A stretch of DNA of 63,654 nucleotides from positions 1-63,654 of the forward strand of contig JAUWQO010000004.1 in NCBI GenBank assembly GCA_030610995.1. Reading direction: 5' to 3'. Below are positions 1 through 63,654 of this stretch, one piece after another; position 1 is the stretch's first letter, and each line of letters opens with the position of its first letter. The notes beneath the pieces were generated by a model that was not told the DNA's origin, ran no database searches, and saw nothing but the letters and a program-made list of their open reading frames with translations. The stretch is from Desulfobacterales bacterium (GTDB lineage: Bacteria > Desulfobacterota > Desulfobacteria > Desulfobacterales > ETH-SRB1). The position numbers were made by a program, and so were the translations under genes.

Positions 1-32
1 AAATATCACCTTGAATCAAATGGGTTTAATTT

Positions 33-129
33 TTTAGCGGTTAAACGCTTAAGAGCAATTGGTTATACGCCACAATTACTCGTTAAAAGCTTAACAGTAA
101 CTTATAAACTAATGTGCGTCCCGAAAGTC
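33..129. repeat. Dispersed ~97-bp repeat (copy 1); second copy at 54819..54910
   Basis: tttagcggttaaacgcttaagagcaatt(g/c)gttatacgccacaattactc... recurs 54.7 kb away with few mismatches and one small indel; reads as HTH-like peptide fragment (..AVKRLRAI.YTPQLL..) without a start codon. Confidence 0.7.
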
Positions 130-201
130 CGCCTTAACACAGCCGTCGCTGGCAAACGGTTTTTCAGAAGGTTCCGTGGGTTTTGGGGGAATAGTACAGA
201 A

Positions 202-1755
202 TTAAAGATATTTTTTAAGGGCTTCATGACCTTTCCCCATAAAATAATTGATCCATGAGGACTTATGGTTTAAAGACCAATCCCTCGGCGGAACAATATT
301 GTGCTTAAGGCTCTCTTCTTCACCAAAAGACTTCAGCCGTTCGTAAGCTCGAACATAGACACAGCGCTTAACTCCGGGATAAACTTCGCACCAACCATCA
401 AGGCTTCCTCCGCAGGGACCGTTAAGCAAATACTTGGCGCACTGCGACTGGGGACATAGGAAAGCGGTTTCAGGAAGTATGCAGTCTCCACACATCTTGC
501 ACTCAAAGCAGATAAACTTAATAAGATACTCAATTTTAGCAAATAATTTCTCGAGGGAAGTCCCTGGTAGTATACGACAAAGCGTTTTTAAAGGAAAATA
601 TAAGCAACCTTTTTTGTCAAACGCCTTCTTGTGAACGCATCTGTTAAAACGATAGAACACTGATTTTCGAGGAACGCTCTTTTTACGATTGACTGCCACA
701 TCAGTGTTCAACCCTGATTCTCGATCAAACTCAAAGAAATAAAAACCGTCTTTTTGAGGAAAAGAGAATTCCTTGATCCAACGTTGCCAGTCGGAATAGA
801 AATTATTGCTCTTTTCCAGAACAAATTCTATGTCTTCATAATTAAGCTGAGATCCTCCAATATGAACTCCATTGTATCCGAGGCCTTTTAGGATTGCCAT
901 CAGCTTGGCTCCACGAATTAATCGGTTTTTTTTACCTGCATCTGGAAGAAAAGATTCTTCTTCATACAAAGACATAAGTTTATCGGTAACTACACAGCCA
1001 GGTACCGCCCCCTGATGCATAAGAGAAGCTACAACTTTGCCAGGTATATAAACATTCCCAAGTATTGGCACATTCAGGGCGTTTTGCCGCATATACCGTA
1101 TAATTTCATCAAACTTCCGAGCGTCAAACCCCACCTGAGTGACGACAAAATCAGCGCCGGCGGCAATCTTTTTGTGGAGCTTGAATAACTGGGTCATCAA
1201 CTCAGATTCTAATTTTTTAAAAGGAGAAATTACACATCCTTTGAAAAAAGGAATTGGATGTAGTATTGCCCCGCCGCCAGGCGCATGCTTTGTCACCTCA
1301 AATCCCTTGGTCATCTCGTCGGCCATTCTTATAAGCTGAACTGTATCAAGATCGAATACAGGTTTGGCATATCCTCTGAAACCGTATCTGGGATAGTCTC
1401 CTCCCATAATGAGAAGATTGTACATCGCTTCCCTGCCATGAGCAAATAAACGACTTTCCAACTGGTTGCGATTTCTATCCTTACAGGTCAGGTGCACCAG
1501 AGGATCAATGCCGAGTTTTAAAATGTCTTTTCCCAATACTTCAGGGCTAAGAGCCGGATGGCCGCCCGCATTCTCGGTAATGCTCAAGGCCTGAATATTC
1601 CCTTCAAGTGCGGCTTTCTCAGCAAATTTGAGAAGCCTGTCCTGGACATTGCTTCTAGACCCTCTTCCCGGGACAAGCTCACATGTTACGGTAAACGAAT
1701 CTTTGTTGAGAAGGGATTCTTTAAATATATTTCTTCGGATATTATGGGGATTCAT
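202..1755 (-). CDS. Methylenetetrahydrofolate reductase-like protein fused to a Cys-rich C-terminal (MTHFR_C / MetV-like) domain
   Basis: 517-aa ORF; N-terminal two thirds resemble MetF/MTHFR barrel (TCELVPGRG, LSITENAGG, HLTCKDRN, VVTQVGFD); C-terminal third carries clustered cysteines (CFECKMCGDC, CPQSQC, GPCGG, WCE) typical of the zinc-ribbon-like MTHFR C-terminal domain. Confidence 0.7.
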   Translation of the reverse strand: MNPHNIRRNIFKESLLNKDSFTVTCELVPGRGSRSNVQDRLLKFAEKAALEGNIQALSITENAGGHPALSPEVLGKDILKLGIDPLVHLTCKDRNRNQLESRLFAHGREAMYNLLIMGGDYPRYGFRGYAKPVFDLDTVQLIRMADEMTKGFEVTKHAPGGGAILHPIPFFKGCVISPFKKLESELMTQLFKLHKKIAAGADFVVTQVGFDARKFDEIIRYMRQNALNVPILGNVYIPGKVVASLMHQGAVPGCVVTDKLMSLYEEESFLPDAGKKNRLIRGAKLMAILKGLGYNGVHIGGSQLNYEDIEFVLEKSNNFYSDWQRWIKEFSFPQKDGFYFFEFDRESGLNTDVAVNRKKSVPRKSVFYRFNRCVHKKAFDKKGCLYFPLKTLCRILPGTSLEKLFAKIEYLIKFICFECKMCGDCILPETAFLCPQSQCAKYLLNGPCGGSLDGWCEVYPGVKRCVYVRAYERLKSFGEEESLKHNIVPPRDWSLNHKSSWINYFMGKGHEALKKYL

Positions 1756-1815
1756 AAAATTATATTAATACCACAGGTTTTTTTTACTGTTCAGTTCATG
1801 CCAAAACCTCTTATA

Positions 1816-1970
1816 CATCTAAACCCAATGCCATTAACCTAAGGAGTAGATGTCGCTGTGGGAGTGGCTTTTAGCCACGATTGTAGCTTTGGAGCGCACA
1901 TTTTTTCGTGGCTGAAAGCCACTCCCACAAACAAAATTAGCTTAAGTTAATGGCATTGCATCTAAACCCA
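1816..1970. repeat. Palindromic intergenic element (gtgggagtggct..agccactcccac core)
   Basis: Outer arms aatgccattaac / gttaatggcatt and inner arms ctgtgggagtggcttttagccacga / tcgtggctgaaagccactcccacaaa are reverse complements. Confidence 0.7.
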
Positions 1971-2138
1971 TAAAAATCAATATCCTCTATTTCCCAAAAT
2001 CCACTGTTTCTCAAGGCTTCGCCGATTTTGATGGTGGATTTAGGAATATATGTCATCCCCGAAAACCGTTAGATCGGGCGCGACGATATCAGCTCGTGAA
2101 ATATCCGGGTTAAGAACTTAGCGGATTCTATACGCTTA

Positions 2139-3851
2139 CTAATCCGCAAAAAGCGGCTCTATACAAAACTGGTTTACATCGACAAGCCCCTTGTCTGTGA
2201 TCTTTAACTCAGGAATGACCGGAAGAGCCAAAAAGGATAATGTCATAAAGGGGTCATTTAAGGTTGTCCCAAAATCTCGCGCAACTTCAAGCAGTTTTTC
2301 CACTTTTTCTCTTACCGCATAAACAGGCTCCTGAGACATCAGGCCGGCAATAGGAAGCGGAAGGGTGGCGCATATTTTACTCTCGCACGAAGCTGCCAGG
2401 CCTCCGCCCATTTTAACCACAGATTCTACTGCTGTTTTCATATCTTCGTCGTTTGTTCCGACAACTATTATGTTGTGAGAGTCGTGGGCAACACTCGACG
2501 ACAGGGCTCCTTTCTTTAATCCAAAACCCCTGACAAAGCCTTTTCCGATATTGCCCGACCCTGTGTGCCTTTCTACAACAGCGATTTTTAAAATGTCCCG
2601 GGTGATGTCGGAAACAACCTTATTGTCGGACACCGCAGCTTCCACAATGCTCTGATTCGTTATTACCTGGTCAGGAATAATATCGATAACCCTTAAACGC
2701 TTTGCCTGGGCTGGGATGGAAAAATCAATTTCTTTGTTGCCAATATTCATGGATGGCTGAAAGGCCGCGGGAACCGGCTTTTTTATTTCCGGTGACATTT
2801 TCCCTTCCTGTGCGACCAGGACCCCGCCATAATAAACCTGTTCGATGCAGGGATTGTGAAGATCGGAAAAGACCGCTAAATCGGCGCGTCTTCCCGGACT
2901 AATTGCTCCAACATCGCTTATACCAAAATAATTAGCGGGATTTATTGTTGCTATCTGAATGGCAATAACAGGATCTATGCCTGCATGTATGGCTTTTCGA
3001 ACCATTGAATCAATATGACCTTCTTCAAGAATATCATGTGGATTCCTGTCATCTGTACACCACATAATACGGCTCGAGGATCTTTCGTTTACAATGGAAA
3101 TAAGGGATAATAAATTTTTGGCTGCAGTTCCCTCACGGATCATTATATGCATTCCGGCATTAAGTTTTTCTTTGGCTTCCCGGGCTGTTGTGCATTCATG
3201 GTCGCTTGAAATTCCTGCCGCAATATAGGCGTAAAGATCTTTTCCCGTCAGGCCCGGCGCATGGCCGTTAACAGGTTTTCCGTGCGTTTTTGCCATTTCG
3301 ATTTTTCTTAATACTTCAGGGTCTCTATGTATTACGCCCGGATAGTTCATCATTTCGGCCAGGGCAACTATCCTGTCATTGTCCATAAAAGGGGAGAGAT
3401 CGTCCGCGCCGAGTCTGGCTCCGGAGGTCTCCATATCGGTTGCCGGAACACATGAGGAAAGAGTAAAATATATATTCATGGGCTGCTGCCTGCTCGATTG
3501 CAGCATATAGTTTATCCCGTCTGCGCCAAGCACATTTGCTATTTCATGCGGGTCCGCAAAAACGGTTGTGGTGCCCAATGGTATTATGGCCCGGGCAAAC
3601 TCGGTGATACATGTCATGGAGCTTTCTATATGGACATGGGCATCAATAAAGCCCGGGCTGACAAACCGGTTTTCAATGTCCATAACTTTTTTTGCGGGAT
3701 ATGAACCAAACCCAACAATATAACCGCCTGCTATCGCTATGTTGCCGGAAACAATTTCACCGGAAAAAACATCAATAATCCTGGCGTTGGTTAAAAGAAT
3801 ATCCGCCTCTTTCTCTCCCATCGCCGATTTTATAATTTCATCAAGAGTCAT
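2139..3851 (-). CDS. ade: Adenine deaminase
   Basis: 570-aa ORF with amidohydrolase metal motif GFIDAHVHIESSM and overall adenine deaminase layout; 11-nt overlap with upstream gene. Confidence 0.85.
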   Translation of the reverse strand: MTLDEIIKSAMGEKEADILLTNARIIDVFSGEIVSGNIAIAGGYIVGFGSYPAKKVMDIENRFVSPGFIDAHVHIESSMTCITEFARAIIPLGTTTVFADPHEIANVLGADGINYMLQSSRQQPMNIYFTLSSCVPATDMETSGARLGADDLSPFMDNDRIVALAEMMNYPGVIHRDPEVLRKIEMAKTHGKPVNGHAPGLTGKDLYAYIAAGISSDHECTTAREAKEKLNAGMHIMIREGTAAKNLLSLISIVNERSSSRIMWCTDDRNPHDILEEGHIDSMVRKAIHAGIDPVIAIQIATINPANYFGISDVGAISPGRRADLAVFSDLHNPCIEQVYYGGVLVAQEGKMSPEIKKPVPAAFQPSMNIGNKEIDFSIPAQAKRLRVIDIIPDQVITNQSIVEAAVSDNKVVSDITRDILKIAVVERHTGSGNIGKGFVRGFGLKKGALSSSVAHDSHNIIVVGTNDEDMKTAVESVVKMGGGLAASCESKICATLPLPIAGLMSQEPVYAVREKVEKLLEVARDFGTTLNDPFMTLSFLALPVIPELKITDKGLVDVNQFCIEPLFAD

Positions 3852-6800
3852 TTTGTTTTGCTCCCTGCTTTTTGCTTACAGGGGTATTGGTTATTTCATC
3901 AATACTGTTTAGGAACATTGGATAGCCCATTTGCGTTGAAATCTGCGATATTATATCTTTTCCTTGTTTATTTTTGCTCCGCATAGTATTTGGAATAAAT
4001 AAAGAGCTTACCATTCCTTCGATATTGGTAATGGTTCCCTCTGATTCATTAAGTGGAAGTGGGGGAAGGATTACTTCTGCGGCTGACAATAACCGTGAAC
4101 GATAAGGTGATTGAGCCACTAAGAATTCAGCCTGAGAAAGAGCGCTTTTTACTGTGTCATCATATTCAATAGCTTCAGGAATGTCCCCCATCAAATAAAT
4201 TACACGAATATCCTTTGTAAGAGTTTTTTTCAGTATTTTGCCTATTGATAATCCTGGCTGTCCAGGCAGATTTGTTTTCCAGGCATTTTCAAATTTTTTG
4301 CGTTCTTCAATATCACTTATCCACTTTTGTCCGGGGAAGAGGTTTGGGGAAACGCCCATATTAAGCAATCCATAACCATTGGATTTAAAAAGAAGTGGAA
4401 AAAGATGCAAAAATCCCTGCCTGGACATTGAACCAATTTGCTCAAGCTGCTTTGCATCCCACTTAAAAATTTCCTTTGAATAAAGAAAAACAGCCGGCAG
4501 TTCATCTGAAATATCAGGTAATGTGTCATCCACAAAGACAACTGCCGCTTTGTTCTTTCTTTGAGCGCGTCTGACAAGCGCATCGATTATTGGATATCGA
4601 ACAGATGGATTGTCAGAGGTGATAAAAATCTGTTTCGCGGTTTCAATAGTTCTATATTCAGCAGTAGTCGAAAACAGCGAAATAAATTCAGGGAGAATAT
4701 CTATTTCAGACAGGCTATCGAAAAAGTCGATATTCGGAGTTTTAATTACAGCTCTTAAAAATTTCTGAAATAGATATGCTTCTTCATTTGTGCATGCTGA
4801 TGTGGCAATCCCTGCAAAAGATTCAGGGACATATGCCTTTTGAAGAGTTTTTAGCCGCTGGGCAACATAGGAAATCGCCTCATCCCATTCTACAGGGACA
4901 AATTGCCCCTTTTGCTTGATCCCATTTTGCTTGATCAGGGGCTTATCCAGCCTTTTTCTTCCATCTGCATCTTTATATCTGAACTTTCCATCGATACATA
5001 AATGGCCGTAATTAGGTTTCTTATGCAGATTCGATGTTATCTTGACAAGGTCTTTTCCTATGTAGTTTAATGTTATTGCGCAGCCACAACCGCACAACGA
5101 GCATGTGGTTGGCATGGTCTCAAGATGGAAGGGGCCTGGTCGTTTTTTCGTTTTTTCAACAAGGGCACCTGTGGGACAGTTGCTAACACATAAACCGCAT
5201 GAAACACAATTATCGTTAATTACAGGTCCGTAAAAGGAGACCTTGCCTTTTTCATCAAATTCCAGAGCTTCTAATGTGATCCCATCAGAACACTGGTATT
5301 CCGAGCAATTGCGCACACATCGCCTGCAGTTGATGCACTTGTTTGGATCAACTATGATGTAAGGGTGGGTTTCGTCTATTTCAAACTTTTTCTCCTGCCA
5401 GATTTCAATGTTTGATATATTTACTCCGTATTCTGTTGCATATTTTCTTAATTTGCATTCAAATGCATTAATACACCCACAGGAAAGACACCTTTTTGCT
5501 TCTTGAACAGCAGTTTCTTCTGAAAAGCCCAGCTCTACTTCTTCAAAATTATTGCGCCGGACGCCTGCAGGAAGTACCGGCATTTTTGCCTTCGGTTTTT
5601 TATCAATTCCTGCAAAATTTTGCATGTCAACTTTATCAAGAGGCCCTTTGCTTATGTTAAATGGCATTTCAAGGGGTTTTACAGGTTTTTTGCGAAGAAA
5701 AAGATCAATGGAGTTAGCAGCGCGTCTGCCTGCTCCAAAAGCAGAAATCACTGTTTTGGGACCCGTAAAAATGTCTCCTCCGGTAAAGATCTCTACTGCG
5801 TTAGTTTGTAACGTGCCTGAATGAGCTACAATTGTACACCAGCGTGTAGTCTCAATTTCCTGACCAAGCTCATCATGCTGTAACCCGGAAAGATCCGGTA
5901 TCTGGCCAATTGCTGCTATTACTGTGTCCACGTCAGTAACTTGCTCAGAGCCTGATACAGGCACAGGACACCTTCTTCCACTGGAATCCTTTTCTCTCAG
6001 TTCCATACCGATATATTCCATCTGCCGCAACTTGCCATTTTCTCCTATTAATCTGGATGGAGCAACAAGGATATTGATTCCAATTCCTTCTTCTTCCGCT
6101 ACATCAACTTCTGCAGCAAGGGCCGGCATTTCAACGCGGGACCGTCGGTAGTATATGTCGACCCTTTTGGCCCCAAGTCTAAGGGCGCTGCGAGCAGCAT
6201 CTATGGCTGTATTCCCGCCGCCGATAACTATTACCTTATTTCCAATCTCTACGTCTTTTCCAAGTGAGACGTCTGTTAGAAAAGTTGTGCCTTCTATAAC
6301 GCCACTTAATTCTTCTCCCGGGATACGCAAGTTGCGTGCACCCCAGCACCCTATACCTAAAAAAACTGCGCTATACCCATCTGCCAGAAGGCTTTCACAG
6401 GTAAAGTCTTTTCCAAATAAAATGTTTGTTTTTGCTTCAATTCCAACCTGAAGTATAGATTCTATCTCAAGATCGAGTATATGCCTGGGAAGACGATAAC
6501 TGGGGATTCCATACCTCAATTGTCCACCTAATTCCGGCATAGCCTCCAATATGGTTACCTCGTGTCCTTTTTGCCTGAGATAATATGCAGCGGAAAGTCC
6601 TGCCGATCCTCCACCAACCACGGCAACCCTGTAACCAGAAGGTTCGGGGAGACATATAATTAATTTTTTATAATTATCTCTCTCGTAACCGCCGAGAAAA
6701 CGCTTTGCAAAATTAATACAAACAGACTCGTCAACTCTTTGGCGACGGCATTCAGCTTCACAGGGGCGTGGGCATATCCTTCCGATTACCAGAGGCATTG

Positions 6801-7215
6801 GGCAGCACTCCTTTACCAGTCTTAATGCTTCCAAATATTGGCCATTGGCAAGTAGTGCGAGATATCCCTGAATATCCACGTTTGCCGGGCAGGCGAGGTG
6901 GCATGGGGCTACGCAGTCTCCATAGTGTTTGGACAGTATTAATTCTATTTTATTGCGACGTGCCTGGCGGACCCTCTCTGAATCGGTATCTACAACCATT
7001 CCTTCTTTGACCTTTGTGATACAAGATGTTACCAGACGATCCTGACCTTCAATTTCTACTATGCATAAACGGCATCGTCCTATAGGCTTGAGGTATTCTT
7101 GACAGCAAAGGGTAGGAATGCTGATCCCTAATTCTTCTGCTGCTTTAAAGATCGTGATTTCAGGGTTTGCTGTGGTTTCTCTTCCGTTGATCGTGAGCTG
7201 AATTTTTCTTGACAA
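3841..7215 (-). CDS. Multidomain FeS flavoprotein: 2Fe-2S ferredoxin + GltD-like NAD(P)H/FAD module + 4Fe-4S clusters + truncated molybdopterin-oxidoreductase-like domain (SfrAB-like fusion)
   Basis: 1124 aa; N-term CCQEY..CRLCIVE (2Fe-2S), GRICPRPCEAECRR and VAVVGGGSAGLSAAYYL..LGGQLRYGIPSYRLP (glutamate synthase small-subunit family), CINCRRCVRNC and CVSCGLCVSNCP (4Fe-4S), TCSLCGCGCAI (Mo-bisMGD-type 4Fe-4S). Confidence 0.7.
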   Translation of the reverse strand: MSRKIQLTINGRETTANPEITIFKAAEELGISIPTLCCQEYLKPIGRCRLCIVEIEGQDRLVTSCITKVKEGMVVDTDSERVRQARRNKIELILSKHYGDCVAPCHLACPANVDIQGYLALLANGQYLEALRLVKECCPMPLVIGRICPRPCEAECRRQRVDESVCINFAKRFLGGYERDNYKKLIICLPEPSGYRVAVVGGGSAGLSAAYYLRQKGHEVTILEAMPELGGQLRYGIPSYRLPRHILDLEIESILQVGIEAKTNILFGKDFTCESLLADGYSAVFLGIGCWGARNLRIPGEELSGVIEGTTFLTDVSLGKDVEIGNKVIVIGGGNTAIDAARSALRLGAKRVDIYYRRSRVEMPALAAEVDVAEEEGIGINILVAPSRLIGENGKLRQMEYIGMELREKDSSGRRCPVPVSGSEQVTDVDTVIAAIGQIPDLSGLQHDELGQEIETTRWCTIVAHSGTLQTNAVEIFTGGDIFTGPKTVISAFGAGRRAANSIDLFLRKKPVKPLEMPFNISKGPLDKVDMQNFAGIDKKPKAKMPVLPAGVRRNNFEEVELGFSEETAVQEAKRCLSCGCINAFECKLRKYATEYGVNISNIEIWQEKKFEIDETHPYIIVDPNKCINCRRCVRNCSEYQCSDGITLEALEFDEKGKVSFYGPVINDNCVSCGLCVSNCPTGALVEKTKKRPGPFHLETMPTTCSLCGCGCAITLNYIGKDLVKITSNLHKKPNYGHLCIDGKFRYKDADGRKRLDKPLIKQNGIKQKGQFVPVEWDEAISYVAQRLKTLQKAYVPESFAGIATSACTNEEAYLFQKFLRAVIKTPNIDFFDSLSEIDILPEFISLFSTTAEYRTIETAKQIFITSDNPSVRYPIIDALVRRAQRKNKAAVVFVDDTLPDISDELPAVFLYSKEIFKWDAKQLEQIGSMSRQGFLHLFPLLFKSNGYGLLNMGVSPNLFPGQKWISDIEERKKFENAWKTNLPGQPGLSIGKILKKTLTKDIRVIYLMGDIPEAIEYDDTVKSALSQAEFLVAQSPYRSRLLSAAEVILPPLPLNESEGTITNIEGMVSSLFIPNTMRSKNKQGKDIISQISTQMGYPMFLNSIDEITNTPVSKKQGAKQNDS

Positions 7216-7457
7216 GCCTTATCTCCTATTAAAGAAAAGATAACTCCAACTGTAACAATGTGTGCCTATTCATATTTCCCGCATACCCTTCCATCCGGGC
7301 TTGTCAGGTAGGCGCTAATGCCGGGAAGATTGTCGCCTTAGCCAGAGCAATTAGAAAAGACACTCCATATATTTCAAATATATCCGCTATCTGTATAAGA
7401 TGCAACTTGTTAAATTGGGAGTATCCAATCAGTCCCCATGGAAACCCATGAAATTAT

Positions 7458-8192
7458 CTAACACGGAGATGATAAAAACGGGGAAATGCCCATATATAAT
7501 CCGAACAGGATCATAAAAATTCCGCAGCATACAAGAATTCCATAATATATCTTTTTGTTTAAATATCGCAGGCCGAAAAATGACAAGATCGAAACAAACA
7601 AGTACCAGGCCAGATCTCCGGCTTCATGCCCGATAAAAAATGCCAGCAGCTTTGGCCACTGCCTGAAAGAAATATCAAACTGAATCATAAAGGCAAATCC
7701 TATGGTGGCCCACCAGACCCACCAGTAGGGATTGGACATGGAAACTATTATCCCGCCGATTATGGGATTATCCAGGCCTTTGTTCGTTTTTGGAGGGGAA
7801 TGAGCTCCCTTTTGCGGTTCATGATCCGGTCTGTTAAATGAGTTTAAAAAATATGTCGGTATATTGCCTTTATGTACATTGCGGATTATGGATAAGCCGA
7901 AATAGATAAGCAAAGCTCCGCCTGCAACCCCTATGGTTCTCACAACGACAATATTTTGCAGGACAAAGGAAAAGCCGAAAAGCAAAAATATAATAATTAC
8001 CATTTCAAGTATGGCATGACCCGTTATAATCCATAAACCCATCAGGTAGCCGCGCCTGCCGGATTGTACCGACTTAATAATCGTATATGTAAGCAGGGGG
8101 CCCGGGGCCATAGCGCCGGTCAATGCCACAAGAAAGGAAAAGGAAAAAACCACCCATAATGAAGAAATAATGTTTGTAACTTCATTTAACAT
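7458..8192 (-). CDS. LysE/RhtB-family membrane transporter-like protein
   Basis: 244 aa, multiple hydrophobic spans, N-terminal ALTGAMAPGPLLTYTI pattern typical of LysE-type translocators; central hydrophilic loop insertion. Confidence 0.55.
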   Translation of the reverse strand: MLNEVTNIISSLWVVFSFSFLVALTGAMAPGPLLTYTIIKSVQSGRRGYLMGLWIITGHAILEMVIIIFLLFGFSFVLQNIVVVRTIGVAGGALLIYFGLSIIRNVHKGNIPTYFLNSFNRPDHEPQKGAHSPPKTNKGLDNPIIGGIIVSMSNPYWWVWWATIGFAFMIQFDISFRQWPKLLAFFIGHEAGDLAWYLFVSILSFFGLRYLNKKIYYGILVCCGIFMILFGLYMGISPFLSSPC

Positions 8193-8221
8193 ATTATATT
8201 ATTTATATAAAGCGGTCACTT

Positions 8222-8400
8222 TTGATGAATTCGTAAAAAGTCGTCACTCCGGTGAAAACCGTGCCTGTGGCAGATAAGCCGGAGTCCAGATAATCTACAA
8301 CTGCCTGTAATTACTGGATAGCGCTAATGCTTCACTACGTGTCCGGCTTTCGCCGGAATGACAAAAGTGTGTGTTCTCGACTTTTTACGAGTTCGTCATT
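8222..8400. repeat. TIR-bounded miniature element, family tcgtaaaaagtc (copies also 33862..34021, 54584..54748, partial ~38150..38220)
   Basis: Terminal inverted repeats gatgaattcgtaaaaagtcg / cgactttttacgagttcgtcat; internal ttactggatagcgctaa(t/c)gcttcactacgtg shared with copy at 33.9 kb. Confidence 0.75.
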
Positions 8401-8451
8401 ATTGTTTTTACAATATCGACAGTTTTTGTAATATGGTAATGTAATTTACTC

Positions 8452-8586
8452 TGAGATCTTTGCATAACCCCAGTATTGTCATTGCGAGCGAAGTGAAGCA
8501 ATCTCATAACACATTGATAAGCCACGAGATTGCCGCGTCGCTTTGCTCCTCGCAATGACTAAAACAGCGGTTATGCAAAGGTCTCT
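8452..8586. repeat. TIR-bounded miniature element, family tttgcataacc..cattgcgag (second copy 58683..58826)
   Basis: Ends agatctttgcataacc / ggttatgcaaaggtctct; internal gtcattgcgagcgaagtgaagcaatc and attgccgcgtcgctttgctcctcgcaatgac arms are mutually complementary. Confidence 0.75.
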
Positions 8587-8632
8587 TGTTGAGAAGTTAT
8601 TCATATAGTTTACACATACAGGAAATTATACA

Positions 8633-9256
8633 ATGGAAAAAACAGAAAATATTTCTATTAAAATGTCGGAGGATCTTAAACAATGCATCGCATTTCACGG
8701 TCACCTGTGTCCCGGCCTTGTTTACGGTTATCTGATCGCCAAACAGGCTATAAACATTCTTGAACTCAAGCGGTCAAGAGATGAAGAGGTGGTAGCTGTC
8801 TGCGAAAATGATTCGTGTGCTGTTGATGCGCTCCAGGTGCTTCTCGGCACAACAGCAGGCAAAGGCAACCTTATTATAAAGGATTTCGGCAAAAACGCAT
8901 ATACAATTCTGAGCAGGGCAAGCAAGATAGCTTATCGTTTTTCCCGAAAACAACATTACATATACAAGGGTAAAGATAAAGAGGAGTTTACCAGGCTGGA
9001 TGCCGCCATTTCCGCGGGCTCTGAAACAACCAAAGAAAAATGGCGTCATAAACATTTAAAGTCGGAAGATCTCCTTTCAAAATCATTTGACGAAGTCTTC
9101 TCAACAAGCGAAGTGGATTTTTCAATGCCGCCCTACGCTCCCCTGGCGCGTTCCGAAGCCTGCGGCAAATGCGGAGAAATGACCATGTCAACAAAAATGG
9201 TTTCCACAGATGACGGGAAACACATATGCATCCCGTGTTCACAAAAAGATCAATAA
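8633..9256 (+). CDS. FmdE/FwdE-family protein with C-terminal zinc ribbon
   Basis: FHGHLCPGLVYGY motif of FmdE domain; C-terminal CGKCGE..CIPC. Confidence 0.7.
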   Translation: MEKTENISIKMSEDLKQCIAFHGHLCPGLVYGYLIAKQAINILELKRSRDEEVVAVCENDSCAVDALQVLLGTTAGKGNLIIKDFGKNAYTILSRASKIAYRFSRKQHYIYKGKDKEEFTRLDAAISAGSETTKEKWRHKHLKSEDLLSKSFDEVFSTSEVDFSMPPYAPLARSEACGKCGEMTMSTKMVSTDDGKHICIPCSQKDQ

Positions 9257-9269
9257 TCCTGTCAAAATA

Positions 9270-9590
9270 GTAACTATTCAGCCACAGATTTACACAGATA
9301 AACGCAGATAGGTTTAAATATAAAGAAAAAATGTAGCCGTTCACGGCTTGAAACTTGAAATTGGAAACTTGAAATTGGGGAAAGATGAAACGAGTTTACG
9401 AGCTAGATGTTTACAAACTGGCAGAAGCGTTAGAAGAAAGGTAATAAAAAACTTGGCCCCAAATTGAATGCGTTTATCAACAACACAAAAGCATGAAGGC
9501 CAAATTTCTATTTTCTAATTTCAGCGTTCTGTGAACGATTACGAAAAAATATCAGTGATGATCAGCGTAAATCGGCGGCTGAATAGTTAC
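9270..9590. repeat. Nested repeat: outer cagccacagattt-type element (TIR gtaactattcagcc / ggctgaatagttac) containing an inner four-helix-bundle-gene remnant element (9333..9543)
   Basis: Outer TIRs at 9270-9283 and 9577-9590; inner element bounded by gtagccgttcacgg and gtgaacg, carrying ATGAAACGAGTTTACGAGCTAGATGTTTACAAACTGGCAGAAGCG (MKRVYELDVYKLAEA, typical N-terminus of four-helix-bundle / former 23S rRNA-IVS proteins). Confidence 0.7.
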
Positions 9591-10133
9591 TCAAAATATA
9601 TTATAATGCGTAAATTCGTTCATCTCTCTGCGTTTCGGCGCTGCAGGCGTTTTGGCAGGATATCCCATCGGTATAAGCACAACCAGTTCATAGCCTGTTG
9701 GCACATTTAATATCTCTTTGGCCCTGTCATGATCAAACAGGCCAACTATCACTGTGCCAAGGCCAAAGTCGCAGGCTGTGAGACAGATTGTCTGTGTGGC
9801 AAGCCCAAGGTCAAACATATACCAGTCTCCAAATTTTGTCGAAACTTTGTCTTTATAATATCCTGATTTCTCAAGCTTTCCGCAAACCGCAAGAATCACC
9901 GGAGCCTCCACAATAGATTTTGCGGCGGGATTCCCCTTGGAAATCGTCGCCTGAAGCTTTTTCTTTAATGATTGATCAGTTACCATGATTATTTCCCAGC
10001 ACTGGGTGTTGATCCAGGAAGGGGTCCATCTCACAGCTTCAAGCACCTTATCGACTATCTCCCCGGGAATATCCTTTGCCTGGTACTTGCGGATGCTTCT
10101 TCTTTCCTTAATGACCCCCATTAGATCTGCCAT
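9591..10133 (-). CDS. Nitroreductase family protein
   Basis: 180 aa; RRSIRKYQAKDIP start motif and size typical of NfnB/NfsA-like nitroreductase fold. Confidence 0.8.
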   Translation of the reverse strand: MADLMGVIKERRSIRKYQAKDIPGEIVDKVLEAVRWTPSWINTQCWEIIMVTDQSLKKKLQATISKGNPAAKSIVEAPVILAVCGKLEKSGYYKDKVSTKFGDWYMFDLGLATQTICLTACDFGLGTVIVGLFDHDRAKEILNVPTGYELVVLIPMGYPAKTPAAPKRREMNEFTHYNIF

Positions 10134-10194
10134 AAAAACACCTCCTCAATTAAACCTTGCCCATCTATTCAGATATCGTCAACGAGGTCTGCTG

Positions 10195-11190
10195 TTATTC
10201 CAAATGCTGTATTACTTTGCTTCCACCGGGTTTATAATAATAATATTCCATCACTTTGCGGTTTTCATTCACCTTTGCGGTCAATGAAAAGGGTGGTGCA
10301 TTATTTTTTAATACTTTCCGGACAAAGTCTATAGTGCTGTAAAACCTTAAATCACCAAATGTAATTAATTGGCATTTACCCGACTTTTCGGTTTTCTTTA
10401 CAGGATAGCTTGCAAACCAGGCGTACGTATTAAAAATAGATGCGCATGCCCCAAACTTTTTAAACATGTATGGTTCGGCTTTATCAAATTTAATAAAACT
10501 TTTTGTGCCGCAGGTATTGAAAATGTTAAAGCCTGCTATCTTATAGGTCTCCCTGTCTTCAACAATAACCTTCCAGAATAAAGGTGTAAAGAGCTCCGGT
10601 AAAATATGCACCTTCTCAAATGAAATCCTGTTTCTCCGAAGTTCGCTTTCAACATGATATAAAGTCGCATATTTTATGCCGAGGCATATAACAGGATATA
10701 GAAATAGCCAGGCAAGTCCCAGCATTACAAACCTTTGTTTGTGTTTTTTGCTCAAAAAAGAAAGAAGGCAGATAATTGCTATTGAAAAGGTATAAAAAGG
10801 ATCAACAATGAAAACAGATGCAATTGAGTATCTGGTATTATTAAACGGATATAATATCTGTGTTCCAAAGGTAGTTACAAGATCAAGATATATATGAACC
10901 AGTATTATTAAAAAGGCTATAACCAACCCTTTTATTATTGGAAAGGATTTAATAAACAGCCTGAAGACGGCAACCAGCAGCATCGAAAGAATAAGGCCGC
11001 CTGCAAAGGAATGGGTTATCCCACGATGATGGATCAGGTATAATTCCGGCCCGAGAAATGTGACCAGATTGTCTATATCAGGCAGCCATGCCGCAATAAT
11101 GCAAAATAATATTATAAAGCGCCGGTTAAAGTGTTTACATACAACCTGGGCGCCCAAAATCCCTGATGTTATGTGTGTTACAGGGTCCAT
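10195..11190 (-). CDS. YdjM-like membrane-bound metal-dependent hydrolase with C-terminal extension
   Basis: MDPVTH..WLPDIDN..HRGITHS motifs of the YdjM/DUF457 family, several TM spans, extra ~150-aa soluble tail. Confidence 0.6.
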   Translation of the reverse strand: MDPVTHITSGILGAQVVCKHFNRRFIILFCIIAAWLPDIDNLVTFLGPELYLIHHRGITHSFAGGLILSMLLVAVFRLFIKSFPIIKGLVIAFLIILVHIYLDLVTTFGTQILYPFNNTRYSIASVFIVDPFYTFSIAIICLLSFLSKKHKQRFVMLGLAWLFLYPVICLGIKYATLYHVESELRRNRISFEKVHILPELFTPLFWKVIVEDRETYKIAGFNIFNTCGTKSFIKFDKAEPYMFKKFGACASIFNTYAWFASYPVKKTEKSGKCQLITFGDLRFYSTIDFVRKVLKNNAPPFSLTAKVNENRKVMEYYYYKPGGSKVIQHLE

Positions 11191-11375
11191 AACCCCAAAT
11201 TTTTATCATAATCCGTTTTCAATGGACGAGACCTTTGAAAAATGTTCAATTTTGTTCGAGTACAAGGAAGGCGAAAATTTCAACCGGAGGAATATTTTGA
11301 ATATTTCGAGGATTAAAATTTGAGCCTGACGCAGTAATCGGGCAAAAGGGGACGTTTTGCAAAGGTCTCTAGACA

Positions 11376-11416
11376 ATAAAAAAGGGCGCCACCGTATGGG
11401 TGATGCCCTTTTTTTA
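11376..11416 (-). terminator. Bidirectional rho-independent terminator-like hairpin downstream of the HesB-like gene
   Basis: agggcgccacc-gtat-gggtgatgccct stem-loop flanked by an A-run on one side and T-run on the other. Confidence 0.5.
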
Positions 11417-11430
11417 AAATGTATGTTTTA

Positions 11431-11745
11431 TCATGAGCAGCAGGAACCAGTAGTGGTGCAACTCGAACAGCCGCCCCCCAAATCCATTCCCGATGTTACT
11501 TTAAAACCAAAATGATTAAAATCTATTTTTATAGCCTGTGTTTTTTCTATAAAATCTTTATCCACGATGTACTTAAACCCGTCAATATCATAAGCAACAT
11601 CTGTATCTTTTAGCTCATCCAGAGCCATTGCAAGCGAAGGCCCGCCTCATCCCCCACTGTTTAAAAAAATCCGAACCGGCGATATCTCTCTGCCTTTAAA
11701 ATATTCAGCAATCTGCGTTGTTGCCGCGTTTGTAACCTCAACCAT
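11431..11745 (-). CDS. HesB/IscA-like selenoprotein (in-frame TGA at 11647..11649 read as Sec)
   Basis: ATG at 11745 preceded by AAGGAGGAAG RBS; MVEVTNAATTQIAEYFKGREISPVRIFLNSGG-TGA-GGPSLAMALDE... stays in frame with the 65-aa track ORF; TGA sits exactly where IscA/HesB proteins have the conserved Cys (GGC.G); C-terminal GGGCSSC..CC cluster. Confidence 0.7.
11611..11627 (-). promoter_or_regulatory. Candidate SECIS-like stem-loop downstream of the in-frame UGA
   Basis: UGGCUC-UGGAU-GAGCUA (6-bp stem incl. one G-U) begins about 20 nt 3' of the UGA; only a small hairpin, not validated. Confidence 0.3.
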
Positions 11746-12036
11746 AACTTCCTCCTTAATAACATGATATCAAAATTTATTAATATATTAAAAACTAATT
11801 TAGTAACATCAATTATGTTTGTCAATGGGGAACTGGGAAAAACAAAAAAAAGTGGTTCTACAATGAACCTGAAAATAGCTTGTAATAAAATATAAAATGT
11901 GATATGTATTTTTTTATATTTTCAAGTTTCACATTTTTTCGCACTCAGGTATTGACGCCTTAACCTAAAACCTGATGAATTCAAGTCGTTATTGGTTTAT
12001 CAGGTGTTAGATGACGTTTTAAAAGGAGGAAGATAA

Positions 12037-12552
12037 ATGGCGCAAAACAACAATCGCTCAATAATATCTATGGTGGTAACAATTGTAATAATAGGATTCA
12101 TATTGCAAGTGGCTTTTGTTTATGCCGACAGAATAGATTCACCGCACAAAGCTGTTGTTGAATTCTCCAAGGCATATTTCTGGCTGGACAAATCGATGGC
12201 TAAGCGGCTCTGCAACGCCCAGAGAACTGTAGACGGAGTTGATGTTGTTGATAAATATATCCAGAGCGTTGCCAGCAATGCAAAAGAAAGTGGCTGGGGC
12301 ATAAATTACATGAAAAGCACAATTTACCACATAAAAACCCAGACTTTAAGCAGGGATGACTCCAATGCCGTAGTCAAATTGACCTGTTACAAAAAGAAAA
12401 CAATCAACCCATTATATATGCCATTCGCTAAAATATTTCGTCTTAACAAAACCTATCATGTTGATGAAACAATCAATGTTATTAAAGAAGATGAAACATG
12501 GAAGGTGTGTGGCAAGGTTTTTGATTTGCCGGCCAACCCCGATCTTTCCTAA
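12037..12552 (+). CDS. Hypothetical membrane-anchored protein
   Basis: 171 aa, GGAGG RBS upstream, single N-terminal TM (IISMVVTIVIIGFILQVAFVY), followed by a terminator. Confidence 0.5.
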   Translation: MAQNNNRSIISMVVTIVIIGFILQVAFVYADRIDSPHKAVVEFSKAYFWLDKSMAKRLCNAQRTVDGVDVVDKYIQSVASNAKESGWGINYMKSTIYHIKTQTLSRDDSNAVVKLTCYKKKTINPLYMPFAKIFRLNKTYHVDETINVIKEDETWKVCGKVFDLPANPDLS

Positions 12553-12582
12553 TTTTACAGATAGCGACAACACAACATCTTG

Positions 12583-12624
12583 AGGCCTTTGAAAAGCTAC
12601 ATTCTTCAAAGGCCTTAATTTTTT
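12583..12624 (+). terminator. Rho-independent terminator
   Basis: aggcctttgaa-N11-ttcaaaggcct perfect 11-bp stem followed by taatttttt. Confidence 0.6.
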
Positions 12625-12739
12625 CGCAAAAAAGCAACTTTTTCTGCTTCTATCGCTGAATAATGAATATCAAATTAAGAAGGATTATGTTTTGCAGTTT
12701 ACTTCAGCGTTCATAATTCCTTGTTCGATATTCTGCGGT

Positions 12740-13582
12740 TCAAAACACATTAGCAGAGTTGATTTTTTCAAACACCATTGCGCCCCAACCTTTTTCCACC
12801 TCACTTCTTTCCAGCTTAAAAAGCCTCTGCGTATAGAGTTTTTGAACATCCGGCATTTCAGATGCCTTAAGGCCTGAAATTACGACTACTGCTTTATGTT
12901 CTGTAATATGGTCTAAGCGGGAATATAGCTTGTTCAGGGTAGGATAGCGCAGGTTTGCGGTTATAAGTGAAAACTGCTTGTCGATACTTTCTATGGGCTG
13001 GTTATAAATACGGATTTGATTTTCGAGCCCGTTGATTCTGACATTGTCTTTTGCCTCTTTTCGCGCGATCGAATCAAAATCTGTTCCGATCGCCTCATCA
13101 ACTCCCAGCATAACAGCCAAAATCGCAAGAATACCGGATCCTGTCCCAATATCAAGAGCACAATTATATTTATTTTTCTCAAGAAAGCGCTCTGAGCGCA
13201 ATGTAGATTCAATACCCCTGACAGCCAGTCTGGTTGTCGGGTGCGCACCGGAACCAAAAGATGCGCCTTGAATTATTTCAACAACAATGTCGCCAGGATT
13301 TGTCCGAAATAACAAACCCGGCGGTTTTAGCACAACATACTTTGATATTCGCACCGGCTTGTTAAAGGATTTTTCCAGAAAACTATGGCCATATTTATAC
13401 GTATATGCAAGGGTCTGTTCCGCAACCAGAGCCTTGATTGCCTGTTTTATCTGTTTTTTGGGATAAAAACACCTGTTTGCTAATTCCTTTTCTATATCCA
13501 GTTGAGTCAGGTGTTTGGCTGATTCAAATACAGTTTCGGTTACTTTCTGTTTAATTAAATTTAAATCGCACCGGTCATTCAA
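12740..13582 (-). CDS. prmA: Ribosomal protein L11 methyltransferase-like (PrmA family)
   Basis: FGSGAHPTTRLAV signature and SAM motif LDIGTGSGILAI, D..ANL pattern. Confidence 0.75.
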   Translation of the reverse strand: MNDRCDLNLIKQKVTETVFESAKHLTQLDIEKELANRCFYPKKQIKQAIKALVAEQTLAYTYKYGHSFLEKSFNKPVRISKYVVLKPPGLLFRTNPGDIVVEIIQGASFGSGAHPTTRLAVRGIESTLRSERFLEKNKYNCALDIGTGSGILAILAVMLGVDEAIGTDFDSIARKEAKDNVRINGLENQIRIYNQPIESIDKQFSLITANLRYPTLNKLYSRLDHITEHKAVVVISGLKASEMPDVQKLYTQRLFKLERSEVEKGWGAMVFEKINSANVF

Positions 13583-13925
13583 GCTTCCCTTCCCTTTTTA
13601 ACAGCTCTCCATACCAGCATGCAAACTCAAACATGCCTTTATGTTTTTCATCCTTATTAATTATTCCAAGGCAAAGCTCAAAAGCGCCCCTGCCGTATTC
13701 GTTGGTATATGATTCTGCGCTCCGTGTATGCAGAAATTCGCTCACCAGCGTCTGTGTTGTACGCTTTGAGGCATCTGTCCTCATATCTATCGGATCTTTT
13801 GGTTTGATAAAAGGATCCCATTCTTTATACCCTTTTTTCAGGATATGCTTTTGACGCCGCGGGGCCATGCTGTCAAAAATATACTTTTTTCTGATCTCCT
13901 CCTCTTCAGGGGAAATGTTTGTCAT
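13575..13925 (-). CDS. Hypothetical protein
   Basis: 116-aa ORF overlapping both neighbours by 4-8 nt (operon context ykgJ-like / this / prmA). Confidence 0.5.
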   Translation of the reverse strand: MTNISPEEEEIRKKYIFDSMAPRRQKHILKKGYKEWDPFIKPKDPIDMRTDASKRTTQTLVSEFLHTRSAESYTNEYGRGAFELCLGIINKDEKHKGMFEFACWYGELLKREGKLE

Positions 13926-14620
13926 TTACTCCTCCTTTTGACCTTCTGCTTTTTTTGGCTGTCCTTCTCGACGGTTTTTAATCCAAAAAATTCTTCATTA
14001 TAATTGGTAAGAAGAGCCATAGATAAGGGCACAAGCATGTCCGCCATTTTCACATGCCTGGATTTAATTTCTTTTACAAGTTCAGCGGATATTTTGTAAA
14101 GATTGTTCTGGAGTATATCCAGGTTTACCGTATGATACTGCTTTCCCTCAACAAAACCGGATTTGCCGCATGTATGACCTTTTCCACCAATAGTGGTTGG
14201 AATCCCGTATAGCCTGCATGTTATGGGCCGGTATTCATACATATCGCAAAGGTTCTGCTCGTTTAGCAGCGGGCATCTAATCCGTTGCTCTGCAATATCC
14301 ATCAGTATGTCCTCCTCTTTTTTTCCGGCCTCCAGATCTTTGTAGGCTTTTTTCTTTATCCTGTGCACATCCCGGTCGGCTCTGTTTAACTTATCAATAA
14401 GCCTGTGCCTTTCTTTTCCTTTAAATTTTTTGTTGAAATGATAATTTATATATAATCCTTCAATCAAACCAAGATCGAAAAGAGCATAACAACAATCGGA
14501 GCACTCCAGTTTGCATTTTACACATTCAGGGTATTCTTTTTTTACGCGCTCAAAAACGGTATCCGCCATTGCAACAATCTCTTCATATTTCCTGAAAAAA
14601 GGTGAAAAATCTATATCCAT
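13922..14620 (-). CDS. YkgJ-family cysteine-cluster protein
   Basis: CVKCKLECSDCC motif plus second Cys cluster (CPLL..C..C), typical UPF0153/YkgJ. Confidence 0.7.
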   Translation of the reverse strand: MDIDFSPFFRKYEEIVAMADTVFERVKKEYPECVKCKLECSDCCYALFDLGLIEGLYINYHFNKKFKGKERHRLIDKLNRADRDVHRIKKKAYKDLEAGKKEEDILMDIAEQRIRCPLLNEQNLCDMYEYRPITCRLYGIPTTIGGKGHTCGKSGFVEGKQYHTVNLDILQNNLYKISAELVKEIKSRHVKMADMLVPLSMALLTNYNEEFFGLKTVEKDSQKKQKVKRRSK

Positions 14621-14673
14621 AATTATACTCCCAACCCGGACAAACCGGAACCAAATAGGACTGTTTTTAACAG

Positions 14674-15093
14674 TTCAGCCACCAAGACACAAAGACACTA
14701 AGATTCTAAAATAATTCTTTATTTCTTATGCACAGTAAAAAGCAATATCTGTAATTTTTTGACCTGTTCGGTTAGATAATTTTCAATTCCCCTCTAATAA
14801 GAAGGGAATTAGGGGTGTGTTCATATGATATACTGCTACATCTGCGCTTCGGATAATGTGCTGCTGTTTCGGAACGTTTTATCAAGTTCTTTGAGTTCCG
14901 AATTGTAATATACTCTTATTTTTTTCTCGGTCTTTTTTACACACCCCGTCCGCTTCGCGTCCACCCCTCTTGTTAGAGGGGATTTGAGAGGATTAACCGC
15001 ACAGGTCGATTTTTTTTTGGGAATGAATTCTTCCTTTCATATACGGTTTTGAAAAATATGTCTTTCCTTTGTGCCTTGGTGTCTTGGTGGCTA
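14674..15093. repeat. Composite palindromic element, family cagccaccaagacacaaagacac (related copy 44218..44399)
   Basis: Ends ttcagccaccaagacacaaagacac / gtctttcctttgtgccttggtgtcttggtggctaa are reverse complements; internal second palindrome cccctctaataagaagggaattaggggtgtg / cacaccccgtc..cccctcttgttagagggg. Confidence 0.7.
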
Positions 15094-15139
15094 AAGTGTC
15101 ACGAGTTTTTTAATTTTTAGCCATGTTTCACGTGAAACA

Positions 15140-16555
15140 TTATTTGCCTATACAAAATCTGCTGAAAATCTTGTCAAGCATGTCTTCATTGGCAATAACA
15201 CCTGTAATTTCTCCCAGCGAATCCATAGCCTCCTTAATATCGATGGCAATCAACTCAAAGTGTGTTCGCATTCGCATTCCTTCAACAGCCGATGATGCAG
15301 CCCGAAGACTTCTCTCGAGAGCTATCTTATGCCTTAAATTTGGAATAATTGCATGTTCAATGTCAAAACCCTGTTCACTAAGGGATGTTTCTGCTATCAA
15401 ATCTTTAAGCCTGTCAAGCCCCTGGTTATAAAGGGCCGATATTTTAACCCGCGGAATATTAATCCAGGAATCCGGCATATCAAGTCTGTGTTTATCATCT
15501 ACGAGATCCGACTTGTTTATAACGATTATCAGCTTCCTGTCGCTAATCCTTTCATATATCTTATAATCCTCCTCTGTTATCCGGCAGCTTGCATCAAGCA
15601 TAAACAAAACCAGATCAGACAGGTCGGTATGCTCATAAGTCTTTTTTATGCCAATAACCTCAACAGGATCATCTGTTTCATGCAGACCCGCGGTGTCTGT
15701 AATAATCACGGGAATACCTCTGATGCCTAACGGCTCTTCTATAAAGTCTCTTGTAGTGCCTGGCGTTGAAGTAACAATAGCGCGCTCCTTTTGGAGCAGA
15801 CGATTCATAAGGCTTGACTTCCCGACATTTGGGCGGCCCACAACAACCAGTTTGAGACCGTCTCTCAAAATATGGGCGTTTTCATATCGCTCAATCAGCT
15901 CTTTTAACCTTGCAACGACCTTATTCTGCAGTGTTTTGATTGCTGCATCAATACCAAGGTTTTCAGTAACATCATCCGGAAAATCTATGGCTGCATTTAT
16001 TTCAGCAAAAATATCAGACAGCAAATCCCTTATTGTTTCAACACTCATTCGCATATCACCCTTTAGCTGAGTGAAGGCGATTTCGAGCGCTTTATTTGTC
16101 CTGGCATTGATAATGTCAACTACCGCTTCAGCCTGTGTAAGATCAATGCGGCCATTTATATATGCTCTCTTTGTAAACTCGCCGGGCTCGGCAAGCCTGG
16201 CGCCGTTTTTTAACACCAGCTCCAGAATGGAGCTTAATACAACATGCCCTGAATGAGCCTGTATCTCTACGACATCCTCGCCGGTATATGAACGGGGCGC
16301 CTTCATAATTGCCAAAAGCACCTCGTCGAGCCGCCGCCCATTTGCCGGATCAACAACATATCCATGGTATAGCCGATAGGATTTAAATCTTGCAAAAGAA
16401 AGGTCGCATGTATCTGCATTGTGATCAGAGACCAAACGAGATCTTTTAAAAATAGTTGCGGCTATCCTTAGAGCCTTTTCACCAGAAATTCTGATAATAC
16501 CGATACCACCGCGACCTATTGGTGTCGCAACAGCGGCAATGGTAGGATTGTCCAT
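15140..16555 (-). CDS. mnmE: tRNA modification GTPase MnmE (TrmE)
   Basis: TIAAVATPIGRGGIGIIRISG N-terminus, G-domain GRPNVGKSSL, DTAG, NKSD, C-terminal CIGK; start moved to Met25 (16555) because the first 24 codons of the track ORF lie in a repeat element. Confidence 0.9.
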   Translation of the reverse strand: MDNPTIAAVATPIGRGGIGIIRISGEKALRIAATIFKRSRLVSDHNADTCDLSFARFKSYRLYHGYVVDPANGRRLDEVLLAIMKAPRSYTGEDVVEIQAHSGHVVLSSILELVLKNGARLAEPGEFTKRAYINGRIDLTQAEAVVDIINARTNKALEIAFTQLKGDMRMSVETIRDLLSDIFAEINAAIDFPDDVTENLGIDAAIKTLQNKVVARLKELIERYENAHILRDGLKLVVVGRPNVGKSSLMNRLLQKERAIVTSTPGTTRDFIEEPLGIRGIPVIITDTAGLHETDDPVEVIGIKKTYEHTDLSDLVLFMLDASCRITEEDYKIYERISDRKLIIVINKSDLVDDKHRLDMPDSWINIPRVKISALYNQGLDRLKDLIAETSLSEQGFDIEHAIIPNLRHKIALERSLRAASSAVEGMRMRTHFELIAIDIKEAMDSLGEITGVIANEDMLDKIFSRFCIGK

Positions 16556-16574
16556 ATGAAACCTTTGGAAATAT

Positions 16575-16739
16575 GGTAACCGTTCACGGAACGTTGAAAA
16601 TAGAAATTGGAACTGGAAATTAGGCATTCATGCTTTTGTACTGTTCTTCCAAATTTCTACTTTCCAATTTCTATTTTAATCTCTCCCAAATTTCTACTTT
16701 CCAATTTCAAGTTTCAAGCCCCGCCACGGCGGGGCTACC
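16575..16739. repeat. Four-helix-bundle-derived miniature element (family gtaaccgttcacgg ... ggctac)
   Basis: Shares ends and internal gaaattggaa / ccaatttc arms and catgcttttgtactgtt core with copies at 9333, 27617, 34505. Confidence 0.75.
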
Positions 16740-16754
16740 GATTCTGAAAGCGGT

Positions 16755-17564
16755 TCAATCAGAGGCTTTCTCCCTGATAGAATTTTTTCTGGGAAATATC
16801 ATCAGCTTCTTGATATAACCGTTGCCGATACTCTTGGTTCTAACTCCGCTATCATCCTTTAAAGCAAGATGCACAACTCTCCTGTCATAAGCATTCATTT
16901 GGCCTATTGTCACAGGTTTCCCGGTTTGCTTCGCCTTTTTAGCAAGCCGTTCAACCAGTTTTTGCAGACTTGCCTGTCTGTTTTCCAGATAACCCTCCAC
17001 ATCTACCTGTATGCGTATTCTTTGCTCGCTATTCTTGTTGATGATTTTTTCAACCAGATACTGTATGGCCTCAAGTGTCTGCCCGTGTTTACCGATCAGA
17101 AGCGCAGGGTTGTCCCCCTTCACCCTTAACAATGTTTTGTCTTCATCCCGTTCAATCGATATTGTTGCATCAGTACTAATGCAATCAATTATATGCTGCA
17201 AAACATCCCTTCCAAAACCGACAGCATCCTCAGTATCCTCAAGACATGTGTCTGGTTTAAAATCATCCAACGCTCTTGCCGTACGCTCAGGTAATTCTGT
17301 TAATAACTTATCGCCTTCATCGATATTGTTCGGCCGTTTTTTGCCGACCGTTTCCGGCTTAATCTCGGGCAAAGACCCAGGAGCCTTATTGGGAGCCTCA
17401 ACCCGTATTTTGGCTTTCTTGGCTCCGACCAACCCGAAAATACCGGTAGATCCATAAGAAATAACATCATGTTTTAGTTTTTCCTTTGGTATATTAAGTG
17501 CATCACAGGCATTCTTGACCGCCTGGTCAATATCTTTACCTTCAAATTCCAAAGAGGGCGACAT
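16755..17564 (-). CDS. jag: Jag/KhpB RNA-binding protein (Jag_N + KH + R3H)
   Basis: Position between yidC and mnmE; C-terminal R3H-like YDRRVVHLAL motif. Confidence 0.8.
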   Translation of the reverse strand: MSPSLEFEGKDIDQAVKNACDALNIPKEKLKHDVISYGSTGIFGLVGAKKAKIRVEAPNKAPGSLPEIKPETVGKKRPNNIDEGDKLLTELPERTARALDDFKPDTCLEDTEDAVGFGRDVLQHIIDCISTDATISIERDEDKTLLRVKGDNPALLIGKHGQTLEAIQYLVEKIINKNSEQRIRIQVDVEGYLENRQASLQKLVERLAKKAKQTGKPVTIGQMNAYDRRVVHLALKDDSGVRTKSIGNGYIKKLMIFPRKNSIREKASD

Positions 17565-17585
17565 ACATAACCTCCGTTGTTAAGC

Positions 17586-19268
17586 TCATTTTTTTGTAAT
17601 ATAATACTGTTGCGCAATAGACAGGATATTGTTTATCAACCAGTACAAAACAAGTCCGGAAGAAAAATTTATGAATATTGCCGTAAAAATAATCGGCATA
17701 AACTTCATCATCTTGGCCTGGGTGGGATCACCCACGGACGGCGCCATTTGCTGCTGCAGAAACATGGTGGCGCCCATAATAATAGTTAACACAGGAATGC
17801 CGTAAGGCGGCTGCATCAGCGGGATGGATATATTAAAATCAAAAAGGCGATCCGGAGCGGACAGATCTGTGATCCAGCCCAAAAAAGGAGCATGCCTGAG
17901 TTCTATGGCTTCATACAACATTCGATAAAGGGCAAAAAATACAGGGATCTGCACAATCATTGGAAGACATCCGCCCACGGGATTTACCTTGTATGTTTTA
18001 TATAACGCCATAACTTCTTCATTCATCTTCTTTTTATCATGCTTGTATTTCTCTCTTATCCCCATCATCAGCGGTTGAATCTTCTTCATTTCAGCCATGG
18101 ATTTATAGCTCTTTGTTCCAAGAGGCCAGAGGATAATCTTTGTCACCATGGTTAAAAGAATAATGGCCACGCCATAGTTGGGAATAATGCTGTATAGAAA
18201 ATTCATAAACCAGAGGCACGGTTTGGCGATAAAATCAAACATCCCGAAATCAATCGCCTTGCTAAGGTTATAACCGCATTGTTTGAGAATTTTCGTACTC
18301 TTAGGCCCAAAAAAGAGCTTGTACTCATAACCATGCTGCATCCCGGGTTGAATAACTGTTTCCGGCTGCATGTACTGGGCTTCCAACAACACGTCGTCCT
18401 GCGACAGGAAAAGTCGCATGCTCGCTTCAACAGGCTTGGTCGAAATAATGCTGGACATAAAGTAACGATCTTGAACCGCGACCCATTCCAGCGTTCCTGT
18501 ATATATGTTTTTGTCTTTTATTTTCTTGGCCTTAATCTGCTCCAGTGAATTATTAATCAAAGCGCTCGGGCCTTCAAATCCATACATGGTCGTTGTTGTA
18601 GAATAGGTTTTCATTAACGACAGTATTAGATTGTCCTGTATTGTTTGATAAGAACCGTTTTTAATTGTTACATTCAATCCAATCAGGTATGTGTCCGGAG
18701 AAAAGATAAACCTTTTCTCCACAACTACGCCATTTTCAGATACCCAGGAAAATGTAATTTCTTCCGACTGATTACTAATATTAACAGATTCGGCATTGCG
18801 ATCTACATTAAAAACAGCATATTTCAGGCCCGGAAGGCTGTTGCCGGCAAGCCCTAACAGAACAGTTCCCTTGTCATGAACTTCCGGAGATATCATTTGA
18901 TATAAAGGTGAATCATCACCACCGTTTTCCTTGTAATCTTTCAGAATAAAGTCATTAAACACCGCCCCCTTTTCTGAAATTCTAACCGAATATAAAGGCG
19001 TATTTACAGTAATTGTTCTGGCTGCTTTTACCGGTTTCAACAGGTCGTCCTTGCCAGACATCAGATCAGGCATCAAACCAGGCATTACCTTCTTATCGAT
19101 AGTATCCTTTTCAAGATATTTATTAAACGGTTCCTCTTTTGCCATCTGTTCAGCCTGTTGGCTTTCGCTGGGGGGCTGAACAGCTTCCCTGTCAATAAAG
19201 AATATTTCCCACAAAACAAAAATAAGAAAACAAAGAGCTATAGCTATAGCTAAACGAGGAAAATCCAT
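17586..19268 (-). CDS. yidC: Membrane protein insertase YidC
   Basis: 560 aa; N-terminal TM, large periplasmic domain, conserved C-terminal core (WPL..KSY.SM..M..IQP, GGCLPM..Q.PVFFALY). Confidence 0.9.
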   Translation of the reverse strand: MDFPRLAIAIALCFLIFVLWEIFFIDREAVQPPSESQQAEQMAKEEPFNKYLEKDTIDKKVMPGLMPDLMSGKDDLLKPVKAARTITVNTPLYSVRISEKGAVFNDFILKDYKENGGDDSPLYQMISPEVHDKGTVLLGLAGNSLPGLKYAVFNVDRNAESVNISNQSEEITFSWVSENGVVVEKRFIFSPDTYLIGLNVTIKNGSYQTIQDNLILSLMKTYSTTTTMYGFEGPSALINNSLEQIKAKKIKDKNIYTGTLEWVAVQDRYFMSSIISTKPVEASMRLFLSQDDVLLEAQYMQPETVIQPGMQHGYEYKLFFGPKSTKILKQCGYNLSKAIDFGMFDFIAKPCLWFMNFLYSIIPNYGVAIILLTMVTKIILWPLGTKSYKSMAEMKKIQPLMMGIREKYKHDKKKMNEEVMALYKTYKVNPVGGCLPMIVQIPVFFALYRMLYEAIELRHAPFLGWITDLSAPDRLFDFNISIPLMQPPYGIPVLTIIMGATMFLQQQMAPSVGDPTQAKMMKFMPIIFTAIFINFSSGLVLYWLINNILSIAQQYYITKK

Positions 19269-19551
19269 AATATACTCCTAATTTTTGTACTTGGTAAAAA
19301 GCTACATTCTGCCGCTTTACGGCACTGCGGACCAAAATAACTGAAGCGATAACCGGCAAAAACCGTGCTTTTTGTTCGAGCATAAGTTAAGTTATTTGAA
19401 AGTATTACCCGTTCAAGTGCATTGGAACCGGCTGAAACAGGTTGGTTGCATTGGCAGAATCTTTGAGTGGCCTATTAGGGGATATAATGATCTCTAATAT
19501 TAAATGAGTCTAACAGCACAGGCCTACCGGGCTCTATTCACGGCTATCCGG

Positions 19552-19764
19552 TTAAGGGACATAATCGACTCCGCCCGGATTAAATGGGTGGCATCGCAAA
19601 ATTCTTTTTAAAGCAAGAAATGATCCCTTTAGCGGTCCATAACGTAAAACAGCCTGATAGGCATACTCAGAACAGGTTGGATAAAAACGACATGACGGGG
19701 ACAAAACAGGAGACAAAATATATTGATATGCCCTTATAGTAAACAGGGCAAGCATCTGAAACAT
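19552..19764 (-). CDS. yidD: Membrane protein insertion efficiency factor YidD
   Basis: [34 protein letters not shown] motifs; start chosen at Met13 just after rnpA stop (alternative start 19800). Confidence 0.8.
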
Positions 19765-19768
19765 TTTA

Positions 19769-20146
19769 TTAATGATAAAGATTCCTTGTAATTTTGTCAA
19801 AAATGTTTTGCAGGGACAAAAAAGCCTGGGCTGATGACAGGTTGACAGCCTCCTTTTTTGCTATGATATTTATATCCCAATTCCCTGTATTTTTGTGCCT
19901 GTTGAGTCGAAAATATTCACGGGTAAAGCGTTTAATCCTGTTGCGAACTAATGCGTTTCCAACCTTTCTCGAAACGGTAATACCAAGGCGCGTTCTTTCA
20001 GTTTTACCTGGAGCAAAAACAGCAATAAAATTTTTATTTTGGCATCGCCTGCCTTTTGCCGTCAACCCTAAAAAATCGGGGCGTTTTAACAGTCTGTCCG
20101 CCTTGGTAAAAAAAAAGCTCACGAGATATCTACCTTTTGCAACCAA
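19769..20146 (-). CDS. rnpA: Ribonuclease P protein component
   Basis: LLKRPDFL...[23 protein letters not shown] motif; located between rpmH and yidD. Confidence 0.85.
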
Positions 20147-20169
20147 CCGATTTTTATTGTATATTATAT

Positions 20170-20304
20170 TTAAACGCTCAGACGATTTCTGCCTTTAGCT
20201 CTACGCCTGTTAATAATTCTTCTACCCTGTTTTGTTGACATCCTTTTCAAAAAACCGTGCGTTCTGGCACGCTTTATCCTGCTTGGCTGATAGGTTCTTT
20301 TCAT
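20170..20304 (-). CDS. rpmH: 50S ribosomal protein L34 (not in ORF track, 44 aa)
   Basis: Manual translation [44 protein letters not shown] matches the L34 consensus. Confidence 0.92.
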
Positions 20305-20460
20305 ATTACATATCCCCTAAATTATATGTTTATAGCCCTGAGGCCATTGATATTTCAATAAAATATTGACGGTTTCTCAAAAAGTGGTTTTTTCACTTTT
20401 TATGAAACTAACAATTTTAAACTAATAAAGCAATCACAAGTTAATTATAAAGTCAAGCTC

Positions 20461-20506
20461 CAATTGACCTCGTCGAGTGGTTGAGTTGTTGACAACTCGA
20501 CCATTT
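20461..20506. repeat. Short repeat, family actcgaccactcgac (related to 43045..43132)
   Basis: caattgacctcgtcgagtggttgagttgttgacaactcgacc resembles the reverse complement of 43107..43132 and the arm at 43045..43085. Confidence 0.5.
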
Positions 20507-20528
20507 CTGTAAGCAGGGTTTTTGTTGT

Positions 20529-23021
20529 TCACTGCTTTATTATTGTGGCCTGTTTTATTATCTCTTCGGAAAGGTTAAAAATTCCCTTTATAATCTCAAA
20601 CGGCCTTGCCGTTCTACCAGGCTCCGACCTGAGCCTTATCATCATTCTGCAAGGTCCGGTTAAATTAATCTTTAAAACCAGGTCCTTAAAATCTATCTTT
20701 TTTATCTTACCTTTTCGATTAACACGGGTTTGTACAAAATCGGAACTTTTTATAAAATCGTTTAATTTTTGCTTGTCAAAACAACCCTCTTTTAGTTCCA
20801 CGAGATATGTAGCCGATTTTTGCTGTTTAATGGCCGGCTTTGAAGAAGATATTTGACAGTCTTTTACTGAAAGACCTTCCGGAAGATGGTTGTTTAAATC
20901 TGTTATCACGGCATCTGGTTTAACACTGCCGCATACTATTAAATATAATGATTCATTCAGGCTTTCCATACCTATGGGAAGAGCATCATCAAAAGATACC
21001 TTGGGCATAGGATGAAAACCTTCCGTAAACTTTACCGATATGCCTGCCCGCCTCAAGGCGCGTAAAAAGATATTTACAAGCTCCAGGTGCCCAAAATATC
21101 TTGCCTGGCCCTGTTTCGAATAACACATCCTAACCCTTGTATAAAACGCGGCTTTTTTATCTGCCACGCCTCCTTTGTTATATAAAAACTCATTAACAGT
21201 ATCCTGGCATGGTTCTTCCTTGCCGACTTCAAACACCTTTGGCTCAACAGTTTCAAAGTCGCATACTCCGCAGGTGTTACAATCACCCGTGCGACAGTCC
21301 GGCGTATGTTCGCCGCGCTCTGCCTTTTCCCATTCAAGCTTCAAAAACTCTTTTGTTACCCCGGTGTCGATGTGATCCCATGGCAACCGATCTGTAACAT
21401 CCCTTACGCGGGTTGTATAACGATCTACATCAATCCCTTGATCAAAAAAGGCCTTTTTCCATAATCCATACTGAAACCTGTCGCCCCAGCCGTCGAACTT
21501 ACACCCTTTTTTGTATGCATCCACCAACAAACCGCTAAGCCGCCTGTCTCCCCGTGCAAAAAGACCTTCGAGCATACTTACTTCAGGATTTTGCCACTTA
21601 AAACGGATTCCGGGCATCTTTAATTTGTCCCGCAACCACTCTATCTTTTCCCTTGATTCAGTTAGAGATATCTGAGGAGCCCATTGAAAAGGGGTATGCG
21701 CTTTGGGAATAAATGTCGCCACGCTGACATTTATTTGGCCCTTGCGCCCTGACCGGGCTTTAATCTTGCGAAGCCTCTTAACAAGCTCAACAATTGCCAG
21801 AAGATCCTCTTCGGTTTCTGATGGAAGGCCTATCATAAAATACAATTTTATCACCAGCCAACCCAAACTAAATACATCCTGTACCGTATCAACAATTTCC
21901 TCTTCTGTAATATTCTTGTTGATAACATCCCTGAGCCTCTGACTGCCGGCTTCAGGAGCAATAGTAAATCCTGTTTTTCTGACCCTTTTTATGATATTAA
22001 TTAGTTCGGGAGTTAATGTGCCGGCACGTAGCGAAGGTAAAGAAACAGCAATATGTCTTGGTTCACATCGAGACATGAGCTGCTTCATCAAGGAGATAAT
22101 AGAACTATAATCTGCGGTACTAAGCGACAATAACGAGAGATCTTCGTAACCTGTAGCGGCACATGAAGTATCAAACAGATTAAGCAATTTCTTTACAGAC
22201 CGTTCGCGCACCGGTCGATATATCATCCCTGCCTGGCAGAATCGGCATCCCCTGGTGCACCCCCTTGCAATCTCAACGCGAAGACGATCATGTACAGGCT
22301 TGCCGAACGGGATTATCGGAGAATCAGGGAAAGGAGCTGTGTCAAGATCGGCTATTATTTCTCTTGTAATAACCTTATAATCTGAAAATCCGGGTTGCGG
22401 GATCTGAGGCACATAAACCCCTTTAATTAACGACAACTGTTTTAAAAGAACCTCCTTGTCTTCACTTCCATCTTCTTTCCATGCAAGCCAGGCCATGGAT
22501 ATACCGACTATCACGTTTTCGCCGTCTCCAACCACCATGGCGTCAAAAAAATCGGCGACAGGCTCAGGATTGCACGTACAGGGACCACCTGCTATGATAA
22601 GCGGAAATGAACCATCCCTTTCTGAAGAAAAAAACGGGATGCCTGAGAGATCGAGCATTGTAAGAACATTAGTATAATTCAGCTCGTAAAGCAGGCTGAA
22701 ACCAACAATATCAAAACTTTTAAGCGGTTTATGTGATTCCATGGACACAAGAGGTATATGTGACGATCTCAAGTACGACTCCATATCAACGTCTGGAGCA
22801 TAAACCCTTTCGGCAGCTATCTCTTTATGTTTATTGAGGATATGATAAAGTATCTGAAGCCCGAAATGTGATGTGCCTATTTCGTATAGATCCGGAAACG
22901 CAAGGGCAACCTTTAGCCTGACCTTATCCGGATCTTTTTTTATGGAGTTTATCTCCGTGCCCAGATATCGGCTCGGCCGTTCTACCAAAGGCAAGATGTC
23001 TTGAAAGGTTTTAATTCTCAT
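20529..23021 (-). CDS. B12-binding-domain radical SAM protein fused to a DUF2344-like C-terminal domain
   Basis: 830 aa; CTRGCRFCQAGM radical SAM cluster motif; architecture typical of TIGR03960 + TIGR03936 fusion. Confidence 0.75.
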   Translation of the reverse strand: MRIKTFQDILPLVERPSRYLGTEINSIKKDPDKVRLKVALAFPDLYEIGTSHFGLQILYHILNKHKEIAAERVYAPDVDMESYLRSSHIPLVSMESHKPLKSFDIVGFSLLYELNYTNVLTMLDLSGIPFFSSERDGSFPLIIAGGPCTCNPEPVADFFDAMVVGDGENVIVGISMAWLAWKEDGSEDKEVLLKQLSLIKGVYVPQIPQPGFSDYKVITREIIADLDTAPFPDSPIIPFGKPVHDRLRVEIARGCTRGCRFCQAGMIYRPVRERSVKKLLNLFDTSCAATGYEDLSLLSLSTADYSSIISLMKQLMSRCEPRHIAVSLPSLRAGTLTPELINIIKRVRKTGFTIAPEAGSQRLRDVINKNITEEEIVDTVQDVFSLGWLVIKLYFMIGLPSETEEDLLAIVELVKRLRKIKARSGRKGQINVSVATFIPKAHTPFQWAPQISLTESREKIEWLRDKLKMPGIRFKWQNPEVSMLEGLFARGDRRLSGLLVDAYKKGCKFDGWGDRFQYGLWKKAFFDQGIDVDRYTTRVRDVTDRLPWDHIDTGVTKEFLKLEWEKAERGEHTPDCRTGDCNTCGVCDFETVEPKVFEVGKEEPCQDTVNEFLYNKGGVADKKAAFYTRVRMCYSKQGQARYFGHLELVNIFLRALRRAGISVKFTEGFHPMPKVSFDDALPIGMESLNESLYLIVCGSVKPDAVITDLNNHLPEGLSVKDCQISSSKPAIKQQKSATYLVELKEGCFDKQKLNDFIKSSDFVQTRVNRKGKIKKIDFKDLVLKINLTGPCRMMIRLRSEPGRTARPFEIIKGIFNLSEEIIKQATIIKQ

Positions 23022-23163
23022 GATATTATATTAATTTTTTCATCTTTTTTTATAGAAAATCTCTGCGTGCTCTGTGGTAAGAGTTTTTTTGGCTTTTTAC
23101 AAAGCCGTAAAATTTAAATAATAATCACTTTGCAAACAGATACAAACTTTTTTTAAAAATATC

Positions 23164-24552
23164 ATGATGCAGACATATAAAATTAAATCTTTGATTATAG
23201 CCTTTTTTGCGACACTTATTCTTCCCCTTCCCGGCCCTGCCGCTGAATATGAACGGGAAAACCCTGTTGTCAGGGCTGTGCGCAAGGTCAGCCCCGCGGT
23301 TGTAAACATAAATTCTGAATACGAGATTCGCAGGCGCGCCAATCCTTTCTCCGGATTCAGGATGGATCCCTTGTTTGATTCCTTTTTCAGGGATTTTTTT
23401 GACCCCGGTTTTGAGGAGCGCTACAAAAGAACCAGCCTTGGATCGGGAGTTATTATTGATGGAAAACGGGGTCTTATTCTCACAAATGCGCACGTGCTTG
23501 CAAAAAGCACTACAATAACGGTTATTCTAAATGATGAACGTAAATTTGATGCCCGGATTATAGGCGCCGATCCTGATTCCGATCTGGCGGTGCTGCGAAT
23601 ATCGTCAAAAAATTCTCTTCCGGCTATAGAGATGGGCGACTCCGACGATCTTATGATAGGGGAAACAATTATAGCCATAGGCAACCCGTTCGGTTTTTCC
23701 AATACGGTAACAACAGGGGTTATAAGCGCAGTAAATCGAAGCATCAGGACAGATGATGCTGTTTATCATGATTTTATACAGCTTGATGCCTCCATTAATC
23801 CCGGCAACAGCGGAGGAGCTCTGCTGAATATAAACGGCGAACTTATCGGCATTAATACCGCAATTTATGCAAAAGCCCAGGGAATAGGCTTTGCCATACC
23901 CATCAACAAGGCAAAAAGGATTGTGTCAGACCTTATTCAATACGGAGAGGTTGTTCAAATATGGCTTGGCATAACCGTGCAGAATCTTGATAAAAGGCTT
24001 GCCCAATACCTGAAAGCTCCTGAACACAAGGGTGTGGTTGTCAAAGAGATCTCAAAGGGAGGACCCGGCCATAAATCAGGCATCCAAGACGGTGATATTA
24101 TTCTGTCTGTCGGCTCCAGGAGCATCCCTTCGGTTGAACATTATCATACAGCCATGAAAAATTATGCCAAAGGGGATTTAATCAAAATAAAGCTCTGGCG
24201 AAACAATAAAGAAATTATTGTTTCAACAAGGGCGGCTGTGTTCCCTGAAAGGCGGGCCATGGAACTTGCCTTCAAGCTTCTTGGTGTAAGGGTTGAAAAC
24301 CTGTCTTTAACAAAACGTTTTCAATATAAAACCTCCGCAAAAACAGGTGTGGTGATTTCAGAGGTCAATCGTCAATCCTATCTGGCGCGTATCGGGGTAA
24401 AACCGGGTGATATAATACAGCAAATTGATGAAATGGCTATAAGCAGTATAAAGGATTTTGAAAAAGCGATTGTAAAATATCGCCATAAAAGATCTGTGGT
24501 TATCCTGTTGCAACGTAGCGATCAGAGCTATTATATAACCGTAAAATTATAA
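23164..24552 (+). CDS. Periplasmic serine endoprotease, DegP/DegQ (HtrA) family with two PDZ domains
   Basis: Signal peptide, catalytic H (TNAHV), D (DLAVL) and GNSGGAL serine motif, two PDZ-like C-terminal repeats. Confidence 0.85.
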   Translation: MMQTYKIKSLIIAFFATLILPLPGPAAEYERENPVVRAVRKVSPAVVNINSEYEIRRRANPFSGFRMDPLFDSFFRDFFDPGFEERYKRTSLGSGVIIDGKRGLILTNAHVLAKSTTITVILNDERKFDARIIGADPDSDLAVLRISSKNSLPAIEMGDSDDLMIGETIIAIGNPFGFSNTVTTGVISAVNRSIRTDDAVYHDFIQLDASINPGNSGGALLNINGELIGINTAIYAKAQGIGFAIPINKAKRIVSDLIQYGEVVQIWLGITVQNLDKRLAQYLKAPEHKGVVVKEISKGGPGHKSGIQDGDIILSVGSRSIPSVEHYHTAMKNYAKGDLIKIKLWRNNKEIIVSTRAAVFPERRAMELAFKLLGVRVENLSLTKRFQYKTSAKTGVVISEVNRQSYLARIGVKPGDIIQQIDEMAISSIKDFEKAIVKYRHKRSVVILLQRSDQSYYITVKL

Positions 24553-24748
24553 TAATAAGTATTCACCACGAAGCACACGAAGAATATAAAAAACAATCGT
24601 AACTATTCAGCCACAGATTCACAGATATTATTCTTAGAAGCCATTTGTCGGGCCATTCTGGGAACAGCCCCTACAAGTAATTGTCAAAGAAATTTTCTCT
24701 GTGTTCTCTGTGGTAAAAATATTATTAATATGGAGATTATCCGACAAG

Positions 24749-26131
24749 ATGAAGCAAACCAGAATATTACATCTTTTACAGTCAAACAGACCCGTAGATA
24801 ATGTAATTATAAAAGGGTGGGTCAGAACCAGGCGTGACGCAAAGGGTTTTTCCTTTATAGAGGTAAATGACGGGTCATGCCTTAAAAACATGCAGGTAAT
24901 CGCAGACAGTTCCCTTGTCAATTATAAGGAAATAACAAAGCTTTCAACAGGCTCGGCCGTGGCTGTTACAGGCTCGCTAATGGAATCGCCTGGAAAAGGA
25001 CAGAAATGGGAGCTAAAAGCAGATGGTCTGGAAATACTGAGCCTTACCCCTGATACATTTCCGCTGCAAAAAAAACGGCACAGCGACGAGTTTTTAAGAA
25101 CCATCGCTCATTTAAGGCCCAGAACCAATAAATACAGCGCTGTCTTTCGTATAAGATCAGAGCTGTCCTTTGCAATACATAAGTTTTTTAAAGACAGGGG
25201 CTTTAAATATATTCACACTCCGGTTTTAACCGCTTCTGACTGCGAAGGCGCTGGGGAACTGTTTAAGGTAACAACACTGGATTTAGACAGCGTTCCAAAA
25301 AAGGATGGAAAGACCGACTTTTCGCTCGATTTTTTCGGCGCTGCAACAAGTCTGACCGTATCCGGACAGCTTTCGGCTGAAATGTTTGCCCTGGCCTTAG
25401 GCGATGTTTATACGTTCGGCCCTACTTTCAGGGCTGAAAACTCAAATACAAGCAGGCATGTGGCTGAATTCTGGATGGTTGAACCTGAAATGGCCTTTAG
25501 CGATCTAAACGACGCCATGGATTTGAGCGAAGAATTTTTGAAATATCTGACAGGCTATGTAATGGATGAGTGCGTAGACGATCTGGAACTTTTTGCAAAG
25601 TATGTGGACAAAAACCTTATGAAAACCCTGGAAGGTTTAATCACATCCGACTTTACCAGACTTTCATACAAAGAGGCTATGGAGATTTTAAGTAAATCCG
25701 GACAAACTTTTGAGTTTGAGGTAGGATTTGGCAAGGATCTGCAGTCCGAGCACGAAAGATATCTTACCGAACACTATTTTAAAAAACCTGTAATTATCTA
25801 TGATTATCCAAAAAACATAAGGCCGTTTTATATGAGAATAAATGACGACAATAAAACAGTTGCCGCCATGGATGTTCTTGTGCCGAACATAGGGGAAATA
25901 ATAGGCGGAAGCCAGCGCGAAGAGCGGATAAATGTTCTTGAGGCAAGACTGGATAAACTTGGATTGTCAAAAAAGGATTACTGGTGGTATGTTGAATCCA
26001 GAAGATACGGCTCTGCTTATCACAGTGGATTCGGCCTGGGTTTTGAACGTTTGCTGATGTTTTTAACAGGCGTAACCAATATTAGGGACGTTATACCCTT
26101 TCCAAGAACTCCGAGCTCTATTTCTTTTTAA
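24749..26131 (+). CDS. asnS: Asparagine--tRNA ligase
   Basis: OB-fold start IKGWVRTRRD, class II motifs FRAENSNTSRHVAEFWMVEPE and GFGLGFERL; start moved to Met17 (upstream part lies in repeat-like sequence). Confidence 0.9.
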   Translation: MKQTRILHLLQSNRPVDNVIIKGWVRTRRDAKGFSFIEVNDGSCLKNMQVIADSSLVNYKEITKLSTGSAVAVTGSLMESPGKGQKWELKADGLEILSLTPDTFPLQKKRHSDEFLRTIAHLRPRTNKYSAVFRIRSELSFAIHKFFKDRGFKYIHTPVLTASDCEGAGELFKVTTLDLDSVPKKDGKTDFSLDFFGAATSLTVSGQLSAEMFALALGDVYTFGPTFRAENSNTSRHVAEFWMVEPEMAFSDLNDAMDLSEEFLKYLTGYVMDECVDDLELFAKYVDKNLMKTLEGLITSDFTRLSYKEAMEILSKSGQTFEFEVGFGKDLQSEHERYLTEHYFKKPVIIYDYPKNIRPFYMRINDDNKTVAAMDVLVPNIGEIIGGSQREERINVLEARLDKLGLSKKDYWWYVESRRYGSAYHSGFGLGFERLLMFLTGVTNIRDVIPFPRTPSSISF

Positions 26132-26167
26132 AACAGCATGTTGTGGTGAAAACAAGATTTATTCGTA

Positions 26168-26818
26168 TTTATTCAGCCACAGATTTACGCTGATCATCAC
26201 TGATGTTTTTTCTTTTATTATCATATATAAATCTTTCAACCTGTGCGGTTAGGATTTACCGTGTGTTGTCAATGAGTTGATGGTTATGAAGGAGACGTTG
26301 TAGGGGCGGCTTTATGCCGCCCGCCAAATCGATTCGGGCGGGGTAAACCCGCCCCTACGGTAACCCGCCGATGAGGATTAGATCATTCGGAAGGGCTCAG
26401 GAATTACCTAACCGCACAGGTTGAAATCTTTTGAATTCTGGTCTTTTACAAAAATTTAATAATAGGCCAACTTCAATATTTGTTGCTTTCAAGTAATTGA
26501 TTAATTGAGCTTCATGTGTAGGATTAATGATACGAACTGCTTTTAGTTCAACAATTACTTTTTCGTTTACAATCAAGTCTGCCTTAAATTTTCCGATTAC
26601 TTTACATCGAAAAAATACAGAAATATCTTTCTGCCTTTCTACACATAGTCCATATCCAATTATGACAATATATAAGGCATTTTCATAGACAGATTCCAGA
26701 AACCCTTCACCAAGCTCATTATAGACTTCATAAAAACTTCTAAGAATAACATCTGTGATTTCTTTATATTTAAAACTATCTGCGTTCATCTGTGTAAATC
26801 TGTGGCCGAATAGTTACC
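26168..26818. repeat. GxxExxY-gene element bounded by cagccacagattt-type inverted repeats
   Basis: tttattcagccacagatttacgc (26168-26190) versus gtaaatctgtggccgaatagttacc (26794-26818); also contains aggggcgg..ccgcccct palindrome at ~26290-26360; same end motif at 9270, 9577, 24598. Confidence 0.65.
26397..26789 (-). CDS. GxxExxY family protein
   Basis: LGEGFLESVYENAL motif (G-x-x-E-x-x-Y) and ~130-aa size. Confidence 0.75.
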   Translation of the reverse strand: MNADSFKYKEITDVILRSFYEVYNELGEGFLESVYENALYIVIIGYGLCVERQKDISVFFRCKVIGKFKADLIVNEKVIVELKAVRIINPTHEAQLINYLKATNIEVGLLLNFCKRPEFKRFQPVRLGNS

Positions 26819-26820
26819 TT

Positions 26821-27612
26821 TTATTCTTTCATACATCTTAACTTTGCAAGATCTTCGGCATAGCCATAAAGATGAAGCCCCTTGCTTTCAACTATCATTT
26901 CTCCGTCTTCAACACCGATTTCCCCTGCCATATACTCTTTCAGATTCTGTATGCCGGCCAAATTTGCGGGCAGACCGCCCCAAAGATCCCACGAACGAAA
27001 ATATATCATAAAATTCAGGACTCCATCCTGTATCCGTGTATCAATGGAGCGTAAACAGGGGGGGTCAAGAAGAATCAGGTCTGAGGGGTGCGCAATCTGG
27101 AGAACCATCTGGTTGTTACGGTATCCGTGTTTTTTATATGTCTGAATTATCCACTCAATCTGATTAATATAAAGAGACCCTTTCTTCTCAAAAACAGCAT
27201 TTCCGTCAACATCTCTAACGTCTATGATTTCTTTATCGCTTTTTTTCCACCAGGCAAGCTTATTCCCGGCAATTGGAGCTCCGGTTAGCCTCTCGCCATA
27301 AGTGTATGATTCACCGACCTCTTTGTCCGGGGTCATAAGGTATTCAAGATATGATCTGCTATATCCTTCTCCTCCGTAAATATATGCTTCTTCAACAGGA
27401 TTTGGTATCCCACACGCCGGAGGAATGTCCGGCAACAGGGGTTGTGTGCCGGGATGTTTCACATGACCAATAAAAAAATCGTATTCTAAGCGCGTTTGTC
27501 CCGCATACGAACCACGATCAATTTTAAACCTTCTTCCATGATCAAAGATATCGTGTATGGCCTGAAACCACAGATCAGGCAGATCTCTTGCTTCTATTTG
27601 ATGAATATACAT
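26821..27612 (-). CDS. Divergent (archaeal-like) thymidylate synthase ThyA-fold protein
   Basis: Alignable by eye to ThyA core: YTYGERL (cf. PVYGKQWR), INQIEWII (cf. IDQI..V), DPPCLRS (catalytic Cys), YFRSWDLWGGLPANL (cf. YQRSCDVFLGLPFNI), GLHLYGY (cf. DTHLYSNH). Confidence 0.6.
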   Translation of the reverse strand: MYIHQIEARDLPDLWFQAIHDIFDHGRRFKIDRGSYAGQTRLEYDFFIGHVKHPGTQPLLPDIPPACGIPNPVEEAYIYGGEGYSRSYLEYLMTPDKEVGESYTYGERLTGAPIAGNKLAWWKKSDKEIIDVRDVDGNAVFEKKGSLYINQIEWIIQTYKKHGYRNNQMVLQIAHPSDLILLDPPCLRSIDTRIQDGVLNFMIYFRSWDLWGGLPANLAGIQNLKEYMAGEIGVEDGEMIVESKGLHLYGYAEDLAKLRCMKE

Positions 27613-27616
27613 ATTA

Positions 27617-27774
27617 GTAACCGTTTACGGAATGTTGAAATTAGAAAATAGAAATTGGAAATTTGGCCTTCATGCTTTTGTACTGTTCTTCCAAATTTCT
27701 AATTTCCAATTTCTATTTTAATCTCTCCCAAATTTCTAATTTCCAATTTCAAGTTTCAAGCCGTGAACGGCTAC
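27617..27774. repeat. Four-helix-bundle-derived miniature element
   Basis: gtaaccgtttacgg ... ccgtgaacggctac ends; near-identical interior to 16575..16739. Confidence 0.75.
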
Positions 27775-27780
27775 CTATTC

Positions 27781-31337
<3,557 letters not shown>

Positions 31338-31893
31338 ATATATTCCTATATTAAGTTATAAAAAATTATTATTAATATATGTTTATAACTATAACAACCT
31401 TTTAACACACCTGTTTTATTAAATAAATAAACAAAATAGTATAATAAAAAAACATCGATTATTATGTTTAAAAAATTAATATTATAAACAAATAAAAAAT
31501 ATATGTTTATAACTAATTAATTATTGATAAAATATCAATACAAAAAAGATAATAATATTTGTAACAATTTAGGTCTTTCAAAGAGAATTTTTTGACAGGA
31601 TTAACAGGATATTCAGGATTAAAACATCAAAATCCCTTACCTTATATTTAATTCCAACTTTCCGTTCACCAAAATTAATAATTAAAAACACAACCCATTT
31701 AGTTGTAAGCTCTGTATGCACAACCAATAATTTTCTCAGTCAATTCTTTATATTTCATTTCTCAGGATATAATTTTTTATGATTTACTGGATAGTTAGAG
31801 TGAGACTTAACCTTGTTTGTTCACTTAAAACAAAATCTTGTTTATCCTGTTAATCCTGTCAGAATTTTTTTCAAAGGGATAAATAAAGGAAGG
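31338..31893. other. Extremely AT-rich non-coding gap upstream of dnaN; candidate replication-origin/unwinding region (unproven)
   Basis: Direct 16-mer tatatgtttataacta at 31376 and 31500; TGTTTATAA-like 9-mers in both orientations; 24-bp inverted repeat gacaggattaacaggat at ~31590 and ~31845. Confidence 0.3.
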
Positions 31894-31970
<77 letters not shown>

Positions 31971-32024
31971 TCATGTAAACAATATAAATAAATAAAACAA
32001 AAAATTAAGTCAAGATTTTTTATA

Positions 32025-32339
32025 TTATAATAAAAATTTAATTAAACCTGTTAAATATTCAAACTCGGCTTCCGAACATTTATTATTCTTATATTTAACA
32101 AGAAGATGTTTTGTACGACTTGTATGACCTGATATTATTTCAATTTTTGACTGAGGAATCTTTAGAATATTTGCCAGATATTTTATACACATTCTATTTG
32201 CAGCTCCATTTACAGGTGGGGCTGTGAGTTTGATTTTAATCGCATCGCCATAAATACCCGCTATCATGTTTTTTGAAGATCTTGGTTGAACAAAAACTTT
32301 AAATATGATGCCCTTAGTATTTTTATTGATAAATAACAT
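32025..32339 (-). CDS. DUF167 (YggU) family protein
   Basis: VQPRSSKN..G..G..IKIKLTAPPVNGAAN..CIKYLA pattern. Confidence 0.75.
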   Translation of the reverse strand: MLFINKNTKGIIFKVFVQPRSSKNMIAGIYGDAIKIKLTAPPVNGAANRMCIKYLANILKIPQSKIEIISGHTSRTKHLLVKYKNNKCSEAEFEYLTGLIKFLL

Positions 32340-32345
32340 TCAAAC

Positions 32346-33809
32346 TTAAGCCTTTTTTTGAATGTCAGAATTTCTAATATTATTTATGATGCTGCTTGAC
32401 GAGACATTTTTTTTAATAGGAATAAGCACTACCCTTCCGCCACATCTCTCAACAATCTCCCTTCCTGTAACATCTTCAAATATATAGTTTCTGCCCTTTG
32501 TAAGTATGTCTGGACGAATAATTTCAATCATTTTACTAAGTTGTTTTGAAGAAAAAACCACAACATAATCAACGGAACCTAAAGCGCCCAAGATGCTTAA
32601 ACGGTCCTTTTCGCTGATTATAGGTCTTCCGGGCCCCTTAATGCCGCTTACAGACTCATCGTCATCAATAGCAACAACAAGCACATCTCCCAGCTTTTTT
32701 GAGGCGGAAAGAAGCATAATATGACCTTCGTGCAAAAGATCAAAACAACCGTTTGTCAGCACAATTTTTTTATTATCGGCTTTAAGTTTCTGCACAACGG
32801 CCGGAAGTTCTGAAAAAGATATATGTTTAGTTGAGGCGTAATCATACCCAGGCGTCAAAGCCGATAAAAGTTCATTTTTTGACACGGTTGACGTTCCAAC
32901 CTTGCTCACCACAATACCTGCTGCTGTATTAGCAATGGACGCAGCTTTTACAAAAGAGGCTCCCGAAGCAATTACAAGCCCCAAGACAGCGATTACCGTA
33001 TCTCCAGCTCCAGACACATCAAAAACCTGCCTTGCCTGAGCGGTGATATAATAAGGTTTTTTATTGTCCTCAAATAAAACCATCCCGTCTTTGCCGCATG
33101 TAATAAGAAGATTTTCTATCTTTACAGTTTCAACAATCTTGTTTCCGGCTTTAATTAAGGTTGATTCGTCGACAATATCTATTCCAGAGGCAAGGGCTGC
33201 CTCCTTTTTGTTCGGGGTAAGCAAAGAAACACCTGAATATTTTGAAAAATCACGCCCTTTTGGATCGACTATAGAAAAACTTTTGTATTTTTTTACAATA
33301 GATGTCAACGAGTTAAGCAAATCTGCCGTAATTAACCCCTTACCGTAATCTGAAATTAATACCAGATCCACATCAGGCATTACACGCTCAATATAATTTA
33401 ATATAACATCAAAGGTTTGTTGAGATATATCTTTTTTTGTTTCCCTGTCGATTCTAAGCACCTGTTGGTTGCCGGAAATAATTCTCGTTTTTCTGGTCGT
33501 GGGCCTTTCCGGGTCTTCGATAACCCCCTCGGTATTAATGCCGAGTTCGTTTAATTTTGCTAACAAAAGATGTCCATATCTATCCGAACCGATTACTCCG
33601 GCCAGCGAAACATTTGCTCCAAGCGCTATAAGGTTGTTTGCGACGTTTCCGGATCCACCAAGGGTATAATTTTCCTCTTTAACCGAAACAACCTGGACCG
33701 GCGCTTCAGGAGATATCCGGTCAACATTACCCCACAGGTATTCATCGACCATTAAATCTCCGACAACAAGGAGATTGCATCTTTCAAATTTTGAAATATC
33801 AAAACCCAT
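32346..33809 (-). CDS. hldE: Bifunctional D-beta-D-heptose 7-phosphate kinase / heptose 1-phosphate adenylyltransferase
   Basis: VVGDLMVDEY..ISPEAPVQVV kinase domain; TNGCFDLLHEGH cytidylyltransferase motif; start moved to Met36 because codons 1-35 of the track ORF lie in the tcgtaaaaagtc repeat. Confidence 0.85.
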   Translation of the reverse strand: MGFDISKFERCNLLVVGDLMVDEYLWGNVDRISPEAPVQVVSVKEENYTLGGSGNVANNLIALGANVSLAGVIGSDRYGHLLLAKLNELGINTEGVIEDPERPTTRKTRIISGNQQVLRIDRETKKDISQQTFDVILNYIERVMPDVDLVLISDYGKGLITADLLNSLTSIVKKYKSFSIVDPKGRDFSKYSGVSLLTPNKKEAALASGIDIVDESTLIKAGNKIVETVKIENLLITCGKDGMVLFEDNKKPYYITAQARQVFDVSGAGDTVIAVLGLVIASGASFVKAASIANTAAGIVVSKVGTSTVSKNELLSALTPGYDYASTKHISFSELPAVVQKLKADNKKIVLTNGCFDLLHEGHIMLLSASKKLGDVLVVAIDDDESVSGIKGPGRPIISEKDRLSILGALGSVDYVVVFSSKQLSKMIEIIRPDILTKGRNYIFEDVTGREIVERCGGRVVLIPIKKNVSSSSIINNIRNSDIQKKA

Positions 33810-33861
33810 ATTTAATTTTTTAGCCACAGACACACACAGACTTTTATTGGCAACTTCAAGT

Positions 33862-34021
33862 TTGATGACGTCGTAAAAAGTCTCAAAATCGTCATGCCGG
33901 ACTTGATCCGGCATCCAGAACGCATTGAATTTACTGGATAGCGCTAACGCTTCACTACGTGCCCCGCCTTCGCGGGAATGACAAGGGCGGTTGTTTTTTG
34001 ACTTTTTACGAGATCGTCAAG
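33862..34021. repeat. TIR-bounded miniature element, family tcgtaaaaagtc
   Basis: ttgatgacgtcgtaaaaagtc / gactttttacgagatcgtcaag ends; interior shared with 8222..8400. Confidence 0.75.
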
Positions 34022-34022
34022 T

Positions 34023-34439
34023 TTAGGGAACGGGCGCTACATAATTTTTCAAAAGATCTGTCAGAAAATCGGGTGGACGCACCACACGGCCATCGCTATT
34101 AACGAAGGCGTGTTTTGTATGTCCTGTTGCAAGAATCTTTTTACCGTTTTCATTAAATATACGATAATCAAACTTCATACCGCCCTTAATGTTTGTATCA
34201 ACAGAGGTTTCAATGATTATAACATCATCATATTGAGCTGGAGATAAAAACTTACAATAAATTTCGGATACAGGTAGAAAGACACCCTTTGTTTCAATGG
34301 CTTTATAGGTTAAACTCAACGACCGAAACAATTCCGATCGGCCTATTTCAAACCAGCGCAAGTAGTTTGCATGATAAGCTATACCCATTTTATCCGTGTC
34401 GCCGTAAATAACCCTGTATGTTGTTTTGTGTGTAATCAT
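34023..34439 (-). CDS. YbgC/FadM-type acyl-CoA thioesterase (hotdog fold)
   Basis: YRVIYGDTD..G..YHANYLRWFE pattern. Confidence 0.75.
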   Translation of the reverse strand: MITHKTTYRVIYGDTDKMGIAYHANYLRWFEIGRSELFRSLSLTYKAIETKGVFLPVSEIYCKFLSPAQYDDVIIIETSVDTNIKGGMKFDYRIFNENGKKILATGHTKHAFVNSDGRVVRPPDFLTDLLKNYVAPVP

Positions 34440-34504
34440 AAAGATAAAGAGCCGGTTGTTTGCACCACAGAGCGTTTTCCGACTTATGTCGTTTTCACTA
34501 TTTT

Positions 34505-34740
34505 GTAAGCGTTCACGGAACGTTGAAATTAGAAATTAGAAATTTGGCCTTCATACTTTTGTACTGTTGATGAACGCATTCAATTTTGGGCCAAGTTTAT
34601 CAACTATTGCTTTATATTCTGTTGCGTTTGACTCAGATAAAACTTTTCTGCCAGTTTGTAGACATCCAAATTCGTAAACTCGCTTCATCTCTCCCCAATT
34701 TCTACTTTCCAATTTCAAGTTTCAAGCCATGAACGGCTAC
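34505..34740. repeat. Four-helix-bundle-derived miniature element (longest copy, retains a 45-codon internally deleted gene shell on the minus strand)
   Basis: gtaagcgttcacgg ... ccatgaacggctac ends; minus strand reads MKRVYEFGCLQTGRKVLSESNATEYKAIVDKLGPKLNAFINSTKV*; right end overlaps the thrH stop codon. Confidence 0.7.
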
Positions 34741-35336
34741 AGTGTTTTTTGGATAATTTTTCTAAGTTCATTATAGCTATATGAAACCAAAAGCTCCGGG
34801 AATTCGTTTTTTACATTATCGGGAGGCCGGAACAGGATGCCTGTGTCGGCCTCTTTTAGCATAGTTATATCATTATAGGAGTCGCCAAATGCTATTATCT
34901 CATAATTGAGGCTTTTTAAGGAAAGCACAGCCTTGCGCTTGCCGTCATTTTGTCGGAGATTATATCCAACAATATATCCGTCAGGGTCTATTGACAGAGA
35001 GTTGCAAAAAAGGGTTGGCCAGCCCAGCTTTTTCATTAAAGGTCCCGCAAACTCAACAAATGTATCTGAAACAATTATTACCTGGGTTTGTGATCTGAGC
35101 CATTCCAGAAAATCCACTGCCCCGTCAAGAGGATTTATCGAATCGATAACATTTGTAATATCTTTAAGCTTGAGCCGGTTCTCGTGAAGGATGTCAAGCC
35201 GTTTTTTCATCAAAACATCATAATCGGATATATCACGAGTAGTCAGTCTTAGCTCTTTGATACCGGTCTTTTCGGCTACCTGTATCCATATTTCAGGAAC
35301 AAAAACACCTTCTAAATCTGAACAGACAATATACAT
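34737..35336 (-). CDS. thrH: Phosphoserine phosphatase / homoserine phosphotransferase ThrH (HAD family)
   Basis: MYIVCSDLEGVFVPEIWIQVAEKTGI..TTRDISDYDVLMKKRL closely parallels Pseudomonas ThrH; start moved to Met32. Confidence 0.8.
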   Translation of the reverse strand: MYIVCSDLEGVFVPEIWIQVAEKTGIKELRLTTRDISDYDVLMKKRLDILHENRLKLKDITNVIDSINPLDGAVDFLEWLRSQTQVIIVSDTFVEFAGPLMKKLGWPTLFCNSLSIDPDGYIVGYNLRQNDGKRKAVLSLKSLNYEIIAFGDSYNDITMLKEADTGILFRPPDNVKNEFPELLVSYSYNELRKIIQKTL

Positions 35337-35552
35337 GCAGACCTCGTAACCGTTCACGGTTAACCGTTGATCAAAACATAAAAGCAAGAGGTTCAAAGAA
35401 TTGATGATTGTAAAAAAAATAATCGACAATCGACAAAGGTGTTTTCTGAAAAAAATTTAAGAATTAAGATCAAACATCATGCTTCAATCATTACAAAATT
35501 CATTAAAAAAACCGTGAACCGTGAACTGCGGACGGTTACCCCACCTCTTATA

Positions 35553-36869
35553 TCAAATATGGCTGTTGGTTTCTTCGATCCTTATGAGAACCGGTCTGTC
35601 GCTGACAATATCAAGAGTTTCGATCTCGGCTAAAGCCATTCTAACATCTTGTTCCTTTGCAAGGTGCGTGAGAATGACAATAGGAACAGAGCCGATCGAC
35701 TTGCGTCCTTTTTGGTGTACGGATTTGATGCTGATGCCACGATCACCCAGTATGCCCGATATTTTAGATAAAACTCCCGGACGATCTGCGGCCGAGAACC
35801 TGAAGTAGTAATTGGTAAAGATGTCGTCAACCGGCATTATCGGGATTTTTCTTATATTTTCCATCTGGTAGGATAACAATGGAATTCTTCCCCTTGAGCC
35901 GGATAAAACGTTGCGGGCCAGATCTGATATATCTCCCACAACCGCGCTGGCCGTGGGCATCATACCCGCGCCGAGGCCGTAAAGCATCATGTTGCCGACA
36001 GCATCACCCGAAATTGTAATCGCATTCAAAGAGCCGTTTACGTTTGACAACTGATTGCCAAAAGGTATCATTGCAGGATGCACCCTTGCTTCAACCTCTT
36101 TTCCCCTGTTTTTGCTTATAGCCAAAAGCTTTATCCTGTAGCCGAATTGATTGGCAAAATCGATATCCATGGGGGTGATTTTTGATATTCCTTCAATATA
36201 AATATCATTAAAATTAATCTCCATACCATATGCAATAGATATTAATATGGTTAGCTTGTGTGCCGTATCTATGCCCTCCACATCCAGCGAGGGGTCTGCC
36301 TCTGCAAAGCCTTTGGCCTGCGCCTCAGACAGGGCTGCTTCAAAATCAATCCCATCATATGTGCTTTTTGACAGAATATAGTTGCAAGTACCGTTTAATA
36401 TGCCGGTCATCGATTTTATGCGCTCACCAACCAAAGACTCCCTGATCGATTTTATAACCGGCATACATCCGCCCACACTCGCCTCAAAAGCAAGATCAAC
36501 CCCCTTTGCGCAAGCAGCTTTGAAAAGGATGTTGCCTTGAGCGGCAAGAAGAGCCTTGTTTGCGGTTACGACCTGTTTGCCGTTATCAATTGCTCTTAAG
36601 ATAAGCTCCTTTGCAATTCCCACCCCGCCGATCATCTCGACAATTATATCTATTTGCGGATCGTCAACCACCTTGCGGGCATCGGTTACCAGGACTCCCT
36701 CATCAAACTTGATTTTCCTGTCCCTTTTTATATCAATATCCGCGACATGTTTTAATGACAGCAACGCTCCGACCCTGGCGGCAATAAGCTCTTTGTTTTC
36801 AATCAGAATTTTTGCAACACCGGTGCCTACGGTGCCGCATCCAAGCAAACCGATATTAATTTGTTTCAT
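35553..36869 (-). CDS. hom: Homoserine dehydrogenase with C-terminal ACT domain
   Basis: IGLLGCGTVGTGV NAD motif, central catalytic domain, ACT-like tail. Confidence 0.9.
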   Translation of the reverse strand: MKQINIGLLGCGTVGTGVAKILIENKELIAARVGALLSLKHVADIDIKRDRKIKFDEGVLVTDARKVVDDPQIDIIVEMIGGVGIAKELILRAIDNGKQVVTANKALLAAQGNILFKAACAKGVDLAFEASVGGCMPVIKSIRESLVGERIKSMTGILNGTCNYILSKSTYDGIDFEAALSEAQAKGFAEADPSLDVEGIDTAHKLTILISIAYGMEINFNDIYIEGISKITPMDIDFANQFGYRIKLLAISKNRGKEVEARVHPAMIPFGNQLSNVNGSLNAITISGDAVGNMMLYGLGAGMMPTASAVVGDISDLARNVLSGSRGRIPLLSYQMENIRKIPIMPVDDIFTNYYFRFSAADRPGVLSKISGILGDRGISIKSVHQKGRKSIGSVPIVILTHLAKEQDVRMALAEIETLDIVSDRPVLIRIEETNSHI

Positions 36870-36880
36870 ATTACCTGTGC

Positions 36881-38047
36881 CTATAATATTTTTTTGAGAC
36901 CCCTTACAGCCTGGTTTATGCGCATCTTGTTTTCAATAAGCGCAAAACGGACGTATTCATCTCCATATTCGCCGAAACCCAGCCCGGGAGAAACAGCTAC
37001 CTGAGCCTCTTTAATCAGAAATTTGGAGAATTCCACCGAGCCCATTTTTAGATATTGTTCAGGAATTTTCCCCCATACAAACATGGTTCCTTTTGGGCTT
37101 TTTATATCCCAACCAACGCGCTTCAGGCCGGATATCAGGGCGTCTCTTCGCTCTTGATAGGTGTTGCATATCTCTTTAACACAATCCTGAGGACCGTTTA
37201 ATGCTATGATGGATGCTATCTGAATCGGCTGAAAAATTCCGTAGTCAAGATAGCTTTTTATTCTGCGCAGGGCGCCGACTATTTCTCTGTTTCCAACACA
37301 AAAACCTACCCTCCAGCCCGGCATACTGTAACTTTTGGAAAGGGAAAAGAACTCCACTCCCACATCCTTGGCCCCTTTTACCTGCAAAAAGCTGGGGGCT
37401 TTATAGCCGTCAAAAATAAGGTCGGCATAAGCAAAATCGTGTATTACCATAATATTGTATTCCTTTGCATAATCCACGATTTTTTCAAAAAATTCCAGGT
37501 TGACAACCTCGGTTGTTGGGTTGTGAGGGTAGCTTATAATCAACAATTTTGGCTTGGGCCATGTCTGTCTTGTGGCTTCCATCAGGTTTTCAAAGAAGTC
37601 AGAATCCGGCCCGACAGGTATTCCGCGCACATCTCCTCCGGCAATAATTGCGGAGTACGGATGAATCGGATAGGTTGGATTCTGAGCAAACACAACATCT
37701 CCCGGTCTGATTGTGACAAGGACAAGATGCGATATGCCGTCCTTGGCGCCGATTGTGACTATCGCCTCCTCCTCAGGGTCTATATCCACGTCAAATCTTC
37801 GTTTGTACCAGCTTGAAATAGCCATCCTAAGCTTTGTAATACCCTTTGATGCAGAATATCTGTGGTTGTGTGGTTTTTGAGCCGCCTCCAACAGCTTGTC
37901 GACTATATGCTTTGGGGTGGGAAGATCAGGGTTGCCCATTCCAAGATCTACAATATCCTCGCCGGCATGTCTTGCGTCCATCTTTATTTTGTTGACAGTT
38001 GTAAACACATAAGGTGGCAGACGATCTATCCTTGCAAATTTTTCCAT
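36881..38047 (-). CDS. Class I/II PLP-dependent aminotransferase (AlaA/AspC-like)
   Basis: [29 protein letters not shown] (PLP lysine). Confidence 0.85.
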
Positions 38048-38365
38048 AAAAATAACCTCGTAAAAAGCTAGATTATGCCGCTTTGCGGCGCTGTAACCGA
38101 AAATAACTTGTCAATCATATCAAAAGGTTATGATTTGGTTATTTGAAAGTTACTGGATTCCCGCCTTCGCGGGAATGACGGTTAAGGGGTATGTTGGACT
38201 TTTTATAAGTTCATCAAGATTAAAAAAAATAAATACTTAAATTTTTGCTAAATTACAACACAAAGAACTTTATGTCAAAAAAATTGTTTTGACTTTCAGT
38301 CTAAATCGGTTTAATTTTTAAATAGTTGTATATTAATGTTAGAATGATTTTGTCGGGAGATAAAT

Positions 38366-39409
38366 ATGAACAAGCCCTTAACTTATGCCGATGCAGGTGT
38401 GGATATTGACAAGGCCAACAACCTTGTTGCGACCATAAAAAAGATTGTAAAACAGACACCCAGAACCGGTGTTATAGGTGACATAGGAGGGTTCGGAGGG
38501 CTTTATTCCCTTAACCTTGCAAATGTGGACAGTCCGGTTCTTGTAAGTTCAACAGATGGAGTCGGCACAAAGCTTAAGATAGCATTTATGATGGACAAAC
38601 ATGACACGATCGGAATCGACCTTGTAGCCATGTGTATAAATGATATTGTTGTGCAAGGCGCCAAGCCGCTATTTTTTCTCGATTATCTGTCAATGGGGAA
38701 GCTGAGTACAAAAATTGCCACAGAAATTATCGAGGGAATCGCAGAGGGCTGCATACAGGCAGGGTGCGCTTTAATAGGTGGCGAAACAGCGGAAATGCCG
38801 GGTTTTTATAAAGAAAACGAATATGACCTGGCAGGTTTTGCTGTGGGCATAGTTGATAACAGCAAGATTGTTGACGGGTCTGGAATTCATGTCGGCAATA
38901 AGGTTGTCGGAATAGCGTCCAGCGGCCTTCACAGCAACGGATATTCTTTGGCGCGAAAGATCTGTTTTGATATTTTGAAACTAAAAACCGACGACTATGT
39001 CCCAGAGCTTGGCCGAACGGTGGGTGAAGAGCTTCTTACGCCGACAAAAATATATTCGGCAGCTATTTATCGTATACGCAAGGAGCTGCCGATACGCGGG
39101 CTAGCCCATATTACAGGCGGGGGTATTGAAGACAACATTCTTCGTGTTATACCAAAAGGATGCAATATTGTGATGCACAAGGAAAGCTGGGATGTGCCCT
39201 CTGTATTTCCTTTTTTGAAAAAGGCCGGCAATATATCAGACAAGGAAATGATACGCACTTTTAATAATGGAATCGGGATGATAGCAATTGTTCCGGAAAA
39301 TTCGGCACAGGAGATGCTGGATCAGCTTAGAGCTATGAAAGAGAAAGGCTTTATAATAGGAGAAATTATTGAAAGAAAAAAATCTGCCCGGCGCGTCAAG
39401 TGGGTTTAG
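38366..39409 (+). CDS. purM: Phosphoribosylformylglycinamidine cyclo-ligase (AIR synthetase)
   Basis: YADAGVDID, GGFGG, DGVGTK, GGETAEMPG motifs. Confidence 0.92.
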   Translation: MNKPLTYADAGVDIDKANNLVATIKKIVKQTPRTGVIGDIGGFGGLYSLNLANVDSPVLVSSTDGVGTKLKIAFMMDKHDTIGIDLVAMCINDIVVQGAKPLFFLDYLSMGKLSTKIATEIIEGIAEGCIQAGCALIGGETAEMPGFYKENEYDLAGFAVGIVDNSKIVDGSGIHVGNKVVGIASSGLHSNGYSLARKICFDILKLKTDDYVPELGRTVGEELLTPTKIYSAAIYRIRKELPIRGLAHITGGGIEDNILRVIPKGCNIVMHKESWDVPSVFPFLKKAGNISDKEMIRTFNNGIGMIAIVPENSAQEMLDQLRAMKEKGFIIGEIIERKKSARRVKWV

Positions 39410-39713
39410 CCAAGATTGTCATTACCGCATAGGCGGGAATTCAGACAATTCGTTTGCCAAAGCATTCACCAGAACTTATTGAGAAGTTGCCAAACGTAAG
39501 GATAATAGTTTGATATTACATAAAATCAGAAAATATTTTTTAGCCTTTATGGACTGGATAGCAAAAAGTTACAAAGATAAACCCTTTTGCTCCACCTGAA
39601 AAGTGAAACCAAGCAGCGCCAGGAGGCGCAGCGGCCTCAAATAATACGGCTACATTCCGTGTTTCCGCACAATCCTTCCGCGGTCACAAAAAAATAGAAA
39701 AAAATCGAACTCA

Positions 39714-42095
39714 ATGCTTCACAACAGAACACAAGGCAAAGATTATAGCTGTGTTTATAGCCATGCTTATAGATTGATTGGAACATATAGACTGTTTTCA
39801 AGATCTTTTCATTATATAATCCCCTGCCTGTCTCTTGTCTTCGTCATTATAATTGCAACCGCGATGGTTTCTTTTGCACAGAACCACGAGCGACTGTTTG
39901 ATGATGATCCTGCCGAGCCGTGGCATATTACTGCCGATGAAATAAGCTTTGATAAAAAAACCGATCAACATATAGCAAAAGGAAATGTTGTCGTAACCAA
40001 GCAGGACAAAAAGCTTACAGCCGATTTTGTTCGTTTTGATGATAAAACCATGGAGGTGCTGGCTATCGGCCATGTGATAATGACGACAGGAGAGGATGTA
40101 CTTGTCGGCGATAAGATGGAGATGGATCTGGAGGCTGAAATTGGAACAGTATATAATGGAACAGTCTTTATTAAGGAAAACCATTTTTATATAAAAGGGG
40201 ATAAGATACAAAAGACAGGAAAAGACTCTTATGCCGTCGGCAAAGGCAGCTTTACAACATGTGATGGCGATAATCCGGCATGGAAAATAACAGGAAGAAA
40301 CCTGAAAGTTACAATAGAAGGATATGGTTTTGTTAATCACGCGGCTCTTTGGGCAAAAAGGGTTCCTGTGTTGTATACACCTTTTCTGGTGTTTCCTGTG
40401 AAGATAAAGAGACAGTCCGGCTTATTGCCGCCACAAATAGTATATTCGGAACGGAAATGGGAGGAATACATACAGCCTTTTTACTGGGCTATTAACGAAA
40501 GTTCGGATGCAACTTTATATTATCACCATATTGGACGCCGGGGAGACAAATTAGGTTTTGAATACCGCTATGTTTTAGATGAAGAGTCAAAAGGAACCCT
40601 GATGTATGACTTTTTGCAAGACAGGAAGGTAGATAACGGCACACTGGAATCGAGCGAAGAATGGGGATATACGGATGATAGTGAGCTGCGGCCTAATTCC
40701 GACCGATACTGGTTCAGGATGAAACATGATCAGGCGCTGCCTGGTGGTTTTACCGCAAAACTGGACATAGATATTGTCAGCGATCAGGATTACCTGCACG
40801 AATTTAAGGACGGATATACGGGGTTTGATACAACCGATAGATATTTTAACAAAAACTTTGGCAGAGACCTTGACGAGTATGATGATTCAACAAGGGTGAA
40901 CAGTCTGAGCATAAACAAGAGCTGGTCACAATTCAGCCTTAATGCCGAAACCCGCTGGTATGATAATGTCATAAACCGTCGCCGGAATGAAACAGATACG
41001 ACCATACAGATGTTGCCGGTTATTGATTTTAGTGCATCCAAGCAGCAGATATTCGGCACCCCCTTTTATTTTGACCTTGATTCCGAATACACATATTTTT
41101 ACAGAGAGGATGCTTTAAGAGCCCACCGGATGGATGCACACCCAAGAGTGTATTTGCCTTTAAGATTCAAACACTACCTGTCTTTTGAACCGTCTGTCGG
41201 GTTTCGGGAAACAGCCTGGCATTTTGATAATGAGGAATATAGCTCATCGGATAAAACAACACTTTACAGAGAAATTTATGATATCAAAACAGAGCTTTCT
41301 TCAAACATTTATAAAATATATAACGTGCAAAAAAGCCGGATTGACAAGATAAAGCATGCAATAACACCGCAAATAGTATATGAATATATACCGGGAAAGG
41401 ATCAGAGTAAATATCCCCAGTTTGATTCTATTGACAATATCCTTAGAAAAAACCTTGTAACATATTCTCTGACGAATATTTTTACATCAAAATCGCAGAC
41501 GTACAGCACAAAGAATGACAATCAGGATAAAAACGATAACGATGACGGTACAGACTATACCTATAACCAGTTTTGCCGCTTAAAGCTGGAGCAGAGTTAT
41601 AACATTAACGAGGCAAAAGAGGACACCCCTTCCAATTGGGTAAATCAAAAGGAAAAGCGGCCTTTTTCTACAATCTATGGCGAGATAGAGATAGCTCCTG
41701 TCCAATATGTTTCTGCGCAGGCTGATGCCACATGGTGTCAATATGATAGTCTGGTTAAAACACGCAACATTGCGCTAACATTATCTGATAAACGCGGAGA
41801 CAGGCTCTTTGTTGAACACAGATATACCTATAACTTGAGTGAGTCTATTTATACGGATATAAGCCTGGTAGTATCGGAGCAGCTAAAGGTATATGCTGAT
41901 TATGAGCGCAATCTTTACGGCGCCCAGGATATCAAGAAAAGCATTGGATGTTTGTACAAGGCCCAGTGCTGGTCCATAGATTTTAGCTATACACATGAGG
42001 ATAATGACAGGAAATATGCACTTATAATTAATCTTTACGGGATTGGAGAGTTCGGCAGAGATATAGTTGGGCGCATGATGGAAGAGCCGCTGTAA
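39714..42095 (+). CDS. lptD: LPS-assembly outer-membrane protein LptD (OstA family)
   Basis: Signal/anchor segment then OstA-like N-domain (ITADEISFD..GNVVV) and large beta-barrel region rich in aromatic-x-aromatic strands; true start uncertain. Confidence 0.7.
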   Translation: MLHNRTQGKDYSCVYSHAYRLIGTYRLFSRSFHYIIPCLSLVFVIIIATAMVSFAQNHERLFDDDPAEPWHITADEISFDKKTDQHIAKGNVVVTKQDKKLTADFVRFDDKTMEVLAIGHVIMTTGEDVLVGDKMEMDLEAEIGTVYNGTVFIKENHFYIKGDKIQKTGKDSYAVGKGSFTTCDGDNPAWKITGRNLKVTIEGYGFVNHAALWAKRVPVLYTPFLVFPVKIKRQSGLLPPQIVYSERKWEEYIQPFYWAINESSDATLYYHHIGRRGDKLGFEYRYVLDEESKGTLMYDFLQDRKVDNGTLESSEEWGYTDDSELRPNSDRYWFRMKHDQALPGGFTAKLDIDIVSDQDYLHEFKDGYTGFDTTDRYFNKNFGRDLDEYDDSTRVNSLSINKSWSQFSLNAETRWYDNVINRRRNETDTTIQMLPVIDFSASKQQIFGTPFYFDLDSEYTYFYREDALRAHRMDAHPRVYLPLRFKHYLSFEPSVGFRETAWHFDNEEYSSSDKTTLYREIYDIKTELSSNIYKIYNVQKSRIDKIKHAITPQIVYEYIPGKDQSKYPQFDSIDNILRKNLVTYSLTNIFTSKSQTYSTKNDNQDKNDNDDGTDYTYNQFCRLKLEQSYNINEAKEDTPSNWVNQKEKRPFSTIYGEIEIAPVQYVSAQADATWCQYDSLVKTRNIALTLSDKRGDRLFVEHRYTYNLSESIYTDISLVVSEQLKVYADYERNLYGAQDIKKSIGCLYKAQCWSIDFSYTHEDNDRKYALIINLYGIGEFGRDIVGRMMEEPL

Positions 42096-42110
42096 CGGAG
42101 TTTGAGCTAA

Positions 42111-42638
42111 ATGGAGATAAAACGGATTAATCGCCTGTGGTATGTTCTGCATACGAAAAGCAGGTTCGAGACTGTAGTTAATGATGCTCTGGTCAAAAAA
42201 TCGTTTGAGGTTTTCCTGCCAAAAATTCTGGTAAAAAGCAGGCGTCGTGACAGACGGTTAATGATAAGGACACCTCTTTTCCCTGGGTACCTGTTTTTAA
42301 AAACCAGCGTGCAATCCTCCGAACATGTTGAAATTTTAAAGACAGGCGGGGCTGTCCGTTTAATCGGCAACAAAGAAGGGCCCATCCCTGTTGCCGCCGA
42401 GACCATTGAATCGCTTAAAATTATGGTGGCGGGAGACAATGAAGTTTTAACCGGCGCCCGTTTCAAAAAAGGGGACCCTGTTACGGTAGTTTATGGCCCG
42501 TTTGCGGGGTTGACCGGAACCTTTGTCCAATACAGGGGCAAAGCAAGAGTTGTCGTTACTATCGAAGCACTTAAACAGTTTGCCGCAGTGGATGTGAAAG
42601 AAGAAGATGTTGAAAGGCTTCCAAAAATATTGTCATAA
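42111..42638 (+). CDS. NusG-family paralog (RfaH/UpxY/LoaP-like transcription antiterminator)
   Basis: NGN start WYVLHTKSRFE..LFPGYLFLK and KOW motif GDPVTVVYGPFAGLTGTF. Confidence 0.7.
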   Translation: MEIKRINRLWYVLHTKSRFETVVNDALVKKSFEVFLPKILVKSRRRDRRLMIRTPLFPGYLFLKTSVQSSEHVEILKTGGAVRLIGNKEGPIPVAAETIESLKIMVAGDNEVLTGARFKKGDPVTVVYGPFAGLTGTFVQYRGKARVVVTIEALKQFAAVDVKEEDVERLPKILS

Positions 42639-42719
42639 CCGCTTGACTTTTTAACGAGTTCTGTTTAATAGTTCTGCGGTGAAGATATTAAACTGCAAGT
42701 ATTGCAAAAAGGAGGGTAT

Positions 42720-42995
42720 ATGAATAAGCTGGAGATTATTTCCGCCTTAAAAGCCGAGGCTAATATCTCAAAATCGGATGCCACAAGGGTGGTTCAAATA
42801 TTTTTTGATTCTATGGAGAATGCCCTGGTGCAGGGAGAAAGGGTTGAAATTCGCGGGTTGAGCAGCTTTTTTATAAAAGAGTACAAGGCATATACCGGCA
42901 GAAATCCAAAGACAGGTGAAAGGGTTTTGATAAAGCCCAAAAAACTCCCGTTTTTTAAGGCCGGAAAAGAATTGAAAGACAGAGTAGATAATTAA
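42720..42995 (+). CDS. Integration host factor / HU-family DNA-binding protein
   Basis: GGAGG RBS 6 nt upstream of ATG 42720; VEIRGLSSF..GRNPKTGE..I..K..P.FKAGKELK. Confidence 0.8.
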   Translation: MNKLEIISALKAEANISKSDATRVVQIFFDSMENALVQGERVEIRGLSSFFIKEYKAYTGRNPKTGERVLIKPKKLPFFKAGKELKDRVDN

Positions 42996-43044
42996 TACAT
43001 CTCGGAATTTCTACCACGCCTTGGCGTGGGAATTCCTGCGACTT

Positions 43045-43132
43045 TAGTCGAGTAGTTAAATGGTCGAGTCGTCGAGTTGTAAGGGTCATTGAACTACTGG
43101 ACAAATCAACCACTCGACCACTCGACCAATTG
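43045..43132. repeat. Short palindromic repeat, family actcgaccactcgac
   Basis: gtcgagtagtt..ggtcgagtcgtcgagttg versus caaccactcgaccactcgacc arms; accounts for false N-terminal extension of holB ORF. Confidence 0.55.
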
Positions 43133-43157
43133 TGAGCGAAGCGAACCAAGTTCTTTT

Positions 43158-44204
43158 ATGTCCAGATTTGCGGTAATAATAGACCAAAAAAAGCCGATAC
43201 AACTTTTAACTGCCTTTCTACAACACGGCACCATTCCTAATGCCTTTCTTTTTACAGGCATGGAAGGGGTTGGCAAACACACTACAGCTATGATGTTTGC
43301 CATGGCGTGTAATTGTCTAAGTAAAGAGCCGGGGAGCTTTTTCCAGGCCGGGAATCAAGTAACAAAAGGCCGAATCTGTTATTGCAAATCATGCGTGAAA
43401 ATCCGATCAGGAAATCATCCTGATATCATACATATTAAGCCGTTAGGCGCCTATATCAAGATTGCTCAAATACGTTCTTTGCGTGATATTCTTGCCATGA
43501 AACCTTACGAGGCAAGGATGCGTGTCGTAATAATATCAGATGCCCGGGCAATGAACCCTTCTGCCGGCAATGCGCTGCTCAAGGTTCTTGAGGAACCACC
43601 TGACCGGACCGTTTTGATACTTACCGCCATACAGTCGTCCGATCTCCTTCCCACAATTGTTTCACGCTGTCAGCATATCAGATTTAACCCTATTTCCTGC
43701 AAGAGCCTGGAAGATATTCTGGTTGACAAAGAGGGGCTTGATTATGATGATGCAAAAATAATTGCGACTCTGGCAAGCGGAAGTTTGTCTAAAGCCCTTT
43801 CGATGGTTGAGCCTAAGAACCGTGCAAACTGGATAAACCGGCGCAGTTGGCTTATAAAGACCTTAAGCCTTGATATGCCCGGCCAAATGTCTACACAACC
43901 GGTTGTTTCACTTTTGGCTTTTGCAGCAGAGTTATCAAAAAACAAGGAAATCCTGCAAGATTCTCTGGAGGTAATTAAATCCTGGTTAAGAGACGTTATT
44001 ATATATAAATACTGTCCCGAGAAAATTATAAACAAGGATTTTATTGACAACATTCAACATGCTTCACAAAAACTTACGGCAAGGAAGCTGATAGCAAAAT
44101 TTGAAGTTATCAGGACAGCACAGAAACGGATTAAGGCCGGCGCTAATTTAAGGTTGACTTTAGAAGCGATGGTAATGCAGCTTGCGCATGAACCGCAAAC
44201 CTAA
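43158..44204 (+). CDS. holB: DNA polymerase III delta-prime subunit
   Basis: AFLFTGMEGVGKHT P-loop-like, NALLKVLEEPP, SRCQ motifs; start moved to Met24. Confidence 0.8.
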   Translation: MSRFAVIIDQKKPIQLLTAFLQHGTIPNAFLFTGMEGVGKHTTAMMFAMACNCLSKEPGSFFQAGNQVTKGRICYCKSCVKIRSGNHPDIIHIKPLGAYIKIAQIRSLRDILAMKPYEARMRVVIISDARAMNPSAGNALLKVLEEPPDRTVLILTAIQSSDLLPTIVSRCQHIRFNPISCKSLEDILVDKEGLDYDDAKIIATLASGSLSKALSMVEPKNRANWINRRSWLIKTLSLDMPGQMSTQPVVSLLAFAAELSKNKEILQDSLEVIKSWLRDVIIYKYCPEKIINKDFIDNIQHASQKLTARKLIAKFEVIRTAQKRIKAGANLRLTLEAMVMQLAHEPQT

Positions 44205-44217
44205 GGCAAATATTTGG

Positions 44218-44399
44218 TAATAGTTCAGCCACAAAGTCACAAAGACACTAAAATTCATAATTTAGGAATTTAGGGATTCCGAATTGAAGGATGTTGTCAT
44301 TTTTAATTCCTCAATTCCTCAATTCCTCAATTCGCAATTCCTCAATTTATCAATCATGTCTTTCCTTTGTGACTTTGTGTCTTGGTGGCTGAACCGTTA
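44218..44399. repeat. Palindromic element, family cagccac(c)aa(g)(a/t)cacaaagacac, enclosing an 8-bp tandem repeat (aattcctc x4-5 at 44305..44345)
   Basis: tagttcagccacaaagtcacaaagacac / gtctttcctttgtgactttgtgtcttggtggctgaac ends are reverse complements. Confidence 0.7.
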
Positions 44400-44418
44400 T
44401 AATATTTAAAGAATAATT

Positions 44419-45228
44419 ATGGCAAAGATTGTAGGAGTAAGATTTAAGTCTTTTGGCAAGGTTTACGATTTTGACAGCGGCGCATTTGTGCTTAGCTGCG
44501 GAGATAGTGTGATTGTAGAAACAGAGCGGGGTCTTTCTTTTGGAATGGTTGCGGCGCCTCCCGCGCCACGTGATGAACAGTTGTCGGGCCGGCCGCTTAA
44601 AAAGGTGTTTCGTCTCGCTAATGAAAAAGATTTCAAGCAGCGAGAGAAAAACCTTGAAAAAGAAAAAGCGGCCCAAGCATTCTGCATTAAATGCATCAAT
44701 GAGCTAAAACTGAAAATGAACCTGTTTGTTGTTGAAAGCTCCTTTGATAGTAGCAAGCTGACCTTTTTTTTCACGGCCGAGGGTCGTGTCGACTTTCGTC
44801 AACTTGTTAAAAAGCTGATCAACCAGTTCGGGGTCAGGATTGAGATGAGACAGGTTGGAATACGGAATCAGGCCAAGATGAGCGGCGGTGTCGGAAGATG
44901 CGGACGACAAATCTGTTGCTCTCTATTCATGAATACGTTTGAACCGGTTTCTATACGTATGGCAAAGGACCAGAATCTGTCGTTAAATCCAACAAAGATT
45001 TCCGGTTTGTGCGGCAGGCTGATGTGTTGCCTTACATATGAATATGAAACATACAAAAAGCTTAAGAAAAAGTTTCCAAAGATCGGAAAAATAGTGAATA
45101 CTGCGATGGGACGGGGCAAGGTGATACGACATAACGTAATACAAAATCGCCTGACAATACATATGGATGAGGGTCAGGATGTAGAATTGCTGTTAGATGA
45201 TATTATAAAGGAACAGGAGAGAAAATGA
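44419..45228 (+). CDS. PSP1-domain protein (RicT/YaaT-like)
   Basis: VGVRFK..GKVYDFD start, PSP1 C-terminal domain with Cys cluster (CGRQICCS..LCGRLMCCL). Confidence 0.8.
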   Translation: MAKIVGVRFKSFGKVYDFDSGAFVLSCGDSVIVETERGLSFGMVAAPPAPRDEQLSGRPLKKVFRLANEKDFKQREKNLEKEKAAQAFCIKCINELKLKMNLFVVESSFDSSKLTFFFTAEGRVDFRQLVKKLINQFGVRIEMRQVGIRNQAKMSGGVGRCGRQICCSLFMNTFEPVSIRMAKDQNLSLNPTKISGLCGRLMCCLTYEYETYKKLKKKFPKIGKIVNTAMGRGKVIRHNVIQNRLTIHMDEGQDVELLLDDIIKEQERK

Positions 45229-47159
45229 CCAGGCCGTTTTATATAACAACTCCTATCTATTATGTAAACGCAATGCCCCATCTTGGGCATGCATATACTA
45301 CTATTGTAGCCGATGTTGTTTGCCGGTTTAATTTTATGCAACAGAACGAAACCTTGTTTTTGACCGGCACAGATGAACATGGGGACAAAATAGTACGCGC
45401 CGCTAAAAAAGAGAATATAAGCCCCAGGGCCTATGTGGACAAAATAAGCGAAGTTTTCAGAGACCTATGGCCCCAGCTTAACATTAAATATGATTATTTT
45501 ATCCGTACTTCCGATCCAGCCCATATTGCTGTTGTGAAGCAGATACTGCAGAAAGTTTATGATGCGGGCGATATCTATTTTAGCGAGTATGAAGGGCTCT
45601 ATTGTTTTGGGTGCGAACGCTTCTTTACCGAGCGCGAGCTGGTTGATGGAAAGTGTCCCGACCATCTCATTGAACCGGAACCTATCAAGGAGTCCAACTA
45701 TTTTTTCAAGATGAGCCGGTATCAGGACTGGCTTATCGATCATATTGAGAAGCATCCCGATTTTATTCGACCTGAACGATACAGAAATGAAGTTCTGGCA
45801 TTTTTAAGCGAACCCCTTGAAGATCTTTGCATATCACGCCCAAAGACGCGACTTAAATGGGGAATCACCCTGCCGTTTGATAAAAACTATGTTACATATG
45901 TGTGGTTTGATGCTCTTTTAAACTATATCTCAGCTCTTGGATATCCTGATGGAGAGCTGTTTAAAAAATTTTGGCCGTATGCCCAGCATCTGGTTGCTAA
46001 GGATATTCTCAAGCCTCACGGTATATACTGGCCTATCATGCTTAAAGCTGCCGGTATTCCAATGTATAATCATCTTAACGTTCATGGATACTGGAATGTT
46101 GACCAGGGCAAGATGTCCAAAAGTATTGGGAATGTTGTAGAGCCGCTCCAGTTGAAAAATATTTACGGGCTTGATGCATTCAGATTTTTTTTGATGCGGG
46201 ATATGGTATTCGGGCTTGATTCCAACTTTAGCGAACAGGCGCTGGTTCAGCGAATCAATGCGGATCTGGCAAACGATCTCGGCAACCTGTTTTCCAGAGT
46301 TGTTGCAATGGTCCACAAATATTTCAAAGGCATAGTCCCTGAGGTTGATCCGGGAGTTGAAGATGAGTTTCAGCTTGGTCTTAAATCGGATATGCTGGCT
46401 GCAATCCCCGAATATGAGCAGGCTATGGAGAATTTTGCTTTTCACAAAGCCCTTGTGACAACCTGGGAGTTAATCGCCAAGATGAACAGATATGTCGATG
46501 TTACGTCGCCGTGGGTGCTTGCAAAGAAAAAATCCAGCCAAAAACAGTTGCAGGTTGTAATCTCAAATCTTCTTAACGGGCTCGGAGTGATAGCAGGTCT
46601 TATTTATCCGATCATGCCGGACACATCCGCAGCCATGCAAAAGCATCTTGGCATAAATCCGGATCTGATTACAAAAGGGAGCTTTAACAACCTCGATATG
46701 CTTAAAACATGGAAAATAATCAAGCCGGGCACACAGCTTCCAAAAGGGATCACCCTTTTTCCCAGAATTGACATGAAAAACAATAAGGCTATGTCGCAGA
46801 AGGAGTCGGCTGCCGGAGATCTCTTATCTGTCTTAAAAACCGAGATACCTGTAGAAGCATTCGGCGCAATTGATCTCAGGGTGGCTACAGTGCTTAGCGC
46901 AGAATCGATTCCAAGGGCAAAAAAGCTGCTTAAGCTTGAGGTCGATCTGGGAGAAAAGCGGACCCTTGTAGCAGGTGTTGCCGCAAGCTATAAACCTGAA
47001 GATCTGGTCGGGAAACAGGTAATAGTGGTTGCTAATTTAAAGCCGGCTAAAATAATGGGAATAGTTTCAAACGGAATGGCGCTGGCTGCTGTTGATGATA
47101 ATGGCTGTTCTTTAGTAACCGTAGATAGAAAGGTTAAGCCGGGAACGCCTGTGAGCTGA
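45225..47159 (+). CDS. metG: Methionine--tRNA ligase with C-terminal tRNA-binding (EMAP-like) domain
   Basis: TPIYYVNAMPHLGHAYT (HIGH), KMSKS, Zn knuckle CFGCERF..CPDH. Confidence 0.93.
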   Translation: MTRPFYITTPIYYVNAMPHLGHAYTTIVADVVCRFNFMQQNETLFLTGTDEHGDKIVRAAKKENISPRAYVDKISEVFRDLWPQLNIKYDYFIRTSDPAHIAVVKQILQKVYDAGDIYFSEYEGLYCFGCERFFTERELVDGKCPDHLIEPEPIKESNYFFKMSRYQDWLIDHIEKHPDFIRPERYRNEVLAFLSEPLEDLCISRPKTRLKWGITLPFDKNYVTYVWFDALLNYISALGYPDGELFKKFWPYAQHLVAKDILKPHGIYWPIMLKAAGIPMYNHLNVHGYWNVDQGKMSKSIGNVVEPLQLKNIYGLDAFRFFLMRDMVFGLDSNFSEQALVQRINADLANDLGNLFSRVVAMVHKYFKGIVPEVDPGVEDEFQLGLKSDMLAAIPEYEQAMENFAFHKALVTTWELIAKMNRYVDVTSPWVLAKKKSSQKQLQVVISNLLNGLGVIAGLIYPIMPDTSAAMQKHLGINPDLITKGSFNNLDMLKTWKIIKPGTQLPKGITLFPRIDMKNNKAMSQKESAAGDLLSVLKTEIPVEAFGAIDLRVATVLSAESIPRAKKLLKLEVDLGEKRTLVAGVAASYKPEDLVGKQVIVVANLKPAKIMGIVSNGMALAAVDDNGCSLVTVDRKVKPGTPVS

Positions 47160-47421
47160 AAGCGACCATAATCCTTAGATGGCATCCACCGCACAGCCCT
47201 TCTCCTTATATCCGAAATTCTTGGAAATACCACCACCACCATGCCCATAAGCGCTTAAATAAGCATTTTTTTAACCCCAGAAGTAGTTGTAGCAAAATTC
47301 ATAATTCACAATTAGCGATTGATTATTGACAATTTGTAGTGATAAGTTAAGTAGTTATCGACATCGACCCATTTTGTATAATAATCAATAATCAATTGTA
47401 AATTACTAATTGTTAAAAACT

Positions 47422-47468
47422 TTTCCACAAGGCTTTTAACCCCTAACGGCTGTCTGTGGGACCTGGTA
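47422..47468 (+). repeat. 47-nt fragment homologous to the 3' part of the XRE-ImmA gene (matches 49901..49948)
   Basis: tttccacaaggcttttaacccctaacggctgtctgtgggacctggta versus tttccagaaggcttttaacccccaacggccgcctgtgggatctggta: 5 mismatches in 47 by my count. Confidence 0.75.
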
Positions 47469-47499
47469 CGGGAAAAAAATCAAACAGCCATCAAAGTAT

Positions 47500-47528
47500 T
47501 TGCTTTTGAAGCGAATAACGATTATAAT
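47500..47528 (+). promoter_or_regulatory. Sigma70-like promoter for the Fic gene with overlapping 12-bp palindrome
   Basis: TTGCTT-N17-TATAAT, 33 nt upstream of ATG 47562; the -10 box lies inside perfect palindrome cgattataatcg (47519..47530). Confidence 0.4.
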
Positions 47529-47561
47529 CGCTTTAAATTATGAAGCGAAAGGAAGGCTGAA

Positions 47562-48683
47562 ATGCGTTATGTATGGCAAAATACAAACTGGACAGAATTT
47601 AGCTGGGAAAGTGATGCACTGATTCAACCGCTTGGTCGGGCTCGACTGCGCCAGGGCAGGTTGCTGAGCAAGGTGAATGCTCTGGGTTTGAAATTCAGCA
47701 AAGAAGCCAGGGTTGAAATATTGATTGAAGAAGCCGTTAAAACCGCTGCGATCGAAGGGCAGGCCCTGCACAGGGATTCGGTCAGGTCTTCAGTGGCACG
47801 GCGACTTGGGCTGCCGACAGCCGGTTTGCCCGCCACGGAACGGGTTGTCGATGGCCTGGTGGATGTTCTGTTGGATGCCACTGCAAATTACAGCGAGCCG
47901 CTGTCGCCCGAAAGACTGATTGGCTGGCAGGCTGCCCTCTTTCCGACAGGGTATTCAGGCTTGCGGAAAACTCGTACCGGTCAATGGCGAGGCCCGGAAC
48001 TTATGCAGGTGGTATCAGGCCCTGTTGGCAAAGAAAAAGTCCACTTTGAGGCGCCGCCATCAGACCAGGTGGATATGGAAATCAGAGATTTCATTCAATG
48101 GTGGACAAAGGGATCGAAAAAAATCGAGGGACTGCTGCGGGCCGCTATAGCCCATTTTCGGTTTGTCACTATTCATCCGTTTGAAGATGGTAATGGACGG
48201 ATCGCCAGAGCCCTTACTGATATGGCGTTGGCACAGGATGAGAACCTGCCGTCCAGGTTTTACAGCCTTTCGACACGTATCATGGCTGAAAGGGATAGAT
48301 ACTACCGTGTGCTGGAGCAATGTCAGAAAGGAGACGGTAATATAACTGATTGGCTGCTATGGTTTCTGGAATGTTTCGAACGGGCGCTTGAGCATTCAGA
48401 GACATTGATTTCAAATGTTCTGGCAAAGGCACGGTTTTGGCAGCAGCATGGGCAGACGACATTGAATAAACGCCAGCAAAAGGTTATCAATCGGTTGCTG
48501 GATGCCGGTCCAGGCGGTTTCGAAGGCGGTCTGACCACCCGTAAATATGTGGGCATGGTAAAGGTTAGCCGGGCAACCGCTTATCGCGAGATATCGGACC
48601 TGGTTGCAAAGCAGATATTTAGGCAGAACCCGGGCAGGGGTCGCAGTGTCAGCTATGACATAATATGGGCAGATACGGAGTAA
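47562..48683 (+). CDS. Fic family protein (DUF4172-type N-terminus, class II inhibitory helix, C-terminal wHTH-like tail)
   Basis: Fic motif HPFEDGNGRIARAL; N-terminal TAAIEG matches the (S/T)xxxE(G/N) intramolecular inhibitory motif. Confidence 0.85.
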   Translation: MRYVWQNTNWTEFSWESDALIQPLGRARLRQGRLLSKVNALGLKFSKEARVEILIEEAVKTAAIEGQALHRDSVRSSVARRLGLPTAGLPATERVVDGLVDVLLDATANYSEPLSPERLIGWQAALFPTGYSGLRKTRTGQWRGPELMQVVSGPVGKEKVHFEAPPSDQVDMEIRDFIQWWTKGSKKIEGLLRAAIAHFRFVTIHPFEDGNGRIARALTDMALAQDENLPSRFYSLSTRIMAERDRYYRVLEQCQKGDGNITDWLLWFLECFERALEHSETLISNVLAKARFWQQHGQTTLNKRQQKVINRLLDAGPGGFEGGLTTRKYVGMVKVSRATAYREISDLVAKQIFRQNPGRGRSVSYDIIWADTE

Positions 48684-48842
48684 AATGTTATCACTAAAAC
48701 CAATCTCCGGTGCCTGTCTAAACTCAACATCTGCCCAATCATAAACTGGAAACACAGCGGCTTGAACTTCTAATTCATTGACCCATTTTCTTCTTCTGCA
48801 CACTCTCTGACACGCTCCCAGAACCATTTCGTGCTATATATC

Positions 48843-48867
48843 TGTCAATATAAAAATTATATTGACA
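48843..48867 (+). promoter_or_regulatory. Candidate operator: 10-bp perfect inverted repeat upstream of the XRE-ImmA gene
   Basis: tgtcaatata-aaaat-tatattgaca; right arm contains TTGACA (-35-like) followed 17 nt later by TAACAT. Confidence 0.4.
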
Positions 48868-48897
48868 AAAACAAGACCAAAAAGTAACATTAAAAAT

Positions 48898-50034
48898 ATG
48901 AAAATCAATCTTGGTTTCATCGGAAAAAATATCCGTAAACTTAGACGGCAACGTAGTTGGACGATGGCTAAACTCGCTGCAAAAGTCGGAATGAGCGAAG
49001 TGCCTTTAGGAAGAATTGAGCGCGGTGTAAACGCTCCTTCCGCTTCTGTAATTTACAGACTGTCAAAAGAGTTGGGCGTTTCTGTGGATATGCTTTTTGC
49101 CGAGGATAATCAAAACCTCAGATCTCTTCAGTATGAAAAAGCACGAAATCCTTTTCTTGTTGCAATCGACAAAGAGCATGAAGCTCTGCCCGCTAAAACC
49201 AGGATTATGGCCCAGGATATTATTGATGCGTTTTGTGCCCTTGAAGATATTTGCAAAGCGCAGAAAAGGGCAAATATTCCGCTTGTTATTCCTTTCGATC
49301 TCACAATTAGGGGAATGGAAGCACTTTCGGAAAAGGTGCGCTATTTTGCCGGAATTGAGCACGGCGTGGTCTTTGACTATTTTGAACTCTTTGAAACCCT
49401 TGGTTTTCGTGTAATCGTAGCTCCTATGCCTAAAGGAATTGAGAGTTTTTCATATTATGACCCTTTAAATCAGAATGCTTTCTTTTTTTTGACGGCAAGG
49501 CAGAATCCTGAACGTCAGCTTTTTTGCCTGGCCTATGAATTGGGAAAGGTCTTAATCCTGACTCACTCTATACAGCAGGGCGTGGAATTGTTTCAAACCG
49601 ATGCCGCATCTGATTCTTCAGGCGAAAAACCGTTTACAGCTCATCGTGCTGCCAGGCGTTTTGCCGCTACCTTTCTGATGCCTGCAAAAGCTGTGAGCGA
49701 TACTGTTAGACAATTAGGAATTCAAAAAAAGTACTGGTCTTACGAACTCTTGCTTAGAATCAAACATCGCTTTGGTGTTTCAGCAGAAGCTTTTTTATAT
49801 CGTTTAAATGAACTCGATTTAATCGATCCCTCTCTGGTTCAATCGCTTAAAGCTAAAATTCATAAATATTACGGCAAAACAAATTTTGGCGAACCAGATC
49901 TTTCCAGAAGGCTTTTAACCCCCAACGGCCGCCTGTGGGATCTGGTATTAACCGGGAAAGAATCAAAAGAAGGACGTGAGGAAGTGTTTAAAATTGAGAA
50001 AGTATTGAAAAAGTGGAAGGTAGTAAGAAAATGA
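48898..50034 (+). CDS. XRE-family HTH fused to ImmA/IrrE-type metallopeptidase domain
   Basis: N-terminal HTH (IRKLRRQRSWTMAKLAAKVGMSEVPLGRIERG), C-terminal region with ImmA/DUF955-like layout (LAYELGKVL..., FAATFLMP); ATG at 48898 preferred over TTG 48862. Confidence 0.7.
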   Translation: MKINLGFIGKNIRKLRRQRSWTMAKLAAKVGMSEVPLGRIERGVNAPSASVIYRLSKELGVSVDMLFAEDNQNLRSLQYEKARNPFLVAIDKEHEALPAKTRIMAQDIIDAFCALEDICKAQKRANIPLVIPFDLTIRGMEALSEKVRYFAGIEHGVVFDYFELFETLGFRVIVAPMPKGIESFSYYDPLNQNAFFFLTARQNPERQLFCLAYELGKVLILTHSIQQGVELFQTDAASDSSGEKPFTAHRAARRFAATFLMPAKAVSDTVRQLGIQKKYWSYELLLRIKHRFGVSAEAFLYRLNELDLIDPSLVQSLKAKIHKYYGKTNFGEPDLSRRLLTPNGRLWDLVLTGKESKEGREEVFKIEKVLKKWKVVRK

Positions 50035-50084
50035 ATCGGTACATAGCGCTGGATGTGGGAACAACCGACCTCTGTGTACATTAA
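50031..50084 (+). pseudogene. Truncated 5' end of a DEDDh exonuclease gene (17 codons then stop)
   Basis: MNRYIALDVGTTDLCVH*; first ~35 nt match the start of the intact exonuclease at 51487; ATGA overlap with the ImmA stop. Confidence 0.6.
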
Positions 50085-50214
50085 AAAATAAGCGGAAAAC
50101 TATATCCAAATACCAGGGCAAGCTGAAGAAAGAAAAGAACCTGGGAACGCAGGTTCAACTGAACACTCGAATCAAACAGATCAAGTGTCGCATCGAGGAA
50201 ATTAAGGCAGCATT

Positions 50215-51342
50215 ATGAATGGCGAAAGAGATAAAAAGCACGAAACAGAACAGCGAAAGGTTCGTAATGTGAAACAAAAAGACGGGATTGTTATGCCTGT
50301 TCCGGTTTCACAAACTGATCTTCCTGATGGCTACGCAAATTTGCTGGCCTCCCTCAAGAAACGTATTCAACAGGAGCGCATAAAAACGGTTCTATCTGCC
50401 AATTGCGCAATGGTGATGCTCTATTGGGATATTGGGGCATCCATACTCGAAAGACAGCAAACCGAGGGCTGGGGGGCAAAAGTCATAGACAGGCTTTCAT
50501 TTGATCTAAAAGAAGCATTCCCGGATATGAAGGGGTTTTCCTCGCGAAATCTGAAATATATGCGCAAATTTGCTGAATCATGGAGAGATCGTCAATTAGT
50601 GCAACGCACCGTTGCACTAATTCCATGGCGCAGCAACCTGGCTCTATTGGACAAATTAAAAGACCTCAAACAACGGCTTTGGTATGCTCAAAAGACAATA
50701 GAAAACGGCTGGAGTCGTGATGTTTTATCCTTTCAGATTGAAACGCAGCTTCACAAACGATTAGGTAAGGCTACTAACAACTTTGAAATAGCGCTTCCTC
50801 CTGCCGATTCTGATATGGCATCTCAAATCTTCAAAGACCCTTATATCTTTGATTTTCTGGGAACGGCTGAACCTCGTAGAGAAACAGAATTAGAGCAGAA
50901 GCTTATTGAGCATCTGGAAAAATTTCTATTGGAACTGGGACAGGGTTTTGCTTTTGTAGGCAGACAGGTTCATATGGAAGTTGGGGATGATGATTTTTAT
51001 ATTGACCTGCTTTTTTATCACCTCAAATTGCGCTGCTATGTGGTGGTTGAGTTAAAGGCTGGAAAATTTCAGGCCGGTCATGTCAGCCAATTGAATATGT
51101 ATATGAATATAGTTGATGATCTGATGCGTCATCCGGATGACAAGCCGACAATCGGACTATTGCTGGTAAAAGAAAAAAACAAAACTCTGGCTAAATATGC
51201 CCTTGCCGGATACACCAAGCCGATGGGTGTTGCCGAGTGGGAAAGACATATAACAGAGTCTATTCCTGAAAATCTTAAATCAAGTCTACCTACCATTGAA
51301 GAGATTGAAGCTGAATTTTCAGCGGAGGAAAATGACGGATGA
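50215..51342 (+). CDS. YhcG/DUF1016-family PD-(D/E)XK nuclease-like protein
   Basis: N-terminal helical region (YWDIG..I...Q..GWGAKVI..LS.DL) and C-terminal nuclease core (FAFVGRQ..DFYIDLLFYH..YVVVELK). Confidence 0.8.
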   Translation: MNGERDKKHETEQRKVRNVKQKDGIVMPVPVSQTDLPDGYANLLASLKKRIQQERIKTVLSANCAMVMLYWDIGASILERQQTEGWGAKVIDRLSFDLKEAFPDMKGFSSRNLKYMRKFAESWRDRQLVQRTVALIPWRSNLALLDKLKDLKQRLWYAQKTIENGWSRDVLSFQIETQLHKRLGKATNNFEIALPPADSDMASQIFKDPYIFDFLGTAEPRRETELEQKLIEHLEKFLLELGQGFAFVGRQVHMEVGDDDFYIDLLFYHLKLRCYVVVELKAGKFQAGHVSQLNMYMNIVDDLMRHPDDKPTIGLLLVKEKNKTLAKYALAGYTKPMGVAEWERHITESIPENLKSSLPTIEEIEAEFSAEENDG

Positions 51343-51406
51343 GCAATAATAGCAGACAATTTCTGGTTAGAGCTGGAGACGACAATGGATAAATTGACAG
51401 AACAGG

Positions 51407-51486
51407 ACGGGAAAAGAATCGGAAAAAGGACGTGAGGAAGTGCTTGAAATTGAGAGAGTATTGAAAAAGTGGAAAGTGGTAAAAAA
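51407..51486 (+). repeat. Orphan 3' fragment of an XRE-ImmA gene directly abutting the intact exonuclease
   Basis: 51428..51521 versus 49972..50065: 8 mismatches in 94 ungapped nt by my count; preserves the ATGA stop/start junction. Confidence 0.8.
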
Positions 51487-51996
51487 ATGAATCGGTATAT
51501 AGCGCTGGATGTGGAAACAACGGGTCTTTCGCCCCAAAACGGGGACAGGGTAATAGAAATCGGCGCAGTTGCTATCGAGAATCAGGGCATTATTGCTGAA
51601 TTCAGCAGCCTTATCGATGTTGACAAAAGGATCCCCTGGCAAGTTCAGCAGGTGCACAGCATAACCAATGAAATGCTAAGCGGCGAACCCAAACCGGATG
51701 AGATATGGTCGGAGTTTTACGAATTCATTGCCGGAAGTATCCTGGTAGCCCACAATGCAAGCTTTGACATCGGATTTTTAAGACATGAATTTGATTTATT
51801 AGGCATGACTCTGAATAATCGGTCTTTGTGTACACTAAAAATGAGCAGAAAGCTATATCCGCATTTGCCCGATCATAAACTGGAAACAGTAAGCCGATAC
51901 CTGCTTGGAGAATCAGCGAATCAGATGCAAAGACATCGGGCGCTTGATGACGCGAAGCTTGCGGCCATGATATGGCTTGAAATGGGGAAAATGTGA
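51487..51996 (+). CDS. DEDDh 3'-5' exonuclease (DnaQ/epsilon-like, stand-alone)
   Basis: ExoI ALDVETTG, ExoII AHNASFDIGFL, ExoIII HRALDDA; 169 aa from ATG 51487. Confidence 0.85.
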   Translation: MNRYIALDVETTGLSPQNGDRVIEIGAVAIENQGIIAEFSSLIDVDKRIPWQVQQVHSITNEMLSGEPKPDEIWSEFYEFIAGSILVAHNASFDIGFLRHEFDLLGMTLNNRSLCTLKMSRKLYPHLPDHKLETVSRYLLGESANQMQRHRALDDAKLAAMIWLEMGKM

Positions 51997-52057
51997 GCAG
52001 GCTGAACAAATGAAAGAGCTGTTAAAATAACAGATTAAACAAGAGGATATCGTAACT

Positions 52058-53074
52058 ATGTCAAAAGAACTTACAAACTCAACCATAGAACGCCAGAATG
52101 TTCTGAACAACCCCTATGCAGTTACCGAAATTCAGAAAGCTGTAGACCTCCGATGCATCTTTTTTGAAGACCGCAATTGGTTAAATAAGGAGCAGATCGC
52201 TTCTTTTTTTGAAGTCACGCCGCGTACCATCGATAATTATCTCAACAAATATGAAAGCGAATTGCGTCATAACGGTTACGAAGTGCTGCAAGGTATCCGA
52301 TTGAAAAAGTTGAAGAAAGCTATAATTGAGCAGTTTGGTGACGAAATGGATTTCATTACCAAAACAACGACTCTCGGCATATTTGATTTTAGGGCGTTTC
52401 TTAATATCGCAATGTTGCTGACCGAAAGCGAACGGGCCCGCGTGTTGCGGCAAACCATTCTGGATATCGTTATCGACACGATAAATCAGCGTACCGGAGG
52501 CAGTACCAAATATATCAATCAGCGTGACGAAGACTTTATTCTTGCCTACTTTCAGGAGGAGAATTACCGCAAGGAATTTACCAATGCGTTGCGGGATTAT
52601 GTGGACATGGGTAATTTCAAATACCCGATGTACACCAATAAAATTTATGTCAGCATCTTTCGTGAAAATGCACAAGAATATCGCAAGATACTGAAGCTGC
52701 ACGAAAAAGATAAAGTTCGCGATACCTTTTATTCCGAGATTCTCGATCTGGTGGCTTCCTACGAATACGGATTTGCCAAACTGCTGGAAGCCACCCATGC
52801 AAAATGGCAGCAAAAGCTGACTTCATGGGATGTAGATCTGCTCTTTAAGGAATTTGAGAAACAGCCGCACTGGAAACCCCTGGTTGAAAGGGCCAGAAAC
52901 AAGATGGCAAGCCGTGACCTGGTGTTCAGAGATGCACTTCATTTGCAGCTAAAAGAATATATTATGCCTGTTCAAGCTGATGAATTTGAACGTTTTCTTG
53001 GGGAGAAAAGCAAGGAGTTGGCAGAACGCCTGGAAGAAGCCAAAGATGTTTTTAAACGGTTAAAGGAACGCTAA
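52058..53074 (+). CDS. RhuM-like DNA-binding protein (probable partner of the adjacent Doc)
   Basis: IFFEDRNWLNKEQIASFFEVTPRTIDNYLNKY parallels the RhuM N-terminal motif (..VWLTQ.QMAELF...R.VI..HI.NIF); 3-nt gap to Doc gene. Confidence 0.5.
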   Translation: MSKELTNSTIERQNVLNNPYAVTEIQKAVDLRCIFFEDRNWLNKEQIASFFEVTPRTIDNYLNKYESELRHNGYEVLQGIRLKKLKKAIIEQFGDEMDFITKTTTLGIFDFRAFLNIAMLLTESERARVLRQTILDIVIDTINQRTGGSTKYINQRDEDFILAYFQEENYRKEFTNALRDYVDMGNFKYPMYTNKIYVSIFRENAQEYRKILKLHEKDKVRDTFYSEILDLVASYEYGFAKLLEATHAKWQQKLTSWDVDLLFKEFEKQPHWKPLVERARNKMASRDLVFRDALHLQLKEYIMPVQADEFERFLGEKSKELAERLEEAKDVFKRLKER

Positions 53075-53076
53075 TA

Positions 53077-53511
53077 ATGGGATTTGTTTACCCTACACTT
53101 GAACAGGCCGTGAATGTACATCAGAAAACCGTTGAGATCAGCGGTGGCGGAACGATGGGAAAATTGGATATGGGAAGGCTCGAAAGTGTTCTTTGCCATA
53201 TCCAAAACGATGACTACTATCCGGTTTTCGAAGACAAACTGACCCATCTCTTTTTCGGAGCCTGTAAATTCCATTGTTTTGAAGACGGAAACAAACGGAT
53301 CGCCATTTCATTGGGTGCCCAGTTCTTATTGCTGAACGGTTATGTTTTCGTTACCAAGCGGTTTATCCATGAGATGGAAAATATCAGCTATCATGTCGCA
53401 ACGGGAGAAATTGATAAAGACCTGCTTAAAGAGATTATCTCCGCTGTCATTGAAGATGATATGGAACGTGAAGGTTTGAAACTGAAGATATTAATGGCGA
53501 TTTCAGATTAA
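53077..53511 (+). CDS. doc: Doc (death-on-curing) family toxin, Fic/Doc superfamily
   Basis: HCFEDGNKRIAISL motif (HxFxDGNKR), ~140 aa. Confidence 0.85.
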   Translation: MGFVYPTLEQAVNVHQKTVEISGGGTMGKLDMGRLESVLCHIQNDDYYPVFEDKLTHLFFGACKFHCFEDGNKRIAISLGAQFLLLNGYVFVTKRFIHEMENISYHVATGEIDKDLLKEIISAVIEDDMEREGLKLKILMAISD

Positions 53512-53545
53512 CATTATGAACCACGGATGGACAAAGGTTCCAGCC

Positions 53546-53831
53546 GGAATTTTACAAATTCATTACCGGAAGTATTCTGGTAGCCCACAATGCAAGCTTT
53601 GATATCGGATTTCTAAGACACGAATTTGCTTTATTAGGAATAGGCCTGAACAACCGGTCTTTATGCACACTAAAAATGAGCAGAAAGCTATATCCGCATT
53701 TGCCCGATCATAAACTGGAAACAGTTAGTCAATACCTGCTTGGAGAATCAGTAAATCACATGCAAAGACACCGAGCGCTCGATGATGCGAAGCTTGCTGG
53801 TATGATATGGCTTGAAATGGGGAAGATATGA
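53546..53831 (+). pseudogene. 3' fragment (last ~95 codons, frame intact) of a second, diverged DEDDh exonuclease gene
   Basis: Ungapped match to 51711..51996 including an identical run of more than 50 nt; lacks ExoI, keeps ExoII/III; ends in its own stop at 53829..53831. Confidence 0.7.
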
Positions 53832-54581
53832 GTGGTTCAGTCCATAAGACTGTGTCAGCCGCGAATGGATTGGAGGGTGTCAATGACGGCGAAGCCGATC
53901 AAAAGGAAGAGTGACAAGCTTGTGAGCATACAGGGGTATGATGGCCTTCTTTCCGGCATGGTCTCTCTCATTGAGGAGGCGCGACGGGTATCAGCACGAA
54001 CCGTCAACGCCATCATGACGGCAACCTACTGGGAGATAGGTCGCCGCATTGTAGAAAACGAGCAGGGCGGGAAACGGCGGGCTGGGTATGGAGAGGCTCT
54101 GCTCAAGCAACTTTCGGCAGATCTTGCGAGCCGGTTTGGTCGAGGCTTCGCAAAAAGCAATCTCTACCAGATGCGGACCTTCTATCTGACGTATCAGGAT
54201 ATTTTCCAGACGGCGTTTGGAAAATCAAAGTCCCGAAAATTCCAGACACCGTCTGGAAAATCTCAGCCTCACAATTCGCAGACTCCGTCCGCGGAATTGA
54301 CTGTTCAGGCCATCTCAGAACGGTTTCCGCTCCCTTGGTCTGCCTATAATCCCGACGGACCTTGGACATATCAACATCAAACGTCTATTCACGGTAAACG
54401 TGATGGGTTTACAATAGCAGATTTGCTTGCCGTTGGTAAAGAGATGAATATCAAGTCCGGCCTCCCGATTATCAAAGCGGTAATAGAATCAGTTTCACAA
54501 TGGCCGCGTTTTGCCAGTGAGGCCGGGGTCGAGAACAGGCAGATTGAAGCCATCGGGAAGGTGCATCGGTTGAGTCTATAA
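53832..54581 (+). pseudogene. Chimeric ORF: DUF1016/YhcG N-terminal region fused to a HipA-like C-terminal tail
   Basis: aa ~40-170 resemble the DUF1016 N-domain (TATYWEIGRRIVENEQ..GYGEALLKQLSADL, FPLPWSAY); from AYNPDG onward it reads like the end of HipA kinases (..SIHGKRDGFTIADLL..WPRFASEAGV); nuclease core and kinase core both missing. Confidence 0.5.
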
Positions 54582-54583
54582 TT

Positions 54584-54748
54584 TTGATGGCGTCGTAAAA
54601 AGTCCCATCTACTGTGTTGTAGTATTTTTTCAGACCCTCGACATACTATATATATGCCTTCGGTCCTGAAAAACTACTACGCCTTGTATATGAACCTTTT
54701 TACTTAGCCATCTGCAGTTAAATTCGTGACTTTTTACGAGTTCATCAA
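54584..54748. repeat. TIR-bounded miniature element, family tcgtaaaaagtc, inside the island
   Basis: ttgatggcgtcgtaaaaagtc / gtgactttttacgagttcatcaa ends. Confidence 0.7.
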
Positions 54749-54818
54749 TTTTATATGCTGTAACAACTGCTAACTGCGAGTTAGGGCAAAAGCTGAAGAT
54801 TTCGCAACCTGCAGTAAG

Positions 54819-54910
54819 TTTAGCGGTTAAACGCTTAAGAGCAATTCGTTATACGCCACAATTACTCATTAAAACCTTAACAGTAATTTATAAACCAATG
54901 TACGAAAGTC
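54819..54910. repeat. Dispersed ~97-bp repeat (copy 2; see 33..129), here extended upstream into an HTH-like reading frame
   Basis: Frame reads ..ELGQKLKISQPAVSLAVKRLRAIRYTPQLLIKTLTVIYKPMYESRK* with no start codon. Confidence 0.7.
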
Positions 54911-55016
54911 GGAAATAGAAAATGAACACGAAAAAACTTTTATTTCTTTCCCCTTTTGTGCTAACCACAAAAAGATTAACCGTAATACATAAATAAAATA
55001 AAAAATATAGCTCACT

Positions 55017-56909
55017 ATGGAATTAAAATCAAAAGTTTCGATTTTTCCATCGCCCCGCCCGATTCTGAAATGGGCAGGGGGAAAACAGCAATTATTACCC
55101 ATCCTTTTATCCAAAACCCCAAAAAATTTTAACAGGTACATAGAACCATTCTTTGGTGGCGGAGCATTATTTTTTGCATTACAGCCTGACAAGGCCATCA
55201 TTTCAGAATCCAATCCGGAACTTATAAACTTCTATCGTATAATCTCGAAAAATGTTGATAGTCTCATACAAAAACTTTATGAATTCAGGTTAGATAAAGA
55301 AGAATATTATAATATCCGGGTATTGGATTTTCAAAAACTTCCTCCGGTTGAAGCCGCCGCAAGAACCATCTATCTAAATCGGCTCTGTTTTAACGGTCTT
55401 TACCGTGTAAATCGAAAAGGTATGTTTAATGTGCCTTACGGATATTATAAAAATCCCCGCACATGTAACCCGGAAGGCTTAAAAATCGCATCTGAAGCCT
55501 TAAAAAACGCGACCATCATCCAGGGGGATTATAAAGATGTTCTACGCGACTATGCTAAACCGGGAGATTATATATATCTCGACCCTCCTTACCTGCCTAT
55601 TTCGGAATACTCTGATTTTAAACGTTATACCAAAGAGCAATTCTATGAAGAAGATCACGTTGAACTTGCAGAGGAAGTAAAACGACTGCATGAACTTGGA
55701 TGTTACGTTTTATTGACAAATTCCAACCATCCAATGGTTTATGAGATGTACAACGGTTTTGAAATCGAAGTTATTCAAACTCGCAGGAATATCAATAAAA
55801 AAGGCAATAAGCGTAAAGGGGAGGATGTTGTAATCTATATTCCTCCACGCCGGTATTTTCTCATAAGCCCTGTTCCACCGGAATTACCAAAGCAGGCAAA
55901 AGCATATCCGTCCACACGTTTTATGGGGAGCAAGCAATCTCTTTTAAAGCATATATGGAACGTAGCATCACAATTTGAATTTGAAACCGTACTTGATATA
56001 TTTAGTGGAAGCGGTGTCGTTGGTTATATGTTCAAATCGTTCAACAAACAGGTTATAAGCAACGATTACATGGCTATGTGTGCCACATTTGCCGAAGCCA
56101 TGATAGCCAATAACACCGAAACACTTGACAAAAGCGAAGTTGAATTTCTGTTATCTCCATCTGCAAAAACAGATGATTTTGTAAGTCAAACTTTTCAAGG
56201 ACTCTATTTTATTGATGAAGAAAACGCATTTATTGACCAAATCCGGGGAAATATAAAAAGGCTTAAAAATAAAACCAAAAGGTCAATAGCCACATCCGCA
56301 CTTATACGTGCCTGCCTGAAAAAACGCCCCAGGGGAATCTTTACCTATACCGGACATAGGTATGATGACGGACGGAAAGATCTCCGGTTATCTCTGAAAG
56401 AACACTTTTTAAAAGCCGTTAAATGTACAAATCAGGCTGTTTTCGATAACAGCAAAGGAAATAAAGCCAGGTGCGGAGATGCCATGACCATCCGGTTAAA
56501 ACCGGATTTGGTCTATATTGACCCTCCTTATTATAGCCCATATTCCGACAATGAATATGTCAGGCGGTATCATTTTGTTGAAGGATTGGCGTGTAACTGG
56601 AAAGGTGTGGAAATGCAATGGCATACGAAAACCCGAAAATTTAAAAGCTATCCCACCCCCTTCAATTCAAGGATAGGAGCACATGACGCATTTAACAAAC
56701 TGTTTCGGAAATTTAAGGATAGTGTTCTAATCGTTTCCTATTCATCAAATTCCTTTCCAAATCAGGAAGAACTAACAAACCTCATGGCAAAATATAAAAG
56801 CCAGGTCGAGGTTGTTTCGATAGACTATCGATACAGCGCAGGAAACCAGGGACACAAAATCAACGACAATAATAACAAGGTGCGGGAATACCTGTTTGTA
56901 GGTTTTTGA
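55017..56909 (+). CDS. Tandem double Dam-like (D12 class) N6-adenine DNA methyltransferase
   Basis: Two complete modules: (1) LKWAGGKQQLL, EPFFGGGALFF, YLDPPY; (2) FMGSKQSLL, LDIFSGSGVVG, YIDPPY; fusion of two such modules is typical of methylases serving asymmetric (Type IIS) sites. Confidence 0.8.
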   Translation: MELKSKVSIFPSPRPILKWAGGKQQLLPILLSKTPKNFNRYIEPFFGGGALFFALQPDKAIISESNPELINFYRIISKNVDSLIQKLYEFRLDKEEYYNIRVLDFQKLPPVEAAARTIYLNRLCFNGLYRVNRKGMFNVPYGYYKNPRTCNPEGLKIASEALKNATIIQGDYKDVLRDYAKPGDYIYLDPPYLPISEYSDFKRYTKEQFYEEDHVELAEEVKRLHELGCYVLLTNSNHPMVYEMYNGFEIEVIQTRRNINKKGNKRKGEDVVIYIPPRRYFLISPVPPELPKQAKAYPSTRFMGSKQSLLKHIWNVASQFEFETVLDIFSGSGVVGYMFKSFNKQVISNDYMAMCATFAEAMIANNTETLDKSEVEFLLSPSAKTDDFVSQTFQGLYFIDEENAFIDQIRGNIKRLKNKTKRSIATSALIRACLKKRPRGIFTYTGHRYDDGRKDLRLSLKEHFLKAVKCTNQAVFDNSKGNKARCGDAMTIRLKPDLVYIDPPYYSPYSDNEYVRRYHFVEGLACNWKGVEMQWHTKTRKFKSYPTPFNSRIGAHDAFNKLFRKFKDSVLIVSYSSNSFPNQEELTNLMAKYKSQVEVVSIDYRYSAGNQGHKINDNNNKVREYLFVGF

Positions 56910-56911
56910 TT

Positions 56912-58675
56912 ATGGCAAATCCATGGCACATAGGAAACACAACAGTCAGAACCCCTTACCGTTTAAGAGATGCTTTAATTGCTTTAGCGCATTCAGAATA
57001 TCATGGCAATCTGGTAGGAAAAGTCAGAGAAAGTGGATTCGCAAGATTACTTCATGAAAAAGAAATCTTAAAAGCTGAACGAATTGACCAGGACGATTCA
57101 CAGGACTTTAGCGATTTAGGAAGAAAGTGGAGAAGTGCCCTTGCCCAATTAGGTTTTGTGATTCAACATCTTACCAGAGAACACCAAAAAGGAATAGACC
57201 CGAAATATAAAGATTTTATCAAAGAACACCCCGATTTTTCGGGGATACCATATGAAGTGACTCCAAACGGAATCAATCTTATCAATGCCGATACAATACC
57301 CGCACAGCAAGAATGTTTTTTAAGAGCATTGGCGGCATACAGAATACCATCTGTATTTGAACCTCGATACAAAGTTAAACAATTTTCACCCTTACACCAT
57401 GTACTTAAAATCCTAAAAAATCTCGAAAACAAAAAAGTCGAGCCTGTAATAAAATTTTGGGAAATGGCGGTTTTGCAATTAACAACTCCCGAAAACGGTT
57501 ACGAAAACATCACAAACAACATCCTCAAATACAGAGAAGAAAGAAAAAAGAGTGCCAACAAAAAAAGATTCGATCAGGAAATGAGGCTAAAAGCAACAAG
57601 CGGCAACATAACAAGGGCAAGAACTCTTAAAGATTACGCCGACTTAAATATTCGATATCTTAAAGCCACAGGTCTGTTTCAATCTTCCGGCAGAGGAATA
57701 ACATTTTTACCGGAAAAACGCATCCTGGTTGAAAAACTCCTTGAAGATGAATTTACAATCTATGATGACAATACATACATAAAAGAAATATGGACAGGAG
57801 CTACATTGCCAACTGATAACAGAGAAACAGCGCAAACTGTTATCAAATCATTAGTCGGTAATATCAAAGAATTCGGTGAAAAAATCGCCCTCCCGAGACT
57901 TGAAGATAAAACCTCTCAAGAACTCTCAAACATTCGTCATAATATAGAAGGGCAATTGAGCCGGATAAAAGAAAACGAATTTGCAAATAAGCAAATTATA
58001 AATTGGGAAGAAATCTTATGCTATATGCTTGCTCTTGAAAAACCGGGCAAGAAAATTTCTTTCCAGGATGAAGTGATAAGCATACCACGCGGAGAAGCGC
58101 CGGCTTACTTTGAGTGGATTCTTTGGAGAGCTTTTTTAGCCATTAACTCACTGACAAACAAACCCTGGGAAGCCAGACGATTTAAAATAGACCAGGATTT
58201 TTTGCCAATAGCACCAGCGCCAGGCAGAGGTCCCGATCTCATTTTTGAATTCAAAGATTATGTTCTGGTTGTAGAAGTAACATTAACCTCATCCTCCCGA
58301 CAGGAAGCCGTTGAAGGTGAGCCGGTACGTCGCCACGTTGCCGAAATAGCCGAGCAACACGAAAATACAGGTAAACGAGTATATGGACTATTTATAGCTT
58401 TAAACATAGACAGCAACACCGCTGAAACATTTAAAAGTGGTAACTGGTACAAGCCGGATGATAGTAAACTCCCGCTTCAGATTATTCCAGTCAGGCTTGA
58501 TGATTTTTCCAAACTGTTTGAAGCCGGCTTTAAAGCTGGGGGACTAACTCCCAATAAGATCAGAGAACTGATTACAGAATGCCGTGCTTTGAGTAATTAT
58601 GACGCTCCGGAATGGAAAAGCCAGATAAACAAACAAGTAAAAGAGTTCATAGGGCAAATCATCAAAGACAAATGA
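56912..58675 (+). CDS. AlwI-family-like Type IIS restriction endonuclease
   Basis: N-terminal W.IGNTTVRTPYRL pattern recalls the RE_AlwI family; C-terminal PD..(E)V.. nuclease-like segment GPDLIFEFKDYVLVVEVTL; overlaps/abuts methylase stop (alt. TTG start 56906). Confidence 0.6.
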   Translation: MANPWHIGNTTVRTPYRLRDALIALAHSEYHGNLVGKVRESGFARLLHEKEILKAERIDQDDSQDFSDLGRKWRSALAQLGFVIQHLTREHQKGIDPKYKDFIKEHPDFSGIPYEVTPNGINLINADTIPAQQECFLRALAAYRIPSVFEPRYKVKQFSPLHHVLKILKNLENKKVEPVIKFWEMAVLQLTTPENGYENITNNILKYREERKKSANKKRFDQEMRLKATSGNITRARTLKDYADLNIRYLKATGLFQSSGRGITFLPEKRILVEKLLEDEFTIYDDNTYIKEIWTGATLPTDNRETAQTVIKSLVGNIKEFGEKIALPRLEDKTSQELSNIRHNIEGQLSRIKENEFANKQIINWEEILCYMLALEKPGKKISFQDEVISIPRGEAPAYFEWILWRAFLAINSLTNKPWEARRFKIDQDFLPIAPAPGRGPDLIFEFKDYVLVVEVTLTSSSRQEAVEGEPVRRHVAEIAEQHENTGKRVYGLFIALNIDSNTAETFKSGNWYKPDDSKLPLQIIPVRLDDFSKLFEAGFKAGGLTPNKIRELITECRALSNYDAPEWKSQINKQVKEFIGQIIKDK

Positions 58676-58682
58676 TTTAATA

Positions 58683-58826
58683 AGACCTTTGCATAACCCC
58701 TACTTTTGTTCAATTTTGGTCATTGCGAGGAGCAAAGCGACGTGGCAATCTTGTGGATTATCAACATGTTTTGAGATTGCTTCGCTTTGCTCGCAATGAC
58801 AATACTGGCGTTTTTCAAAGGTCTCT
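58683..58826. repeat. TIR-bounded miniature element, family tttgcataacc..cattgcgag, inside the island
   Basis: agacctttgcataacc / tttttcaaaggtctct ends and cattgcgaggagcaaagcgacg / cgctttgctcgcaatgac arms; explains false N-terminal extension of next ORF. Confidence 0.7.
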
Positions 58827-58833
58827 TAATCTT

Positions 58834-59691
58834 ATGAAGTACTATATTAACGATAACTTAAACATATTTGATTTTGATGTACAGCTCAAAGTTGCTGAAA
58901 GCAATATTTCACCATTTTATTATGATGTTGAGAATAAAATTAAATTATATAACTTAGATACATTTTCATTTTTGCCAAACATACCAGAGAATTGTGTTGA
59001 TCTTGTCTTTGCAGATCCGCCCTATTTTTTGTCATCTGGTGGCATAACATGTAGCAGTGGAAAAAGAGTATGTGTAGATAAAGGGGAGTGGGATAAATCG
59101 CGTAATATTGAATCTATTCATAATTTCAATAAGAAATGGCTGTCAGAAAGTAAGCGGATTTTGAAAGTAAATGGTACGATTTGGGTTTGTGGAACATTTC
59201 ATAATATATTCTCGGTTGGATTTGCTTTACAGGAGTTGGGCTTTAAAATACTAAACAATATTGTATGGGAAAAGAAAGATCCTCCTCCGAATTTAACGCG
59301 TAGATATTTTACCCATGCCTCTGAACATCTTATTTGGGCTGCAAAAACCAAACAATCAAGACATACTTTTAATTATGAAAGACTAAAAACTATTTCAAGT
59401 GGGGAAGCGATAAAATCTGTATGGAGAGATATTTGGAAAATGCCATCAGTTGATCATTCTGAAAAAGTTTTTGGCAAACACCCAACACAAAAGCCTGAAG
59501 GAGTTATTAAAAGAGCTATATTAGCATCCAGTAACACAGGAGACCTGGTTTTCGACCCATTTTGCGGGAGTGGCACAACAGGAGTTGTATGTAAAAAACA
59601 AAATCGAAAATTTGTCGGTATTGATAATAATATAGAATACTTAAATATAGCCAAAAAAAGATTAGCTTCAGCAAGCAATAGAAATAATTAA
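58834..59691 (+). CDS. Beta-class N4/N6 DNA methyltransferase (N6_N4_Mtase family)
   Basis: DLVFADPPYF catalytic motif precedes FDPFCGSGTTG SAM motif (beta-class order); start at Met38 (58834). Confidence 0.8.
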   Translation: MKYYINDNLNIFDFDVQLKVAESNISPFYYDVENKIKLYNLDTFSFLPNIPENCVDLVFADPPYFLSSGGITCSSGKRVCVDKGEWDKSRNIESIHNFNKKWLSESKRILKVNGTIWVCGTFHNIFSVGFALQELGFKILNNIVWEKKDPPPNLTRRYFTHASEHLIWAAKTKQSRHTFNYERLKTISSGEAIKSVWRDIWKMPSVDHSEKVFGKHPTQKPEGVIKRAILASSNTGDLVFDPFCGSGTTGVVCKKQNRKFVGIDNNIEYLNIAKKRLASASNRNN

Positions 59692-60023
59692 ATGAATTCG
59701 GTTTGGGAGCATATTTTTTTGTATAGAATCATGACGAGGATTGCGGATTCAATCGTACTGAAGACATATTGATGCTCCTATCGTTCATCCATATTTTCCA
59801 ATCACATTTCAGCCTCAACATGCAAATTGCCGGTTATTATTTGTTCTTGACCCAACAACTTGTTTTATATTATCAATAATAAATTTAATAGGATGAGAAT
59901 TTCCTTTATTTGATAGGATATAAGAAAAATAAAGAAATCATGTAACTCCTTTTAATTATGTCAAAAAAGTCGCCAGAATAGCGATAGGTTATATAAACAT
60001 AATTGAATTTTTGGTGATATAAG

Positions 60024-60935
60024 ATGGACCAGTTTCGGCGTCACTATTACGAAGTTGTGTTTGAGCGAGACTTCAACAAGAAGAAGGGTGCCGCATTCCA
60101 GGATTTTTTCTCAGAGATTATGGGAAAGGGCTACCCAGGAGATTTTATCCGTACCCGACCGTGGGGAAGCTCCGGTGACAGAAAGAACGATGGCTATTTG
60201 AAATCGCAAAGGATTCTGTTCCAGGTATATGCACCGAATGAAATGACAGAAAGAAAGGCCATTACAAAGGTAGAAGAAGACTTCCACGGAGCTTTGCCTT
60301 ACTGGGAGGCGTTTTTCGACACATGGACCTTCGTTCATAATTCAAGAGAAGGCCTTGGGCCGGGACTCGTCAAAAAGCTGCTCGATCTTGATAGCGGCTA
60401 TCCCGAGATCAAGATACAGACTTGGGACTACGACGTATTGAGAAAAGAGTGTTTTCGGCTCAGCGAAAAGGACATCGCCGCACTGTTCGGACCCGCACCC
60501 TCACAAAGGGACTTCCTCAATCTCGGTTTTGAAGACCTCAAAATAGTACTGAAGACCATCGCGCGCCAGCCGGCTCCAAAAGAGCCAGACCTGAGCCAGG
60601 TCCCTCAAGACAAGATAGATATCAACAGACTTTCGGAAAACACTGCAAGTCTCATCCAGGCTGGTAGAACTAAGAGTACGCTCGTGGGAGATTTCTTCGA
60701 TGGCTGGCCTGACCCTCAATTCGGTGACGAGGTCGTCCAGGCGTTCAAAGCAAAATATGAAGAACTGCGGGGTGCTGAAACCCAGCCCGATAGGATTTTT
60801 CAGGAGCTCCAGATGTTTGCAGGGGGAGAGATCAGGCAAGACACCGGTCACGAGGCAGCGGTTCTCGCTGTGTTGGCGTATCTTTTTGATCATTGCGACA
60901 TATTCGAGGACTCAGTCGAGGGGGATCAACAATGA
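60024..60935 (+). CDS. Predicted effector component of an ABC-three-component / Lamassu-like system (restriction-endonuclease-like N-domain + helical C-domain)
   Basis: 303 aa; N-domain FQDFFSEIM..GSSGDRKNDGY..ILFQVYAP resembles Mrr/PD-(D/E)xK layout with Y in the usual K position; stop overlaps next start (ATGA at 60932..60935). Confidence 0.5.
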   Translation: MDQFRRHYYEVVFERDFNKKKGAAFQDFFSEIMGKGYPGDFIRTRPWGSSGDRKNDGYLKSQRILFQVYAPNEMTERKAITKVEEDFHGALPYWEAFFDTWTFVHNSREGLGPGLVKKLLDLDSGYPEIKIQTWDYDVLRKECFRLSEKDIAALFGPAPSQRDFLNLGFEDLKIVLKTIARQPAPKEPDLSQVPQDKIDINRLSENTASLIQAGRTKSTLVGDFFDGWPDPQFGDEVVQAFKAKYEELRGAETQPDRIFQELQMFAGGEIRQDTGHEAAVLAVLAYLFDHCDIFEDSVEGDQQ

Positions 60936-61177
60936 TACTTCCCACAAAAAGAATCTCTGAGGGAAGATCCTTGATCGGAATCGGCAGTGACGTTCTTAGC
61001 CTCCTTGAAGATCCGAAAACCGTCTCACGACTTTGGGATGAGTTCCAACAAATGAGTAAGATGAAAACCGCTTCGTTAAAGGTGACATACGATTGGTTCG
61101 TGCTTGCACTGGACCTTCTTTACATGCTCAATGCTGTCAGTTTCCATATGGGCCTTGTGAAAAGGATAGAGACATGA
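60932..61177 (+). CDS. Small middle component (81 aa) of the three-gene system
   Basis: ATG 60932 overlaps upstream stop; own stop overlaps downstream ATG (ATGA at 61174..61177); helical, no recognisable catalytic motif. Confidence 0.5.
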   Translation: MILPTKRISEGRSLIGIGSDVLSLLEDPKTVSRLWDEFQQMSKMKTASLKVTYDWFVLALDLLYMLNAVSFHMGLVKRIET

Positions 61178-62925
61178 TTCACCGCATCTACAGCAGTCTG
61201 CCGAGCTTTAAGAATCTTGAGTTTCACAGCGGTCTCAATCTTGTGCTCGCAGAAAAGACACCGGGTGCAACCGAACGACAGACGCGAAATCGTGCGGGGA
61301 AGTCCAGCATTACGGAGATCATCCATTTTCTCATGGCTGGAACCCTCGAAAAAAACTCCATCTTTCGGGACGTGTACCTCAAGAATCACTCATTCGGCCT
61401 GGAGTTCGACCTTGGCGGACACATGGTCGCGATGGAGCGCGAAGCGGAGAATCGTTCAGTCCTGACAGTCGCTGGCGGAGAGTATAATCACTGGCCTGTT
61501 CAGCCATCAGTCGATACGCTTACCGGTAAAAACATGATCAAAAACAGCCTGTGGAAGATCGTGCTTGGGAAAATCCTCTTTGAGCTGCCTGAATCAGAGG
61601 AAAAATATAGTCCCACGTTTCGATCATTGTTTTCCTACTTTGTCCGGCGACAATCCGTACTGGGATTCACGGACCCCTTTCGACAAAACGAAAAACAACA
61701 GATCTACGATCAGCAGGTTGCTATCAGCTATCTTATCGGCCTTGACTGGACGATTCCTCAGAAATGGCAATCGATTCGGGAACAAGAGAAATCCCTCAAG
61801 GCTCTCAAGAAGGCTGCCATGGAGGGTGCGCTTGGCGATATCATCAGCACGACATCTGATTTACGCACCAAGCTTACGGTGGCCGAAGCCCGGGCCGTGC
61901 AGCTAAGACGGAGCACCACGGAGTTCAAGGTTCTACCGGAGTATCGCGAACTCGAGCAGGAAGCATCCGACCTCACAAGGCAGATCAACAAACTCGTTGA
62001 TGAAAACACGATGGATCGTCAGCTCATCGACGATATCGAGGAATCCTTACAAGAGGAAGCCCCACCGCCAGATACCAAACTCGAGGAGGTGTATCGAGAG
62101 GCGGGAGTCGTTCTTCCTGCTTTGGCTTTGAAGCGATTCGAGGATGTAAGAGCCTTTCATCAATCGGTTCTTGCCAACAGGAATTCGTATCTTCGGGGTG
62201 AGATCAGTGCCTCACGTCGACAAATCGAACATAGGGTAGACACGATCAAAAAACACGAGGTACGGCGTTCGCAAATTATGGGCATCCTCCAGTCGCATGG
62301 GGCACTCGATCATTTCACCAGGCTTCAGCAGGAACTTGCTCGACTCGAAACCGACGTGGAAAACCTCAGACAGCGCCATACAATAGCCGAAAAGCTGGAA
62401 AGCGGCAAAACGGATCTCGATCTTGAGCGACAACAGCTATTACGCCGTTTGCGCCAGGATCACAATGAGCAAAGCGATATTCTGCGAATGGCGATTCTTG
62501 CTTTTGAGGAGATTTCCAATGCCCTCTATGAAGATGCCGGCAGCCTCGTGATCAGTGAAAGTCTTAATGGGCCGCAATTCGAGGTTAAGATTCATGGCAA
62601 AAGGAGCAGCGGGGTTTCAAACATGCAGGTCTTTTGCTTCGACATGATGCTAATGAGGTTCTGTGCAGAACGCGGCATCGGGCCGGGTTTTCTCTTCCAT
62701 GACAGCCATCTTTTCGATGGTGTCGATGAACGACAGGTTGCGAAAGCATTGCAGCTTGGAGCAAAAATGGCAGACCAGCTCGGATTTCAGTACATTGTTA
62801 CCATGAATGAAGATGCACTGCCAGTCGAGTTGCCAAAGGACTTTGATCTGGAGCAATACATCATGCCGACACGCTTGACGGATGCCACTGAGGACGGCGG
62901 TTTGTTCGGTATTCGATTCGGCTAA
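61174..62925 (+). CDS. SMC/Rad50-like ABC ATPase with central coiled coil (DUF2326-like)
   Basis: 583 aa from ATG 61174; Walker A TRNRAGKSS, ~250-aa charged heptad-rich middle, signature-like KRSSGVS, Walker B/D-loop GFLFHDSHLFDGVD. Confidence 0.75.
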   Translation: MIHRIYSSLPSFKNLEFHSGLNLVLAEKTPGATERQTRNRAGKSSITEIIHFLMAGTLEKNSIFRDVYLKNHSFGLEFDLGGHMVAMEREAENRSVLTVAGGEYNHWPVQPSVDTLTGKNMIKNSLWKIVLGKILFELPESEEKYSPTFRSLFSYFVRRQSVLGFTDPFRQNEKQQIYDQQVAISYLIGLDWTIPQKWQSIREQEKSLKALKKAAMEGALGDIISTTSDLRTKLTVAEARAVQLRRSTTEFKVLPEYRELEQEASDLTRQINKLVDENTMDRQLIDDIEESLQEEAPPPDTKLEEVYREAGVVLPALALKRFEDVRAFHQSVLANRNSYLRGEISASRRQIEHRVDTIKKHEVRRSQIMGILQSHGALDHFTRLQQELARLETDVENLRQRHTIAEKLESGKTDLDLERQQLLRRLRQDHNEQSDILRMAILAFEEISNALYEDAGSLVISESLNGPQFEVKIHGKRSSGVSNMQVFCFDMMLMRFCAERGIGPGFLFHDSHLFDGVDERQVAKALQLGAKMADQLGFQYIVTMNEDALPVELPKDFDLEQYIMPTRLTDATEDGGLFGIRFG

Positions 62926-63474
62926 GGGTAAGGTTAAGCAGGAAAGATTATATTGCAACTAAGATGTTTTTTGAAGTATACAGGGGACTAACGTCTGAAC
63001 AGTTAGAGGATTTTCGGCGTGCAAAAGAGAGTTGGGAAGATGTTGATCTGCCATCAGTTCCAGCAAATGCAAGGATCAATTTTACTCCGGGGTGGCAGGT
63101 TCTTCAAACATCAACAGTGCAACTTCGTACATGAGAAAAAAGTCCGAGAGGCGGGGCGGATCTTTTTAAGGTGCCTTATGACATGGACGAGCCAAACCTC
63201 ACGATTCTGGTTGCCGGAAAAGAGCAGTTCCCCCATCCGGAAGGATTAGATAGTTAGTCATATGCGCTTGTTGTGACATTTTCGTTTGATGGTGAAGAAA
63301 TCGCCTGTATAATCTTGTACGTCAGAGGGTGAGGATTAGAGAAAGGGTTAGAGTTCAGAATTAAGTTGTCAGCGAAAATTTTGGGATGCTCTTTAGTTTT
63401 ACAGCTTTGGATAGGTTGTCGCTTTTATTACATAGCTAACTTTAATTTCATACAGGGGGCTTGTTTTAAAACTG

Positions 63475-63520
63475 CAAATGTGAAGGGCGTACCCCAAGTC
63501 CATACAAATGTGAAGGGCGT
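63475..63520. repeat. Two direct copies of caaatgtgaagggcgt spaced 30 bp
   Basis: 63475..63490 and 63505..63520 identical; followed by ttatgttgtg (63524) whose reverse complement cacaacataa lies at 63626. Confidence 0.6.
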
Positions 63521-63654
63521 CCCTTATGTTGTGAGTTCTCTCTAACCCATTGAAAAAACAAATAAATACTCACCAAAAGCTTATGCATCGATATTTGCTA
63601 TAATAACAAAGAGTTATGGAAAGCCCACAACATAACTTAAAATGACTCGCAACA

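Follow-up and report, generated by a model that had tools for sequence, protein, structure and literature searches.

T6SS, Rhs and CDI loci are known to carry arrays formed by sequential displacement, and the orphan modules of Rhs and CDI loci provide homology patches for deleting or swapping cargo. Here we analyze a window of 63,654 nucleotides from a Desulfobacterales bacterium (contig JAUWQO010000004.1), in which fragments of an XRE-ImmA regulator gene and of an exonuclease gene alternate with several cargo genes (Table 1). These fragments are most likely scars left when anti-phage cassettes were repeatedly exchanged and deleted downstream of a conserved regulator gene.

The island and its regulator gene

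An island extends for at least 16.5 kb from the metG stop codon, with the region 47422-53831 at its left end; we interpret positions 47160-54600 as the metG-proximal section of a defence island, which starts immediately after that gene. In the nearest relative, L082 (the comparison loci, denoted here by L numbers, are all metagenome-assembled), synteny at ~91% nucleotide identity begins at window position 33670 and ends at 47160, just past the metG stop, beyond which unrelated genes follow, i.e. the site is empty. At the same site, L086 has a different arrangement, with a truncated metG, a tiny ImmA remnant and then an exonuclease. Comparison of the locus 3' of metG in relatives, which the original prediction had proposed, uncovered this empty site and the alternative arrangement in L086. 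All island genes lie on one strand in an operon-like layout, with ATGA or 3-nt gene junctions and no convincing terminator on that strand; the source contig ends ~190 nt past the window, before any cas gene could appear.

The regulator family includes 534 homologues. In 30 of the 38 informative genomes (loci with at least 3 kb downstream of the XRE-ImmA homologue), mostly Desulfobacterales, the regulator immediately precedes a cas operon of type I-C, type I-F or a related kind, and distant family members often have just 23-115 nt before the first cas gene. The regulator gene is the anchor of the array; relatives normally pair it with a type I CRISPR-Cas operon, of which it is the first gene. 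The ImmA assignment stands in the sense of a peptidase homologue, albeit without the HExxH motif: since this motif is degenerate in copy B (YELGK) and lost across the whole family, the ImmA part is probably a pseudo-peptidase. The AlphaFold model of the regulator gives fold matches to IrrE, CapP and CapH. The predicted promoter of the gene is the best promoter-like site in the region, with a core conserved in 13 loci, and the palindrome that it contains is unique within the window and only partly conserved among relatives.

In sliding-window comparisons, copy B has 98% identity to L011 over nt 1-300, 96-100% to L013/L010/L014 over nt 360-600 and 93-96% to L021 over nt 720-960. The intact regulator is a mosaic to which three or more alleles contributed, in line with homologous recombination within the anchor and in support of the earlier suggestion that cassettes are swapped by flanking homology.

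Table 1. Features of the island and its left border in window coordinates
Feature	Coordinates	Strand	Description
metG	45225..47159	+	core gene, left border of the island (tblastn and Pfam context)
Fragment A	47419..47484	+	decayed XRE-ImmA remnant, ~nt 1001-1070 of 1137
Fic cassette	47487..48687	+	gene 47562-48683; DUF4172 + Fic; PADLOC SoFic
Remnant eR	48727..48754	+	exonuclease nt ~375-402; matches exonuclease 51861-51888
XRE-ImmA promoter region	48760..48897	+	predicted -35 TTGACA 48862-48867, -10 TAACAT 48885-48890; palindrome 48843-48867
Regulator copy B	48898..50034	+	intact XRE-HTH + M78-like; Pfam HTH_3 + Peptidase_M78
Remnant eL	50031..50107	+	exonuclease nt 1-35, ~300-nt deletion, exonuclease nt ~327-376
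YhcG cassette	50193..51410	+	gene 50215-51342; DUF1016_N + YhcG_C; PADLOC PDC-S02
Fragment C	51406..51489	+	3'-terminal 84-86 nt of a further XRE-ImmA allele
Exonuclease copy C	51487..51996	+	intact DEDDh (DnaQ-like) 3'-5'; Pfam RNase_T 1.5e-36, PADLOC DEDDh
RhuM-like + Doc cassette	52033..53507	+	genes 52058-53074 and 53077-53511; PADLOC PDC-M59A/B
Fragment D	53517..53831	+	5'-truncated exonuclease; ungapped part 53545-53832
Remnant ORF	53832..54581	+	second YhcG type, N-terminal 172 aa fused to ~75 aa; Pfam DUF1016_N only
MITE-like element	54577..54755	.	28-nt terminal inverted repeats (inverted repeat I5)
Restriction-modification genes	55017..59691	+	same island; D12 methylase, AlwI-type endonuclease, N4/N6 methylase (Pfam)
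ABC-3C-like genes	60024..62925	+	CTD10, MC6, CTD10 + DUF2326; GC ~49%

Repeats and gene fragments

The four pieces and three direct-repeat pairs that had been predicted were all recovered with BLAST, with small coordinate corrections. The A-B repeat (47422-47468 vs 49901-49947, 42 of 47 positions matching) extends, with one 4-nt gap, to 47419/47422-47484 vs 49898-49967 (82% identity, E = 6e-12). The B-C repeat is longer than was claimed, spanning 115 nt without gaps (49951-50065 vs 51407-51521, 102 identical, E = 7e-37), and the equally ungapped C-D repeat shares 256 of 288 nucleotides (51710-51997 vs 53545-53832, E = 3e-105). The longest perfect runs are 15 nt in A-B, 18 nt in B-C and 59 nt in C-D. 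The statement that fragment A ends where fragment C begins holds only approximately, given a ~17-nt overlap at the A-rich motif 49951-49967.

The inventory of four pieces proved incomplete, having missed two exonuclease remnants (48727-48754 and 50059-50107). The first, eR, is 93% identical to exonucleases C and D and 100% identical to those of L028 and L012; in L012, an exonuclease 3' remnant likewise lies upstream of the XRE-ImmA promoter. The second belongs to eL, in which the start codon and the ImmA stop codon overlap (ATGA) and the segment 50059-50107 is 80% identical to exonuclease 51813-51860; the ~300-nt deletion is bounded by a 14-nt direct repeat, AAYAAYSGGTCTTT (51510-51523 and 51813-51826 of the exonuclease). 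Fragment A is 77-90% identical over 49-71 nt to ImmA 3' regions in more than 20 loci. Fragment C, from which the intact exonuclease gets its ribosome-binding region and its ATGA-overlapped start, shows 93-94% identity to the L033/L003 alleles and only 86.7% to copy B (5 vs 11 mismatches over 83 nt). Fragment D continues upstream as a degenerate, frameshifted extension back to ~53517, 5 nt past the Doc stop; L028 and L035 carry a full exonuclease after Doc at this position, which implies a ~500-nt deletion in the window. Positions 53543-54347 match L028 15468-16272 at 94% identity, and at the protein level the remnant ORF is 96% identical over aa 1-172; no family match was found for its ~75-aa tail.

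The PDB sequence matches of exonuclease copy C include pol III epsilon and Cas2-DEDDh. Copies C and D are 89% identical, with dS of 0.47 and dN/dS of 0.11, within the divergence range of intact exonuclease genes from different genomes; by these values, the divergence accumulated mostly under purifying selection, in intact genes. Together with the affinity of fragment C to alleles from other genomes, this points to an origin from diverged, once-functional homologues, as was originally proposed. The notion of a fixed XRE-ImmA and exonuclease module fails, however: the exonuclease has two alternative 5' ends, either ATGA-coupled to ImmA or with a leader of its own, and counts among the movable cassettes.

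The repeated fragments are real, reflecting neither low-complexity similarity nor an assembly artefact. An independent assembly (ENA ERZ4220937, NODE_535; SPAdes, ~26x) has the same order and is 99.97% identical over 41562-54964, with 3 mismatches, and a Logan contig from a separate run (SRR12623522) matches 47499-48961 at 100% identity, which covers the junction of Fic, the exonuclease remnant and XRE.

Cargo cassettes in related genomes

Genomes of this clade have, 3' of the regulator, a hypervariable array of short, co-oriented cassettes of defence or toxin type, each consisting of a gene with a ~25-40 nt leader and apparently lacking a promoter. In the close clade, Fic, YhcG, RhuM + Doc, DEDDh exonuclease, ORF6N and Abi2 cassettes, all co-oriented, occupy the gap between the regulator and cas3 in varying order, along with numerous gene fragments. 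The Fic cassette is 96% identical to L011 10335-11536 and 94% to L012, in both of which it directly follows a full XRE-ImmA; the YhcG cassette is 84% identical to L010 9638-10856, located there between a full XRE-ImmA and cas3, with remnants of the gene also present in L003 and L011; and the RhuM-Doc cassette is 94-95% identical to L028/L035. The respective regulator genes are 91% (L011), 86% (L010) and 68-70% (L028/L035) identical; overall, cassettes are 84-97% identical between genomes vs 68-91% for regulators. Partial duplicates around cargo occur in ~10 further loci: Fic is flanked by two exonuclease 3' ends in L003, YhcG by two Cas6 3' ends in L003 and L058, and L043 contains three ImmA 3' ends.

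Junction microhomologies are 3-14 nt long, e.g. 3-4 nt (CGG/G) between YhcG and ImmA-C, and an A-rich motif marks the junction of ImmA-A with Fic. Breakpoints 3' of the ImmA and exonuclease stop codons shift by 0-30 nt among contexts, and the junctions look like illegitimate or slippage events. Several cassette edges are nevertheless located at near-identical nucleotides across contexts: the RhuM left edge, GATTAAAC, is common to several different left contexts, and the exonuclease right edge lies no more than ~10 nt from the stop. Purely random illegitimate joining does not predict such edges, which require either selection for a compact gene with its ribosome-binding site or a site preference.

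Origin of the array

Taken together, these observations probably reflect serial recombination among diverged forms of a single locus, followed by deletion, the staggered copies being the scars. DNA from such diverged forms would enter by recombination, through homologous crossing-over within conserved regulator or exonuclease sequence on one side and illegitimate joining at microhomology on the other; deletions bounded by short direct repeats would then trim the redundant copies. The regulator alleles brought together would number at least three (A, B, C) and the exonuclease alleles at least four (eR, eL, C, D), of which the regulator and the exonuclease each survive in a single intact copy, next to four further intact cargo genes (Fic, YhcG, RhuM-like and Doc). 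The mosaic ancestry, the microhomologies, the empty site and the recurrence in relatives are seen directly, whereas we infer the order of events and the exact recombination route; the cassettes may be co-transcribed from the promoter of the gene, whose product would be a regulator. The arrangements in L011/L012, L010 and L028/L035 fit the earlier proposal that related elements integrated in tandem and were trimmed by deletion. The recurrent cassette edges count against this explanation, as does exonuclease position ~373 (window 51859-51862), a recurrent fragment boundary within the 59-nt perfect C-D run, where gene conversion, a specific site or a hot spot may be involved. The nearest-neighbor comparison of fragment C covers 83 nt, and exonuclease D resembles the L028 exonuclease (88.5%) no more than copy C (88.8%).

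A site-specific system, integron-like or other, in which a recombinase encoded elsewhere recognizes the regulator 3' end and the cassette ends, leaving fragments as by-products of integration into gene 3' ends, appears unlikely. It would account for compact, promoterless, co-oriented cassettes with sharp edges recurring in different contexts, for insertion points clustered 0-30 nt past the ImmA stop, for the recurrent series of full gene, cargo and 3' fragment of the same gene, which resembles attL/attR after 3'-end integration, and for the assembly of L012 as an 8.9-kb circle or tandem unit. However, neither the visible island, as originally noted, nor the ~30 assignable cargo clusters contained a recombinase, whether integrase or transposase; MITE-like elements are present, with copies or remnants at other sites in L086 and L003. 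Furthermore, cassettes end between 0-3 and a few tens of nucleotides from the stop codon, leaving no room for attC-like sites, the examined junctions share no common motif while breakpoints vary by context, and in L035 a truncated exonuclease lies upstream of cargo, opposite to the window and to the prediction of one-directional 3'-end integration. Retention of the fragments for use, either as a source of translation-initiation or promoter signals for the next gene or as homology patches like the Rhs/CDI orphan modules, is comparably improbable. Fragment C does provide the exonuclease start, the 59-nt C-D run is long enough for RecA-type recombination deleting RhuM-Doc, and the B-C repeat (115 nt at 89%) could delete YhcG and restore ImmA-exonuclease coupling. 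Yet the 66 nt of fragment A are degenerate (82-86% identity to full-length alleles, with a 4-nt gap) and lie 78 nt away from Fic, no downstream gene obviously depends on eR or eL, fragment D starts with a frameshifted, decayed stretch, and the perfect runs in A-B and B-C are short.

Local tandem duplication of one ImmA-exonuclease module in this genome, with drift and insertion of unrelated cargo, is very unlikely. The copies are in direct orientation and module order, and exonuclease D resembles copy C (88.8%) no less closely than any other known allele (88.5% to L028), but this scenario is disfavored because C and D diverged under purifying selection and closer relatives are foreign: fragment C and copy B are each nearer to alleles of other genomes than to one another, the neighbors of each unit match different foreign loci, and the left junction of fragment A (TAAAAAC/TTT) is common to L086. 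An assembly chimera of strain variants of one locus, conceivable for a metagenome-assembled genome with repeats at 82-89% identity, is hardly credible given the two concordant assemblies and fragment borders that abut non-homologous sequence, which is not the product of a k-mer chimera. Under serial recombination and deletion, we read the array in the window as a variant of the sequential displacement arrays of T6SS, Rhs and CDI loci.

Gene fragments and cargo genes downstream of metG

The genes, gene fragments and three pairs of direct repeats that the original prediction had described as staggered duplications of an XRE-ImmA/exonuclease module are all present, as indicated by ORF and family scans and by repeat searches in which each of the three pairs was recovered by two independent methods (see table). 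The list of fragments in that prediction holds for every piece it names and overlooks two exonuclease remnants. The regulator gene is represented in the window by three pieces (fragments A and C and the intact copy B) and the exonuclease gene by four (fragments eR, eL and D and the intact gene, also denoted C). The position around nt 373 of the exonuclease gene is a fragment boundary twice in the window as well as in two of the loci compared from metagenome-assembled relatives (L003 and L012). Exonuclease copies C and D, otherwise 89% identical, contain a stretch of 59 nt with perfect identity (51832-51890 / 53667-53725). The ORF at 53832-54581, the GTG start of which overlaps the stop of fragment D, begins with 172 aa from the N terminus of a YhcG-type protein (96% to L028) and ends in a tail of about 75 aa that has no family or structure match in Pfam or PDB; the idea that this tail is a HipA C-terminal remnant was accordingly dropped.

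Coordinates and properties of the array features and of dispersed repeats in the window
Feature	Position	Detail
DUF4172-Fic gene	47562-48683	ORF and family scans
XRE helix-turn-helix + Peptidase_M78 regulator gene	48898-50034	ORF and family scans
YhcG gene	50215-51342	ORF and family scans
DEDDh/RNase_T exonuclease gene	51487-51996	ORF and family scans
RhuM-like gene	52058-53074	ORF and family scans
Doc gene	53077-53511	ORF and family scans
Direct repeat A/B	47422-47484 / 49901-49967	82%, one 4-nt gap, E 6e-12
Direct repeat B/C	49951-50065 / 51407-51521	102/115 identical, E 7e-37
Direct repeat C/D	51710-51997 / 53545-53832	256/288 identical, ungapped, E 3e-105
Exonuclease remnant eR	48727-48754	exonuclease nt about 375-402
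Exonuclease remnant	50059-50107	exonuclease nt about 327-376
Dispersed intergenic repeat family	33-118 and 54819-54904
Dispersed intergenic repeat family	16576-16720, 27617-27762, 34505-34728
Dispersed intergenic repeat family	14668-15095 and 44218-44393

We regard the structure of the array as real. The window belongs to contig JAPVVO010000001.1 of a metagenome-assembled genome, GCA_028571735.1. An assembly artefact is ruled out by two further assemblies: contig NODE_535 of the SPAdes assembly ERZ4220937 is 99.97% identical to the window over 41562-54964, and a contig from another run (SRR12623522) is 100% identical over 47499-48961. The array fragments border non-homologous DNA. The window also contains several families of short intergenic repeats, dispersed and 82-96% identical, and the independent SPAdes assembly breaks at 54910-54964, beside one of them.

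The nearest relative with sequence past metG (locus L082, about 91% nucleotide identity) is syntenic with the window over 33670-47160, and the homology stops just past the metG stop codon, where unrelated genes begin. In another relative (L086, 93%), metG is cut off at the equivalent of window position 46849 and is followed by a MITE-end remnant, an ImmA remnant of ~25 nt and an exonuclease gene; the left junction of this ImmA remnant, TAAAAAC/TTT, is identical to that of fragment A. The regulator copy beside metG is apparently the older one, already destroyed in the common ancestor of the window organism and L086. Because homology to L082 ends after the metG stop and L086 is arranged differently, the start of the island was set at 47160, and by this comparison the island extends from there at least to the window end (16.5 kb). 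Among 77 more distant metG loci, none carries island genes in the available metG-downstream sequence, many of these contigs ending soon. Downstream of the array, the same island includes an AlwI-type restriction-modification system and ABC-3C-like genes. The three-gene ABC-3C-like set (60024-62925; CTD10, MC6, and CTD10 + DUF2326) has a GC content of about 49%, compared with about 42% in its surroundings. A MITE-like element with 28-nt terminal inverted repeats occupies 54577-54755; its copies or end remnants are found elsewhere in relatives (L086, 1795-1939 and about 5875-5905; L003, about 17810-17935), including sites at the truncated metG end in L086 and inside the conserved cas3 leader in L003. 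Between metG and fragment A, 5' of the Fic gene, the segment 47296-47416 contains an AT-rich inverted-repeat pair together with the promoter-like site that ranks second in the region. The window contains neither cas genes nor a CRISPR array, and the source contig runs only about 190 nt further; in relatives, cas genes lie downstream of the regulator, and the window's contig ends before such genes could appear.

The regulator family and its CRISPR-Cas context

In the gene contexts drawn from metagenome contigs and 64 species-representative genomes, a CRISPR-Cas operon follows the regulator gene on the same strand, with cas genes present in 30 of the 38 loci that have at least 3 kb downstream of the regulator. 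These operons are of type I-C (cas3-cas5d-csd1-cas7-cas4-cas1-cas2), type I-F (confirmed by Pfam in L049; in L050, L052 and L064, all four L049 proteins find tblastn matches) and a Cas6-DevT-DevR type. Distant members of the family (38-51% identity) often leave no more than 23-115 nt between the regulator and the first cas gene; the close clade (67-90%) has 1-7 kb there, occupied by co-oriented genes, including those for ORF6N, KilA-N, Bro-N, RhuM, Fic, Doc, DUF5131, AAA_14/ATPase_2, PIN, an MmeI-type restriction-modification enzyme, YhcG, Abi_2, Cas6 and the DEDDh exonuclease. No description of an XRE + M78 regulator heading a cas operon was found in the literature searched. The members that combine these domains without the HExxH motif (loci L001-L073), widespread in sulfate-reducing Desulfobacterales, may constitute an undescribed family of CRISPR-Cas regulators, one that heads type I-C, I-F and related cas operons. 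In one locus (L027, 11238-11456 and downstream), only a Cas4 fragment separates a regulator homologue from the housekeeping genes for fumarase and pyruvate:ferredoxin oxidoreductase, which looks like a locus bereft of its cas operon. In another (L004, 13185-16319), Abi_2, HD and Cas3 helicase domains are called as one 1044-aa product; in near-identical contigs (L003, 16829-20392), Abi_2 and Cas3 are separate genes.

The regulator protein matches Pfam PF06114 (Peptidase_M78) with an E-value of 4e-13, over the curated cut-off, and Foldseek comparison of its AlphaFold model (mean pLDDT 81) yields matches to IrrE/PprI (3dti, 8sln) and CapP (7t5t), with E-values from 1e-4 to 1e-3, and to the N-terminal domain of CapH (7t5u). 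The position of the HExxH motif is occupied by YELGK in the window, as opposed to HEFVH in PDB 9vzy; all 60-odd family members examined have x-E-L-G-x, with His at neither position, and the third metal-ligand position (a downstream Glu) varies across them. The regulator, a peptidase homologue, is probably not itself a peptidase. Self-cleavage appears unlikely because HExxH is replaced family-wide and the third metal ligand is not conserved, and the loss of HExxH would also argue against ssDNA-stimulated repressor cleavage by a CapH/CapP-type mechanism. In PADLOC, the regulator matches the capP, capH and RmrA models, the last of these, from the Rosmer system, with E-values down to 1.4e-25; none of the six neighboring proteins matches the model for RmrT, the Rosmer toxin. 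The search for homologues retrieved 534 sequences at E <= 1e-10, many of them 64-94% identical and most labeled Desulfobacterales or Deltaproteobacteria; on plasmids, phages and viral contigs, no close relative was found, only distant matches (<30% identity) or none.

A strong promoter-like site is located 5' of the regulator gene. Given this site, the placement of the entire array on one strand, its tight gene junctions and the lack of convincing intrinsic terminators between cassettes on the coding strand, the sequence suggests that the cargo may be expressed from the regulator promoter. The palindrome TGTCAATATA-N5-TATATTGACA is not claimed as an operator, since no second copy precedes the cargo genes or cas3 in the window or L011 and its left half is not conserved in L012, L013 and L017.

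Cassettes shared between genomes and a proposed origin of the array

Different genomes have the cassettes, each a cargo gene with a short leader, in common, arranged in different orders, and a cassette often shows higher identity between genomes than the anchor gene does. For the Fic cassette (47487-48687), the identity is 96% with L011 and 94% with L012, in both of which a complete regulator gene precedes it; for the YhcG cassette (50193-51410), it is 84% with L010, in which the cassette is flanked by a complete regulator gene and cas3. The RhuM-Doc segment (52033-53507) shows 94-95% identity to L028 and L035, the regulators of which are only 68-70% identical to copy B. The window segment 53543-54347 is 94% identical to L028, and fragment D would be the product of a deletion of ~500 nt because L028 carries a full exonuclease gene after Doc. 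In L035, a truncated exonuclease gene lies upstream of RhuM and a full one downstream, the reverse of the arrangement in the window, which is consistent with two originally full copies, of which a different one decayed in each case. Copy B is itself mosaic, with nt 1-300 98% identical to L011, nt 360-600 96-100% identical to L013, L010 and L014, and nt 720-960 93-96% identical to L021.

The same pattern, cargo between direct repeats of the 3' end of the upstream gene, recurs in about ten other loci. For example, L003 has Fic between two exonuclease 3' ends and YhcG between two Cas6 3' ends, the latter pair being found also in L058; the ImmA 3' end is present in three copies in L043, and several exonuclease fragments are present in L012. 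The L012 contig (1-9083) has a terminal overlap of 137 nt, and an ORF for an M48-like peptidase continues across the end-to-start join, so that this 8.9-kb unit would be circular or tandemly repeated. It contains the regulator, Fic, RhuM, YhcG, exonuclease pieces and the M48 peptidase, and no replication or integration gene. The exonuclease gene is one of the movable cassettes; it is ATGA-coupled to the ImmA stop in the window (B and C), L013 and L009, and has its own leader and a 9-codon N-terminal extension in L011, L016, L028 and L035.

The junctions differ from place to place. In copy B, a 14-nt direct repeat, AAYAAYSGGTCTTT, flanks the exonuclease deletion; CGG(G) marks the join between the YhcG cassette and ImmA fragment C; and the join between fragment A and the Fic cassette, which implies a 78-nt deletion relative to L011, falls in an A-rich stretch resembling both ImmA nt 1053-1068 and the ImmA end. 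Cargo starts 0-30 nt downstream of the ImmA stop, at a distance that differs between loci. In comparisons of contexts, homology breaks off somewhere from a few nt ahead of the stops of Fic, the exonuclease and Doc to about 10 nt past them, the residual similarity beyond the exonuclease stop fading over about 10 nt.

Three other explanations of this arrangement were considered. Local duplication followed by drift is ruled out by the dN/dS value and the nearest-neighbor comparisons: exonuclease copies C and D show a dS of 0.47 and a dN/dS of 0.11, comparable to intact exonucleases of different genomes, and for ImmA fragment C the identity is 93-94% with L033 and L003 versus 86.7% with copy B. 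The possibility that A and C derive from the splitting of a single gene is suggested by the breakpoint region that they have in common; it was rejected because L011 and L012 have a complete ImmA gene immediately ahead of Fic, the left edge of which is the same there, and the common breakpoint is better explained by an A-rich slippery motif. Integron-like sites were rejected as well. Cassette edges on both sides, inspected in 3-10 contexts apiece, revealed no common motif and no attC-sized or hairpin-sized spacer, and the rest of the features do not fit; the RhuM edge GATTAAAC, loosely like the TTRRRY core, is the only such likeness, and no recombinase, including an IntI-type integrase, is encoded in 47160-63654 or in the cargo clusters of relatives that were scanned. 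The cassette edges are sharper and more recurrent than random joins predict. These edges, the exonuclease boundary at nt about 373 and the ImmA A-rich motif, which was used twice, leave room for site preference or for a functional use of the repeats.

The mechanism that we propose would involve homologous recombination in conserved anchors, here the regulator gene together with the exonuclease core, with illegitimate joining at the other end and older pieces kept downstream. The original prediction offered two routes: tandem integration of related units followed by deletion, which holds in large part, and cassette swapping by flanking homology, which holds in part. The two-gene module at its center is better described as a CRISPR-linked anchor, the regulator gene, and a set of movable cassettes, the exonuclease among them. 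If this reading is right, the locus is a legible record of how a defense island is built without dedicated mobility genes: anchor crossovers, illegitimate joins and deletions suffice, and the scars allow single events to be reconstructed. The variable slot for defense cassettes between the regulator and cas3 also seems to be undescribed in the literature searched and, if true, would put innate defense genes and CRISPR-Cas under one control region. A more far-reaching proposal, which we consider doubtful, is that the XRE-pseudo-M78 gene and the slot heading type I CRISPR-Cas operons form an integrase-free platform for expression and capture. The peptidase-like domain would be a pure sensor; promoterless cassettes would be captured, co-regulated with cas and exchanged; and the ImmA 3' end, like the exonuclease core, would serve as a portable patch of homology, with crossover possibly favored at exonuclease nt about 373, making the locus a functional analogue of an integron in an adaptive-immunity locus.

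Comparison with known systems

The array matches the "sequential displacement" model proposed for Rhs and CDI loci and for T6SS effector-immunity arrays. In Vibrio cholerae, orphan immunity genes accumulate downstream of T6SS effector-immunity modules by sequential displacement (Kirchberger et al. 2017, PMC5361080). That paper cites as related the C-terminal displacement in Rhs and the orphan modules of CDI, and homologous recombination without specific sites is invoked, with homology-facilitated illegitimate recombination proposed for the additive steps. As in those systems, the variable array lies downstream of a conserved anchor gene, modules come from other strains, old ones are displaced downstream as truncated 3' fragments, and alleles of one array do not cluster together. 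Here, the displaced 3' fragments amid variable cargo are ImmA A and C and exonuclease eR, eL and D, and the different-strain origin of array members and recombination of the anchor are reflected in the matches to foreign loci, the low dN/dS and the mosaic copy B. The anchor, however, is a transcription-regulator gene rather than a secreted toxin or its carrier, and the cargo consists of anti-phage or toxin-type genes instead of effector-immunity pairs; furthermore, a second conserved gene, the exonuclease, also provides repeated homology, and the array of relatives lies inside a CRISPR-Cas locus.

The regulator resembles the damage-responsive repressor-peptidase pairs CapH/CapP, IrrE/DdrO and ImmR/ImmA in joining an XRE helix-turn-helix to an M78-fold domain, but has lost HExxH. 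A CapH-CapP fusion adjoining DISARM is known (Lau et al. 2022 preprint, 10.1101/2022.04.27.489752; Calloji et al. 2026, PMC13228613), and the gene described here likewise adjoins immune operons, cas in relatives and defense cassettes in the window. CapH/CapP is described as divergent from the regulated operon (Lau et al. 2022, 10.1101/2022.04.27.489752), whereas the present regulator gene and all genes downstream of it share one strand. The exonuclease has sequence matches (1e-15) to Cas2-DEDDh and stand-alone DEDDh chains, as well as to the PADLOC model for CAS-associated DEDDh, and better ones to pol III epsilon and PolC proofreading domains. Like the DEDDh part of Cas2-DEDDh (PDB 8fy9/8fyc), it is a small DEDDh enzyme of CRISPR-Cas loci, encoded in relatives in the regulator-cas3 interval, but is not fused to Cas2; being repeatedly truncated in these loci, it is therefore dispensable there.

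With integron arrays, the locus shares a fixed head gene followed by a series of short cassettes, co-oriented and apparently promoterless, the content of which varies among close relatives; it differs in having no IntI-type integrase, no attC-like sites or space for attC, and irregular junctions with microhomology and gene fragments. As in defense islands and hot spots bordered by core genes, SoFic, PDC-S02, PDC-M59, restriction-modification and ABC-3C genes cluster beside a core gene, at a site that is empty or otherwise filled in relatives. Unlike in such islands, the variable part is located behind one conserved regulator, between it and cas3 in relatives, and the record of partial duplications is unusually dense.

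What the first reader, a model, noticed from the sequence alone, without database searches (positions are those of the whole stretch)
48843..51996. Conserved XRE-ImmA fusion coupled by ATGA overlap to a stand-alone DEDDh exonuclease: candidate two-gene sensor/effector module
**Seen in the sequence**
- The junction is identical in two diverged copies. The ImmA stop overlaps the exonuclease ATG (..AGA AAA TGA / ATG AAT CGG) at 50031-50034 and again at 51487-51490, which indicates selection on the pairing.
- The first gene fuses an XRE helix-turn-helix to an ImmA/IrrE-like metallopeptidase region. It is preceded by a perfect 10-bp inverted repeat (tgtcaatata-N5-tatattgaca) overlapping a TTGACA box, i.e. 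a plausible autoregulatory operator.
- The second gene is a minimal 169-aa epsilon-like exonuclease with all three Exo motifs.

**From established knowledge**
- ImmA/IrrE peptidases cleave cognate HTH repressors after DNA damage.
- HTH plus ImmA-like pairs (for example CapH/CapP) gate the expression of some immune operons.

**Inference**
- The pair could be a damage- or infection-responsive switch with a nuclease output.
- Alternatively it could be the conserved regulatory backbone of the mobile elements that brought the neighbouring cargos.
- I do not recognise it as a named defence system.
Basis: partly seen in the sequence, partly recalled or inferred. Interest (0 to 1): 0.6.

Follow-up and report, generated by a model that had tools for sequence, protein, structure and literature searches.

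The report
CRISPR operon head, not two-gene module
The two genes are a DNA-binding regulator with a dead peptidase domain and a small exonuclease that, in related bacteria, each sit at the front of CRISPR-Cas operons; here they are broken, duplicated leftovers of such an operon head, not a self-contained sensor and effector pair.

Summary
The sequence features are real. The ATGA junction occurs twice (102 of 115 nt identical). The HTH + M78 gene, the perfect 10-bp inverted repeat and the 169-aa DEDDh gene are all present. But no intact pair exists. The intact regulator is followed by an exonuclease stub of 17 codons. The intact exonuclease is preceded by only 84 nt of regulator tail.

The M78 domain lacks a complete HExxH in 80 of 80 relatives.

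Relatives of the regulator head type I cas operons: 39 of 45 loci with at least 6 kb downstream have cas genes there, against 0 of 41 upstream. Marker families indicate I-B, I-C, I-E, I-F and I-G.

Relatives of the exonuclease lie directly upstream of cas3 or cas1 in 16 of 33 loci.

The two families share only 8 of 401 sampled genomes. They abut in 1 of 80 other loci, and the exonuclease is broken there too.

Best reading: this is the head of a cas operon (regulator, then an ancillary exonuclease), since invaded by defence cassettes and scrambled.

The scan reached similar readings before on other DNA: e1-2136225 for the regulator and e1-3244329 for the exonuclease.

The stand-alone DEDDh is a known kind. 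The dead-peptidase cas regulator appeared in none of my literature searches.

The parts
48843..48867 (.). Perfect 10-bp inverted repeat with a 5-nt spacer. Its right arm contains the -35 TTGACA box.
   Evidence: unique in the window, 0.01 expected by chance; right arm conserved in 7 of 7 relatives; left arm perfect in the window and L048 only.
48862..48890 (+). Sigma-70-like promoter, TTGACA-17-TAACAT, ending 7 nt before the regulator ATG. This implies a near-leaderless mRNA.
   Evidence: 10 of 12 matches. TTGAC lies at -42 to -30 from the start codon in 64 of 74 relatives' loci.
48898..50034 (+). Intact regulator of 378 aa. It has an XRE helix-turn-helix, an IrrE/CapP-like M78 fold without HExxH (YELGK at aa 213-217), and a helical C-terminal part.
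   Evidence: PADLOC RmrA 1.3e-25; AF2 pLDDT 83.7; Foldseek: IrrE, CapP, PprI+ssDNA.
50031..50084 (+). Broken exonuclease copy of 17 codons then a stop. Exo nt 1-35 are joined to exo nt 327-374 (50059-50107). The catalytic E10 has become G.
   Evidence: Run contigs bridge 49991-50604 and 49886-50442.
51407..51490 (+). Remnant of a second regulator copy: the last 28 codons only. It is 87% identical to 49951-50034.
   Evidence: A run contig bridges 51142-51582.
51487..51996 (+). Intact stand-alone DEDDh 3'-5' exonuclease of 169 aa (D8, E10, D94, H150, D155).
   Evidence: (PADLOC cas-associated DEDDh 1.2e-40).
47422..47484 (+). Fragment of a third regulator copy, matching 49901-49967 at 82%. It is cut on its left by a genome-wide repeat of about 180 nt and is followed by the SoFic gene.
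48700..48754 (+). Remnant of another exonuclease copy downstream of SoFic. It holds the native 5' leader codons (...LNST), joined directly to exo nt 376-402.
   Evidence: In runs X4 and X20 the same leader is joined to a stretch that begins at exo nt 4; the joint is 48728 to 51490.
53545..53832 (+). 3' part of yet another exonuclease copy (exo nt 224-511, 89% identical). It is followed at once by a truncated DUF1016_N gene.
   Evidence: The same block precedes cas3 in L036.

Best explanation
The two genes are the two leader genes of a type I CRISPR-Cas operon head. They are not a stand-alone sensor/effector pair.

**Gene 1: the regulator**
- It is a transcription factor that reads its own promoter.
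- Shown: an XRE HTH; an IrrE/CapP-like fold; loss of both zinc-binding histidines across the family; a conserved TTGACA about 36 nt before the ATG; and first-gene position in cas operons of five subtypes.
- Inferred: it binds an operator at its own, near-leaderless promoter and keeps the downstream co-directional genes low until a signal is sensed. The sensing would be done by the dead-peptidase and C-terminal domains without proteolysis. Single-stranded DNA is a possible signal, as for IrrE/CapP.

**Gene 2: the exonuclease**
- It is a CRISPR-ancillary stand-alone DEDDh 3'-5' exonuclease.
- Shown: intact catalytic motifs; patchy distribution; position directly upstream of cas3 or cas1 in relatives.
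- Inferred: it trims 3' overhangs of spacer precursors or of Cas3 products in trans. This is the activity shown for the Cas2/DEDDh fusion.

**History of the locus (inferred)**
- In the lineage of this genome, the stretch between the regulator and cas3 took up stand-alone defence or toxin cassettes: SoFic, YhcG, RhuM-like + Doc, and DUF1016.
- Recombination between the repeated exonuclease and regulator-tail sequences then duplicated and truncated the head.
- What remains is one intact regulator, one intact exonuclease and five fragments. No cas genes are next to them in this assembly.
For: **Regulator family**
- Among 80 loci from different GTDB species, 45 have at least 6 kb downstream. Of these, 39 have type I cas genes downstream on the same strand, and 17 have them within 400 nt.
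- All 297 downstream cas hits are on the same strand. None of 41 loci with at least 6 kb upstream has cas genes upstream.
- Pfam markers show these subtypes:
  - I-B: L082, L090
  - I-C: L088, L093
  - I-E: L080, L086, L087
  - I-F: L085
  - I-G: L089
- This genome's own second copy (86% identical) directly precedes cas1 of a I-B operon.
- HExxH is incomplete in 80 of 80 loci and in 27 of 27 aligned orthologues.
- The fold matches IrrE, CapP and PprI+ssDNA.
- The promoter lies at a fixed distance from the ATG in 64 of 74 loci.

**Exonuclease family**
- It is present in 27 of 401 genomes of the order and in 14 of 26 genomes of the family.
- It lies directly upstream of a type I cas operon, or one gene away, in 11 of 19 order-level loci and 5 of 14 family-level loci.
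- It matches the PADLOC cas-associated DEDDh profile at 1.2e-40.
- A passage in Wang et al. 2023 (PMC10284694) calls standalone DEDDh exonucleases widespread CRISPR ancillary components.

**Whole islands**
- Three loci show the order regulator, cassettes, exonuclease, cas3: L036/L112, L048/L095 and L050/L119.
- Window 52033-54347 is 94% identical to the block that directly precedes cas3 in L036.
Against: - No cas gene lies next to the module in this window or contig. The island ends in a repeat-truncated DUF1016 gene followed by a restriction-modification system.
- The genome's assembled cas operons (I-B twice, III-B once) are on other contigs.
- No locus with an uninterrupted regulator | exonuclease | cas3 order was seen among 80 + 33 loci. 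The ancestral head is therefore inferred, not observed.
- Several exonuclease copies sit beside housekeeping genes without cas genes: L041, L057, L068, and metG-exo in L039 and L045.
- Many loci are cut by contig ends.
- cas calling used a tblastn panel (alignments of at least 150 aa), not curated typing. CRISPR arrays were not checked.
- Repression, the nature of the signal and the trimming activity are all untested.
- An earlier scan note on the paralogous regulator is flagged 'part of it fell', without saying which part.
Confidence: 0.65

Rival explanations
1. This is a self-contained RosmerTA-like two-gene system. The XRE-M78 protein would be the antitoxin or sensor, and the overlapping DEDDh exonuclease would be its toxin or effector, released on damage or infection.
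For: - The ATGA overlap is present in two window copies and in L097.
- The regulator matches PADLOC RmrA profiles, best 1.3e-25.
- RmrA antitoxins pair with varied toxins, per passages in PMC10440598.
- The locus lies in a defence island.
Against: - No intact pair was seen anywhere. The exonuclease is broken after the intact regulator both in the window and in L097.
- The exonuclease abuts the regulator in 1 of 80 other loci.
- 19 of 27 exonuclease-bearing genomes lack the regulator, and 30 of 38 regulator-bearing genomes lack the exonuclease.
- The peptidase site is dead in 80 of 80 relatives.
- The exonuclease matches no RmrT profile. Its only hits are DEDDh and PDC-S48.
- Each family is linked to cas operons on its own.
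Confidence: 0.07
2. The exonuclease gene and the regulator tail serve mainly as portable homology, or as an attachment region, for a cassette-exchange system. Defence cassettes would be gained and lost precisely at their borders. The pairing would then reflect that role, not a shared biochemical function. This reading does not exclude the best explanation.
For: - Fragments of the exonuclease and the regulator tail bracket each cargo gene.
- Breakpoints recur near exo nt 370-376 in the window (twice), L011, L024, L037 and L049.
- In another strain (run X4), the SoFic cassette sits exactly at the regulator-stop/exonuclease-start junction. The joints are 51491 to 47490 and 48728 to 51490.
- In L036, a 33-nt copy of the exonuclease end is repeated just before cas3.
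- Several relatives hold multiple copies and fragments per genome, often at contig ends.
Against: - No integrase, transposase or recombinase is seen in the window island or in most related islands.
- The exonuclease keeps all its catalytic residues and is 82-87% conserved across genera.
- Shared breakpoints within one genome can be copies of a single deletion; three copies in L049 share the 51774 breakpoint and two share 51859.
- BLAST may detect only the best-conserved stretch of a decayed remnant.
Confidence: 0.2
3. The exonuclease is an ordinary housekeeping DnaQ/RNase T-type enzyme that merely happens to lie near the regulator.
For: - Its best solved-structure matches are the PolC and epsilon proofreading domains.
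- Some copies sit beside housekeeping genes: metG in L039 and L045, Ham1 in L041.
Against: - It is found in only 27 of 401 genomes of the order.
- It is 83-84% identical across different families, which suggests horizontal transfer.
- There are several copies and fragments per genome.
- It sits at the head of cas operons in 16 of 33 loci.
- The genome has another DEDDh domain, in a 732-aa frame on C140.
Confidence: 0.03

Closest known systems
CapH + CapP, and CapH-CapP fusions, which regulate CBASS, DISARM and other immune operons (Lau et al., bioRxiv 10.1101/2022.04.27.489752, passages; PMC13228613, passages)
   Same: - An XRE-type HTH plus an IrrE-like M78 fold, encoded at the front of an immune operon.
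- Foldseek matches CapP 7t5t and the CapH N-terminal domain 7t5u.
- PADLOC capP scores 1.5e-14 and capH scores 4e-12.
- Fused forms are known: 15 CBASS systems and a DISARM set.
   Different: - CapP needs Zn ligands H97, H101 and E128, plus the catalytic E98. Here no complete HExxH occurs in 80 of 80 relatives, so cleavage-based derepression is unlikely.
- CapH/CapP lie on the strand opposite their operon. This regulator is co-directional and is the first gene.
- The associated systems here are type I CRISPR-Cas operons. The passages I read do not report that association.
Cas2/DEDDh trimmer-integrase of type I-E, and standalone CRISPR-ancillary DEDDh exonucleases (Wang et al. 2023, PMC10284694, passages)
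   Same: - A DnaQ-like DEDDh domain with all catalytic residues.
- Sequence match to Cas2-DEDDh 8fy9 (6.3e-15) and to DEDDh 8fyc (1.3e-15).
- Relatives are encoded in type I-E, I-C and I-F cas operons.
   Different: - It is stand-alone, not fused to Cas2.
- In relatives it sits at the cas3 end of the operon, not beside cas1-cas2, except in the I-F locus L059.
- It is more similar to the PolC and epsilon exonuclease domains than to Cas2-DEDDh.
- In this window it has no cas neighbour.
RosmerTA (RmrA antitoxin with an ImmA-type protease domain, plus variable RmrT toxins; PMC10440598, passages)
   Same: The domain order, HTH then M78-like, matches PADLOC RmrA profiles. The downstream partners are variable.
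   Different: - The peptidase motif is dead.
- The downstream partner is not a conserved toxin. It is a cas operon or a set of inserted cassettes.
- The exonuclease matches no RmrT profile.
WYL-WCX regulators (the CapW/BrxR type) of defence operons (PMC11662680, search listing and abstract only)
   Same: They occupy the same position. In L055, L063 and L065 a WYL-WCX gene lies next to the exonuclease at the head of the cas operon.
   Different: The fold and the DNA-binding domain are unrelated.
The Mycobacterium tuberculosis transcriptional regulator of PDB 6cyy/6cz6/6cyj. I recall this to be PrpR, an XRE + M78-like factor that is not a protease; that identification comes from memory, not from a call.
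   Same: Foldseek hit at probability 1.00 over 176-207 columns. It has an HTH plus an M78-like domain and acts as a transcription factor.
   Different: Identity is low (17-20%). The genomic context is different (metabolic, as recalled).

Membership tests
RosmerTA (RmrA/RmrT) | Antitoxin with an HTH and an ImmA-type M78 domain | tested here: met
   PADLOC RmrA profiles, best 1.3e-25 over aa 13-323. Pfam HTH_3 + Peptidase_M78.
RosmerTA (RmrA/RmrT) | Functional protease site (HExxH) in RmrA | tested here: not met
   YELGK aligns with HEFVH of 9vzy_A. No complete HExxH in 80 of 80 relatives.
RosmerTA (RmrA/RmrT) | Conserved two-gene pairing with an adjacent toxin | tested here: not met
   The exonuclease abuts the regulator in 1 of 80 other loci and is broken there. 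The exonuclease matches no RmrT profile.
CapH/CapP-type immune-operon regulators | Zn-metallopeptidase active site (two His, one Glu, plus the catalytic Glu) | tested here: not met
   CapP ligands are H97, H101, E128 and E98. The first His is absent in 80 of 80 loci, and the second is present in 1 of 80.
CapH/CapP-type immune-operon regulators | Encoded at the front of an immune operon | tested here: met
   39 of 45 loci have cas genes downstream, against 0 of 41 upstream. The orientation is co-directional, unlike CapH/CapP.
CapH/CapP-type immune-operon regulators | DNA-damage or ssDNA-triggered derepression | not testable with these tools
   Needs reporter and binding assays. Only fold similarity to ssDNA-bound PprI 8sln is available.
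CRISPR-ancillary standalone DEDDh exonuclease | Complete DEDDh catalytic motifs | tested here: met
   D8, E10, D94, H150 and D155. These align with the PolC exonuclease domain 2p1j.
CRISPR-ancillary standalone DEDDh exonuclease | Recurrent position inside or next to cas operons | tested here: met
   Relatives: 11 of 19 order-level and 5 of 14 family-level loci. PADLOC cas DEDDh profile 1.2e-40. In this window itself there is no cas neighbour.
CRISPR-ancillary standalone DEDDh exonuclease | Prespacer 3' trimming with Cas1-Cas2 | not testable with these tools
   Biochemistry is needed.
Housekeeping DnaQ (epsilon) / RNase T | Near-universal presence in related genomes | tested here: not met
   27 of 401 genomes at E <= 1e-35.

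The most novel reading that the evidence does not exclude
The regulator and the exonuclease form a single-stranded-DNA feedback loop at the head of type I cas operons.
- The dead-peptidase domain would keep the IrrE/CapP-like ssDNA groove. It would release the promoter when Cas3 action or DNA damage makes ssDNA.
- The DEDDh enzyme, as the first gene switched on, would eat 3' ssDNA and reset the switch.
- The short interval between the two genes has been co-opted as a landing pad. It places stand-alone defence genes (SoFic, Doc, YhcG and others) under the same switch.
- This would amount to an integrase-less defence 'cassette rack' wired to CRISPR regulation.
Probability: 0.12. Interest if true: 0.75.

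Novelty: new variant of a known kind. Interest (0 to 1): 0.45.

Why it matters
How CRISPR-Cas operons are switched on is known for only a few model organisms.

**The regulator family.** It has a recognisable CapP/IrrE fold but no catalytic histidines. It sits as the first gene of five type I subtypes in sulfate-reducing Desulfobacterales and keeps a promoter at a fixed distance from its start codon. This points to a portable, non-proteolytic switch for adaptive immunity that can be tested with simple reporter and binding assays.

**The islands.** They also show how stand-alone defence and toxin genes accumulate between such a regulator and the cas genes. That could place innate and adaptive defences under one control.

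**The finding as written.** The value of this follow-up is mostly corrective. The pair is not a new two-gene defence system, and the exonuclease belongs to an already recognised class of CRISPR-ancillary genes.

Tried and rejected
- **Housekeeping DnaQ:** rejected on distribution (27 of 401 genomes).
- **Prophage or viral origin:** scans of viral contigs found no relative, either with the regulator alignment (155 pattern matches, 0 confirmed) or with the exonuclease protein (1 pattern match, 0 confirmed). The single-protein scan reaches close relatives only.
- **Operator conservation:** the perfect inverted repeat is not conserved; the left arm is perfect in 2 of 7. I therefore do not rely on it as the operator.
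- **I-E or I-C cas operon elsewhere in this genome that could belong to the island:** only I-B (C167, C180) and III-B (C74) were found. The assembly is 93% complete in 200 contigs, so this remains open.
- **Literature on an XRE/M78 regulator of cas operons:**
  - Searches found nothing.
  - Passages read from Shmakov et al. 2018 and Lau et al. 2022 did not mention it either.
  - A term search of Makarova et al. 2025 found no 'ImmA', 'XRE' or 'metallopeptidase'.
  - One search was rejected for a badly formed term and was not repeated.
  - I did not open the supplementary tables of these papers, and they may list such genes.
- **RNA evidence:** run X20 (an RNA library, contigs only) covers parts of SoFic, YhcG and Doc and the regulator tail. 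This cannot show transcription, strand or operon structure.
- **Recurrent breakpoint near exo nt 370-376:** a weak hairpin lies there (at 51845-51862). I could not tell a true recombination site from inheritance of one deletion, or from BLAST detecting only the conserved core.
- **Not run:** a binding prediction between the two proteins, because the report claims no binding.

Full report
**What is in the window**

The region downstream of metG (45225-47159) is a co-directional defence island. Its parts, in order:
- A genome-wide repeat of about 180 nt (47246-47426, on dozens of contigs).
- A 63-nt fragment of a regulator gene (47422-47484).
- SoFic (47562-48683).
- A short exonuclease remnant (48700-48754).
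- The intact XRE-M78 gene with its promoter (48843-50034).
- A broken exonuclease (50031-50084, with remnants to 50107).
- A YhcG/DUF1016 nuclease gene (50215-51342).
- An 84-nt regulator tail (51407-51490).
- The intact DEDDh exonuclease (51487-51996).
- A RhuM-like + Doc pair (52058-53511; PADLOC PDC-M59A/B).
- The 3' 288 nt of another exonuclease copy (53545-53832).
- A truncated DUF1016_N gene (53832-54581), cut by another multi-copy repeat.
- A restriction-modification system.
- An ABC-3C/Lamassu-like cassette.

map all of the fragments.

**Check of the observation**

Confirmed:
- The two junction copies are real, 102 of 115 nt identical, and both carry the ATGA overlap.
- The inverted repeat is perfect and unique, with 0.01 expected by chance.
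- The domain calls hold.
- The exonuclease has D8, E10, D94, H150 and D155.
- Contigs assembled independently from two public runs bridge both junctions with 0-1 differences. The structure is therefore not an artefact of this assembly, although one of the runs may be the source sample.

Not as described:
- Neither copy is an intact pair. After the intact regulator the exonuclease reads 17 codons and stops, with nt 36-326 deleted and the catalytic Glu changed to Gly. The intact exonuclease follows only the last 28 codons of a regulator.
- Most relatives' exonuclease genes start about 10 codons further upstream (MLSHNYLNST-NRYVALD) behind many different neighbours. The ATG-AAT-CGG junction is thus a derived recombinant form and not evidence of selection on the pairing.

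**The regulator**

- *Active site.* A solved relative, 9vzy_A, has HEFVH where the window protein has YELGK. The seven closest homologues have (Y/C)ELG(K/S). All 27 aligned orthologues, down to about 50% identity, lack both histidines, and some also lack the Glu. In 80 loci from different GTDB species, the first His is present in 0 of 80 and the second in 1 of 80. CapP needs H97, H101, E128 and E98 (PMC13228613, passage).
- *Fold.* An AlphaFold2 model (pLDDT 83.7) matches IrrE 3dti, CapP 7t5t, ssDNA-bound PprI 8sln and a Mycobacterium tuberculosis regulator 6cyy. The fold is therefore kept while the canonical metal site is lost.
- *Where it sits, order-level sample.* This genome's second copy (86% identical, contig C180) directly precedes cas1 of a type I-B operon. 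In a sample of 401 genomes of the order, 38 have the family. I fetched 20 of those loci and annotated ORFs from 1.5 kb upstream to 6 kb downstream. Twelve have a cas operon downstream on the same strand: I-B (L082, L090), I-C (L088, L093), I-E (L080, L086, L087), I-F (L085), I-G (L089), plus L076, L077 and L083. Four are cut by contig ends, and L084, L091 and L092 show no cas genes.
- *Where it sits, 80-locus scan.* In the scan of one genome per GTDB species, 39 of 45 loci with at least 6 kb downstream have cas genes downstream, and 17 have them within 400 nt. The six exceptions are L096, L111, L126, L132, L156 and L158. As a control, 0 of 41 loci with at least 6 kb upstream have cas genes upstream, and all 297 downstream cas hits are on the regulator's strand.
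- *Promoter.* TTGAC lies at -42 to -30, mostly -35 or -36, from the start codon in 64 of 74 loci. This conserved promoter would give a near-leaderless mRNA. The left arm of the window's inverted repeat is not conserved.

**The exonuclease**

- It is patchy: 27 of 401 genomes of the order at E <= 1e-35 and 14 of 26 genomes of the family. Identity reaches 83-84% across families.
- *Order-level loci.* I examined 19 loci, annotating ORFs within 4.5 kb (146 of 147 ORFs were scanned). In 11 the exonuclease is directly upstream of a type I cas operon or one gene away. These are I-E (L050, L053, L054, L060, L061, L064; L058 and L063 with one gene between), I-C (L056, L065) and I-F (L059). The other eight are L051, L052, L055, L057, L062, L066, L067 and L068; three of these end at a contig end.
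- *Family-level loci.* Of 14 full-length loci, five precede cas3: L038 and L046 directly, and L036, L043 and L048 with one gene between. Two follow metG directly (L039, L045). Several end at contig ends.
- It matches the PADLOC cas-associated DEDDh profile at 1.2e-40.
- Wang et al. 2023 (passage read) state that standalone DEDDh exonucleases are widespread CRISPR ancillary components. They show 3' trimming by the Cas2/DEDDh fusion.

**The pair**

- Comparing the tables by eye (same 401-genome sample), 8 genomes hold both families: G000, G016, G018, G020, G021, G022, G024 and G124.
- Among the 80 regulator loci, an exonuclease piece lies between the regulator and cas genes in 4 of the 45 with enough room.
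- The exonuclease abuts the regulator in only one locus, L097, where it breaks off after about 38 residues.
- Whole islands in relatives read regulator | cassettes | exonuclease | (one gene) | cas3-Cascade: L036/L112, L048/L095 and L050/L119.
- Window 52033-54347 is 94% identical to the block directly before cas3 in L036.
- WYL-WCX regulators take the regulator's place next to the exonuclease in L055, L063 and L065.
- The simplest reading is that both genes are leader genes of type I cas operons. Their direct junction is a relic or a recombinant of that head.

**How the island was scrambled**

- Exonuclease and regulator-tail fragments bracket each cargo gene.
- In a different study's run (X4) and in an RNA library (X20), contigs join 48728 to 51490, so SoFic is followed by a stretch that begins at exonuclease nt 4. 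X4 also joins 51491 to 47490, so the regulator end is followed by SoFic. In another strain, then, the SoFic cassette sits exactly at the regulator-stop/exonuclease-start junction.
- No integrase or transposase is present in the window island.
- I favour recombination between dispersed exonuclease and regulator copies. A dedicated cassette mechanism is not excluded.

**Comparison with known systems**

- It works most like a CapH-CapP fusion at the head of an immune operon. It fails the defining active-site test, is co-directional, and is tied to CRISPR-Cas.
- It is not RosmerTA: the protease is dead and no toxin partner is conserved.
- The exonuclease is a member of the recognised class of standalone CRISPR-ancillary DEDDh genes.
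- I found no paper describing the regulator family at cas operons, either in the searches or in the passages and term searches. Supplementary tables were not opened.

**Earlier notes of this scan** (seen after I had reached my reading)

- e1-2136225 describes the C180 paralogue as a dead-peptidase repressor heading CRISPR-Cas operons. It is flagged 'part of it fell', with no detail.
- e1-3244329 describes a stand-alone DEDDh gene heading a I-E operon in another genome.
- My counts agree with both and were made independently.

**Verdict**

- The two-gene sensor/effector reading is not supported.
- The locus is the duplicated and degraded head of a type I cas operon inside a cassette-rich defence island.
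- The exonuclease is of a known kind.
- The regulator is a new variant of the CapH/CapP-IrrE kind, with a clear and testable role.

Noticed in passing
window 47246-47426 (core 47380-47416), 54580-54750 and 54776-54900: Three short multi-copy repeats are found on dozens of contigs of this genome at 82-97% identity. One abuts the regulator fragment and another truncates the DUF1016_N gene. They look like miniature mobile elements.
   Followed up: partly
L085:5382-7988, L087:2753-5191; also L120 and L125: A large HSP70-like + TPR gene recurs between the regulator and cas1 (I-F) or cas3 (I-E) in four loci. Its role next to cas genes is unexplained.
   Followed up: no
L083:6793-7932, L086:7337-7969, L121, L131; own genome L010:7721-8356: Four-helix-bundle genes of the 23S rRNA intervening-sequence protein family are wedged between the regulator and cas genes. 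In the own genome one lies between cas1 and cas2.
   Followed up: no
window 52058-53511; L050:5466-6919, L082:2868-4321, L036:8780-10272: The RhuM-like + Doc pair (PADLOC PDC-M59A/B) is 89-97% identical at protein level across different families of the order. It is always between the regulator and cas genes, which suggests recent horizontal spread as a unit.
   Followed up: partly
window 55017-59691: A restriction-modification system: a D12-class adenine methyltransferase with two matched stretches, an AlwI-family endonuclease, and a second N6/N4 methyltransferase, all co-directional.
   Followed up: no
window 60024-62925: An ABC-3C/Lamassu-like cassette (CTD10 effector plus a DUF2326 ATPase; PADLOC PDC-M68A/B). 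The scan has already noted it (e1-5015548).
   Followed up: no
G000:C120 (L011) 2449-3198 and 3425-8148: A YhcG_C fragment is followed by a 60-nt exonuclease fragment. Both lie just upstream of a DUF499 / DUF3780 / DUF1156 gene set, which is another island with the same debris.
   Followed up: no
window 48728/51490 and 51491/47490 (runs X4, X20): Other strains in cold-seep and marine-sediment runs carry the arrangement regulator | SoFic | exonuclease. The SoFic cassette is inserted exactly at the stop/start junction seen in the window.
   Followed up: partly

Follow-up and report, generated by a model that had tools for sequence, protein, structure and literature searches.

What kind of system is encoded by the three overlapping genes near the end of a 63,654-nt stretch of Desulfobacterales DNA (the window), and how far can the mechanism established for other Lamassu complexes be carried over to it? 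Lamassu is present in ~10-15% of genomes and ranks among the commonest bacterial defence families, and mechanistic understanding of it is confined to Cap4 effectors joined to CTD7 or CTD12. The trio has a different effector, a different docking domain and a different adaptor. The initial annotation, made from the letters of the window, took it for an ABC-three-component (ABC-3C), Lamassu-like operon of a nuclease-like effector, a small middle protein and a coiled-coil ABC ATPase.

The three genes, like all features described below, lie on the forward strand. Gene A encodes the LmuA-like effector (60024-60935; 303 aa), gene B the middle component MC6, an LmuC-like adaptor (60932-61177, with its ATG at 60932; 81 aa), and gene C the coiled-coil ABC ATPase, an LmuB-like protein of the DUF2326/YydD family (61174-62925, with its ATG at 61174; 583 aa). 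The start of B lies inside the stop of A in an ATGA at 60932-60935 (acaATGAtac), and the start of C lies inside the stop of B in a second ATGA at 61174-61177 (gacATGAttc), as the initial annotation had described. Identical 4-nt overlaps recur in unrelated genomes and thus go far beyond chance. A purine-rich, Shine-Dalgarno-like stretch stands upstream of each start (GGTGA, GAGGGGGA and AAAGGA for A, B and C, respectively), the first of them within the 5' edge of the cassette (59999-60023), a boundary drawn from sequence identity with other genomes. The forward strand between 59692 and 60023 showed no convincing sigma-70 promoter.

ABC-3C systems are reportedly a computational definition of Krishnan et al. 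from 2020. The families catalogued under this name (PF20275, PF20293, PF10088; PDC-M68) have the same order of effector, middle component and ATPase as the trio, and three independent Pfam models, all above threshold, bear out the proposed architecture: CTD10 (PF20275) on gene A at 6e-21, MC6 (PF20293) on gene B at 1.1e-17 against a gathering score of 27.2, and DUF2326 (PF10088) on gene C at 2.4e-43. In PADLOC, gene C matches the candidate PDC-M68B over its full length (1.2e-168) and the LmuB model at 8e-14, gene A matches PDC-M68A at 3e-26 over residues 162-295 only, and relatives carry the PGAP/NCBI name 'ABC-three component system middle component 6'. The trio has the features of the ABC-3C/Lamassu group, namely a split coiled-coil-type ATPase, a middle gene, a two-domain effector and a co-inherited operon.

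Systems with a small LmuB and CTD6-12/MC2-8 partners have been filed as a 'short', diverged Lamassu sub-family (Haudiquet et al. 2025; Li et al. 2025), which is recognized by an LmuB of ~600 aa, a Walker B of the form hhhhD[Q/S/T/E], 0-2 CxxC hooks, an LmuA with CTD6-12 and an LmuC of MC2-8. The trio agrees on every point (583 aa, FLFHD-S, no CxxC, CTD10, MC6), and its single deviation is a Walker A that reads TxxxxGKS where the 'prototypical' form is GxxxxGKS. It is probably a 'short' Lamassu (ABC-3C) defence complex of the CTD10-MC6-DUF2326 sub-type, with a predicted role in defence. Functional and structural work on Lamassu spans Cap4-CTD7-MC3, CTD12, an MC2 variant, and the lipase, Mrr and hydrolase-protease types. 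The searchable literature yielded no experimental test of the CTD10-MC6-DUF2326 sub-type, in agreement with the initial annotation, and PADLOC lists it as a candidate only. The accompanying label of an uncharacterized clade therefore holds for experiment but not for cataloguing: with entries in Pfam, NCBI names, PADLOC (PDC-M68) and the 'short' Lamassu papers, this is a catalogued but unstudied sub-type and no discovery.

The ATPase, for which 2172 homologues were collected, carries its Walker A/P-loop near the N-terminus (T37-R-N-R-A-G42-K43-S-S45; 61282-61308), where T37, A41, G42, K43 and S45 are invariant in 28 homologues and T37 replaces the first Gly of GxxxxGKS. The signature-like S478-x-G480 and the Walker B Asp (D510) follow ~435 residues after K43. 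From its sequence and conservation, the helical middle between them (residues ~200-445; 61771-62508), which has weak matches to coiled-coil families in Pfam, is presumed to form an antiparallel coiled coil with its apex near PPP297-299, and a conserved motif, RFEDVRxFHxSVxxNRxSYL (~320-340), lies past this apex region. Gene C has no CxxC zinc hook, its only cysteines (488 and 497) both lying in the head. All of the elements picked out by the initial annotation are in place: TRNRAGKSS (37-45), KRSSGVS (476-482), FLFHDSHLFDGVD (506-518) and the long charged helical middle. Its likening to DUF2326 was right as to the family but misplaced, since the model covers the C-terminal 136 residues (447-582; 62512-62919), the second half of the ATPase head, and not the N-terminus. 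The Walker B, F-L-F-H-D510, continues into S511 in place of the catalytic Glu, the D-loop reads F-D-G-V-D518, and the H-loop position (T543-M544-N545) is without His. Ser511 and the missing H-loop His together suggest that the protein binds ATP as a switch and turns it over little, if at all. The adaptor is no less reduced: MC6 has half the size of the LmuC proteins studied to date (168-182 aa) and is not matched by the PADLOC LmuC models.

The effector family is likewise uniform, with 1743 homologues of which nearly all are ~303 aa long, and the whole protein is modeled by AF2 with a pLDDT of 82.9 and a pTM of 0.80. Its C-terminal half is the all-helical CTD10 (residues 170-295, 60531-60908; helices spanning 169-291 in the model), presumably a docking and oligomerization domain. 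The PDC-M68A models of PADLOC match this half only, so the N-terminal domain (residues 1-165; 60024-60518) is a different module, one that is matched by no Pfam or NCBIfam model, Pfam Mrr_cat included. Modeled alone (pLDDT 89.8), it shows the alpha-beta-beta-beta-alpha-beta topology of the restriction-endonuclease core. Its best Foldseek match in the PDB is the restriction endonuclease EcoT38I (E 7.5e-4, probability 1.0, with a modest TMq of 0.46-0.53), and its top matches in BFVD are viral proteins named restriction endonuclease. These models bear out the restriction-endonuclease-like N-domain of the initial annotation, whose motifs (GSSGDRKNDGY, ILFQVYAP and the C-terminal LAYLFDHCDIFED) all occur in the protein and are conserved among homologues.

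A more specific, distant link appears to connect this domain with Mrr. The PADLOC LmuA model for Lamassu-Mrr is matched across the whole core by 8 of 25 effector family members (best 2.9e-6; individual family proteins, 2e-5 to 7e-3), and the match is collinear, pairing effector residues ~18-117 with model positions 16-119. The window's own N-domain gives no match to this model by itself, nor does a narrow profile of the effector family significantly match two LmuA-Mrr sequences; hhalign places the domain in the correct register, at values that are not significant, against E. coli Mrr (E 0.09) and B. cereus LmuA-Mrr (E 0.06). In that register the GDxxxDG loop and the QxY strand of the effector face GDGGIDG ... 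QAK of Mrr. The full motif is F-Q26-x-x-F ... G51-D52-x-K54-x-D56-G57 ... Q67-x-Y69 ... K82-x3-D86 ... H105-N106. When scored over 150 cluster representatives, the catalytic signature D ... (D/E/Q)xK retains D56 and Q67 and is broken at the Lys position, which is Tyr69 in 97% of them. The reading of a non-canonical Tyr at this position thus stands, the residue facing the QxK lysine of the Lamassu-Mrr relative, and for this reason the domain is called Mrr-like or Mrr-derived and not a standard Mrr nuclease. By the stricter measure of PD-(D/E)xK, one of the four canonical positions is kept (Asp56), the others having changed from Glu, Glu/Asp and Lys to Gln26, Gln67 and Tyr69, so that nuclease activity of the effector is not assured.

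The nearest studied system by effector type is Lamassu-Mrr (LmuA-LmuC-LmuB) of E. coli O150:H5 SE15, which protects against phages through abortive infection (Millman et al. 2022 preprint). The two have in common the three-gene layout, the coiled-coil ABC ATPase and an effector with an N-terminal restriction-endonuclease domain of Mrr or Mrr-like type, including a GxxGDxxxD loop and a Q-x-(K/Y) strand. SE15 LmuA matches the PADLOC LmuA model at 1e-105, and it is the nuclease core of this same model that members of the effector family match. They differ in that the strand reads Q-C-K in SE15 LmuA and Q-V-Y here, in the C-terminal domain, which in SE15 LmuA is of another type (N-terminal profile positions alone were matched), in the LmuC, a 168-aa winged-helix protein as opposed to the 81-aa MC6, and in the LmuB, which in SE15 has 620 aa and a CxxC hook and here has 583 aa and none. 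The solved short Lamassu systems, V. cholerae DdmABC and Salmonella LmuACB (Cap4-CTD7-MC3) and the Bacillus type I LmuAB (Cap4-CTD12), resemble the trio in other respects: an LmuB-type ATPase of ~600 aa whose degenerate Walker B has Q/S/T, not E, after the D, an effector that joins an N-terminal enzyme domain to a helical C-terminal docking domain, and a small middle protein. V. cholerae LmuB also lacks the zinc hook. Their effectors are Cap4 and not Mrr-like, however, their CTD and MC types differ from CTD10 and MC6, and no LmuA or LmuB chain appeared among the effector fold-search matches.

By analogy with the cryo-EM and genetic work on the Cap4-CTD7-MC3 and CTD12 systems, a dimer of the hook-less ATPase together with MC6 would hold a single effector through its helical CTD10, keeping the nuclease-like N-domain monomeric and inactive. 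The ATPase heads, with ATP bound, might then sense aberrant DNA of phage or plasmid replication, such as DNA ends or replication intermediates. Sensing would free the effector to oligomerize via CTD10, bringing the diverged Mrr-like domains together, and the assembled domains would cut DNA indiscriminately, so that the infected cell is arrested or killed (abortive infection). The stoichiometry, the DNA trigger, release and oligomerization, the nuclease chemistry and the defence phenotype in this scheme are all inferred, and since sequence searches, even with profiles, found no solved structure for the ATPase or the effector, the transfer draws on distant homology. Tested Lamassu systems, Lamassu-Mrr included, require ATPase, effector and LmuC. 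The CTD10-MC6-DUF2326 sub-type appears to be an extreme of this design, with the smallest adaptor, no zinc hook, a replaced catalytic lysine and an ATPase probably unable to hydrolyze ATP, and it therefore bears on how general 'sequester, release, oligomerize' is and on whether ATP hydrolysis is dispensable in Lamassu.

The altered active site raises the possibility that the complex and its sensor are as proposed and the effector is not a DNA endonuclease. Its fold, with Gln/Tyr for Glu/Lys and an invariant K54, K82, D86 and H105-N106, would have been re-tooled, for instance for cleavage of RNA or tRNA, degradation of nucleotides or Tyr-mediated covalent nicking, and growth arrest would follow from that activity. 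Three of the four canonical catalytic positions are indeed replaced, the replacements are 83-97% conserved over the 150 representatives, which speaks for selection on a different site and not for decay, no Pfam nuclease model fits, and the fold matches are moderate. We nonetheless think this unlikely, because nothing detectable is closer to the domain than a restriction enzyme and the Mrr nuclease domain carried by a validated Lamassu effector, because the loop and strand fall into register with those of Mrr, and because restriction endonucleases are known to tolerate variant active sites. At the Lys position, BglII has Gln and BamHI has Glu.

The N-domain also occurs outside ABC-3C systems. 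Among the best 150 cluster representatives, at least 25 NACHT, NB-ARC or AAA_16 proteins of 450-1655 aa are headed by this same type of N-domain, and the invariant polar constellation is preserved in both architectures. STAND defence proteins carry their effectors at the N-terminus. In these Avs-type STAND NTPases, the domain is followed by NACHT, NB-ARC or AAA_16 and by TPR/HEAT repeats, which makes for another sensor and switch within a single polypeptide, with neither ABC ATPase nor middle component. A tentative and somewhat doubtful reading is that the N-domain is an undescribed, Mrr-derived enzymatic module with a rebuilt site (Asp52/Lys54/Asp56, Gln67/Tyr69, Lys82/Asp86, His105/Asn106), deployed by two unrelated immune switches, the hook-less DUF2326 ABC ATPases and the NACHT/NB-ARC STAND NTPases. 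Its chemistry may then differ from ordinary metal-dependent DNA cleavage, and the DUF2326 ATPase, without catalytic Glu and H-loop His, would serve purely as an ATP-binding switch, paired with a minimal adaptor of 81 aa.

The sub-type is patchy and widespread, with at least 533 matches among 185,579 species genomes. The trio is co-conserved as a unit in unrelated genomes: of 80 species genomes spread over about ten phyla, 78 carry effector and MC6 immediately before the ATPase, and in the other two a contig end interrupts the locus. Metagenome contigs and 48 plasmids have the identical gene order. A search of 50,697 phage records yielded no homologue, which counts against the defence reading, and complete E. 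coli genomes contained no relative at the DNA level. In two other Desulfobacteraceae/Deltaproteobacteria genomes, nucleotide identity with the window amounts to 94-96% and is limited to 59999-62933, beginning at 59999 in one (L006) and at 60011 in the other (L007), with unrelated sequence upstream, which indicates that the cassette moves as a unit. Its GC content (0.498) departs from that of the window (0.412, sd 0.039 in 1-kb windows) and of the adjacent restriction-modification genes (0.379). The GC-rich patch that the initial annotation had noticed is thus real, and cassette-only identity and atypical GC together bear out the horizontal acquisition that it had proposed.

Alternatively, the cassette may be mainly an anti-plasmid or a selfish, addiction-like stabilization module and not primarily directed against phages. 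It is carried by 48 plasmid records, 26 of them conjugative or mobilizable, and the copy on a conjugative IncF plasmid of Enterobacter kobei, a convenient entry point for study of the sub-type, adjoins a RelB/DinJ antitoxin gene and ICE genes. Integrases and relaxases are its commonest neighbours (7 and 6 of 133 nearest neighbours, followed by 5 type I methyltransferases, 5 AbiEii and 4 S subunits), and the related DdmABC Lamassu eliminates plasmids. Most copies are nevertheless chromosomal, beside R-M, AbiE and CBASS genes, and the tested Lamassu systems protect against phages too; the two roles are compatible, and a mainly plasmid-directed or selfish function seems improbable to us. A housekeeping ATPase of DNA repair or chromosome maintenance (RecN/RecF/SbcC type) with accessory proteins, to which the coiled-coil architecture common to Rad50/SbcC, a sub-threshold AAA_23 match (3.8e-4) and one locus among housekeeping genes might point, is effectively refuted by the lack of any NCBIfam RecN, RecF or SbcC match to gene C at E <= 0.01 (TrlF only, whose 18 bits lie below the cut-off of 350), the patchy distribution, the horizontal transfer and the missing catalytic Glu and H-loop His.

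In this genome the cassette closes a defence and mobilome island that lies downstream of metG and, within the window, also holds an AlwI-type R-M system, Fic, HTH-IrrE and a YhcG nuclease. Elsewhere it adjoins toxin-antitoxin genes, an integrase or a CBASS SMODS gene, and some loci stand among housekeeping genes.

The cassette consists of three plus-strand open reading frames that encode an effector of 303 aa (gene A, 60024-60935), a middle protein of 81 aa read from the ATG at 60932 (gene B, 60932-61177) and a coiled-coil ABC ATPase of 583 aa read from the ATG at 61174 (gene C, 61174-62925). Both the A/B and B/C junctions read ATGA, so that each stop codon overlaps the next start by four bases, and each of the three starts has a purine-rich Shine-Dalgarno-like stretch before it. 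This arrangement had been proposed in the initial annotation, and every motif quoted there for the effector and the ATPase was found again. The Lamassu-like architecture suggested for the trio is likewise supported, as Pfam places all three proteins in a single computationally defined ABC-three-component (ABC-3C) system: effector residues 170-295 are CTD10 of such systems (6e-21), the middle protein is ABC-3C middle component 6 (MC6; 1.1e-17) and the ATPase is a DUF2326 protein (2.4e-43) with a sub-threshold match to the Rad50-type AAA_23. The earlier likening of the ATPase to DUF2326 was drawn from its N-terminal pattern, whereas the model spans the C-terminal head (447-582). Among PADLOC models, PDC-M68B, which describes a candidate rather than a validated system, matches the ATPase end to end (1.2e-168) and LmuB matches it more weakly (8e-14), while the match of PDC-M68A to the effector is confined to the CTD10 half. 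Relatives carry the NCBI pipeline names 'ABC-three component system protein' and 'ABC-three component system middle component 6'.

In the literature, CTD6-12/MC2-8 systems with a small LmuB form a diverged Lamassu sub-family, and short LmuB proteins are described as having about 600 aa, a Walker B of the form hhhhD[Q/S/T/E] and zero to two hooks. The cassette fits this description. The system is a short Lamassu sub-type that is already catalogued, widespread and experimentally unstudied, and its effector is an unusual, probably Mrr-derived one. The searchable literature contains no experimental test of a CTD10-MC6-DUF2326 system, in agreement with the earlier remark that this branch had not been tested. 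The JGI name 'YydD' points to a Bacillus subtilis namesake as a putative relative, and the literature search returned no defence study of yydB/C/D. A locus in E. coli O55:H7 TB182A (NZ_CP038295, 4117199-4120474), where ABC-3C middle component 2 is annotated alongside a short ABC-3C protein, is the published 'Lamassu-var', which weakly restricts T-even phages; it represents a different sub-type from the cassette studied here.

In the effector, residues 1-165 have no counterpart among Pfam or NCBIfam models. A confident AlphaFold2 model of this N-domain alone (pLDDT 89.8) shows the alpha-beta-beta-beta-alpha-beta order of restriction-endonuclease folds, and among PDB structures it comes closest to the restriction enzyme EcoT38I (E 7.5e-4, probability 1.0, TMq 0.46-0.53), followed by weaker matches to Card1, Cap4, XPF/FANCM and BstEII; its best viral-protein matches are annotated restriction endonucleases. 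The restriction-endonuclease-like character first read from the sequence thus holds at the level of predicted structure. A fold search with the full-length effector model returned nothing at E <= 0.001, only clamp-loader noise. One PADLOC LmuA model, identified as the Lamassu-Mrr effector because the validated LmuA of E. coli SE15 scores 1.4e-105, is matched by 8 of 25 effector family members, collinearly over the nuclease core (residues ~18-117 against profile 16-119, E 2e-5 to 7e-3). Compared directly by profile with E. coli Mrr and with a B. cereus LmuA-Mrr, the domain aligns at the expected motifs, with scores that are not significant.

Across 150 cluster representatives, the polar positions that are invariant or nearly so are D52, K54, D56, K82, D86, N106, Y69 (97%), H105 (91%), Q26 (90%) and Q67 (83%). 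Where Mrr has GDGGIDG ... QAK and SE15 LmuA has GAGDKGRD ... YQCK, the family of the window effector has GDRKNDG ... FQVY, so the tyrosine noted in place of the catalytic lysine is a family trait, and the helix-1 acidic residue is replaced by glutamine. With the fold of Mrr nucleases present, their catalytic signature absent and the sequence comparisons pointing both ways, the N-domain is best described as Mrr-like but diverged, its active site being non-canonical. These same replacements could be taken to mean that the rebuilt site has acquired a non-nuclease chemistry, a reading that we regard as unlikely given the restriction-enzyme fold and the LmuA matches over the nuclease core.

When 1.84 billion representatives were searched by profile, 1660 proteins proved to contain the N-domain. 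Among the top 150 there are 25, of 450-1655 aa (P0252, P0253, P0261, P0264, P0271, P0283, P0291, P0353 and others from this search), in which the N-domain comes first, NACHT, NB-ARC or AAA_16 stands next, and TPR or HEAT repeats come after. The invariant residues are retained in these proteins, and the N-domain occupies the slot where STAND-type defence proteins bear their effectors; together, both features support its being a portable effector and not a sensor.

The ATPase was compared with 28 homologues of 55-95% identity, all of which share the Walker A T-R-N-x-A-G-K-S, with an invariant threonine at the usual first glycine, the signature-like S478-x-G480, the Walker B F-L-F-H-D510 and the D-loop F-D-G-V-D. 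An invariant S511-H512 follows Walker B where the catalytic glutamate is expected, and Q-Y-I-V-T-M544-N545 stands where ABC ATPases would have the H-loop histidine. The helical middle lacks a CxxC motif, the sole cysteines being in the head, and a PPP break near the expected apex precedes a strongly conserved motif. PDB sequence searches for solved relatives, with the single ATPase sequence and its family profile as well as with the effector profile, gave chance matches only (uS2, GST and PBP2). As neither the ATPase sequence nor its profile finds a solved ABC ATPase in this way, the protein is a remote member of the short LmuB group. The Pfam CTD10 model also matches the ATPase middle at residues 285-398 (window 62026-62367; 2.5e-12), and the same match is precomputed for every ATPase homologue. 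Neither BLASTP nor either of two hhalign runs showed any similarity of the effector CTD to this region, and the idea that the CTD and the apex of the ATPase are homologous was therefore dropped.

In solved Lamassu complexes (Cap4-CTD7-MC3 and Cap4-CTD12), a folded LmuB dimer binds the C-terminal domain of a single LmuA at the end away from the heads, and LmuC sits centrally. LmuA is set free by DNA ends and ATP, and its CTD then mediates assembly of a tetramer that is active as a nuclease. Tested Lamassu systems, Lamassu-Mrr among them, act by abortive infection and require the ATPase site, LmuC and the effector site. If the window cassette follows this logic, as we infer by analogy for the mechanism as a whole, CTD10 would serve as the docking and oligomerisation domain, MC6 would be a minimal adaptor, and the ATPase, with serine for glutamate and without the histidine, would act as an ATP-binding switch.

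Database searches return 1743 effector and 2172 ATPase homologues, with the same lengths in nearly all. A scan of one genome per species yielded at least 533 loci, and the best 80 come from Desulfobacterota, Nitrospirota, Acidobacteriota, Planctomycetota, Chloroflexota, Verrucomicrobiota, Firmicutes, Alpha- and Gammaproteobacteria and Myxococcota. In 78 of the 80, the ATPase gene is immediately preceded, on its own strand, by an MC6 reading frame and by an effector that has this N-domain and CTD10, and the remaining two are interrupted by a contig end; the trio is thus conserved as a unit across unrelated genomes. A few of the 80 contain frameshifted copies. The same trio with its 4-nt overlaps occurs on metagenome contigs and on an IncF conjugative plasmid of Enterobacter kobei, pSG.H2a_1 (NZ_CP104725, 27271-30157). 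Plasmid records with the trio number 48, the phage records searched contain no relative of it, and complete E. coli genomes have none at the DNA level. A role mainly against plasmids, or in addiction, would suit the plasmid carriage but is improbable. A housekeeping role in repair is effectively refuted: no NCBIfam model of RecN, RecF or SbcC matches the ATPase, and the first refuting condition named in the initial annotation therefore does not apply.

Horizontal acquisition, previously suspected from composition, is borne out. Two MAGs, one of Desulfobacteraceae and one labelled Deltaproteobacteria, are 94-96% identical in nucleotides to the window over 59999-62933 only, with unrelated flanks, so the whole 2.9-kb cassette was transferred as one piece. 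The GC-rich patch reported beside a restriction-modification unit is also real, with 49.8% G+C in the trio against 41.2% in the window and 37.9% in the restriction-modification genes that directly precede it. Around the cassette there are no cassette-specific flanking repeats or integron-like boundaries, and promoter-like sites do not exceed shuffled expectation. No plus-strand terminator was found after 62925, and Rfam and tRNA scans detect nothing near the locus, the sole tRNA lying at 31.9 kb. In the Deltaproteobacteria MAG, three short ATPase-gene fragments of 89-95% identity lie upstream of the intact trio (1132-1190, 3264-3343 and 4209-4335, matching window 62866-62924, 62095-62174 and 62798-62924); earlier copies of the cassette, or recombination at the site, may have left them behind.

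The cassette forms the end of an island downstream of metG that holds a Fic protein, an HTH-IrrE regulator, a DUF1016/YhcG nuclease, an RNase T-like exonuclease and an AlwI-type restriction-modification unit with two methyltransferase genes. Elsewhere it adjoins toxin-antitoxin clusters, an integrase with a CBASS SMODS gene, a BrxC fragment or housekeeping genes. Its 133 nearest neighbours in other species include 7 integrases, 6 relaxases, 5 type I methyltransferases, 5 AbiEii toxins and 4 S subunits, counts that have no baseline and in which several sphingomonad loci represent one island, and that are no more than suggestive.

Within the island, the stretch from metG to the restriction-modification unit (47562-53074) encodes a DUF4172-Fic protein, a regulator with HTH and IrrE/M78 peptidase domains, an RNase T-like 3'-5' exonuclease and a 338-aa protein without a Pfam match, a content typical of mobilome or defence cargo. 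A 249-aa reading frame at 53832-54581 has the DUF1016 N-terminal domain only, with an unrelated C-terminus, and is a truncated paralogue of the complete DUF1016/YhcG PD-(D/E)xK nuclease gene 3.5 kb upstream (50215-51342); a 25-nt inverted repeat, 88% complementary, lies inside it at 54198-54264. In the AlwI-type unit (55017-59691, 38% G+C), a 630-aa protein gives two D12-class adenine methyltransferase matches. The stop of this methyltransferase gene is overlapped by the start of the gene for a 589-aa RE_AlwI endonuclease (3.9e-129), and an N6_N4 (CcrM-like) methyltransferase is encoded separately. For this last gene, the TTG listed as the start adds an N-terminal extension (...LRLLRFARNDNTGVF..., 58723-58836) that looks like a translated intergenic repeat, and the true start is probably the ATG near 58837 (MKYYINDN...). 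About 550 nt 3' of the cassette, two 19-nt direct repeats, CAAATGTGAAGGGCGT(A/C)CC, lie 30 nt apart at 63475-63523.
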